Source: Eledone cirrhosa
Taxonomy: Eukaryota
Length of the DNA: 64,000 nt
Reading direction: 5' to 3'
Assembly (NCBI GenBank): GCA_964016885.1
Contig: OZ024757.1
Coordinates: forward strand, 12,090,001 to 12,154,000
The position numbers and the translations under genes were made by a program. Under the pieces are notes generated by a model that saw only the letters and a list, made by a program, of their open reading frames with translations, did no database searches and was not told the origin of the DNA. This document shows positions 1-64,000 of this stretch, in pieces. How positions within the stretch are numbered: the stretch's first letter is position 1; the number at the start of each line of letters is the position of its first letter.

Positions 1-35
<35 letters not shown>

Positions 36-126
36 AGCATGATGAATGGGTAGGGGGTAGAATATGGGATGGAGCAGAGGTTAAAAGTTTAAATAGGTAC
101 TCGAAGTTTTGCGTAAAACTTATACA

Positions 127-157
<31 letters not shown>

Positions 158-289
158 ATATATATATATAATATATATATACAATATATATATATATATA
201 CAATATATATATATATATACAACATATATATATATAATATATATATATATACAATATATATATATATACAATATACATATATATCTTCT

Positions 290-795
290 ATACATACTTG
301 GCAGTATCCTGAGCAACTGTGTCAACTTTGAGCTGGACATCAACTGCAGGGTTGTAAAGGTGACTGCGGTGTTCCAATGGATGCCCTCAATTTGGTCAAA
401 CAGAGCCATCAGCTTGTATTTCAAGCTGCACTTGTACACTAGCATTGTACTTCCTAAGCCCGTCTCTGACTGTAAAAAATGGAAACACACTGTGAAGATG
501 ATAAGTATCTAAAAACTTTCCATTAAAGGAGATTCTAAAGGTCAGCTGGTGAGATCCTGTGGAGAACAGGGTCACATCCACTGCAGGAGATCATCATGGA
601 ACGTTGGTTCCATTTTGCAGGTCACATTCTGCACCTCCCAGATCACCTGTCCAAAACAGCGATGACATGGATTCCCCTTGAAGGCAAGTGGAAAAGAGGC
701 CGACCGAAGATGACCTGGTGGATCACATTCCAAAAACTGTCAACATCAGTTGGCATGGATGTCAACAAGTTGTCACCAACTGGAATCAGTTGAGA
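290..795 (+). mobile_element. Degenerate RTE-clade LINE 3' fragment
   Basis: Translates to an RTE C-terminal region: GSILSN..DINCRV.K...; WFHFAGHILHLPDHLSKTAMTWIPLEGKWKRGRPKMTW. Confidence 0.75.
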
Positions 796-1679
796 CAATT
801 ACTTAATGGTACTGGTAGTGTTTGCTGGTAAATTGTTGTAGTATACACATATGTTGTTGTTGTTGTTAATATCACCGATGCTATCGCTGCCTTCCTCTTG
901 TTGATGGTGGTGGTAGTTGAAACGGCTACTTATTCGGGCTGCCGGGCTGGTTGCTGGGGCTCGAATGCCTTCTTTAACCAAAGATGTGGGGTCGTTGTTA
1001 TTGTCGCTGTTGTTGTCGTTACCTTCCTCTTGTTAATGGTAGTGATAATTGTTGGTGCTACCTATATCGGCTGTCAAGCTGGCTGCTGTATCAGCTTCTG
1101 TGAGTGACGCTCCAATGGCCTTCTTGACCGAAGATGCAGGTCAATGGCTTTTGGCATCGTTTGGCAACTCATCGGTTTATAAAGATATTCTCTATTTTTG
1201 TTTTCGTTCTTTCTAATCCGATTCAATATCATCAATTGGAAAGACCAATGGAAACATTGTTTCATTGGTCCAATCTGATGAGTTACACTCCACTTGGTAA
1301 GAACTGAGATGAGATTATTTATTACAAAAAATCACTAAAATCAAGATACTGGGTTGGTATAACTACCTGGTTTGTATGTGTCTGTTGTGGTGTGTTGTGG
1401 TGTTTTGATGTGGTGTGTGTGTGTGCAGGGTGATGTATTGTTGTGTGTGTGTAGTGTAAACAGGAAATTTTACACACATAGGACCTAGAAGGGGTGTGTG
1501 AGGACTCTACCCCTACAGCCCTCTCTGAAATAAATGGATGAAGAAAAAGAGAAGAAAGTTGTAAAGTATTTTCAAATGTGAATTATTTTTTAAATGTCAT
1601 AATTTGAACTGTCATGAAAGTACAACCCAACAAATATTAAAGTTATAAAATTGGTTTTATTAACACATAAACTGTTACT

Positions 1680-1812
1680 GTTTTGTATCAACCTTGAAAG
1701 GATGAAAGTCAAAGTTGACCATTGCATGATTTAAACCCAGAACATAAAGGACTGTAACTTTATGACACAAAGCATATCGCCTGACACTCTACTGATTCTG
1801 CAAATCCACCAC
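1680..1812 (-). mobile_element. tRNA-derived CORE-type SINE fragment (octopus OR2-like)
   Basis: gaaaggatgaaagtcaaagttgacc...tctactgattctgcaaatcc matches the copies at 6099, 12050, 16805 and 20555. Confidence 0.65.
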
Positions 1813-1984
1813 CCTCAACAATGAAATGAGACTGTGTCTCTGTAAGAGCCCTTAATGACAATTAATATGAAGGGGTACTTTCTACAGGGTGTATTTGTTA
1901 ATTAAAATACAAAACCTCTGAGAATGATTTCCAACATATTTCAACATAATAAATGTTCATCTATATATATTAACATTATTATTA

Positions 1985-2433
1985 TTTTCTGCTACCATGT
2001 ATAGTGTGCATAGTTATATTATATGCAGGTATATATACATGTAGATAAGATACATCAAATAAAATCATAATTGACAATATATAATACATAGAAATTGAAC
2101 GAAGACTGTGTTACACTGTCTTATGTAATCAGTAACGTGATACATTAAAAAAGACGATATTATATATAAACTGCATTAGGAGAAAATTAGTGACGGAAAT
2201 ATATGAATGTTTATTGAAGTGATGGCCAACCGGAAGTGTTGACATTTCAGAAATTTTAAAGAAGTGAATCTGAAATAAACAAAATATATTTCATCAACAG
2301 CCACGAAATTTAGTAAATAAATTATGTAATATTCATTCATTATTTATTCAAAGTAATGCAACTTATTTTACTAATGGAATAAAAAAATTATAAACCGTAC
2401 AGTCCCGCGCTCCTTACCTTTTTATAGTTTAGA
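1985..2433 (-). mobile_element. Non-autonomous Helitron (3' end eroded)
   Basis: 5' TCTAAACTATAAA on the minus strand; homologous to the complete copy at 5457-5939; absent from the B-type duplicons. Confidence 0.7.
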
Positions 2434-2880
2434 TTTATTAGGTCAGGTGGATTGGCCAGAACAATTCTACTCTTCTTTGTTAGATATCACGATCTTCCAT
2501 GGCATTCCTGAGATCATTTATCTCCAGCTGGACATCCTGAGACATCTGATCTATGTAGGTCAATCTCAGTCATCCCACTAGGGTCTCACAATGTTTAGGT
2601 CTCCACCACAATAGCCAGCTCATCCTACCCTCAGTAGCAATGTCCAGCATATCTTGTCCTCCACTCCCTAGTTATTGTGGTTATCTTTGATATATGTCAG
2701 TATATTTCTTCCCTTTGAGGAATGTATTAAAAAATAAAAATAATAAAAAATATATATATATACACACACACACAAAATATATGTTGAGATGTATAAGATT
2801 TCTCAAGCTTCACATTTTATATTCTGCCTTCCAAAGTGTGTCTATATATATGTGTTTTTCACATTTCACATTGATGGGGT

Positions 2881-3462
2881 TTACCGCAAGTGTTGACTAC
2901 GTAGGTGAACAACCAATGACGAATTCTCAGTGAAAGATTTCCAACATATTTCACATGAATAAGGTTTTACCCCAGTATGTATTCTTTTGTGCCGTACAAG
3001 ATGATAACTCCGAGAAAAAGATTTCCCACATATTTCACAATGGAAGGGTTTTACACCCGTGTGAATTCTTTTGTGACGTACAAGATTTGAACTACAAGAA
3101 AATGATTTCCCACATATTTCACAATGGAAGGGTTTTCCACCAGTGTGTGTTCTTTTGTGAGGTTCAAGATGAGAACTCTGAGAAAAAGATTTCCCACATA
3201 TTTCACAATGGAAGTGTTTTTCACCAGTGTGTGTTCTTTTGTGAGGTTCAAGATGAGAACTCTGAGAAATAGATTTCCCACATATTTCACAATGGAAGGG
3301 GTTTTCTCCAGTGTGACTCTGTATGTGGACGACAAGATTAGAATTATCAGTAAAAGACTTCCCACATATCTCACAATGGAAGAGTTTTTCTCTACTGTGT
3401 ATTTCCTCGTGTGAGGATAGTTTCAGTTTTGAAGAGAAAGTTTTCCTGCAAATATCACACAT
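2881..3462 (-). CDS. C2H2 zinc-finger protein, 7 tandem fingers (copy A1)
   Basis: 193-aa ORF of CxxC..HxxxH repeats with TGEKP-like linkers; the most intact of four paralogues. Confidence 0.85.
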   Translation of the reverse strand: MCDICRKTFSSKLKLSSHEEIHSREKLFHCEICGKSFTDNSNLVVHIQSHTGENPFHCEICGKSISQSSHLEPHKRTHTGEKHFHCEICGKSFSQSSHLEPHKRTHTGGKPFHCEICGKSFSCSSNLVRHKRIHTGVKPFHCEICGKSFSRSYHLVRHKRIHTGVKPYSCEICWKSFTENSSLVVHLRSQHLR

Positions 3463-3588
3463 TCAGACATATTTCATAAAGGAATCTCACCACTTCCACT
3501 CATATATTAAGAAATGTAGCATTCAGTTGGTAAAGTAATAAGATGTATGAAAGCGTAAGACTGATCTTGGAAGAAGAAAAAGCAAGTG

Positions 3589-3662
<74 letters not shown>

Positions 3663-3994
3663 ATACAATAACAGAGAAAGCTTTAAGCTAAACTCCGACT
3701 TGTAACCATCTCACTCAACAAACATTAGGATATACGTTAGTATAATCCCAATTTTGTGTTTGGAGTGCTAACTATATGTATTTTGTGGAAACCCAGTTGT
3801 ATTATTTTATATGAGATATAATTAAAATTAAAATATATCTCTCTTTCCAAACAATTGTTTCATGATAAGTTTCCTACAAGCTGGGAGAATGTTTCCAGTT
3901 TATGTAGAAGTTTGACATATTTTCCTGTAAGAATATATGTAGGTGGGCACTTATAAATCATCAGTGGATGCCCATTAAACTTTGATATGAGAAA

Positions 3995-4175
3995 AAATTT
4001 CTTACCGCAGTTATTTTTTGTGTCCGCTAAGTCATCCCTTCACGCATCGAATGACCGCCAAATTTGAAATTCCAGCAGTCTTTAGACTGAGGAAATATCA
4101 TAGCGTCACGAAGCGGAAAAGGGAGACAATCGCGAGTCACGAGAAAAGTAAAATAATATACACGTGGGTTAATTA
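3995..4175 (-). promoter_or_regulatory. Candidate promoter / non-coding first exon of ZNF A1
   Basis: Local CpG enrichment; minus-strand donor CTGCG|GTAAGA (~4005); TTTCAAA-TTTGGCGG (CHR/E2F-like, 4055-4069); TTTTCCGC; CACGTG. Confidence 0.4.
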
Positions 4176-4397
4176 TTTTTTTCAAAAACATTATCAATCC
4201 TGCGTGTTAAGAACTCAATTAATTTAAAAAAAATAAATGTATGCATGTATTAATTACACACGCATATAGATATTTTCTTAGGCTAAAAACAGAGAAGTGA
4301 TACCTAAATAACAAACAATATCTCATAACAGTAATAAATACGGAAAGTTACGTTTATAAGGCATCTGGAAATATAAATCTCTGGCCAAATCAAGAGT

Positions 4398-4457
<60 letters not shown>

Positions 4458-5456
4458 GTGTGTGTGTGTATCTTTTATTTTTGTTAAAGTGAGAGAAGCT
4501 CTATTCACAATAAAATCCTCAGCTCATAAAACAGATGAATAAGACTTCTATAGTTAAGGTACTTGTTATTGAGGACAGTTCAGGTCAGAAGAGAATTAAT
4601 ATCCATAATTTCAAAAGATGAAGGTTAATAAATATACATATATATATATATATATACAGACATACAGTGTGTAGGTATGAGAGAGAGAAATAAATAGACG
4701 TGTGTGTGTAGAAATATGTGTGTAGGTGTTGTAATAAATCAAGATATTTCACTTCAGATAGAAAAGTTCACAATGTTTGTGTTGTGGTGGAAAACGAAAT
4801 AATACGTACTTTAGTTATCAAGACCAAATATAAAGTCAAGAAAAGTTAGTAAAAACTAAATGTTCACTGATTTCTGATTAAAATAATATTTTCCTGTCCT
4901 GTAAAATGTTGAACAACCACTTCAATATTTAATAATACAGGTGATAAAACAACAACTATAAGGTAAATAAGACACCTTATGTTATTTACAAATATTAACG
5001 TCCACCTTAATATGAAATAATCACCATAAAAGATAAAATTAAATGAGGTTTAAGTTGTAACAATGGAGCTGATATAAATGGTAATATTTCACTGTCTAGT
5101 TGACACCGGTGTCATGATTTAAATGTCCCCTACATAATTTAATACATTCAGAAACAACTTCCGTTATATTACTTCACACCTTCAATAGATATGCTAGTTC
5201 TTTATTCAGATTTGTATAAATAACATTATTAATTTTACATAACTGTTCATATTAAAACAAAACACAATATTAAAGGTAATTAAATATTTAAGAAATGGAT
5301 ATGTAACGAAGTATTCTGTTAAACATAAATGTGGATATAAGTTGTAACTATGGAGCCATTGTAGATAACTTTCCACTGTCTAGTTGACACCGGTGTCATG
5401 ACTTAAAAGTCCCCTACATAATTTAATACATTCAGAAACAACTTCCGTTATATGAA

Positions 5457-5939
5457 CTAGCAGAAAAACCACCTTCGAGTGGTTTTCTGCTAGCATGTGT
5501 AGTGTGTATATTGATATTATACACAAGTATATATACATGTAGATATGATACATCAAATAAAATCGTAATTGACAATATATAATACACAGGAATTGAACGA
5601 AGACTGTGTTACACTGTCTTATGTAATCAGTAACGTAATCCATGATACATTAAAAAAGACGATATTGTATATAAACTGCATTAGATGAAAATTAGTGACA
5701 GAAAATTAGTATGTTTATTGAAGCGATGGCCAACTGTAAGTGTTGACATTTCAGAAATTTTAAAGAAGTGAATCTTTAAACATACAAAATATATTTAATC
5801 AACAGCCACGAAATTTAGTAGATAAATTATGTAATATTCATTCATTATTTATTCAAAGTAATCCAACTTATGTTACTAATGGGATAAACAATTATAAACC
5901 GTACGCAGTCCCGCGATCCTCCTTTTATTATAGTTTAGA
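5457..5939 (-). mobile_element. Complete non-autonomous Helitron (~480 bp)
   Basis: A|TC 5' end, subterminal hairpin ccactcgaaggtgg, CTAG|T 3' end, no TSD; the paralogous empty site lies at ~5090-5300. Confidence 0.85.
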
Positions 5940-6098
5940 TTCATACATTCAATAGAAATGCTAGTAATTTATTCAGATTTGAATAAATAACGTTATTAAT
6001 TTTATATAACTGTTCATATTAAACCAAAACACATTATTAAAGGTAATAAAATATTTAAGTAATGGAAAAAAAAAACGAATCAAACAACGAAAATAAGT

Positions 6099-6279
6099 GT
6101 TTCTACTTTTGGCACAAGGCCAGCAATTATTCTAGTGTATTACTGGTACTTTATTTTATCGACCTCGTAAGGATGAAAGGCAAAGTTAACCCTGGCGGGA
6201 TTTGAACTCAGATGGTGAGGGAGGTAACTCTATGCTACAAAGCTTGGCGTCCGACGCTCTACCGATACTGCCAATCCAA
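6099..6279 (-). mobile_element. tRNA-derived CORE-type SINE (OR2-like)
   Basis: Minus strand: A-box TGGCAGTATCGG, B-box GAGTTCAAATCC, then gcctttcatcc..gaggtcgataaaataaagtaccag. Confidence 0.75.
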
Positions 6280-7042
6280 CGAAAATTATGGGAGAGGGAC
6301 AGACTTTCTATTTCAGTCTGAGCTGTGATTCAGCCCCACCCTACAGACAAAATGGCAAAGGTGTTACCACAGAGAATAGCCAGAGACACCCACTACAACA
6401 TCCACCCCACCTCATGCGACTACTTCCTCAAATGGGCTGCTGTGTTTCTAATTTTGAGAAGGAAATCAGCAGTGTGGGGACAAAGAGGAAGTGGTGAGTC
6501 AGGCCCCGGTATTTAACAATCTTCCTCTTCTCTCTATTGCAGGTAGTAAAGCCTGGGTTTGTGGCTGAAGTGAAAATGTTGGAAGCAGAGAATGATCCAA
6601 CCCATGCTAAACCTCCAACTAAAGCTGATACTTGTCTTTTTCAGCCATGGAGGTTAGAGATATGTGGAATGATGTGTCTTGCTTAAGGACACAATGTACC
6701 TCCCTAACTGATATTACCATATGTTGTATGACTTTACTATAAAATATATATGTGTTTGTATACATATATATAGTATATATTTGTGTGTATACATTGTCTC
6801 ATTCCATGAGAGTAACTTGGTCAGTCTATGAACTCCTCATCCGACCCTTCTATATGTATATACATGTTTGTCAGTGTGTGTGTACATATGTATATAGAAT
6901 ATTGTCACAACTACTATATACACCACATATACACTATATATAATATTGTCCAACATATATAGACTATATGTCATGTTGTCCAAGGGAAAGGCTGATATAG
7001 ATCGGCACCAGTGACATTACAACTATTATATACACTATATAT

Positions 7043-9830
7043 CATCATCATCATTATCATTTAACGTCTATCTTCCACGCTAGCATGGGTTAGACGAGAA
7101 TTGTCCCACTTGAGGCAAGATTGATCAGGTGACCGTGTCTCACTCGTAAACTGTATCTGGCAGGTTTTCTATGGCTGGATGCCCTTCCTATCACCAACCA
7201 CATTTCCAGTGTGGACTGGGAGCCTTTTCGTGATGACACCTACACTACCTCTTTAGTTTGGACTGGATGTTGTGGTACCAACATAACTTTACAGAGACAG
7301 GGTGGTGTTGGTGGGAGTGGATGGATGGAGTAGTGGGTAGTGGGTTCGGGTGTATATTTGGTTAGGAGGGGCTTACTGACTGTAGGTTAACTTTGCACGT
7401 AGGGAAGGCAGGTCTTCTCTGTTACTGTGTGGTGCCATAGATCTCGATCCAGTGACATTGTCTAAGAGAGGTGTAAGTGTGCAAGGTTGGATTTTATGTC
7501 GTCCCAGGTTTTTCTGAGTCTACCTACTCCATAACTTCCATCAATGTTGATCACCCTGCACATTATTATAAAGATGTCATCTTTCATGCGCATCACATGA
7601 CCATACCAACGTAATCCTCTCTCAAGTAAACAGAATCTGATCCCTCTTATTCCTAATTCTCACTTAGTTCGTTTATGTCTTGCCGTTCGTGTATATTACA
7701 ATTACACGTCCAACGGAGCATGCATGCCTCATTCCTTTCCAATCTGTGCAGGTCCTCTGCACACAATGCCCATGTCTCACTGCCATGTAACATTGCTGTT
7801 CGTATGCACGCATCATACAATCTGCCTTTCATTTTTAAAGAGAACTGTTTGTGTCTAGCAGCGGTATTAGCTCTCTGAGCTTTTTCCATCCCGTTCTAAC
7901 TCTGGCTACTACACTTTAAGAGCACCCTCCACCACTGCTGATATTGTCACCCAGGCAACGGAAAGTGTCCACTATTTCTATAGAACCATCTGGGCAGTAG
8001 AAGGTGCTAGTATCCTGTGGGTACTTGCTGCTTATTTCTCATGAGCATCAGCCCCATATAATATCTACATTCTTAGATAGCTTACCTGTGATTCACTACA
8101 TATTTGATGTACCCATAGAATGAAATTTCTACCTACTCATTTCCTACACACTGAGCATGGCACCAGTGCCCTGTTTTCTTTTCTACATACTAGACCTTTA
8201 ATCTTAGACAAGTTAACTTTAAGGCCTTTTGATTCAAGGCCATGCCTCCATTTTTTGAATTTCTTCTGTTGTTCAGCCATAGATTTGGCTAGGAGAATTA
8301 GATCATCTGCATATAGAAGTTTCCATGGGCAGCTGGTCTTAAACCCCTCTGTTATAGCCTGAAGGGCAATAATAAACAAGAGGAAGCTAAGGATGGAGCC
8401 TTGCTGAACACCTACTTTTACACTAAATTTTTCACTATATTCATTGTTAATTCTAACCTTACTGACTGTTTCTATATACATGACTTGTATAGCTCTCACA
8501 AGCCATTCATCTACTCCTACATTTCTAAGGGCCCACCAGATAATGGAGCGGGGGACTCTGTCAAAGGCTTTCTCCAGGTGTACAAAAGCTAAGTAGAGGG
8601 GTTTACTTTTAGCTAGGTACTTCTCCTGTAGTTGCTGTACAAGGAAAATAGCATCTGTGGTACTTTTACCTGGAATGAACCCAAACTGCATTTCATCTAG
8701 ATCTATTTGGTCTCTGATTAGTTGTGCAATAACTGTTTCTGTGACCTTCATGACCTGGTCAACTACCTTAATGCCTCTATAGTTTCCATTATCTAGGGCA
8801 TCTCCTTTACCCTTGTAGCAGTTAACTATGATGCTGCTACGCCAGTCATTTGGTATGACCCCATTCTGTATTACTTGGTTTACTATCTGGGTGACCATAG
8901 TATGTTCCACCATTCCAGATGCCTTCAACATCTCAACAACTATCTCCGAAGGCCCAGCTGCCTTGCCCGTCTTCATATCTTTGATTGCCTTACTTACTAT
9001 ACTACCATTAACTTGCACTGCTGGTCCCTCTATTGGATCGATTTGGGGCAGACTATCTTTTTTCTATATATTCTCCTCATTAATAGTCTCTCGTAGTGAC
9101 ACTTCCAAGCTACATTCTTATCAGTATCAGTGAGGGCAAGTACACCATCATCATTACGGACATACTTCTCCCAGACAATATCACGGTTTTCCTTCACACT
9201 TTATTTTGCGATCCTGAACACCTCATGCTTGAACTTTCTATTCTCTGCTTCCCTTCTTGCAAAATACAATTGTCTCCTAGCCACCTAATAGTGTTCTCTA
9301 CTTTCCCCATCCCACAATAATTTCCAAGCCTGACTGTCTCCTCCACCTCCAAGTTACTCTCCTCCTGCCTATAGGTCTGCTCCAGCAACAGATTTCATGT
9401 CGCCTTCAGCAGGTTAACTTTCAAGAATACCCACTGTTCCTCTATATTGTATGTCTCTAATTGCTCTTCATTACTGTCAAAAGCATTAACTAATATGCTT
9501 TTAAATTTGTTACTGGCTGTGCGGGTCCTTCAACTTCCATTTTCTTTTCAAGTTAGTCCTCCTCTGTCGTCGAGTACGTCTAGTCCTGACTATGAGGTCA
9601 CTAACTACTAGGCTATGTTGGGAGGTGCATTCTTCACAGAGGAGGGACTTAGTGTTTACAACAGACACTATCACACCTTCTAGTAAGGATATAATCTATC
9701 TGGCGGGCGTGTTCCCCTGATCTACAGGTGACCAAGTGATTGTCTCGTTTTTTGAAGTTTGTGTTATAGATAGTTAGGTTATTAACGTCATTTCCATCCA
9801 GAAAAGTCTATAGCATCGTTTTTTACCCAC
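7043..9830 (-). mobile_element. RTE-clade LINE, degraded (APE remnant + RT + 3' UTR + (GAT)n tail)
   Basis: ORF 8137-9018 with KAAGP, YKGKGD, QFGFIPG, AFDRV, GVQQGS, LLYADD; MLHGSETW downstream; (ATC)n at 7043. Confidence 0.92.
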
Positions 9831-9892
9831 AATGAATCCAGCAGACCCACCCCTGCACCTAGTCTCTAGAACACACACATATATATATATAC

Positions 9893-11107
9893 CTTGACTT
9901 TGCGAAAGCTTTCAATTCTGTGCCACACAAAAGACTTATGGCAAAACTCTCTGCAATGGGTGTGAAGGGTGATCTTTTTAACTGGTTGAAGTCCTTCATT
10001 CTCAGTCGAAGAGAGGTAGTCACAGTTCTGGGACAGCATTCCTCACCATGAGATGTCATCTGGTGTACTACAGGGATCTGTTCTTGGCCCCCTTTTGCTT
10101 GTGGCATATATTAATGACATAGATGCCAACTTAAAGAATGCCACAGTACTAAAGTACGCAGACGACATCAAGCTGAACCTTGAGATAAAAAGGACAGATC
10201 CTGAACACTATAGATCCTGCTTGCAGCCTGACCTGGACACAATGCAACAATGGATCTCAGACTGGCAACTCAAGCTAGCTGTGGTCAAGTGCACCACCAT
10301 GCATTTTGGGAGTAAAAACCCAGTGTTCACATACTCCCTCCACAGCAGTAATATCAAGAAGTCTTCTTTTGAACGTGGCCTGGGCATTACGGTCAGCAGC
10401 GATTTACATTGGACAAAGCACGTCTCTAAAATTATCAAGAGGGCTGAGGGTGTCTTAGCATCACTCAGCAAGACCTTTGTCAGCGGCCCTCCAGATATCT
10501 ATTTAAGGTTGTACATGGCTATGGTGCGGCCACACTTAGAATTTGCATCATCAGTCTCGAACCCCTATCTTGCTCAGAACATTGACTGCCTGGAAACTGT
10601 TCAGAGACGTGCAACCAAGCGAATACCCTCTATCAGGCATCTACCATACTCTGAACGCCTTGCTTCCCTGGGCATGGATACATTGAAGCTCCGACGCCTG
10701 GCAGCTGACTTGGTAAACACCCACAAAATTGTTAACCATCTTGCCAACAACAACCCTGAGTACCTTTTTGATTTCCATGTGTCTAACACATGTGGGCATG
10801 CCCACAAGGTCAGAAAACAGCACAGTTCCCTTGACTTTCGGAAACAGTTTTTTACACTCAGAGTTGTTGAAGCATGGAACAAACTACCTGGATCAGTTGT
10901 TAGCTGTCGAGACACTGCATCCTTTAAAACCTCCATGTTTCCCGAGATTCGCCAACACTACACCTAATGTTCCCCCTCCATACACATAGACACATGTATA
11001 TCATGACTCATACACTATTCACTTCCCTGACATTCGTGTATTATTCTATGTACTATACATGCACCTTTGACGAGTTGTAGTGCACCTGAGCACTGTACAC
11101 AATAATT

Positions 11108-11137
<30 letters not shown>
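9893..11137 (+). mobile_element. CR1-clade LINE, 5'-truncated
   Basis: LDFAKAFNSVPH, SGVLQGSVLGPLL, KYADD, VRPHLEFAS, QRRATK, FFTLRVVEAWN; (ATT)n tail. Confidence 0.92.
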
Positions 11138-11144
<7 letters not shown>

Positions 11145-11904
11145 GATTTCTATATATCTATACATTGACCAAAGGGATGGCTGAAACAGGTTGACACCAA
11201 TGATGTCACAGCTCATCATTTAATGTCCAATCTGATGAGTTCCACTCCAGTTGCTAAGGACTGGGATGTTGAGATTTGTTACAAAAATATCACTAAAACC
11301 AAGATACTGGGTTGGTATAACTACCTGGTTTGTATGTGTTGTGGTGTGGTGCAGTATGTGTTGGATGTGGTGTGGTGTGGCATGATGTATGTCTGTTGTG
11401 TGGGATGGGGTGTGTATTGTGGTGTTTTGATGTGGTGTGTGTGCAGAATGATGTGTTGTTGTGTGAGTGTAGTGTATAGAGGAAATTTTACAAACATAGG
11501 ACCGATAAGGGGTGTGTGAGGACTCTACACCCTACAACCTTCTCAGGAATAAATGGGTGAAGAAAAAGAGAAGTATTTTCAAATGTGAATTATATTTTTA
11601 AAAAGTCAAAATTTCAACTGTCATGAAAGTACCATCCAACAAATATTAAAGTTATGCAATTGTTTTTATTTACACAAAAATGTGGATATTTTGTCACAAA
11701 TATGAACCAGTTAAGGTTTACAAAATAAACACATAAATCTTTTGTTTTTAAATGATGTAGTCATAGGGGTGTCACTGTGGACATTTGAAGCTTGGTGGAG
11801 CCCTTCACTCTCCAGGTTTGAACAGTTTATTTCTTCTAGAGAAGGAGAGAGAATGAGAGAGAAAAGAAGTGAGAAAGAAATATAGAGAGGAAGAACAGAC
11901 CACA

Positions 11905-12265
11905 GTGGTAGACTGGTATTGTTTTTTATCAACATTGAATGGATGAAAGGCAAAGTTGACCTCAGCAGAATTTAAACCCAGAGAGCAGAGAACCAGAACA
12001 AATATGGCAGAAAGCATTCTATCTATTGTTTATAGACTTTAAATAAATGTTTCTACTTTTAACTCAAGGCCAGTAATTGTAAGGGAAGGAGAAAGTTGAT
12101 TAAATTAGCCCCAGTGCATTACTGGTACTTTATTTTACTGAACCTGTGAGGAAGAAAAGTAAAGCTAACCTCAGCAGGATTTTAACACATAATCTAAAGG
12201 GCTGTAACTATATGACACAAAGCATATCGTCTGACACTCTACTGATTCTGCCAATCCACCACTCT
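11905..12265 (-). mobile_element. Two adjacent CORE-type SINE copies
   Basis: ggatgaaaggcaaagttgacctcagcagaatttaaaccc at ~11940 and a second copy at 12050-12265; mirrored at 20555-20915. Confidence 0.7.
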
Positions 12266-12789
12266 CAACAATGAGGTGTCTCTATAAGAAACCTTAATGA
12301 CAAATAATATGAAGTGGAAGTTTCTACAGAGTGTATTTGTGGATTACAATACAAACCCTCTGAGAATGATTTCTAACATATTTCACCATAATAAATGTTC
12401 ATTAATATATATTATTATACTTATTATTTATTAGGTCAGGTGGATTGGCCAGAACAATTCTACTCTCCTTTTTTAGATGTCACAATATTCCATGGCATTC
12501 CTGAGATCATTAATCTCCAGCTGGACATCCAGAGACATCTGAACTATGTAGGTCAATCTCGGTCATCCCACTAGGGTCTTACTATGTTTAGCTATCCACC
12601 ACAGGAGCCAGCTCATCAGGTCATCCTACCCTCAGTAGCAATGTCCAGCATATATTGTCCTCCGCTCCCTAGTTATTGTGGTAATCTTTGATATATGTCA
12701 GTATATTTATTCCACATGAGTGAGGTATATATACATATATATATATAGTGAAAGAATGAAGAGTAACATGGTTGGCTGTACAACATTTA

Positions 12790-13422
<633 letters not shown>

Positions 13423-15008
13423 ATTTCTAGCTAGTGATCTTTACATAAAGGATTCCCACCACTTTTACTTATATATTAAGAAATGTAGAAATCGTTAATA
13501 TATGTTATGTAGTCTAATATACAAAGGGTCCATAAAAGACTGCAGAACTCGGCTTTCTTCTTCTACAAAGTTGTAATGTAGCATTCAGTTGGTAAAGTAA
13601 TAAGATATATGACAACATAAGACTGATTTTCGACGAAGAAAAAACAAGCGTATATTATATATATAAATAATTCAATCAGAGAGAGAGAGAGTGTGTGAGA
13701 GATGGGGGGGGGGGAGATCGGGAGATGTGTGTGTGTGTGTAGAAATATGTGTGTAAGTGTTGTAATAAATCAAGATATTTCACTTCAGATAGAAAAGTTC
13801 ACAATGTTTGTGTTGTGGTGGAAAACGAAATAATACGTACTTTAGTTCTCAAGACCAAATATAAAGTCAAGAAAAGTTAGTAAAAACTAAATATTCACTG
13901 ATTTCTGATTAAAATAATATTTTCCTGTCCTGTAAAATGTTGAACAACCACTTCAATATTTAATAATACAGGTGATAAAACAACAACTATCAGGTAAATA
14001 AGTCACCTTATGTTATTTACAAACATTAACGTCCACTTAATATGAAATAATCACCATAAAATAAGAAGCGAGGGCATTGGCTACCGGCACCCGGGCTGCT
14101 CTCTCATCCTGAGTGAGATCTTCCGGCACCGCCTGGGCCAAGTGATGTTGACCAGTGAGGCTTGGGTGTCAGGCAAGCTCGTTGTCTCATCTGGTGGTGT
14201 GCTAGACGGCCGTGACTGGGCAGACAAGGCGAAAAGACAGTTTCATCTTCTCAACACTGCGAGGGCACTGGAGGTTTGACGCGTCAAGCCAACACAGGTG
14301 AGGTGATGGAAGCAGCCGCACCAGAAACAGTTCCGGCCCCTCTTCCGTCTATTCGTGGTGCTACAGGTATCGACTGCAGGGGGTGGAGATTTATTTTGGT
14401 GTGTGTGGGGGGGGGGGGACTGTGGCACCAAGCGGTATCAGGGGTGAGTGGCTGGTTGTCACCAGCCTAGTTGCTAGGCACAAAATGTGTGGGTGGAAGG
14501 GAGAGTGCTGATAAGAGGGCCTCATAGCTCACCTACATCAGATATGGAGGCGTCAGAAGACAAGAGAGAAAATAAGAGGGTGCATAGAGGGGGACACACA
14601 AGAAGGTAGAATGTTAGCAAATAAATAAATGAATGAATGGATGAATGTACAAAAAAGAAAACAGGGGGTTATTTCCAGCGGGAAGACCCAGAGTTCAGCA
14701 CGCACACATGCGAGCATGTTAGCAGTTTCTCATAGAACCTTGTGGCTAAAGGTGAGTCTTTCAATCCTGAAAATATGTGTGTTGTTGTTATTGTCACTGA
14801 TGCTGGAGTTGGCTTCCTCCTGTTAATGGTAGTGATAATTGTTGGTGCTACCTATATCGGCTGTCAAGCTGGCTACTCTATCAGCTTCTGTGAGTGATGC
14901 TCCAGTGGCCTTCTTGACTGAAGATGCAGGTCAATGGCTTTTAAATAAATATATTCTCTATTTTTTTCTCTCTTTCTAATCCGATTCAGTATCATCAATT
15001 GGAAAGAT

Positions 15009-15039
<31 letters not shown>

Positions 15040-15182
15040 GTGCTAATGTATATATATATATAAGCACATGCTTTTTCTTCTTCCAAGATCAGTCTTACAC
15101 TTTCATACATCTTATTACTTTACCAACTGAATTCTACATTTCTTAATATATGAGTGGAAGTGGTGAGATTCCTTTATGAAAT

Positions 15183-15690
15183 ATGTCTGAATATAGCTGT
15201 GAGATTTGCAGGAAAACTTTCTCTTCAACACTGAAACTATCCTCACATGAGAAAATACACAGTAGAGAAAAATCCTTCCACTGTGAAATATGTGGGAAAT
15301 CTTTTACCGATAATTCTGCTCTTGTCATCCACATACGAAGTCACACTGGAGAAAAACTCTTCCACTGTGAAATATGTGGGAAATCTTTCACCCAGAAGTA
15401 CATTCTTGTAGAACACAAAAGAAAGCACACAGGAGAAAAACCTTATTCATGTGAAATATGTGGGAAATCTTTCACTAATACTTCTACTCTTGTCGTCCAC
15501 ATACGGAGTCACACTGGAGAAAAACCCTTCCACTGTGAAATATGTGAGAACATTTCATAAATAATTCTAATCTTGTCATCCCCGTACGGAGTCACACAGG
15601 TGAAAAACCCTTACATTGTGAAATATGTGGGAAATCTCTCAATCAGAATTCTTCAATGGTTGTTCACCTACGTAGTCAACACTTGCGGCA
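15183..15690 (+). pseudogene. C2H2 zinc-finger gene, 4 intact fingers then frameshift (copy A2)
   Basis: ORF 15183-15560; further finger remnants continue out of frame to ~15690, matching the C-terminus of A1. Confidence 0.8.
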
Positions 15691-16130
15691 AACTCCATCA
15701 CTGTGAAATATGAAAAACACAAATATATAGACAGTCTTTGGAAGGCGGAATATAAAATGTGAAGCTTGAGAAATCTTATACATCTCAACATATATGTTGT
15801 GTGTGTGTGTATATGTATATATATATATTTGTTATTTTTATTTTTCAATACATTAATCAAAGGGAAGAAATATACTGGCATATATCAAAGATTACCACAA
15901 TAATTAGGGAGCGGAGGACAAGATATTCTGGACATTGCTGCTGAGGGTAAGATGAGCTAGCTATTGTTGTAGATACCTAAACATTGTGGGATGACTGAGA
16001 TTAACCTACATAGATCAGATGTCTCAGGATATCCAGCTGGAGATTAATGATCTCAGGAATGCCATGGAAGATCGTGACATCTAAAAAAGAAGAGTAGAAT
16101 TGTTCTGGCCAATCCACCTGACCTGATAAA

Positions 16131-16576
16131 TCTAAACTATAATAAAGTAAGGAGCGCGGGACTACGTACGGTTTATAATTTTATATCCCTTTAGTAAAAT
16201 AATTTGCATTACTTTGAATAAATAATGAATGAATATTACATAATTTATTTACTAAATTTCGTGGCTGTTGATTAAATATATTTTGTTTATTTACAGATTC
16301 ACTTCTTTAAAATTTCTGAAATGTCAATACTTCCGGTTGGCCATCGCTTAAATAAACATTGATATATTTCTGTCACTCATTTTCTCCTAATGCAGTTTAT
16401 ATATAATATCGTCTTTTTTAATGAATCATGGATTACGTTCCTGATTAAATAAGAGACTGTAACGCAGTCTTCGTTCAATTTCTATGTATTATATATTGGC
16501 AATTATGATTTTATTTGATGTATCATAGCTACATGTGTATAATATCAATATACACACTACACATGCTAGCAGAAAA
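16131..16576 (+). mobile_element. Non-autonomous Helitron (paralogue of 1985-2433)
   Basis: TCTAAACTATAATAAAG 5' end; same position in the duplicon as in A1. Confidence 0.75.
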
Positions 16577-16804
16577 TAATAATAATATTAATAATAATTG
16601 TTTCTACTTTAGGCACAAGGCCAGCAATTACCCAGTGCATTACTGTTGATATATATTGATGAACAATTATTATTGTGAAATATGTTGGAAATCATTCTCA
16701 GAGGTTTTGTATTGTAATTAACAAATACACACTGTAGAAAGTACCCCGTCATATTATTTGTCATTAAGGGCTATTACAGAGACACAATCTCATTTCCATG
16801 TTGA

Positions 16805-16960
16805 TGGTGGTGGATTAGCAGAATCAGTAGAGTGTCATACGATATGCTTTGTCTAATAAAGTTACAGTCCTTTATGTTCTGGGTTTAAATCATGCCATGG
16901 TCTACTTTGACTTTCATCCATTCAAGGTTGATAAAAACAATACCAGTCTATCACTGGTGT
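16805..16960 (+). mobile_element. CORE-type SINE
   Basis: ggattagcagaatcagtagagtgtc...ttgactttcatccattcaaggttgataaaa. Confidence 0.65.
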
Positions 16961-19265
16961 CTGTTCTTCCTCTCTATATTTCTATCTCACTTCTTCCCTC
17001 TTATTCTCTCTCCTTCTCTGGAAGAAATCAACTGTTCAAACCTGGAGAGTGAAGGGCTCCACCAAGCTTCAAATGTCCACAGTTCCACCCTTACGACTAC
17101 ATCAATTAAAAAAAAAACATTGATGTGTTTGTATGTGTTTATTTAGTAAACCTTAACTGGTTTATATTTATATTTATGACAAAATATCCACAATAAAAAC
17201 AATTGCATAACTTTAATAATTGTTGGATGGTATTTATATGAAAGTTGAAATTTTGACTTTTTAAAAAAATAATTCACATTTGAAAATACTTTACAACTTT
17301 CTTTTTCTTCAACCATTTATTTATGAAATGGTTGTAGGGGGTAGTCCTCACAAACCCCTTCTAGGTCCAATGTGTGTAAAGTTTCCTCTTTACACTACAC
17401 ATTCACCCTGCACACACACACACCACATCAAAACACCACAATATACACATCATGCCAGACCACATACCACACCAAACCACATCAAAACACCACAACACGC
17501 CACACACGATACCACACCACAACAGACACATACAAACCAGGTAGTTATACCAACCCAGTATCTTGATTTTAGTGATTTTTTGGTAACAAATCTCAACATC
17601 TTCGTTCTTACCAAGTGGAGTGGAACTCATCAGATTGGACCAAGGAAACAATGTTTCCATTGGTCTTTCCAATTGATGATATTGAATCGGATTAGAAAGA
17701 GAGAAAAAAAATAGAGAATATATTTATTTAAGTGCCATTGACCTGCATCTTCGGTCAAGAAGGCCATTGGAGCATCACTCACAGAAGCTGATAGAGCAGC
17801 CAGCTTGACAGCCGATAAAGGTAGCACCAACAATTATCACTACCATTAACAAGAGGAAGGCAGCAACAGCAGCAGTTACATTAAGAACAACAACATATAT
17901 GTTTATACACCAACATCTTACCAACAAACACTACCACTACCATTAACAAGAGGAAGCTAACTCCAGCATCAGTGACAATAACAACAACATATGTTTACAG
18001 GATGGAAAGACTTACCTTTAGCCACAAGGTTCTATGAGAAACTGCTAACATTCTCGCATGTGTGCGTGCTGAAGTCTGGGTCTTTCCGCTGGGAACAACC
18101 CCTGTTTTCTTTTTTGTATATTCATCCATTCATTCATTTGTTTTCTAACATACTACCTTCTTGTGTGCCCCCCCCCCTCCATGCATTCCCTTCTTTTCTC
18201 TCTTGTCTTATGACGTCTCCATATCTGATGTAGGTGAGCTATGAGGCCCTCTTATCAGCATTTTCCCTTCCACCCACACAGTTGTGCCTAGCAACTAGGC
18301 TGGTGACAACCAGCAACTTGCCCCTGATCCCGCTTGGTGCCCCAGTCCACCTCCCAATCCTCCATCCCCTGCAGTTGACACTGCAGCACCGCGAATGGAC
18401 GCGAATGGGGCCGGAACTGATGGGGTGCGGCTGCTTCCACCACCTCACCTGTGTTTTCTTGACGCGTCAAACCTCCAGTGCCCTCGCAGCGTGGAAAAGC
18501 TGAAACTGTTTCTTTGCCTTGTCTGCCCAGCCACGGCCGTCTAGCACACCACCAGATGAGACGAGCTCTCCTGACGCCCAAGCCACGCTTGGCTCAGGTG
18601 GTGCCGAAAGATCCCACTCAGGATCCCGAGAGCCGATGCTCTCGCTTCCTCTTTTATGGTGATTATTTCATATTAAAGTGGACGTTAATGTTTATAAATA
18701 ACATAAGGTGACTTATTTACCTTATAGTTGTTGTTTTCTCACCTGTATTATTAAATATTGAAGTGGTTGTTCAACATTTTACAGGACAAGAAAATGTCTT
18801 TTTAATCAGAAATCAGTGAATATTTAGTTTTTACTAACTTTTCTTGACTTTATATTTGGTCTTGAAAACTAAAGTACGTATTATTTCGTTTTCCACCACG
18901 ACACAAACATTGTGAAATTTTCTATCTGAAGTGAAATATCTTGATTTATTACAACACCTACACACATATTTCTACACACAGACATCTCTCTATCTCCCCC
19001 CCCCTCTCACTCTCTCTGATTGAATTATATAATATATGCTTGAATTTTCTTCGTCGAAAATCAGTCTTGCGCTGTCATATGTCTTATTACTTGTATCAAC
19101 TAAATGCTACATTACAACTTTGTAGAAGAACAAAGCGGAGTTCTGCAGTCTTTTATGGACCCTTTGTATATTAGACTACATAGCATATATTAACCATATC
19201 TACATTTCTTAATATATACGTAAAAGTGGTGAGAATCCTTTATGTAAAGATCACTAGTTAGAAAT

Positions 19266-20030
19266 ATGTCTGAATATAGCTGTGAGATTTGCAGGAAAAC
19301 TTTCCCTTCAAAACTGAATCTAACCTCACACGAGAAAATATACACAGGAGAAAAACCCTTCCAGTGTGAAATATGTGGGAAATCTTTCACTGATAATTCT
19401 AAACTTATCATCCACTTACAAAGTCATACTGGAGAAAAACCCTACCACTGTGAAATATGTGGAAATGTCTTTCTCAGAAGACCTATCTTGGAGTTCACAA
19501 AAGAACACACACTGGAGAAAAACCCTTCCTATGTGGAATTTGTGGAAAATCTTTTTCACATTGTGCTAATTTTGTAAAACACAAAGGAATACACGCAGGG
19601 GAAAAAACTTTTTCATGCGAAATATGTGGGAAATCTTTCTTTCAGAAGGTCCATCTTGGAGATCAGAAAAGAATGTGAAATATGTGGTAAATCTTTTTGT
19701 CGTGGTTCTAACCTTGTAGAACACAACAGAATACACACTGGACAAAAACCCTTCCACTGTAAAATATGTGGGGAATATTTTACTTATAATTCTAATCTTG
19801 TCATCCGCATGTTGAGTCATACTGGAGAAAAACCCTACCGTTGTGGGGAAAACCCTACCATATGTGGGAAATCTTTTTCATTGAGTGGTGACTTGAAAAG
19901 ACATATGACAATTCACACTGGAGAGAAACCCTTCCACTGTGAAACATGTGGCAAATATTTTGCCTTCAACTGTGTCTTGAAACGATATAGAACACATAAT
20001 GGAGAGAAACCTTATTCATGCCAAATATTC
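19266..20030 (+). pseudogene. C2H2 zinc-finger pseudogene, ~8-9 fingers (copy B2)
   Basis: Finger repeats split over ORFs 19266-19577, 19457-19678 and 19626-20123 by frameshifts. Confidence 0.85.
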
Positions 20031-20554
20031 AATCCTTCTCTTATAGATCTCAACATATATATATATGTCTGTGTGTATATATATACCTCGCCCAAGCGGA
20101 AGAAATATACTCCCATATATTGAAGATTACCACAATAACTAGGGAGCGGAGGACAATATATGCTGGACATTGCTACTGAGGATAAGATGACCTGATGAGC
20201 TGGTTCCTGTGGTGGATACCTAAACATTGTCAGACCCTAGTGGGATGACCAAGATTGACCTACATAGATCAGATGTCTCTGGATGTCCAGCTGGAGATTA
20301 ATGATCTCAGGAATGCTATGGAAGATCGTGACATCTAAAAAAGGAGAGTAGAATTATTCTTGGAAATCAACCGACTTAATAAATGATAATGATAATAATA
20401 TATATTAATGAACATTTATTATGGTGAAATATGTTGGAAATCATTCTCAGAGGTTTTGTACTGTAATCCTCAAATACTCTCTGGAGGAAGTTCCACTTCA
20501 TATTATTTGTCATTAAGGTTTCTTATAGATATACATTCTCATTTCATTGTTGAG

Positions 20555-20915
20555 GGTGGTGGATTTGCAGAATCAGTAGAGTGTCAGACGATGTGTTTGT
20601 GTCATATAGTTACATCCCTTTACATTCTGTATTAAAATCTTGCTGAGGTTAGCTTTACTTTTCTTGCTCACAGGTTCAGTAAAATAAAGTACCAGTAATA
20701 TACTGAGGTTGATTTAATCAACTTTCTCCTTCCCTTCCAATTGTGGCCTTGAGTTAAAAGTAGAAACAGTTATTTAAAGTCTATAAAACAATAGATAGAA
20801 TGCTTTCTGCCATATTTGTTCTGGTTCTCTCCTCTGGGTTTAAATCCTGCTGAGGTCAACTTTGCCTTTCATCCATTCAAGGTTGATAAGAAAAAATTAC
20901 CAGTCTACCACTGGG
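20555..20915 (+). mobile_element. Two adjacent CORE-type SINE copies
   Basis: Mirror of 11905-12265. Confidence 0.7.
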
Positions 20916-21655
20916 ATCTGTTCTTCCTCTCTATATTTCTTTCTCACTTCCTCTCTCTCATTCTATCTCCTTCTCTGGAAGTAATCAACTGTTCCAACCT
21001 GGTGAGTTAAGGGCTCCACCAAGCTTCAAATGTCCACAGTGGCACCCCTATGACTACATCAGTGCAAGAAAAACAAAAGAAAAGATGAATGTGTTTATTT
21101 TATAAATCTTAACTGGTTTATATTCATATTTGTGACAAAATATCCACATTTATGTTTAAATAAAAACAATTTTACAACTTTAATATTTGTTGGATGGTAC
21201 GGTCATGACAGTTCAAATTAGGACTTTTTAAAAAAATTAACACTTGAAAATATTTTACAACTTTATTCTCTTTATCTTTACCCATTCCTGAGAGGGTTGT
21301 AGGGGGTAGAGTCCTCACACACACCTTCTAGGTCCTATGTTTGTAAAATTTCCTCTATATACTACACACACACAAAACCACATCACTCTGCACGCACACA
21401 CCACATCCCACACAACAGACATACATCATACCACACCACATACAAACCAGGTAGTTATACCATCCCAGTATCTTGGTTTTAGTGATTTTTTTGTAACAAA
21501 TCTCAACATCACAGACCTTAGCAACTGGAGTGGAACTAATCAGATTGGATATTAAATGATGAGCTGTGACATCATTGGTGTCAACCTGTTTCAGCCATTC
21601 CTTTGGACAACATTATAGTGTATGTATGTAGTATATATATATATATATATGTAGT

Positions 21656-21693
<38 letters not shown>

Positions 21694-23778
21694 TTTACGT
21701 CCGCTTTTCCCTGCTTGAAAGGGTGGGACGGGTCTTATTCAGCACAGCATCTCTCCACTCGTCACGGTCCCTCGTCATCTCCACCGTGAGCTTCAATGAT
21801 CTGAGGTCTGTTCTCACCCCCCCCCCCCCCATGTTTTTCGTGGTCTACCTCTACCATGTCTTCCTTCAACTGGCAATTCCTGGCACTTCTTCACCCATCG
21901 GTCATCCTCCATGCGCATCACATATCCATACCACATCAGTCTCCTCTCCCGTACACTACATTCTATCCCTCTCAGACACAGTTTCTCTCTCAACACATTT
22001 ATGCTGGGTCGTTCACGTACATTTACACTGCACATCCAACGGAGCATGCTTGCCTCATTTATCTCCAGCCGTCGCATATCTTCTGCAGTTGCTGCCCATG
22101 TCTCACTACCATGCAGCATCGCGCTCCTCACACAGGCATCATACAACCGGCCTTTCGTACGCAGGGAGAAACCCTTCTTCGTCAACAGAGGAAGCAGCTC
22201 CCTAAACTTCTTCCAAACCGTCCTTATTCTAGATACTATGGCCTCGGAACACCCTCCTCCCTTGCTAATCTGATCTCCTAGGTACCGGAAGCTATCCACC
22301 ACTTCTATAGCGCCCTCCTGCATTTGAAAAATGTGTCTATCAATGCGACTTCTACTGTCTAATTTCCCTGTACATCTACTGCATACATATTTCTCCCTAC
22401 CTGTTAGTTTGCCTGCTATCCCGCTACATATCTTGTGTACCCAGGATCTGCATTGTGTGCATTTTATAGCATTTATGCCAGTTCCTTTTCTGCATATCGA
22501 ACATGGCCATTTCCCTGACGGAATCAGGGTTTTGTCCTCTTTTCTACTCATCAACACTTTTGTCTTAACTAGATTTACTTTCAGTCCTCTTGCTTCTAAC
22601 TGCTATTTCCATAGCCAGAATTTATTCTCCAGCTCCTCTACTGATTCTGCTATAAGAACCAGATCGTCAGCATAGAGAAGTTCCCATGGACAGCCAGTCT
22701 TAAACTCCTCTGTTATGGCTTGGAGGACTATAATGAACAAGAGCGGGCTGAGGACCGAGCCCTGATGTACTCCTACTTGTATCTGGAATTCCTCACTAAA
22801 CTCCATTCCTACCCTGACTTTACTGAGAGTACCTCTGTACAAAGTTTGCACTGTCCTCACAAGCCATTCCTCAACACCTAGCTTCCTTAGGGACCACCAG
22901 ATGACAGATCGGGGTACCCTATCAAAGGCCTTCTCTAGGTCAACAAAGGCTAAGTCTAGTGGCTTATTCTTCTCTAAGAACCTCTCTTGCAATTGTCTCC
23001 CCAAGAAGAGGGCATCTGTTGTACTCTTCCCAGGCACAAAACCAAACTGCATCTCATCTAGTTCGACCCTTTCTCTAATTAGTTGTGCTAAAATCCTTTC
23101 TGCCACTTTCATAACCTGATCTATCAGTTTTATACCCCTATAATTGCTCCTCTCCAAAGCATCCCCTTTACCTTTGTAGCAATTTATGAGAATACTGCTG
23201 CACCAGTCTTTGGGTATGACACCACCAAATATAGCCTGATTGATGATGCGTGCAACCAGTTTAGTGCCTACGTCCCCTGATGCCTTCAGCATCTCAGCAA
23301 CTATTCCCGATGGACCGGCAGCCTTACCATTTTTCATTTCCCTAATCGCCTCTTGGACCCTATATTCGACAATCTCAATAGCTGGTCCCTCTGTCCAGGG
23401 TAATTTCTCTCTCTCCCATTTGTTCTCCACATTCATCAGTCTCTCATAGTGACATTTCCAGGCCTCCTTTTTTCTGATCATTCGTGACACTAAGTACACC
23501 GGCATCATCCCGGACACATTTATCTCCAACAACATCCTGATTCGCATTGACACACTGCCTTGCAATGTGGAACACCGCACGCCTCTGATCTTCCCGTCGC
23601 AGAACATTGGCAAGCCTCCTACTCTCTGCCTCCCTGCGTGCTAAGTACAACTGACGTCTAGCTTCTCTGTTAGTGGCTGTATATTCTTCCCTACTCCCAC
23701 CCTTTTTCCAAGCCTTCCATGCTAGTCTTTTGTCTCTAATAGCCTTATCTACTGTGCTGTTCCACCACCAGGTCACTC
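21656..23778 (-). mobile_element. RTE-clade LINE, 5'-truncated
   Basis: RT ORF 22603-23613 (AFVDLEKAFDRV, GVHQGS, LLYADD), Cys-rich WPCSIC segment, RGRPRKTW, (GAT)n tail. Confidence 0.95.
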
Positions 23779-23870
23779 TCTATATTTATCAGCACAGCAA
23801 CAAATAGAACAACAACAAAATATGAAGACGTCGCATCTCAAAGTTGCAACACTTAATGTTGGCACTCTAA
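23779..23870 (+). mobile_element. RTE APE-endonuclease N-terminus fragment, opposite orientation to the adjacent RTE
   Basis: ATG 23822 MKTSHLKVATLNVGTL, the first APE strand motif (T.NV.TL). Confidence 0.6.
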
Positions 23871-25945
23871 TGCCGTGCACGTCCATTCCGACAAAACTGG
23901 CAACCTATATCAAGTGGAGCGCATCAACTACTACATAATGCTGTAAGTAAGGATTACCGTAAAACTAATCGGTGCGTCATCAATGAAATCAACGATGCTG
24001 GGTTTAAAATCACATCTGATCTCAACATCCTGGACCGGACCGAACCTCTGGACCCTATTTCTCCCCACTTTACCCTGTAGGATCACAAATCCAATTTTCC
24101 GAACAACCCCTCTATTCGGCTTATTAACCCTACGAAGTTCGATTTAGGTAGACTTAGTAAGACGATTCATGATAGAATTATACCTGAAATTAGAAGTTTG
24201 GCCCCTCTCGCACTGTGGAACAATTCCTTCGCGGTGATTGATTGCTTCAACGGCATATGTAACAAGGAACATTGCCGTTTTATCCAATTAGACATCAACA
24301 ATTACTACTCCTCCATCACTTTACCACTTCTCCTTAGAGCTATCAATTTCGCTAAAACACTCACAGTGGTTAAGGATTTCGAAGTTGATGTCATCCTCAA
24401 TGCCCGAAAGTCGGTGATTAATTTCGACGACTCTATTTGGATTAAAAAATCCAATAGTACCCCATTCGACGTGAGTATGGGCGCCAGTGATTCTGCGGAG
24501 GTTACTGATCTTATCGGCCTTTTCCTTCTTTTCTCCATCAAGGACGAATTCCCCAACGCGGGCGGTGGTTTGTACCGTGACGATGGTCTTTTGACCATGA
24601 CTAAGTGCGGACCTCGTGCTTGCGACAGGTTCAGAAAAGAACTCACAGCCTTCTTTAAAGGCTTCAACCTCTCTATACAGGTTGAGGCCAATCTCTCGGT
24701 CGTTAATTACCTCGACGTTACCCTCAACTTATTGAATGGGTTGTATTACCCGTATAGAAAGCCGAATGATACGCTTAATTACATAAGTAAGCATTCCAAC
24801 CATCCTGCCAGCATAACCAAGAACCTGGTAAGAAACGTTTCGTTGAGGCTTTCCCGTCTTTCCACCAACGAACATATTTTCAACGACCATTCCACTTATT
24901 ACAATGAAGCTCTTGCTCGAAGTGGATTTGTCGATAAGGTAGCATATACAGAGTACGAATATAGACCTAGAAGAAATAGATCCCGTTGCATTTGTTGGTA
25001 TAACCCACCATATAATATGGAGGTGGCCACACCGTTAGCTAAGATCTTTCTTTCCCTTATTACGAAGCATTTTCCCCCTACACATAAATATAGTAAAAAC
25101 TTTTTATTGAAATACTATTAAAATGTCTTACTCCACGACTCCTAACCTTGCACATAACATGACAGCTTCAAATTTAGCTAAACTACCTAGCCGTAGGAAC
25201 ACGTGCAACCCTGTAGTTAGAACTAACAGTAATTGTAGGAATCGGGTTGATTGCCCCCTATCCGGGAAATGCCTCTCTAGTAACATTGTCTACAAATGTA
25301 AGGTTGTAACACCCACGTCCCGTAGGGCCTACATAAGGTTAACTGCCAATAGATTCAAGCAGCGTCTTTACATGCATACCCATTCTTTTCGTTAAGAAGG
25401 AATATGATGTCACTTTCAGCTTATATCTGGAGTCTAAAAGACCAATATAAGTTACACTGGGAGATCCTAGATAGGGCTAGATCGTATAACGGAAATAAAA
25501 GACCATGTGACCTCTGCGCCGCTGCGGCCCTGGAAATACTCTACGCCACAGACCACATCTTAAACAAAAAATCTGAGGCAATTTCGGGTTGTAAACATAA
25601 ATTGCACAAAACTTTCCTGTATTACAGCTCCACGTTATACCCTAACGGATAGCACGATCGATACGTGGATATTTTACGTCTCGATGTGGGAGCCAGCGAA
25701 CGTTTCCACGAACCAAAGTATCGTCTTCCTGTCTTCCACCGGTTGCAACGTTTTTTGAAATATCCAGTTCTGCGTTTACAGATTGACTTTGTTAGTTTCA
25801 GAAGATCCCGTTAAGGGTGAAAGCAGCGATTCTTTGCTTAAACTTTAATCTGTTATTTTAATAAATATTTGCTCTACGGTTCTTATATATTTGATATATA
25901 TTTATCCTTATCGAACCCTCTTTGGATTTTAGTCTTCAAATTTAT
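23871..25945 (+). mobile_element. Penelope-like element 1 (YRDD type), 5'-truncated, frameshifted RT + GIY-YIG + 3' pLTR
   Basis: HSDKTGNLY, QLDINNYYSSI, FDVSMGA, GLYRDDGL, NYLDVTL, WYNPPY, CRNRVDCPLSGKC..IVYKC..AYI, CDLC; ends in (TA)n. Confidence 0.92.
25794..25844 (+). ncRNA. Type I hammerhead-like motif with CAGAAGA core
   Basis: AGTTT-CAGAAGA-tCCCgttaaGGGt-GAAA-GCA..TGC-TT-AAACT; second copy at 32912-32962(-). Confidence 0.55.
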
Positions 25946-25951
25946 TATTAT

Positions 25952-26195
<244 letters not shown>

Positions 26196-26211
26196 ATATA
26201 TATATATATAT

Positions 26212-27200
26212 TTGTGTTCAAGAGACTAGGTGGAGGGGCTGGTCTGCTAGATTCATTGTGGGTAAAAACGATGTTATAAACCTTTCTGGGTGGGAAATGA
26301 CAATGGGCTGGGTGGAGTAGTATGGTGGGATGGGGGAAGTAGAGAACACTATCGGGTGGCTAGGAGACAAGTTTACCATGCAAGAAGGGAAGCAGGTGAT
26401 AGAAAGTTCAAGCATTTTCTACATTACGAGGACCAAAAACGTGAGGTGTTCCGGATTGCTAAACAATGTGTCAAAGAAAACCGTGATATTGTCAGGGACA
26501 AGTGAGTCCGTAATGATAATGGTGTACTTGCCCTCACTTTTACTGATAAGAAGATAGCTTGGAAGTGTCACTACGAGGGACTACTAAATGAGGAGAATAA
26601 ATGGGAAAAAGATAGTCTTCCCCAAATTGATCCAATAGAGGGACCAGCGGTGCAAGTTGAAGGTAGTATAATAAGTAAGGCAATCAAAGATATGAAGACA
26701 GGCAAGGCAGCTGGGCCTTCAGAGATAGTTGCTGAGATGTTGAAAGCCTTACAGATAGTAAACCAAGTAATACAGAATGGGGTCATACCAAATGACTGGG
26801 GTAGCAGCATCATCGTTAACTGCTAAAAGAGAAAAGGAGATGCTATAGCTAGGGGGAACTATAGAATCATTAAGGTAGTTGACCAGGTCATGAAGGCCAC
26901 TGACAGAGTTATAGTACAGCTAATCAGAGACAGAATTGATCTAGATGAAATGCAGTTTTGGTTTGTGTCAGGTAAATGTACCACAGACGCTCTTTTCCTT
27001 GTACAGCAACTACAGGAGAAGTACCTAGCTAAAAGTAAACCCCTCTACTTAGCTTTCGTTGACTTGGAGAAAGCCTTAGACAGAGTCCCCAGCTACATTT
27101 TCTGGTGGACCCTTAGAAAACTAGGTGTTGATGAATGGCATGTGAGAGCCATGTATAAAGAAACAGTGAGCAAGGTGAGAATTAACAATGAATATAGTGA
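26212..27200 (+). mobile_element. Internally deleted RTE LINE (family of 7043-9830)
   Basis: CVQETRWRG (APE), KAIKDMKTGKAAGPSEIV, AFVDLEKALDRV. Confidence 0.88.
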
Positions 27201-27603
27201 AGAAATGATAGGAAGGAAGAAATAGAATGGGTACCAACAAAGATATTTATTTCTCTGTTGTTACGAGCCTCCCATTCTTCGCAGTAATCTCAGATAAATC
27301 ATTGAAACTGCAGGTGGTCTGAGATCTGATGAATGTATTTTAATATTTGTGACCTCCTCTCACCCATTCTATTTCTTCCTTCCGATCATTTCTTTGAGTC
27401 AACTCACACGAAGCTGCTGACTTCTGTCCTTCGAGGTAATGTTTTACCCAACACAGCTTTGACGGTATTTTGCTGTTTAAACACCGAGTTTATCCATTTT
27501 ATATATATATATGTATGTAAAGGCTAAACAGAAATAACAAAACAATCAGTACAGTATATGGAAGGAATATATTAGGTTAATGCTTGAAATAGCAGGAAGA
27601 GGG

Positions 27604-27639
27604 TCTTAACGTTTCAGATGCTAGTCCTTCATCAGAAGA
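27604..27639 (-). ncRNA. Minimal type I hammerhead in a pLTR remnant
   Basis: TCTT-CTGATGA-AGG..TCT-GAAAC-GTT-AAGA; palindromic AACGTT in place of stem III. Confidence 0.6.
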
Positions 27640-28120
27640 AAGAATGACAAATTAGTTAAATTAAAGGGATGGGCAAGATGGAATTGGAAAACATATCTTT
27701 GGATAACAGGTCCATTCATGGTGACATCTCTTGGAAAGCTGTTGATGCTGGCGTTTTGTGTATGATATATTATATGTTAAAGACTCACATTATTCCCCTA
27801 TAATTTAATGAGCTCAAGGATTAGATTCCGGGTTCTTTATAAATCACCATATAGAGAGAAGTACACATAGAGATATGTGTTCAATCATAGGGAATTAAAA
27901 ACCACCAGAGTGACAAACATATTAATTACGGAAGTAATGCTGGATACAAATCAATTGAAATAATATATTAAAGTGTAGTAACCATCTATTTATAACTATA
28001 ACATCCAGACATGCTCAAATAAGAGTATATTTCGCTATAAAGGGGAAGAATATATATTGTAGATGTAGCTCATCGGCGGATACCTATCAATATGATCAAC
28101 ACTTCTAAAAATATATTAGA

Positions 28121-29261
28121 CTAGCAGTAAAGCCCGGCGTTGCTCGGGGTCGCTCAGTAGCTGTGTTAAAGTTACAATGTTAAGTTTCTTTTTTGGCTTA
28201 AAAACTGTAGTGTCTACTGTGCAGACTTGCATGTGGTGTTCTTGATTAATATTCCCTCAACCAACAATATGCCTTATGAAGTTAAGAAAACATAACGATA
28301 ACCCGAATGTTATAACAAAAGAGGATGCTGGGGATAAAAACTGCACTGGTTATTTATTAACAAAGATCGAAAATGTAAACACCGCAACGCAGAGAAAAAC
28401 AACGTAAGACTCAATGTAAACAGAACAAAGGGAAATAACTCGTCACTTACGCTCAAAAATCGATACATTAGATTCGATTTCGTCACATAGGGTGGGTCAA
28501 TTTGAAATATTTTTTCCGATGTCTTCGCTAGGACTCAATGTACAAGTATAGCAATTTCGGTGCAATTCCGTCAGAAATTCTAAGAGGAGATGTGTGCCAA
28601 AAATCGATAGACAGACAGACAACCACAGCTTTATATATATAGATGTAAACACTGCAACGCAGAGAAAAACAACGGAAGACGCTCAATGTAAACAGAATAA
28701 AGGGAAATAACTCGTCACTTACGCTCAAAAATCGATACATTAGATTCGATTTCGTCACATAGGGTCGGTCAATTTGAAATTTTTTTTTCCGATGTCTTCG
28801 CTAGGGCTCAATGTACAAGTATAGCAATTTCGGTGCAATTCCGTGAGAGATTCTAAGAGGAGATGTGTGCCAAAAATCGATAGACAGACAGACAACCACA
28901 GCTTTATATATATAGATAGATGACATAATCAAAAACAAGAACTTATTTGAAAATTTATTTGACCGATGGTTCCGCCGGACCTTCATCTATAAGTGTAGCA
29001 ATTTCACCGAAATTTGAACGTACGGTTTAAGAGGAGATGTGTGCCGAAGGTTTTAGTAGACAGACAGACAACCTCAGTTTTATATATATAGATGACATAA
29101 TCAAAAACAAGAACTTATTTGAAAATTTATTTGACCAATGGTTCCGCCGGACCTTCATCTATAAGTGTAGCAATTTCACCGAAATTTGAACGTACGGTTT
29201 AAGAGATGTGTGCCGAAGGTTTTAGTAGACAGACAGACAACCTCAGTTTTATATATATAGA
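28121..29261 (-). mobile_element. Non-autonomous Helitron with four stacked 5' ends
   Basis: A|TCTATATATATAAA..(GTCT)n 5' ends at 29261, 29092, 28916 and 28643; one 3' hairpin cccgagcaacgccggg followed by CTAG|T. Confidence 0.85.
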
Positions 29262-29986
29262 TAACTAAGAAAACACACACGGTGTAGAGAAAAGACATGT
29301 TTTATAGCCCATGGTAGTGTGAATAGACCAAAAGACCGCTAAAAATATATATGATATGATATACGTCTAGAAATATATTTTTATCACATGTATGTTAATA
29401 TACATATGAAAATTTAGAGGTGATTTAGCTGCTATTTCTAACATTTTCCACGTTACATATTTTTATTGTTTCGCTGCCATTTCTAGCATTTGTATTTACC
29501 ACACAGACTGAAACGTTTAACAAAGGGGAATAAATCATTAAAGCCTTCGATTTGCTATTATCTCCAATTGCCTGTAAAATTTATGATAGTAATCTAGACT
29601 AGAGAGCCCCTCAATAAATGTTCTTATAACTTTCTTAATAACTTATTTTGTAATAAGGTTTTGCAGAGATACGAATTACAGTTTATAGATTAACATTCTG
29701 GAACTGAAATTACAATATATCTTTACGTACAAATGTACTAAGGCTAGAAATTGCCAGGTAGTGTGTACAATATTTATCACATTTCCTATTTAGTAAAATA
29801 AACTATTTTATCACAACAATATAAAGAAACAGGATATAGATGTATTTGGTACTTCTAGCGTTGTTTACATACATATTCCTATATATGTATGTGTGTATAT
29901 ATATATATATATATATTGTTTATATACATAACACATACATACACACATATGCATATATATATTTATATATGTGTGTGTGTCTGTGT

Positions 29987-30136
29987 GATAGGAAGGGCAT
30001 CCAGCTGTAGAAATGTAGCCAAAATCAGTTCCCATATGAGCAAGACAAGGCTAAAAGACCTAAAATTGCCCACAACAGGACAATCTGTCTAATCTATGCT
30101 AGCGTGGAAGAATCGACGTAAAACGGGGATGATGAT

Positions 30137-30139
<3 letters not shown>
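29987..30139 (+). mobile_element. RTE 3' UTR fragment
   Basis: ggaagggcatccagctgtagaaat...gctagcgtggaagaa..gacgtaaaac(GAT)n; matches 31350-31512. Confidence 0.75.
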
Positions 30140-30234
<95 letters not shown>

Positions 30235-30252
30235 ACTATATATATCTATATG

Positions 30253-30339
<87 letters not shown>

Positions 30340-30485
30340 CATACATTTTTGTGTACCTCTCATTATATATATATATAATGAGAGGTACACAAAAATTTAT
30401 GTCTAATATTTCTTCTTACTTTATAATGTGTTTCATATATATATACATATATGTGTGTGCATATATATATATACATACATATATG

Positions 30486-30534
<49 letters not shown>

Positions 30535-30537
<3 letters not shown>

Positions 30538-31512
30538 GGCTTCACATGCAGCAGCTGTGCTGGGACAGCAAGCAGCAGACAGCCACATGAAACAAGTACC
30601 ACCAATCTCTGAGAGGGCTCTGTAGAAAAAGTAGACAGCTTCTGCTATCTAGGTGACCGAATTAGCAGCGGAGGTGGGTGTTCAGAAAGTACAATAACTA
30701 GGGTAAGAACGGGATGGAAGAAGTTCAGGGAACTACTGCCACTGCTAGCTGCGAAAGGCTTCTCCCTCAAAATGAAAGGCAGACTGTATGATGCGTGTAT
30801 CCGAACAGCAATGTTGCATGGTAGTGCGACCTGGGCGCTGAAGGTGGAAGACTTACGTGGATTAGAGAGAAACGAAGCCTGCATGCTCCGAATATATGCG
30901 AATGGCAAAGCATAAACGAATTGAGAGAGAGACTGAGCATAAGAGGAATCAAATGCTGTGTGCAGGAGAGGCGGTTGCGTTGGTATGGAATGTGATGCGT
31001 ATGAAGGATGACAGCTGCATAAAAAGGTGCAGAGCACTAGAAGTCAATGGAAACCGCGGAGTGGGGAGATCCAAGAAGACCTGGGATGAGGTGATAAAAG
31101 CCGACCTTACCCAATTACACCTCTCAAAGGCGATGACGCACGACCGTGACCTCTGGCGTCACGCAGTAATACAGAGTAGCCGAGCTCCCATGGGTACAAG
31201 CTGAAGCATATAGACAATATGCCCCTACACCCTCCCACTGCAAGGTCGTTGTGGAGGTGCCACGGCAAAAAAGCACCCAGCCCACACTGTAAAGTGGACG
31301 TGTAGGCGACACGAAAAAGCACCCAGCACTCACTGTAAATGAGGTTGGTGTTAGGAAGGGCATCCAGCTGTAGAAATCAAGCCAAAATCAGTTCCTGTAT
31401 GAGGAAGGCATGATCAGCCGACCAGACACTGCCCACAACAGGACAACCCGTCTAACCCATGCTAGCGTGGAAGAACGGACGTAAAACGATGATGATGATG
31501 ATGATGATGATG
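30535..31512 (+). mobile_element. RTE LINE 3' fragment
   Basis: VDSFCYLGDRISSGGGC, GRLYDACIRTAMLHGS, GRSKKTWDEV, 3' UTR and (GAT)n tail. Confidence 0.88.
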
Positions 31513-31624
31513 ATACATATATGTGTGTGCATATATATATATACATATACATACATATATATAAGGGTGAGAAATGAAATGTCATTTTTCTATTTATATA
31601 TATTTATTTATATATATATATATT

Positions 31625-32303
31625 CTATTCTAGGTCGGGAAAAATTCCCGAGATCCATGCACGAGTTCTCTCCAGCAGTCTCTCTCCTTCATTATCACTG
31701 CGTCTCCAACAGACCAGTGTCTGTCCTTAGGGCATCAACATATGTTAACTTTGGTCTTCCTCTTCCAGTGTGTCCATGTAGGGGCTCCCACAGGAGCACT
31801 GAGTGCAATGTCAACTCTGGATTCGGCGAGCATGTTCAGCTAACCTCAGTCTCCTCTGTGTCACATTTGAGCTGACATTTGGGAGGCTCCCATACAGCTC
31901 TGAGTTTTTCATCCTCAGTGTATACTGATTAATGTTCAGAGCCATCCTCACCATTCTCGTGTAGCACCCATCCATCATTTGAGTGAGTTTCTTGGTCAGA
32001 GTCCAAGTCTCGGACCCGTACAGCAGCACAGACTCCACTACACCAATGAAGAGGCGGATTTTCAGGTCTTTACGAAGGTCCGACTTCCACACCGATTTCA
32101 AGCTGTGGCACGCCGCCCAGGCTTTGCTCTTCCTCTCAACCACATCATCTTCCGTATTCCCAATCTTTGCTCCCAAATACAAGAAGTCCTCAACCAATTC
32201 TAGCGGCTTCCCGCCTACATTAGTGATCCCCTCTGGCTTCTCAACATTCTCTACCAGATATTTTGTTTTAGTCTCATTCATTCTCAGCCCCACACTCATC
32301 GAC
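31625..32303 (-). mobile_element. RTE-type LINE 3' fragment of another family
   Basis: [42 protein letters not shown]. Confidence 0.82.
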
Positions 32304-32306
32304 ACA

Positions 32307-32339
<33 letters not shown>

Positions 32340-32342
32340 CGT

Positions 32343-32421
<79 letters not shown>

Positions 32422-32423
<2 letters not shown>

Positions 32424-32622
32424 TGAAAAAGAACAAAGGAACTATTATGAAATTATAACAAGTTTATTGCCGACAGCCGTTTCGTCCGACCATATGGTGG
32501 AACTTTTCAAGGCATATGACATGTTATATGCCTTGAAAATCCCCACCATATGGTCGGACGAAACGGCTGTCGGCAATAAAATTGTTATAATGTCATAATA
32601 ATTCCTTTGTTCTTTTTCACTA
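32422..32622. repeat. ~200 bp palindrome (inverted pLTR) carrying two hammerheads
   Basis: Arms mirror about 32520; each arm has TGCC-TTGAAAA-stem II-GAAAC-ggct-GTC-GGCA. Confidence 0.85.
32527..32577 (+). ncRNA. Type I hammerhead, U3:A8 core variant (mirror copy 32465-32516, minus strand)
   Basis: Stem I TGCC/GGCA, core TTGAAAA, stem II with ACCATATGGT hairpin, GAAAC..GTC, followed by AATAAA. Confidence 0.7.
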
Positions 32623-32728
32623 ATATTTCTGCTCTGCTTACACGCATAGAGCTTAACTAGCTACCGTCAAATATTTGGTAGGTCAGACATGATCATCGCG
32701 ATTCACATACGACCTACCATACATCTTG

Positions 32729-32761
<33 letters not shown>

Positions 32762-32764
<3 letters not shown>

Positions 32765-33170
32765 GAAGGTGAGTAATATTGCAGAACAATAAAACTATGC
32801 ATATATCAGATAAATACCACTCAACAGTTGGTAGAACTGGAGTATATATTAAAGAAGAAATTAAAAGATGGTTAAAAATATATATATATATTTATTAAAA
32901 TAACAGATTAAAGTTTAAGCAAAGAATCGCTGCTTTCATCCTTAACGGGATCTTCTGAAACTATAAAAATCAATCTGTGAATACAGAAGTAAGTATTTCA
33001 AAAAACGTTTCAGCCGAAGGAAGACTGGAAGACAATACTTTGGTTCGTGGAAAGGTTCCCTGGCAAAGAACAGAATAAAACGAAGATAATACGTCATTAT
33101 GGGGAGCGGGGTAACAATTACATGCAAAGACAAAACGACGTTTATGGTGTAACTGAAGTCGTAGACTCAA
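32762..33170 (-). mobile_element. Inverted pLTR related to the 3' end of PLE1
   Basis: Reverse complement matches 25690-25870, including the CAGAAGA hammerhead-like motif. Confidence 0.75.
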
Positions 33171-34936
33171 TTTTATTTAGGAAACCGAAGGAAGCATGGT
33201 AAGGAACCAGGTGGACCATAACGCAGGAATAGCACTCGACACTTTGAGTAGTAGAGGGGTAATAGGAAAAGGTTCAGGACCCCGACGGCAGAGCTCAAGC
33301 CCTTTTGACGGCTATTTCTAGTCCAGAAATAGCCTTAGAAACGGCTTGAGCTCTGCCGTCGGGGTCCTGAACCTTTTCCTATATATATATATAACGAAGG
33401 TAATGTGGTAAGGAACCAGGTGGACCATAACGCACCAAAGTACTCAATACTTAGGGTAGTAGAGTGGGTAATAGGAACAAGTAAGACCCCGACGGCTGAG
33501 CTCAAGCCGTTTCGACGGCTAATTCTGGACTGAATGAAAATTTATTCTGGTATTTAAATAGCCGAGCTTATCAAGGGGTAATTCCATATATGGTCAAAGA
33601 GACAATCACCAGGATTGGTCACATCACAAGTTAGTAGTAAATCGGTGATGGCAAATTGGTGGGGGAAGGGGTAGCTAAACCTGCCGGTAGGAGAAAAAAA
33701 GGGAGAGGGGGTGGAGTAGACCCATTCATGCGTTGGTAGTGCCGGCTACAGCTGGGCGTGAGGTCAAATGGATACTGGGGAGGGGGAGGGGGAGGAATTC
33801 GAAACGGTAAGTAACACAATGAAGGGTATTAATATAAACAGTAGTGATAGAGAGAAAAAAAAAAAAATAAAAAATAAGCAAAGTCTGGTTACTAAGACTG
33901 AAGTCTATCGCTATTGCTAGGCTAAAGAAATACATAAATAAATAAATAAACAAATACGTGAATAAAAGAATAGTTAAATAAATTTAAAAATATATATAAT
34001 GAAGAATAAAATACTAAAGAGACTGCCACGAAATAATAAAGGTTTCTACCCCAATCACAGGGCCAGCAACCACCCAGTGCAAGAAAGTAAACTAGTACGA
34101 GAATATAATTTAGGGTCCCGCAAAAAAATACTAGTGCTAACTCTAAGGGTACCGCCACGAAACGAAAAGTCTTATACACGCTACATGAAAGATCGTACAA
34201 AGTAAAAGTAAAGAACGGAAAATTAATACAGAACCCCCCCCCCCCCCCCCCCCCAAACAAAAGGGAAAAAGAAGAAAGAAATACTGGATAAACGAGAAAT
34301 TAAAGCAAAGATGCCACTAAGAAATATAGAAGGCACAGAAAAAAGGGACAGCGGTCGGAGAAGGGGGCAAGTATCCGAAGTCTAACACCTCTGCTATAAA
34401 AAGCGGAGTCAGCCAAATCTATCATAGAAATGGGGAAGGGGGTGGGGTGTTGAAGCTACAAGGGACCGAGGGGCTACCTCGGGTGGGCGAGAAAAAGACG
34501 ACGACAAAGAAAAGGAACTGGAGTAGAAGGACTAGGGAGGGATTGGGGGAAGAAGGAAATATAGAGGAAGCGATAAAAGAATGTAAAAGAAGATTTTACT
34601 ACTAACTTGTGATGTGACCAATCCTGGTGATTGTCTCTTTGACCATATATGGAATTACCCCTTGATAAGCTCAGCTATTTAAATACCAGAATAAATTTTT
34701 AATTCAGTCCAGAATTAGCCGTCGAAACGGCTTGAGCTCAGCCATCGGGGTCTTACTTGTTCCTATTACCCACTCTACTACCCTAATTATTGAGTACTTT
34801 GGTGCGTTATGGTCCACCTGGTTCCTTACCACATTTCCTTCGTTATCTAGCTCCTATCCCCGTAGTAGAGCACTTTCCGACCCTACCACGCCGTATCCAG
34901 ACTTTTCCGCTAAGCTCAATTTCTTTCACCCGCACC

Positions 34937-37098
34937 ATGCGAAAACACAACATCGACTTCTCTACCAAGAACATCCCAATCCCACCGAAAATACTTAACC
35001 TTCGGATGCTCACGCAAAAAATCGATCTATTTGCGAAAAGACTTAGATGGAGAACTTTTTTCTACGACAGATTTTGCGACAATCAGGACATCGGTACCAA
35101 GGAGAGATTCGGATTTATTACCTACAAATCTCCCCCCCCCCCCCAGAACCCTTTGCTCTCACCCTTCGAGAATGACCTCTTCCAACTGGTCAAGAACCTC
35201 AAATTCAAACCCAGACACAACCGATTCCTACAAAAACTCCGTAGCAACTTAACAGAGTATGATAACACCAATGACATCATGGTGCATTCGGATAAAACTG
35301 GGAACCTATACTTTGTCAAACCCGACAGATACCACACACTGATCAGGAGCAGCCTAAACTCCACCTATAAAAAGGCTAACCACTCATGCATCGAGGACAT
35401 TAATCGAGATGGACAACAAATTACCTCCAGCCTCGGGGTCGCTGACCGCACCGAACCCCTAGACCCACGGACACCATACTTCACACTGAAGGACCACAAA
35501 TCCGATTTCGACCTTAAAACATCTATCAGGCTTATAAACCCAATGAAGTCCGGCATAGGGAGAATCAGCAAAAAAATCCTAGACCGCGTGATACCAAAAG
35601 TCAAGCAACACGCCCGACTTAGCCTATGGATCAACACCCAGGAAGTTATCTCATGGTTCAGCAATATGGAGGATAAACGAGACACTAAATTTATCCAGTT
35701 CGACATAGAGAGCTACTATGCTTCAATCACCTTACCGCTACTTACTGCTGCCTTGGACTTCGCCGAAGCACTTGTTCCCATCACCGACCAGGAAAGAAAA
35801 ATCATCCTCCACGCCAGGAAGACAGTCTTACTCTTTGACAACTCCAAATGAATAAAAAGAGCTCCCGACTCACCCTTCGACGTCAGCATGGGCGCCACAG
35901 ATTCGGCGGAGGTCACAAATCTTATAGGATTATTCCTTATAGCCAAACTCACCGATATGTTTCCTGCTTTCGGTGGTGGATTGTACCGTGATGATGGGCT
36001 CCTTACCCTTAAAGGGTACAACCCCAGTAGTACAGATCGGGTCCGTAAACATTAATCAGCTTCTTCCGCCACTGGGGATTTAAAATAACCCTACAAACGT
36101 CCCTGACCCGAGTTAATTTCCTGGACGTTACCCTTGATCTCAATAATGACCTGTACTACCCATACAGGAAACCCAATGACAACCTGCACTACATCCACCG
36201 CCGATCTAACCATCCTAGGAACATCACCAACAACCTGGTCAAAAACATCTCCCTCCGCATATCCCGTTTGTCAGCTAATGAGAAGATATTCGATTAACAT
36301 GCGCCTTACGACAACCAGGCCCTCAAGCGGAGTGGTTTCCGGGAGGAAATATCCTACTGTCCAGCTCCCATTAGCGGAACCAGCAGGCGACACCGCCGCT
36401 CACGCAATGTAACATGGTTCAATCCTCCCCACAACGCCGAGGTGACAACTCCCATCGGGAAAATTTTCTTTAGGCTCATTGAAAAACACTTCCCACCACA
36501 ACACCGCTACCACAACATAATTAACAAAAATACCATCAAACTCTCTTACAGCACTACACCTAACTTCGCACAAAACATCGTCTCCTCCAACAACAAAAAA
36601 CTCAACCCCCATGGAAGAAACAACCTAAATAGCTGTGGAGAGCCGACCAGGAGGTGCAATTGTCCTGTAAGATCCAGTTGCCCCCTCGACAACAGATGCA
36701 GAGACCGTAATGTGATCTACCAGTGCAACGTGAGCACGGACACCTCCAACAAAGCTTATATAGGATTAACCGCATGTGACTTCAAGACCCGGCTATACCA
36801 ACACAGACATACCTCCCGAAACCCGGCCCGGCGTCACGCCACTACACTTTCGGGCCACATATGGGACCTCAAGGACAACAACATCAACTATGATCTCACT
36901 TAGAAATTACTGTCCAGAGCCAACTCTTACACGGGAGGACGCCGTCCGTGCAATTTATGCTCGGAGGAAAATTTACAAATGGTGTTTTCGACGGACCAAC
37001 TCCTAAACAAGAAAGATGAACTGGTTACTGCATGTAAACACCGATTACGTAGGAATTACCTCGCCATCAAACCCCATAATGACCCGGGGGAGGGGTAG
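34937..37098 (+). pseudogene. PLE2 RT-GIY-YIG ORF, disrupted
   Basis: Stops at ~35849 (Trp to TGA), ~36295 and ~36901 (Trp to TAG), and a frameshift at ~36050. Confidence 0.88.
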
Positions 37099-38169
37099 AC
37101 TAGGGCTATAACAACCCACTTGCCTATTTTATAATGGGTAACCCCTGCTTGCCAATGGAGACGTAAGATCTTCTTTTACATTCTTTATCGCTTCCTCTAT
37201 ATTTCCTTCTTCCCCCCCATCCCTCCCTAGTCCTTCTACCCCAGTTCCTTTTCTTTGTCGTCGTCTTTTTCACGCCCACCCGAGGTAGCCCCTCGGTCCC
37301 TTGTAGCTTCAACACACCCACCCCCTTCCCCTATTCTATGATAGATTTGGCTGACTCCGCTTTTTATAGCAGAGGTGTTAGACTTCGGATACTTGCCCCC
37401 CTTCTCCGACCGCTGTGCCTTTTTTCTGTGCCTTCTATATTTCTTAGTGGCATCTTTGCTTTAATTTCTCGTTTATCCAGTATTTCTTTCTTCTTTTTCC
37501 CTTTTGTTTAGGGGAGGGGGTGTTTCTGTATTAATTTTCCGTTCTTTACTTTTACTTTGTACGATCTTTCATGTAGCGTGTATAAGACTTTTCGTTTCGT
37601 GGCGGTACCCTTAGAGTTAGCACTAGTATTTTTTTGCGGGACCCTAAATTATATTCTCGTACTAGTTTACTTTCTTGCACTGGGTGGTTGCTGGCCCTGT
37701 GATTGGGATAGAAACCTTTATTATTTCGTGGCAGTCTCTTTAGTATTTTATTCTTCATTATATGTATTTTTAAATTTATTTAACTATTCTTTTATTCACG
37801 TATTTGTTTATTTATTTATTTATGTATTTCTTTAGCCTAGCAATAGCAAGAGACTTAAGTCTCAGTAACCAGACTTTGCTTTTTTTTTTTTTTTTTATCT
37901 TTCACTACTGTTTATATTATTACCCTTCATTGTTCTACTTACCGTTTCGAATTCCTCCCCCTCCCCCTCCCCAGTATCCATTTGACCTCACGCCCAGCTG
38001 TAGCCGGCACTACCAACGCATATATGGGTCTATTCCACCCCCTCTCCCTTCTTTTCTTCTACCGGCAGGTTTAGCTACCCCTTCCCCCACCAATTTGCCA
38101 TCACCGATTTACTACTAACTTGTGATGTGACCAATCCCGGTGAGTGTCTCTTTGACCATATATGGAATT

Positions 38170-38263
38170 ACCCCTTGATAAGCTCGGCTATTTAAATACC
38201 AGAATAAATTTTCATTCAGTCCAGAATTAGCCGTCGAAACGGCTTGAGCTCAGCCGTCGGGGT
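38170..38263 (+). ncRNA. Type I hammerhead, U3:A8 core, long stem II (copies 34657-34751 plus strand, 33486-33579 minus strand)
   Basis: ACCCC-TTGATAA-G..CGGCTA..TAGCCG.C-GAAAC-GGC..GCC-GTC-GGGGT. Confidence 0.72.
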
Positions 38264-38299
38264 CTTACTTGTTCCTATATATATATATATGCGTGTGTG

Positions 38300-38763
38300 T
38301 GTTAAGCTATTCTATTAAATCTAACCCAGTATGTCACTGGTACTATATTTTATGAACCCCAGAAGGTTGAAAGGTAAGGTTAGTCTTAGTCTATTAAATC
38401 TACCCCAGTATTTCACTGGTACTATATTTTATCAAACCCAGAAGGTTGAAAGGCAAAGTTAGTCTTAGTCTATTAAATCTACCCCAGTATGTCACTGGTA
38501 TTATATTTTATCAACCCCAGAAATATGAAAGGTAAAGTTAGTCTTAGTCTATTAAATCTACCCCGGTATGTCACTGGTACTATATTTTATCAACCCCAGA
38601 GTATGAAAGGTAAAGTTAGTTTTAGTCTATTAAATCTACCCCATTATGTCACTGGTATTATATTTTATCAAGCCCAGAAGTATGAAAGGTAAAGTTAGTT
38701 TTAGTCTATTAAATCTACCCCAGTATGTCACTGGTATTATATTTTACCAACCCCAGAAGGTTG
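38300..38763 (+). repeat. ~79-bp minisatellite, ~6 units, derived from a SINE CORE segment
   Basis: ctattaaatc recurs at 38312, 38391, 38470, 38549, 38627, 38706; the unit contains actggtactatattttatcaacccc..gaaaggcaaagtt. Confidence 0.85.
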
Positions 38764-39173
38764 GTTGTGTGTGTTTTTTTTATTTCTGTATGAAGTTCAG
38801 ACAGTCAGCCATACAGACACATGATATGAGTGTGCAGCGTTGTAGCTAAGTTTCTGTCAGTTGAAAGCAAGTCTTTGCATTAACCTTTAGAGAGAGCCAC
38901 ACCCTGTTAAATTACATGACCTTAGGTAAGTGTATGGGAGTGACAGGAGGAGAGATAGAGAGAGAGGGGGTGAGAGAAACAGAGAGAGAGAGAAAGAGAG
39001 GGATAGAGAGAGAGGGAGAGAGGGAGATAGAGGGACAGAAAGAGAGGGTGAGAGACACAGTGAGAGAGGGAGAGAGAGAAAGAGAGAGAGAAGTGGGAAG
39101 AATAGAGACTAAAAGTGAAAGAGGCAGAGAGATAGAAAGAAAAATGTAATAGTAATTCTAATGTTGTATTACA

Positions 39174-39250
<77 letters not shown>

Positions 39251-39435
39251 TTATATATATATGCAGAGGTTATATTTCATTTTTGGGATTCAATAAGCTT
39301 AACAATTTTCATAACTGATATAAACCACTCAACAGTTTGCCTTGGTTGCCCTTGAAATATGTAAAATAAAATAAATATGGTTTTATAAATATAGTTTCCG
39401 TTTATTAATATATTATTTATATATATATATATTTA

Positions 39436-39531
<96 letters not shown>

Positions 39532-39658
39532 CATATATATGTATGTATAGGAAAAGCGTCAGGACCCCAACTGCTGATCTCTGGCCGGAGCTCAGCCATT
39601 GGGTTCCTGGCTCTTTTCCTATTACCCACTCTTCTACCCTAAGTATTGAGTACTCTGG

Positions 39659-39853
<195 letters not shown>

Positions 39854-39889
39854 TATATATATATACATACACATATAACATAAACATAT

Positions 39890-40099
39890 ATATATATATT
39901 CATATAGTTATGTAATAAACAACATAAGGCAATTATTCCATTTACCAGTGGTTTCTTAAAAGCAAAAAAATTGCTTTCAATCATCAGAATGAAAAAATCC
40001 TGGTCTATTTATTGATATTGGATTCTAAAAACAAAAATGCAATCTATATGAAAGTGAGGCTGCGAACACACACACACACACAATTATATACATACACAC

Positions 40100-40164
<65 letters not shown>

Positions 40165-40403
40165 CACTCATACATACACACACACATATATACACATATA
40201 TATATGTGTATATATATACACACATACACATACATATACACATACATACATACATACTTAAGTAACAATATATCCATGCAACCACATACATATATACAAC
40301 CACACACACATATATACACACATATATATAGCAATATAAATATATATATATATATATGCAGACACATACACATACATAGCAATACACACATACATATACA
40401 TAC

Positions 40404-40434
<31 letters not shown>

Positions 40435-40852
40435 CATACATACATACATACATACATACATACACACAATCATACCTATATACACACGTACATACATACA
40501 CATACATAAATGCATACATATGCATGCATAAAATTTGAAAAATATACACACACCTCTACATATTCACACACGCAAATAAATATAAGAAAAAATATATATA
40601 AAAAATAATAAAAGAAAATACAGACTGTTATAAAGTTGACAGCGATACAAGCAACAAATAAATGAGTAAACTCACGTGGTAAGCAATACACACAAATGCA
40701 CGTACACATACATACGTAAAAATAAATACATACACACACTCTCACACATAAATATACATATACAAATACATAAACACATACATACGCATACACAAATACA
40801 TACACAAACACACACACACACATATACATACATACACACACACATACATACG

Positions 40853-40884
<32 letters not shown>

Positions 40885-42483
40885 CATATAATTACGCATA
40901 TACATACATATATATACACACACAAAATACATAGCCATACAATTATACACATACAAATACGTACATATCACAAACACGCACAAACAAATACAAACACACA
41001 CACATATATATATATATCTATATATATATATATATAGATATAGATATATATATGTGTGTGTAAAACTCAATCTTAGATAATTCATATGAACCTTATTTAA
41101 CTCCAAAATATAGATATTCATATATATATAGTTATGTAATAAACAACATAAGGCAATTATTCCATTTACCAGTGGTTTCTTAAAAGCAAAAAATGTTGCC
41201 TTCAATCATCAGAATGAAAAAATCCTGGTCTATCTATATATATATATATACACACATATATATACATATATATATACACGTACACATACATACACATACA
41301 TTTTGGTATGTGAAGGGTAAGGCCAAAAATAGGGGGGGAAAGGAGGGGGAAAAGGAGGGGGATAAATGACATAGGAAAAGGTTAAATATAAGGGGAGATA
41401 AGGGGAAAAGAGAATACAAGAGTACAGAACCTGGATTCAGCAGGTAAAAAAACCGTAGTAGAAGTAAGGAGCAGAGAAGGAGTTCAAGGCGGTTGATTTA
41501 TCATAGGAATGTCAATCCAGTTACAGATCAGATGTGATTTCAGATGAGCACAACATCTGAAGATCTCGGTCTTTGAGGTCAGGCAAGCGGAAGTGGCTCT
41601 CAAGTTTAACAAAATCCTATATTTTTCTGTGGTACACAAAGAACAATTCTTTGTGCCCCTTTGGTACTCCCTCGAATGGTCTGAGTACGGGATGTTATTA
41701 TCCTTGAATTCCACACCTTACTTGCGAGGGCCGTTGTTGTTCGTTTATCGGAGTGCTTAAAAGAAGCGACATGTGAGTAAAACCTGGTTTTAAACCTGTC
41801 CTGGGTCATGCCGACTTATTGCTCACTCCTGGCTGGCTGGTTGTTGATTAACAGTGTTATTTTAGCCTCATAAACAACAGATTTGGTGTTACATTTGCCC
41901 TGCAATGGGCATTCATCCGGCTTCCTGCAACTGCATCCTGGATTTGTTCTCGTATGATTTGAACTATTAATCTTGGACTTCATAGATGGGCAACAAGAGT
42001 AACTGATCTTAACTACGTTCCTATTAAATATCTTATAATATCTATGATTAGGAGGAAAATGTTTATCTAAGAGTTCAAGGAATTTCCTTCCTATATTAGA
42101 TTTGACAGTTAGAGAGAAGGAGTGTGTGAAGCAAATAATTTTCCTTTTCCTGTTATTGTGGTTAGTTTTAAGGGGGGGCTGGGGGAGGGCTGGAGGGTAA
42201 ATAAAAAAAAATTCTGTAAAACCGCTGTTGATTGTGTGTATGTATGTATGTATGGCTATGTATGTGTATGTGTATGCATATATATATATATATATATATT
42301 TATATTTCTATATAAATGTGTGTATATATGTGCGTGTGGTTGTATATATGTATGTGGTTGTATGGATATGTTGATACTTATGTATGTATGTATGTATGTG
42401 TATATGTATGTGTATGTGTGTGTATATATACACATATATATGTGTATATATGTGTGTGTGTGTGTATGAGTGTATGTGTGTAT

Positions 42484-42515
<32 letters not shown>

Positions 42516-42790
42516 GTGTGTATGTATATAATTGTGTGCGTGTGTGTTTGCATGTGTGTTTTTATTTTATTTTTCCTTTCCTTCTTCCTTCTCCAGCCTC
42601 ACTTTCATATAGATTGCATTTTTGTTTTTAGAATCCAATAACACTAAATAGACCAGGATTTTTTCATTCTGATGATTGAAAGCAACATTTTTTGCTTTTA
42701 AGAAACCACTGGTAAACGGAATAATTGCCTTATGTTGTTTATTACATAACTATTAAGCTCTGTTACCTACATAGAGCACTCTTTTTTCCT
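39890..42790 (-). mobile_element. Penelope-like element 3 remnant with tandem and inverted pLTRs
   Basis: Minus-strand coding remnant 41484-42120 (KHFPPNHRYYKIFN, CSCRKPDECPLQGKC..VVY, GMTQDRFKTRFYSH, CSLC); terminal block at 39900, 41125 and, inverted, 42594-42753. Confidence 0.85.
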
Positions 42791-42853
42791 GGACTTTTCC
42801 GACGGAATTACTTCATTTACACATATATATAAATATATATATATATACATATT

Positions 42854-42910
<57 letters not shown>

Positions 42911-42916
<6 letters not shown>

Positions 42917-43123
42917 GTGTAAAGAAGAAATAAAAAGATGGTTAAAACAGTTCCATATATTTTATTCTGCGCATTTCGAAAACAACATCATCCTGGGACA
43001 AAATTGTGTTCTCATCAGATAAAATAAGGTAACCTGATATGAGGCCTAAAATATGTTGTTTTCGAAATGCACATATTAAAATATATGGAACTTTTTAACC
43101 ATCTGTTAATTTCTTCTTTACAC

Positions 43124-43135
<12 letters not shown>
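42911..43135. repeat. Small inverted pLTR remnant with hammerhead-like motif (42961-43027, minus strand)
   Basis: Mirrored gtgtaaagaagaaat..gatggttaaaa arms; CTGATGA-GAACACAA..TTGTTTTC-GAAA-tgcgca. Confidence 0.6.
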
Positions 43136-43154
<19 letters not shown>

Positions 43155-43244
43155 GTTCTACTAACTATTGAGTGCTACTTATCTGATATATTCTTAATGT
43201 TATTGTTCTACAATATTACTGACCTCCTACATATATATATATAA

Positions 43245-43331
<87 letters not shown>

Positions 43332-43335
43332 GTAT

Positions 43336-43431
<96 letters not shown>

Positions 43432-43578
43432 ATATATCTATATGTATATATATATATATGTATATGTATATATATATGTACATATATGTATATATATATG
43501 TATATATATGTATATATATATGTATATATATATGTATATTTATATATATATGTATGTATATATATATATATATGTATG

Positions 43579-43625
<47 letters not shown>

Positions 43626-43626
43626 G

Positions 43627-43659
<33 letters not shown>

Positions 43660-43706
43660 GTATATATATATATGTATAAATATATATATGTGTGTATATA
43701 TATATA

Positions 43707-44693
43707 TCATCATCATCATCATCATCATTTTACGTCCGCTTTTCCCTGCTTGCAAGGGTGGGACGGGTCTTATTCAGCACAGCATCTCTCCACTCGTCAC
43801 GGTCCCTCGTCATCCCCACCGTGAGCTTCAATGATCTGAGGTCTGTTCTCACCACCTCCGCCCATGTTTTTCGTGGTCTACCTCTACCACGTCTTCCTTC
43901 AACTGGCATTTCCTGGCACTTCTTCACCCATCGATCATCCTCCATGCGCATCACATGTCCATACCACCTCAGTCTCCTCTCCCGTACACTACATTCTATC
44001 CCTCTCCGACACAGTTACTCTCTCAACACATTTATGCTGGGTCCGTTCACGCACATTTACACTGCACATCCAACGGAGCATGCTTGGCTCATTTTTCTCC
44101 AGCCGTCGCATATCCTCCGCGGTTGCTGCCCATGTCTCCCTACCATGCAGCATCGCGCTCCTCACACAGGCATCATACAACCGGCCTTTCGTACGCAGGT
44201 AGAAACCCTTCTTCGTCAACAGAGGAAGTATCTCCATAAACGTCTTCCAACCCGTCCTTATTCTAGATACTATGGCCTCGGAACACGCTCCTCCCATGCT
44301 AATCTGATCTCCTAGGTACCGGAAGCTATCAACCACTTCTATAGCGCCCTCTCGCATTTGAAAAATGTGTCTATCAGTGCGACTTCTACTGTCTAATTTC
44401 CCCGTACATCTACTGCATACATATTTCTCCCTACCTGTCAGTTTGCCTGCTATCCGCTACATCTCTTGTGTACCCAGGACCTGCATTGTGTGCATTTATA
44501 GAATTTATGCCAGTTCCTTTTCTGCATATCGAACATTGGCCATTTCCCTGACGGAATCAGGGTTTTGTCCTCTTTTCTACTCATCAACACTTTTGTCTTA
44601 GCTAGATTTACTCTCAGTCCTCTTGCTTCCAACTGCTGTTTCCATAGCCGGAATTTATTCTCTAGCTCCTCTACTGATTCTGCTATAAGAGCC
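43707..44693 (-). mobile_element. RTE LINE 3' fragment, same family as 21656-23778
   Basis: Closely collinear with 21660-22660; (GAT)n tail; flanked by (TA)n. Confidence 0.92.
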
Positions 44694-44694
44694 A

Positions 44695-44751
<57 letters not shown>

Positions 44752-44783
44752 GTGTATATATATATGTATATATATATATAATG

Positions 44784-44881
<98 letters not shown>

Positions 44882-44897
44882 ATTGTATATATATATG

Positions 44898-44930
<33 letters not shown>

Positions 44931-44932
<2 letters not shown>

Positions 44933-45768
44933 GAAAAAGTGAGTCCTTCATCAGTGACCCTCCAACCGTCCCAGGCATTTCATCGCTTTAAGGGCCATAT
45001 ACCTCAGGTTGGTGCGAACAAACGGCTAAAAAAAAGTCGTTGGGACACGTAAATAAGAGAACGTTAGGGTGAACAAACAAAAGGACTCACTTTTTCATAT
45101 GTATCCCATTTGCAACGCCGCAGCTCCATTATTATCATATTTACACATATATTTTTTCCTCTGCTGCCACCCGTCTGTTTCTTTCCTTGTATCTTTACCC
45201 TTTCTAGCAGTCTCTCTCTCTTTTAGCCTCTTCCTCAACCTTCACTCACTCATACCCTGTCACTGCCTCTCCTCCTCTCCTCTTTCTTCCCGCTTGACCT
45301 GTCCGATTTCTTTTCTCGCGCACTCTTGGCCAAGCCGGTATGAAATTTTTTTTCTCTCTCTCTCTCGTCTGCGACTTCACAGAACTTATGTTTACCGAAT
45401 TCGCAGACCAGACCCCTTCTTCTTCCCCCCGTTAGACCTGTGCGAAATTCCTTCCTTGCTCACATTTCAACCAGGTTTGATGGTCTTTATTCTCTAGTTC
45501 ACGATTTTATCGAGTTTATATTCATAGAAATCTGGGACTTGTCTCTTTCTTCTCACTTTCTGTTGCTTAAACCATCTTGTTTGTTCACCCTAACGTTCTC
45601 TTTATTTACGTGTCCCAACGACTTTTTGTAGCCGTTGTTCGCACCAACCTGAGGTATATGGCCCTTAAAGCGATGAAATGCCTGGGACGGTTGGAGGGTC
45701 ACTGATGAAGGACTCACTTTTTCATATGTATCCCATTTGCAACGCTGCAGCTCCATTATTATCATATT

Positions 45769-45772
<4 letters not shown>
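44931..45772. mobile_element. Non-coding element with pLTR-like inverted plus direct termini
   Basis: 44931-45080 is the reverse complement of ~45577-45726; 45081-45145 repeats directly at 45708-45772; flanked by (TA)n. Confidence 0.6.
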
Positions 45773-45809
<37 letters not shown>

Positions 45810-45816
45810 CTCAAGA

Positions 45817-48800
45817 ATGTACATTACTCAAGAATGTAATAAGCACTTTAACAGAAAATTAAAGTGGCTTAAACAGGCAAAGCTAAATCGGGATACTATA
45901 GAGTATACCAATAGATATCCCGACAAAATTGACGGTATCAACATGGCCGACACCTCATTATCTGAAGAGTTCAACAATGAAAATACCAACATTTATGGAA
46001 ACACGAAAATAGATAGTAATGAAATGTCTGTGTTACGTTTGCCACCCAAATTTGCGACATTCAAGAAGGTAAATATGATTAGTTGTCTGTCAGAAATAGA
46101 AAAATCATTTACGAAACTACGCTGGAGCATCAAAAACAAAAACAAAAGCAACAATATACGCACACACATATACAACACACATCCCAACAACAACAGACAC
46201 ACAGACACAAACAATAACAACAACAATAGCAACATACCCAGATACAATACCAACAATAGCAACATACCCAGATACAACAGACACGCAGACACAAACAACA
46301 ATAACAACACACACGGAGACAACAATAACAACAACACACACATCAACAACAACAACAACAGCAACATACCCAGATACAACAACAACAGACACGCAAACAC
46401 AAACAACAATAACAACACACACAACAACGATAACACACACACACACGGAGACAACAACACACATCAACAACAACACACATCAACAACAACAACACACACA
46501 CATTCAATGCCTCTCACCACCACTACAATCTTAACAAACACACAGACACAGAAAACAAGTAATGACAGTAGCACAGAAATCAGAGAAATAAGAGAAAGTA
46601 ATAGGATTAAAAGGAGTAGGGAGACTAAGGACAAAGAGAATAACCAAGACGAACACACAGACACACAAAATAGGGTAGATAACAACATTGAGCCAGTGGA
46701 AAGAGACAGGAGTAATTATGAGAGACATAGAAACAACCATGAAGCTGAGGCTGCTGCTGTTGGTGGAAATAGAAACAACACAACTAACAATAGCGCAAGT
46801 ACACATAAAGCAGCAGCCTGGAACTCTCCGTTTTATAACCACTCCGATAAATCATTCGACCTACGACGAGTCCACGCCACGACTTTGCCATTTAACAAAC
46901 GCACGCAGTTGCCGTCGCAGGTCGATGAACAAACAGAAGCACAATTTAGTATAGCTAAATCCGAACTTAGAAATATTATAGAACAGTATAGCAAGAAGCA
47001 TAATAGAATAGAGGCCCAGCAACTGGGAGAAGAATCTGCAAATGGCTTGCGTAAGCTCATGCAGCGCTCGCGTAATGGAGAGATAGCATGCTTTCCAACA
47101 GACAAGTCTGGCAGAATGTCGGTTGACAGTCTGCCAAACTACATCCAGGCAATGCAACCCCACATCACTAACACAAGAGAGGTAACACCACAGGAGCATG
47201 AGGACAGAGAAAAAACCCTCAATGCCCATATGGTGATGTGGACAAATATAATGCAGCCCAACAAAAGGACTGCCAACAACTTCCAGGCCTGGAACAATGA
47301 CGTGCCGGCGTTGTATGGGCTTCGAAAAGACCATAAAACGGGCTGGGACCCTGTCGCGGGACCACCAACACGGCCAGTCTGTGGGGCTAACATTGCTAGT
47401 AACTACAGACTGTCCTACTTCCTCTCCCTGATCATACGCCCCATCATTGAGATGTCCCCAGATGTGTGTGACAGCACGGAGGACCTCCTCAGCAGAATCG
47501 ACGCGGGTAACCGATCTGGGGACCTAACAAACTGCATAATAGGCAGTATGGATGTTGTGTCCCTGTATCCATCCATTGACGTGGATTTTGCTGTGGAGAA
47601 ATGCGTCGAAATGATCAGCGAGAGCAAGGTTGAGTTCCGTGGGATTGATACCAGTGAGCTGGGACTTCTACTTAAGCTTACCCATAGTAATAGTTACCTA
47701 GACACTTATGACCTTAGCAACCTGTGCCCTACAAGACCAGCAAGAGGCAGACCACCTACCATTACCTCAATGGCCAAGAAAACCCACACAGATAGATGGA
47801 ACGGGTGGACCAGAGCCATACGGACACCCGAAAACCACGATGAACTGAAGAAAATGATTGCACATGCGGTAGGGGCCAGCATAAAATTAACCCTTAAGGA
47901 ACATATGTTCAAATTTAATGGTAAAACATATGCCCAAGAGGAAGGAGCAGCCATTGGTGTTAGCATTGCAGGCGACATAGCTAACTTGTTCATGGTATGG
48001 TGGGACAGTAGACTTAAACAAAAACTTAAAGAACAATTAGAAGACAGATTAACCCTGATAATGTACTCCCGCTACGTAGATGATATAAACATCGTAGTTA
48101 AGACACCCCCACTAAAGAACAGTCAGGAACCTGAGAAAAACACAATGGAAAGCATCCAGCAAATAGCAAACTCCATCCACCAGAGCATTAGAGTTACTAT
48201 AGACTACCCAAGTAGACACCCCAACCATCGATTACCTGTACTAGACACAGAGCTCTGGTTAGATACTATTAACAACCAAAAACAAATCCTCCATTCCCAT
48301 TATGCCAAACCCATGACTTCCAAACATCTGATCCACCGAAACTCGGCCATTTCGGACCATACCAAAATCAACATACTGATTGCGGATTTGATACGGGTGA
48401 TGAGAAATGTGTCCCGCATGTGCAACCCCGAAGAACTAGAGAGACACATACAACACTTCATCCACCGTATGCAGTTCTCTGGCTACAATCAGAGAGATAG
48501 AATCAGAGTGTATAAAGGAGCCAGAACCAAATGGGAAAAAATGGTAAATAATGACATAAATGGGACCTGCCCCTTGTATAGGAGCAAATTTTGGAATAGA
48601 ATAGAAAGAACTAAGAACAAGGCCAATAGAATAAACTCATGGTATGATAGCAATAAATACCAGAGTGTAATGTTCATCAATACAACCCCTAGAGGTGAAC
48701 TAGCCTACAAATTTAGAAGGGCCCTAAAGAAACATAATCTCAATATTAAGATAGTAGAAAGACCTGGTACCTCCGTAAAAACACTTATTAGCAAGACATA

Positions 48801-49203
48801 CCCGTTCCAAAGACCCTCATGTATAGATAAGAAATGTATAACCTGTAAAATAAGCCCCCATATTAACTGTAAAACTAGAAATGTAGTATATAGCATAAGA
48901 TGTACTGAGGGACAATGTAGAAACAAAAATATAGTGTACATAGGTGAGACAGCTCGTAGTATAGGGGAACGAATAAATGAACACTGGCGAGACCTCCAAG
49001 ATAGTAAAGAATCATCTGTGCTCTACCAACATGCTAAGATAGAACACAGGGGTAAATTAGAGAGCATAGAAATAAAAATAGAATCCACACACAAGAAAGA
49101 CGCAATGTTTAGGCAAATTACAGAGGCAGTAAGCATAAAAGAATTAAAACCAAAATTAAATAGAAAATATGAGTGGAACAGCAACATCACAACTTACAAT
49201 TAA
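45817..49203 (+). CDS. Penelope-like retroelement polyprotein (Asn-rich region, RT, Cys linker, GIY-YIG); open but 5'-truncated (PLE4)
   Basis: 1128 aa; TDKSGR, GSMDVVSLYPSI, QEEGAAIG, RYVDD, LPVLD, CxxxxCxxC linker, VVYSIRC..YIGET..R..EH, E..LNRK. Confidence 0.93.
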   Translation: MYITQECNKHFNRKLKWLKQAKLNRDTIEYTNRYPDKIDGINMADTSLSEEFNNENTNIYGNTKIDSNEMSVLRLPPKFATFKKVNMISCLSEIEKSFTKLRWSIKNKNKSNNIRTHIYNTHPNNNRHTDTNNNNNNSNIPRYNTNNSNIPRYNRHADTNNNNNTHGDNNNNNTHINNNNNSNIPRYNNNRHANTNNNNNTHNNDNTHTHGDNNTHQQQHTSTTTTHTHSMPLTTTTILTNTQTQKTSNDSSTEIREIRESNRIKRSRETKDKENNQDEHTDTQNRVDNNIEPVERDRSNYERHRNNHEAEAAAVGGNRNNTTNNSASTHKAAAWNSPFYNHSDKSFDLRRVHATTLPFNKRTQLPSQVDEQTEAQFSIAKSELRNIIEQYSKKHNRIEAQQLGEESANGLRKLMQRSRNGEIACFPTDKSGRMSVDSLPNYIQAMQPHITNTREVTPQEHEDREKTLNAHMVMWTNIMQPNKRTANNFQAWNNDVPALYGLRKDHKTGWDPVAGPPTRPVCGANIASNYRLSYFLSLIIRPIIEMSPDVCDSTEDLLSRIDAGNRSGDLTNCIIGSMDVVSLYPSIDVDFAVEKCVEMISESKVEFRGIDTSELGLLLKLTHSNSYLDTYDLSNLCPTRPARGRPPTITSMAKKTHTDRWNGWTRAIRTPENHDELKKMIAHAVGASIKLTLKEHMFKFNGKTYAQEEGAAIGVSIAGDIANLFMVWWDSRLKQKLKEQLEDRLTLIMYSRYVDDINIVVKTPPLKNSQEPEKNTMESIQQIANSIHQSIRVTIDYPSRHPNHRLPVLDTELWLDTINNQKQILHSHYAKPMTSKHLIHRNSAISDHTKINILIADLIRVMRNVSRMCNPEELERHIQHFIHRMQFSGYNQRDRIRVYKGARTKWEKMVNNDINGTCPLYRSKFWNRIERTKNKANRINSWYDSNKYQSVMFINTTPRGELAYKFRRALKKHNLNIKIVERPGTSVKTLISKTYPFQRPSCIDKKCITCKISPHINCKTRNVVYSIRCTEGQCRNKNIVYIGETARSIGERINEHWRDLQDSKESSVLYQHAKIEHRGKLESIEIKIESTHKKDAMFRQITEAVSIKELKPKLNRKYEWNSNITTYN

Positions 49204-49507
49204 GGACAAAATGAAAACACACACACACATATATAAACAACTTACAATTGAAAACACACACAAAATGAAAACACACACAAGACAAAATGAAAACACACAC
49301 ACACATAGAACAAACAACCAACCAACAATAAATAAATAAATAAACAAACAAATATAAATATAAAAATAGAAAAATAGAAAAATGAACACAAACACACACA
49401 GACACCCGGATGTGGCGCATGCGCAAACTGAGCACGCAACCCACACACAAACAAAATGGCGTAGGATAGAAGAAAGGAAAGGCACAGAAACGAAGAAAGA
49501 AATCCCC

Positions 49508-49552
49508 AGTCACTGAAGAGGTCACAGAGTGTGTGACGAAAGAACTATGACT
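49508..49552 (+). ncRNA. Type I minimal hammerhead with extra base after A9 (PLE4 pLTR)
   Basis: AGTCA-CTGAAGA-g-GTCACA..TGTGAC-GAAAG-aa-CTA-TGACT. Confidence 0.75.
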
Positions 49553-49703
49553 ATATATATATAAACAACTATCTGGTTGTGGAACCAACCAACCAACCAG
49601 AAATTTATAAATTTGTAAATTTATAAATATATATTAAATTAAATTGAAGTGAAAGCAACTGGTGCGTGTGTTTCTTATTGGCAACATGACCCTCCCAAAG
49701 TAT

Positions 49704-49770
<67 letters not shown>

Positions 49771-49773
49771 TAC

Positions 49774-49841
<68 letters not shown>

Positions 49842-49947
49842 TATATAAGGATTAAAATACTGGAACGTGTTGGAGTTAAACACCCTCTTCGTATTATAGA
49901 AATGACAGTAAAAGGTATGGCTCAATGTAATTAAACAGAGCCGAAGA

Positions 49948-54746
<4,799 letters not shown>

Positions 54747-54761
54747 GTATATATATATATG

Positions 54762-54811
<50 letters not shown>

Positions 54812-54844
54812 CATATATATATACATATATATATATATATACAC

Positions 54845-55900
<1,056 letters not shown>

Positions 55901-57185
55901 AGGTAAATTTCTATACTAAATATAAGGGTATCCGTAGAATCACTGGGTCTTCTAAATCTTTTAAATTATTTTTATTTTTTTATTTGTTTTGACTCTGATA
56001 GCTTCTAATAACTTTCATATGTCTACCCTTGCAAAATCTTGTTTGAGATATAGGTAGGATAGATTTCTATAATAAATATATAAAACATATTATTTTAACT
56101 TGAGATACTCTATAGCGTTTTAAAGATATTTAATGCTTTGATATTTCTATATTAATATATTGATATTTGATTATCTCTATACAATGGCCATATGTGTGTA
56201 TTAACATGCATATAAAGGTTTTATAGGGTTTATTTATGTGTTTGTATATATGGCTGTATATATGCATAACGATGCTGGAAGACTCACGCAGATATTTATT
56301 TATACATATGTATGTGTATATATGATTGTGTGTGTATATGTTGATGTGTGTTGCAGATATGCATAATATTAAATACATGAACGGTAATCATGTATATGAG
56401 GACATGAATATTAATCGTATTTTTATGTATATATACTGTGACATTTTTATAACACAAGAAATGTATAGAAGGAATCAAGTGAAATCATTTGTGTGTCTAT
56501 ATTATTGACTGGAGTAGACATAATTTTATTTTTTCAGGACGTACATATGTGTGTATATATATATACATATTTGTATCCGTATTTTTATAAATAGGGTATT
56601 TTTTGAAGGTTTTAACTCAGATTTTGGTATATTGACCTCAAGATATTAAACTAAACATATGGTCATTATTGAACAATGTTATTTTCTCATATTATATATC
56701 TATGTCACATTCATGAATATTGATATTTACATTTTTATTATTCATTTCATATGAATTGTTAACTCAACTTAATATGACATGACGTAAAGTTGTCACTATA
56801 TCCCCTCTCTCTATATAGTATTTCCTCTCTCTTGAGTTCCTCTATCTGTATGATGAATTATTATCTCTGTTGCTTTCTTTTGTTTTTCTTATTTCTTCCT
56901 TTTTCCTTTCTTTTTTATTTCCTCCTATCTATTTATATCGTTCTTTTCTACATACATTTCTCTCTCTCTCCGATATTTCTCCAGGTTTTCTTTTTCTCTC
57001 TCTCCTTCTTTTTCTCTCTCCTTATCTCTCTCCGTTTTTTCTTTCTCTCCGTCTTTTTCTAACTGTGCTTAACACTATAACTAATAAAATAATTATAAAC
57101 ATCTCACTATCCAGACAGCTTCCAAAAATAATGGTTGCATCTAATAGGGTACGTCAAAATTATTTATAAAACTGTTTATATACTG

Positions 57186-57250
57186 TATTTTGTCTGATGA
57201 AGGCATACCATATTTTAATTTGGTATCCCTGAAATATGTATAATGAAATA
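57186..57250 (+). ncRNA. Hammerhead-like motif in a solo pLTR
   Basis: CTGATGA-AGG.ATACCA..TGGTAT.CCT-GAAAtatGTA; the downstream sequence is related to 39262-39405. Confidence 0.6.
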
Positions 57251-57382
57251 AATATGGTTTTATAAATATAGTTTCCATTTATTTAATATCGTATATCTAC
57301 TCCAAAAACTTGTCGAGTGCTTTATATCAGTTATAAAATATTTACTTGTTGTATCCCAACAAGTAAATAGAACTTTTGCATA

Positions 57383-57446
<64 letters not shown>

Positions 57447-57469
57447 TATATGTATATATATATATATAA

Positions 57470-57524
<55 letters not shown>

Positions 57525-57562
57525 AATATATATATATATAAATATATATATATATGTATATA

Positions 57563-60500
57563 TAGACACAGAAGCGAGAAGCGAGAACCAACCAAACAGT
57601 GAGTGTGTTCTGTTATTAATTCTGGCAATATTACACAAATATGACCCTCCCCAAGTATAACAATATTTGTTTCGACACACGATTTCATATAAAAAACCTC
57701 GCAAAACTAATTCATCGCCGCTATGGCATTAGCTTGTGCCAAGCTGAAAGGTTATTGAAAGACACTGTTTTCTGTTATATAAAAACTACAATAACAACAG
57801 AACAAATACGCTTCTTACAACACTGTGTTTCCTCCAAAACATACACAACAAACATATCAAAACAAGTAAATAATTTATTATTGAACAAAACACAAGCCGA
57901 ACGACTAAAACACACAATAACAGTTAATATGAAAAGAACAACATACACAAAAGTCAACGAACTTTACAGACAGAAACGCATTAACGGTAAGGAAATCCGA
58001 AATCTCATCACACCAAACGAGAGGGATAACTTCATGAGCGTCATCCGACGTGAAACGAAATACGCTCGAAACGAATGCAATAGGCATTTCAATAAGAAAT
58101 TAGAATGGATGAATAAGAAAAAACTACAAGAAAGGAAAATCGAATATTCTCGAAAATACCCAGAAAACATCGACAATATCCGTATGACTGATGTAAGACT
58201 ACCGGAAGAATTTACTAATGACCACACAGTAAATATTTATGGGAACACTTTAATCAGTGAACAAGAACAACAAATCCTGCGGCTACCACCAAAATTTGCC
58301 ATCTACAAAAAGATTAACCCTATGGAGTGCAAAACGGAGCTAGAAAAGTGTTTCACGAAAATACGTTGGAATGCAAAGGTAAACAACAACAACAACAACA
58401 ATAATAACGGTAGTAGTAATATAAACAATAACTCTGAGTATAGAAATAACAGTAATAACAATAACAATAGCAGGAAAGTGAGAAATAGTGATAATGGTAA
58501 TAATACTAGCGATATACAGAACAACAACAACCACAATAATAATAATAATAGAAACATTAACCACAGACACAGCAGCAGCGACCACAGTAGTAATAACGGT
58601 AACAATACGAACAACAACAACAATAACCACAGTGGTAATAATGGAAATAGTACATGTAGCAACATCAATGATAGACACAACAAAAACAAGAAACATAATA
58701 AAAGTAACAACCACAATGGTAGAGATAACAGTAACAACAACAACAATAACGGTGAAGTAAACAACAATACATCTAGCAATCATAACAATAATAATAATGC
58801 TAATGATAGAAACAACAACAACCACCACGATAACAATAATAGCAACACACACAACTATGACGATAGATATAATGACAACCCCTTAGAGAAACTATTTTTC
58901 AATCCATCTGACAAAACATATAAGATGGGTAATATCTATCCTACGAGGTTACCCTTTAATAAAAGAGTTTGCATACCACAACAAATAGATGACGAGACAG
59001 AGGCACAGTTCACCATAGCTAGAAATAAGATTAGACAAATAGTAGACAGGTATACTAAGAGACAGAGCAGACCAGAGGCCCAACAACTTGGGAGGAAACC
59101 TGTAGAGGCTTGGTTAGCCTCAAGCAGCGCACAAGGGATGGTGAGGTAGTATGTCTACCCACGGATAAGTCTGGTAGGATGTCAATAGATAGCATGCCGA
59201 ACTACATCAAGGCTATGCAACCCCACATCACCAACACGAGCGAAATTGCACAACAAACACACGATGGGAGAGAGAAAATTCTCAACGCTCACATGATGAT
59301 GTGGACTGACATCCTAAAGCCAAGCAGACGCACTGCCAACAACTTCCAGGCGTCTAACAATGGCATACCACCCTTGTATGGGCTCCGCCAAGACCACAAG
59401 ACAGTCGACGACCCGACAACAGGACCACCAACAAGACCCGTATGCGGAGCTAATATAGCTAGCAACTACAGGATCTCCTACTTCCTCTCAATGGTTATAC
59501 GCCCCATAATCAAGATGTCCCCAGATGTATGTGACAGTACAGAGGACCTCCTCAGCAGAATCAGTGAGTGCAACAAAAACAGGAACCTATCCAACTGCAT
59601 AATAGGCAGCATGGATGTGGTGTCACTGTACCCATCCATTAACATTGATTTTGCTGTGAAAAGATGTGTGGAGATGATCATTGAGAGTGAGGTGGAGTTC
59701 TGCGACGTCGATACAGACGAACTGGGCCTCCTACTTAGACTTACCTACGACACTGACTACCTAGACAGCCACGACCTTAGATGTTTCTGCCCTAGTAGAC
59801 CTATAAGATGTAGACCCCCCACCATAACCTCTATGGCAAAAAAGACTCCCATGGGAAGGTGGATTGGGTGGACCAAAGCTATACGGACCCCCCAAACAAT
59901 GATCAGGTAAGAAAAATGGTCGCACATGCAATAGGGGCTAGTATCAAAACTACCCTAAAGGGCCACATATTTAAGTTCAACGAGAAGATCTACACCCAAA
60001 ATGAGGGAGCAGCCATCGGCGTCAGCATAGCTGGTGATGTTGCCAACCTTTTCATGGTATGGTGGGAAAGGAGACTTAAAGATCTCCTTAATGAGAGCTC
60101 CATAGACCACATCATGTACTCTCGTTATGTAGACGATATCAATATAGTTATAAGAACACCCCCACTAGAGAGCACTAACAAGTTTGATTTAGAACGTAGC
60201 ACGATGGAAAACATCCAGCAGATAGCTAATTCCATACACCAGAGTATAACTGTAACTATCGACTTCCTTTCCAAACACCCTAACAGTAGACTACCTGTAT
60301 TAGACACAGAACTCTGGATTAACACTATAGACGAAAGAGCCCAAATTCTCCACTCACACTATTCTAAACCCATGGCCTCCAAATACCTGATACTCAAAAA
60401 CTCAGCAATGTCCAGTAGTGCTAAGTTTAATATTCTGATAGCAGATTTGGTACGAGTGATGAAGAATGTGTCCCGCATGTGCGACCCAACAGAAATGGAA

Positions 60501-61736
60501 AGACACATCCAACACTTCATCAACCGCATGCAGTTCTCTGGCTACAACCAAAGAGACAGAGTCAGAGTATACGAAGGAGCCATGGAGAAGTATAAGACCC
60601 TCATAGAACTGGACATGAAAGGAATTTGCCCATTATACAGGAGAAAATCATGGAATAGTTTAGATAGGGCTAGACATAAGATAGGGAAGGCCACCTCATG
60701 GTACGACAACGAGAGATACCAGAGTGTCATGTTTGTGGACGCTACCCCTGGAGGGAAATTAGCTAACCAGTGTAGAAGGGCCCTGAGAAAAACCCACTTA
60801 AAAATAAAGGTGGTAGAAAAGCCAGGAACCACCATAAAATCTCTGATCAGCAAAACCTACCCTTTTAAGAAAACCCACTGTACCAATAGGAAATGTATCA
60901 TATGTAAGGTGAACCCCCGGATAAACTGTAAAACTAGAAACGTAGTCTATAGCATAGGATGTACAGAGGGTACCTGCAGAAACATGACAACAACATACAT
61001 AGGTGAGACAGCTCGTAGAATAGGTGAAAGGATAGACCAACACTGGGGGGAACTAAAAGGACGAAAAAACGGGTCAGTACTATACGAACATGCTAGACAA
61101 CAACATGACGGTAACATAGACAACATAGAAATTAGAATAATATCTAAACATAGAAATGACCCAGCAGATAGGCAAATCAGAGAGGCCAGTGAAATAGAAA
61201 TTAGAAGACCAAGGCTAAACAGAAAGAATGAATGGAATAACAACAACACCCAAACAAACAACACTGACCTAAGAGAAGTATAAATAAGTAAATAAAATAA
61301 AATAAATAAATAAATACATACACAAGCACAATAACAACAAGCACATAAACACACACTGGCCACCCATCACACAGCAAACAAAACACTATACACACACGCA
61401 AACGCATGCGCAAAGAAGACAAAATAAAATAAACAAACAAGCAAATAAATAAATAAATATATAGACAGACTAAATAAAAATGGCGTAGACATACAATACA
61501 ACAGGAGGAAAATATAACACCACTGACGATGTTGCAGATGTGCAACGAAAGATTTATGATAAACTATATATATGTGTTTGTGTCTATATTGTATTTGTAT
61601 TATTTTTGACCGTCGGTCAGTCAATGGCAACATTGAGGACCGAAAGCGAGAAGCGAGAACCAACCAAACAGTGAGTATGTTCTGTTATTAATTCTGGCAA
61701 TATTACACAAATATGACCCACCCCAAGTATAACAAT
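57563..61736 (+). mobile_element. Penelope-like element 6, full-length, two frameshifts (relative of PLE4)
   Basis: ORF pieces 57641-59149, 59110-59910 and 59859-61283 are collinear with PLE4; ~95 bp direct terminal repeat (57571-57665 and 61644-61736); (TA)n on both sides. Confidence 0.93.
61519..61560 (+). ncRNA. Type I minimal hammerhead with extra base after A9 (PLE6 pLTR)
   Basis: CA-CTGACGA-t-GTTGCA-gatg-TGCAAC-GAAAG-at-TTA-TG. Confidence 0.7.
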
Positions 61737-61738
61737 AT

Positions 61739-61784
<46 letters not shown>

Positions 61785-61793
61785 ATATATAGG

Positions 61794-61828
<35 letters not shown>

Positions 61829-61839
61829 GTATATATAGG

Positions 61840-61955
<116 letters not shown>

Positions 61956-61956
61956 C

Positions 61957-62024
<68 letters not shown>

Positions 62025-62028
<4 letters not shown>

Positions 62029-64000
62029 TAGAAAGATCGAGTATCGAAAAATCGGCGCACGAGTTCACGATAAACGAAATTCGATATGAGCGGCAGAGGG
62101 CTCAATAATTCAGATGAATCAGAGCTATAACTATCGTTAAAATACCGTCACATATAGAACAAGTCTACAATCAACCATACGATTTAAAATCGATAGAGGA
62201 AGATTCGGGCCAAACAGATAAAAAATATCAATAAAACAATACGTCAATAATTTAAATGAATGTAAAATCATACCCGGACCCACTAGACAGGTGTTAAATC
62301 TAGCTTCATGGGTTTCTGTAAATCCTTAGACTGTACTCTATCAGCTCACATATAAATATAAAAGCCTACTAGAGTAAGCGGAACGGAGGTTTACTTTCTC
62401 AACGAGTTTTTTCCTGGCGGCAGAGGAGCCAACTACCAGTGAAAAACGCACATGGCATTAGACAAGGGAGATGACCCCTATATCCGCGAAAACAATTCGA
62501 GTGAATGTGGAAATACACATATCGAATTAGAGTGCTCAATAGACATGTTAAAATAAAACAAAAGCTATTCATCACTCAATAGAATCGACAAAAAATGAGC
62601 AATAAAATTAACTGGTGGATAGCTATGTCCAGAGCTAAATATATTAGAAAGATCGAGTATCGAAAAATCGGCGCACGAGTTCACGATAAACGAAATTCGA
62701 TATGAGCGGCAGAGGGCTCAATAATTCAGATGAATCAGAGCTATAACTATCGTTAAAATACCGTCACATATAGAACAAGTCTACAATCAACCATACGATT
62801 TAAAATCGATAGAGGAAGATTCGGGCCAAACAGATAAAAAATATCAATAAAACAATACGTCAATAATTTAAATGAATGTAAAATCATACCCGGACCCACT
62901 AGACAGGTGTTAAATCTAGCTTCATGGGTTTCTGTAAATCCTTAGACTGTACTCTATCAGCTCACATATAAATATAAAAGCCTACTAGAGTAAGCGGAAC
63001 GGAGGTTTACTTTCTCAACGAGTTTTTTCCTGGCGGCAGAGGAGCCAACTACCAGTGAAAAACGCACATGGCATTAGACAAGGGAGATGACCCCTATATC
63101 CGCGAAAACAATTCGAGTGAATGTGGAAATACACATATCGAATTAGAGTGCTCAATAGACATGTTAAAATAAAGCAAAAGCTATTCATCACTCAATAGAA
63201 TCGACAAAAAATGAGCAATAAAATTAACTGGTGGATAGCTATGTCCAGAGCTAAATATATTAGAAAGATCGAGTATCGAAAAATCGGCGCACGAGTTCAC
63301 GATAAACGAAATTCGATATGAGCGGCAGAGGGCTCAATAATTCAGATGAATCAGAGCTATAACTATCGTTAAAATACCGTCACATATAGAACAAGTCTAC
63401 AATCAACCATACGATTTAAAATCGATAGAGGAAGATTCGGGCCAAACAGATAAAAGATATCAATAAAACAATACGTCAATAATTTAAATGAATGTAAAAT
63501 CATACCCGGACCCACTAGACAGGTGTTAAATCTAGCTTCATGGGTTTCTGTAAATCCTTAGACTGTACTCTATCAGCTCACATATAAATATAAAAGCCTA
63601 CTAGAGTAAGCGGAACGGAGGTTTACTTTCTCAACGAGTTTTTTCCTGGCGGCAGAGGAGCCAACTACCAGTGAAAAACGCACATGGCATTAGACAAGGG
63701 AGATGACCCCTATATCCGCGAAAACAATTCGAGTGAATGTGGAAATACACATATCGAATTAGAGTGCTCAATAGACATGTTAAAATAAAACAAAAGCTAT
63801 TCATCACTCAATAGAATCGACAAAAAATGAGCAATAAAATTAACTGGTGGATAGCTATGTCCAGAGCTAAATATATTAGAAAGATCGAGTATCGAAAAAT
63901 CGGCGCACGAGTTCACGATAAACGAAATTCGATATGAGCGGCAGAGGGCTCAATAATTCAGATGAATCAGAGCTATAACTATCGTTAAAATACCGTCACA
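62025..64000. repeat. 616-bp tandem repeat, at least 3.2 near-identical units, runs off the window
   Basis: Units start at 62025, 62641, 63257 and 63873; only isolated substitutions seen. Confidence 0.97.

Follow-up and report, generated by a model that had tools for sequence, protein, structure and literature searches.

Telomerase has its nearest eukaryotic relatives in the reverse transcriptases (RTs) of Penelope-like elements (PLEs). In telomerase reverse transcriptase (TERT), an insertion-in-fingers domain (IFD) lies between RT motifs A and B′ in the arrangement IFDa-TRAP-IFDc; TRAP is described as a largely extended beta sheet, it pairs with the TEN domain, and its basic residues grip primer or template (PMC10055720). 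Canonical PLEs are without an IFD, IFD-like regions occur sporadically in Coprina, and in Naiad and Chlamys, whose endonuclease (EN) is N-terminal, additional sequence separates RT3(A) from RT4(B); what the IFD does in PLEs is described there as unknown (PMC8557442). In two rotifer families of the Penelope/Poseidon type with a C-terminal EN, Pen3_Av and Pen5a_Av of Adineta vaga, RT motifs 3 and 4 are separated by a short insert rich in Cys (PMC3846280). Eight PLE clades were listed as of July 2026 (bioRxiv 10.64898/2026.07.22.740005).

Here we describe PLE4, an element from Eledone cirrhosa. On the evidence below we lean slightly towards reading it as a young and abundant member of a deep, apparently unnamed lineage of C-terminal GIY-YIG PLEs, likely allied to Nematis, with a conserved, predicted helical insert of 70 residues that is likely independent of TRAP.

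The window analysed is a stretch of 64,000 nucleotides (GCA_964016885.1, contig OZ024757.1), and all positions are counted from its first letter. PLE4 lies on the forward strand at 45819–49711 and is a 5′-truncated copy of a 4286-bp element whose full open reading frame (ORF) has 1267 aa, of which about 139 N-terminal codons are missing. The 4286-bp unit occurs as tandem copies at other places in the genome, and PLE4 is 99.7% identical over 3896 bp to the tandem unit of one such locus (L055). Its 5′ junction is a (TA)n microsatellite (45764–45807) followed by a 17-bp duplication (45806–45838). An inverted pair at 44933–45760, with a CTGATGA hammerhead-like core near 45703, adjoins this microsatellite and is probably the end of another PLE.

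The ORF holds, in order, an N-terminal region, LPPKF and RW motifs, an Asn-rich segment, a DKS motif, the RT, the thumb, a Cx4CxxC linker and a GIY-YIG endonuclease with CCHH. In PLE4 the Asn/Thr/His-rich, low-complexity segment is at 46130–46800, between the RW motif and DKS (47101–47109); the latter is DKG in canonical PLEs and DKS in 86 of the 87 homologs that cover it. Motif C (YVDD) follows at 48073–48084, and the short linker and C-terminal endonuclease, with its CCHH and R/H/E/N residues, occupy 48820–49200, as compared by eye with Fig. S2 and S7 of Craig et al. 2021 (PMC8557442). Downstream, the pLTR carries a type I hammerhead motif (49508–49552) with a helix I of 5 bp, a helix II of 6 bp and a minimal helix III, and the copy closes with the first 26 nt of the next ORF (49686–49711), a proximal end point that runs into (TA)n at 49708–49847. 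The PLE4 family has the single ORF, TERT-like RT and C-terminal GIY-YIG of C-terminal EN+ PLEs, as well as the pLTR, the tandem and inverted copies, the tail and the type I hammerhead of PLEs. A second family of the same lineage, PLE6 (57565–61740, forward strand), is near full length, with two frameshifts, ends in (TA)n and shares 71% DNA identity with PLE4. PLE4 and PLE6 carry different Asn-rich in-frame segments at one and the same place, from RW to DKS (58370–58870 in PLE6), and the length varies from copy to copy, with open frames of 1278–1329 aa.

Within a single open frame (45709–49203), the catalytic Asp of motif A (SMDVVSLYP, 47551–47553; invariant in the homolog alignment) and the Gln of motif B′ (QxxG(G/A)AIG, AQEEGAAIG in PLE4, 47935–47958, followed by the lineage's xWWD motif) are 128 codons apart, and the Gly at 47956 is 135 codons from the Asp, as the preliminary description had counted. 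Its comparison with a 63-aa span in PLE1, a Hydra-clade element by its motifs (PMC8557442, Fig. S7), caught a real shortfall but mixed two measures: the 63 is counted from the Asp up to the MG motif's Gly, so that the fair pair is 135 against 63 and the like-for-like excess of PLE4 about 72 aa. The extra segment is indeed not of low complexity (3.93 bits over 68 aa), and it is also present in PLE6, where a 1-nt deletion near 59889 changes the reading frame at the insert's end. Over its 68 codons the two families differ at codon positions 1, 2 and 3 in the ratio 12/15/36, a pattern that, from sequence comparison, points to purifying selection.

The search of the 90% library returned 234 homologs, and all 120 of those listed have the insert: the Asp–Gln span is 126–135 in 116, and the other four end before motif A yet show the insert, so it is not there by chance. 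Control spans are 49–69 in 215 of the 216 PLE RTs measured. Among Neptune, EN-minus and Poseidon controls, 118 of 120 could be measured (53–69), and among Nematis-like controls 98 of 120, with 96 at 55–60, one at 49 and one at 27, which is a regex mis-hit. The long insert in the PLE4 RT is thus confirmed as real. Other sources of the extra length were considered and ruled out: an assembly artefact or local duplication, by the A–B′ region being 100% identical in 150 of 150 scored matches in the species' own genome, among 10,340 candidates; a low-complexity expansion, by the composition of the insert; and an intron, by the open frame and the selection pattern.

The lineage reaches well beyond the octopus genome. 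Among the homologs listed, the closest named one is from Octopus vulgaris (67%); the named hosts also include the sea cucumber Holothuria leucospilota and the jellyfish Sanderia malayensis, alongside many metagenome contigs, which added divergent sublineages whose loops are Lys-rich or remodelled. In the best 150 representatives from the 50% library the insert is present in all 81 that were measurable, 79 with spans of 117–159 and two regex mis-hits whose sequence holds the insert. A profile of the insert alone (insert-only HMM) matched 100 of 145 new representatives and none of 240 control PLE proteins. Shared marks of the lineage are DKS, LRKDHK, QxxGG(A/P)IG and xWWD. Of the 120 listed homologs, 106 could be aligned over the endonuclease region, 112–114 have the linker Cys residues and 108 the His, the rest being mostly gaps. 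None of 193 pattern matches in viral contigs was confirmed, and in the ESM Atlas only generic or unnamed PLE clusters were matched. One member, P0473 (1517 aa), has a linker and GIY-YIG at about residues 30–190, ahead of the N-terminal region and RT, which reflects read-through across a tandem junction or else a permuted order of domains like that of Naiad.

Among the described clades, Hydra (PMC8557442) shares with the lineage a C-terminal EN, RW and DK(S/T) motifs, KDHK in RT1, (TA)n insertion and aquatic invertebrate hosts, but has a CxCx5C linker, a short A–B′ span and no CCHH, where the lineage has Cx4CxxC, a long span and CCHH. Neptune has a long Cys linker, whereas that of the lineage is short, and Penelope/Poseidon elements have none. 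The A. vaga families Pen3_Av and Pen5a_Av resemble it in being C-terminal EN PLEs with a motif 3–4 insert and Asn-rich in-frame inserts; however, their insert is short and Cys-rich, against 70 aa with one conserved Cys, and the Asn-rich segment upstream of DKS in the PLE4 lineage is at another site (PMC3846280). Naiads likewise target (TA)n and reach very high copy numbers, although Naiad and Chlamys have an N-terminal EN and lack a canonical hammerhead, while the PLE4 lineage has a C-terminal EN and a hammerhead; the Naiad insert is about 20 aa and one Chlamys span reaches about 119, against an insert of about 70 aa here, with no likeness by eye (PMC8557442). One Naiad motif searched in the species' own genome gave 0 matches.

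The closest likeness is to Nematis, and it raises the question of whether the lineage is its own clade at all. It could instead be a fast-evolving Nematis subclade that gained the insert, perhaps deposited as an unclassified 'Penelope-n', and its description would then be new without its deserving a rank of its own. Like named Nematis elements (PMC8557442), its members have a short Cx2-5CxxC linker, a GIY-YIG with CCHH and a similar xKIVE(R/K)PG segment before the linker, and the lineage attaches beside the Nematis-like rows in the 36- and 34-row trees. These trees were built on 380 columns without the insert columns, their reference clades being labelled by motif likeness to the figures of PMC8557442 and not by named Repbase entries; Athena, Naiad, Chlamys, TERT, D. 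virilis Penelope and named Coprina are absent from them, and P0484 and P0222 were dropped from the 63-row set at trimming. The lineage forms one clade with 98 SH-aLRT in the quick tree of 63 rows, with 100/100 support in 36 rows, and again with 100/100 under a mixture model in 34 rows without Hydra. In the best trees it falls outside the Nematis-like, Neptune and Poseidon groups. Neptune also comes out as paraphyletic with EN-minus elements, in line with the published result (PMC8557442).

The AU test rejects the lineage together with Neptune and EN-minus elements (p 0.021), inside Neptune (p 0.0003) and with Poseidon (p 0.021, two reference rows only), and does not reject it as sister of the Nematis-like RTs (p 0.23), nested within them (p 0.067 and 0.30) or with three EN-minus RTs (p 0.11). 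The values of 0.067–0.30 are those that suit a Nematis subclade. Against it stand the stem of 0.9–1.9 changes per site, longer than those of the Nematis-like, Neptune and Poseidon groups, and the monophyly of the Nematis-like rows (97/95 in the 36-row tree), whose support fell, however, to 71/71 under the mixture model, a drop that counts against a separate clade. The motifs speak the same way: named Nematis elements in the figures of PMC8557442 have GLAMG and an A–B′ span of about 60, and the Nematis-like rows have DKG, whereas the lineage has DKS, GG(A/P)IG, a span of about 128, LRKDHK and xWWD. We consider a mere Nematis subclade unlikely. By its sequences and in these trees the lineage appears distinct and nearest to Nematis.

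The proposal in the preliminary description that the lineage is undescribed survives in part. It matches none of the named clades in Fig. S1, S2 and the available part of S7 of PMC8557442, and the AU test rejects neither a separate clade nor a derived Nematis branch. Four lineage motifs gave 0 matches in the supplement of that paper, whose protein rows may be incomplete, and the published literature that we found, which does not extend to Repbase and Dfam, holds no description of it. Members could have been deposited under generic names. It is probably an unnamed PLE clade worth naming.

In its own genome the PLE4 family is young and very abundant. A 32-nt pattern over the pLTR/ORF start has 23,153 exact genome matches, against 0 for the control. 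Among the first 30 of these on contig C1, which are not a random sample, 15 copies end at +26, 14 at about +86 and one reads through. Both kinds of end finish in ATAT and run without exception into (TA)n, and each of the 10 close inverted pairs combines a +26 end with a +86 end. These ends are the PLE tail, which has been tied to two internal start sites of reverse transcription (PMC11167929); no stable RNA fold was seen over the end points. The PLE4 hammerhead shares a short helix III with the type I hammerheads described from metazoans (PMC4209133). None of 500 shuffles matches its pattern, and helices I and II are present in the MFE fold; the fold z-score is only −1.5, and an Rfam scan did not report the motif. 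The hammerhead of PLE6 looks decayed, and the pattern occurs in 6 of the 69 metagenome loci that were scanned.

The insert itself (47623–47835; residues 185–255 of the model) is, in the alignment, as conserved as the RT core: its mean top-residue frequency is 0.505, against 0.49–0.55 in most other RT parts, and E196, G198, L199, R222, G226, P229, R242 and W246 are each present in 92–98% of 108 rows. Its parts follow in order as an acidic linker, a helix ELGL(Y)L, a short helix, a basic CPxRxxxGxxPxxT loop, short helices and RWxxW, with a mean net charge of −4.2 in the first half and +4.0 in the loop. In divergent sublineages the CPxR/GxxP loop is swapped for Lys-rich or shorter ones, leaving only the helices and the final Trp as universal. 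The RT was modelled over 523 aa from 108 sequences (pLDDT 94.7; 86–98 across the insert block), with predicted insert helices at 194–204 and 207–212, then the loop, then helices at 231–235 and 239–242. The model places the insert between a helix after motif A (47581–47622, residues 171–184) and a helix before the B′ hairpin (47836–47898, residues 256–276), at the TERT IFDa and IFDc positions, respectively. A Lys-rich expansion inside the insert was observed in three loci (L108, L107 and L110), with some 90 extra aa in L108, and two others (L132 and L123) have a further long insertion ahead of motif A.

From these features and from PLE biochemistry (PMC11167929) a possible mechanism can be drawn. 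The nuclease would nick the (TA)n target, and reverse transcription would start inside a read-through RNA at +26 or +86, so that, with two internal start sites, one of the arms in every inverted pair would carry a 60-nt tail. The insert's hydrophobic helix and RWxxW may pack on the two bracing helices, while the basic Cys-Pro-Arg-Gly-Pro loop may grip primer or template beside the duplex, and the resulting clamp would help to hold a duplex primed on few A–T pairs. By analogy, we put it at about an even chance that the insert is such a helix packed on bracing helices plus a nucleic-acid clamp, alike to TRAP in place and job and not in ancestry. What points to a nucleic-acid role is charge, conservation and position only, and the replacement of the loop in divergent sublineages counts against a clamp. 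Since Hydra and Naiad elements target (TA)n without the insert (PMC8557442), it is not needed for that targeting.

The insert might alternatively be a structural brace or a protein–protein surface, facing the element's own N-terminal domain, its nuclease or a dimer partner, with no nucleic-acid contact. The most universal residues, the ELGL helix, G, P and W, are hydrophobic or structural, as a brace would have them. Covariation over 258 rows (Neff 188) is dominated by noise, and the top insert-core signals, towards the xWWD helix, are weak and within that noise (z 3.3–4.2); for what they are worth, they lean the same way. A brace with no such contact sits poorly with the near-invariance of Arg222 and Arg242 and with the loop's net charge of +4 in the main sublineages, and we think it improbable.

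How the clamp-like reading relates to telomerase depends on the make-up of the insert. The preliminary description had proposed a C-terminal GIY-YIG PLE with an IFD-like insert, and of this the lineage is retained, with an insert in the position of the IFD that is long, conserved and folded. A structural likeness to the IFD is not supported. No strand of three or more residues is predicted in the insert, either in the RT model or in a separate 146-aa model of the fingers, both confident, whereas TRAP is largely beta sheet, so the likeness is one of position and size only. The insert does sit between the equivalents of IFDa and IFDc, as TRAP sits between its bracing helices, at similar length and with basic residues that are candidate primer/template contacts (PMC10055720). 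Counted by hand from Fig. S1 of PMC8557442, A–B′ spans are 115 in human and 149 in Tetrahymena TERT, 81–84 in two Naiads, 102–119 in two Chlamys and 58–60 in Penelope, Nematis, Athena and Coprina examples. The top structural matches of the whole RT are TERTs (Z 16.5, rmsd 3.7, 275 aligned), which is the fold expected of any PLE. For the 146-aa fingers model, Foldseek and a wide VIA-align search gave nothing at E≤0.001 and nothing at Z≥5 among 48,161 chains (best Z 4.0), with no TERT in the 50 matches listed, a result that does not establish a different or new fold; sequence searches of the PDB gave no TERT and only weak RT, GIY-YIG and spurious repeat-protein matches. On these models an independent origin is likely the better reading, and the link to the telomerase IFD is at best convergent. 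True homology between the insert and the TERT IFD/TRAP, by retention from the PLE–TERT ancestor and remodelling, seems to us highly improbable: it would fit the shared site between two bracing helices, the similar span (128 against 115 in human TERT, by hand count) and the TERT matches of the whole RT, but not the helical make-up, and any PLE would give those matches, while Craig et al. argue against treating the IFD as a trait derived in common (PMC8557442).

A differently built insert at the IFD site suggests that modules were gained there repeatedly. Because this lineage has one of its own, the IFD becomes weaker as evidence of kinship between PLEs and TERT, and the lineage is a natural case for comparing the work that inserts at that site do. 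A Pfam scan of the PLE4 ORF found 0 families; escaping Pfam in this way, the lineage is probably under-annotated, despite one family having more than 20,000 pLTR copies in its own genome. With intact, near-identical ORFs and two end points mapped, the element lends itself readily to testing in vitro. What we describe is a widespread, apparently undescribed variant of C-terminal-EN PLEs, for whose insert we infer a function. A bolder statement may also hold, namely that this is a ninth major PLE clade in at least three marine animal phyla, with many lineages below 50% identity, that went unnoticed because its insert defeats RT profiles and that has a convergent, helical, TRAP-like clamp for duplexes primed on few microsatellite base pairs; we offer it tentatively and regard it as somewhat doubtful.

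PLE4 and PLE6 stand among many other elements. Hydra-clade copies lie in the window at 24081–25121, 34787–36903, 41816–42307 (reverse strand) and 51924–52658, and the family of the first has 32,617 first-look candidates in the genome, of which 150 were scored at 98–100% identity. Around a Hydra remnant are long inverted arms of 97–99% identity (49948–50377 with 54205–54634, and 50535–51151 with 53442–54058), in which Rfam type I hammerheads were found at 49994–50038 (reverse) and 54544–54588 (forward), with 29.1 bits. Neptune-type families, at least four of them, are present at other loci of the same genome (L043–L054), together with one Nematis-like family (L052), which brings the PLE groups that share it to four. 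Metagenome contigs L127–L138 encode PLE RTs with no nuclease in the ORFs examined and A–B′ spans of 54–69, three of which (L128, L135 and L136) group near Neptune. A PLE6-type ORF start, (TA)n and a Hydra ORF are joined in one frame at another locus (L142), and thus the elements pile into the same microsatellites. A 616-bp tandem repeat with copies 97% identical begins at the (TA)n after PLE6 (62003–64000). The window further holds AT microsatellites, RTE/CR1-type LINE fragments (8137–9063, 10020–10967 and 21814–23640) and C2H2 zinc-finger arrays with an 84-bp period (2881–3462, 12875–13355, 15258–15641 and 19578–20123).
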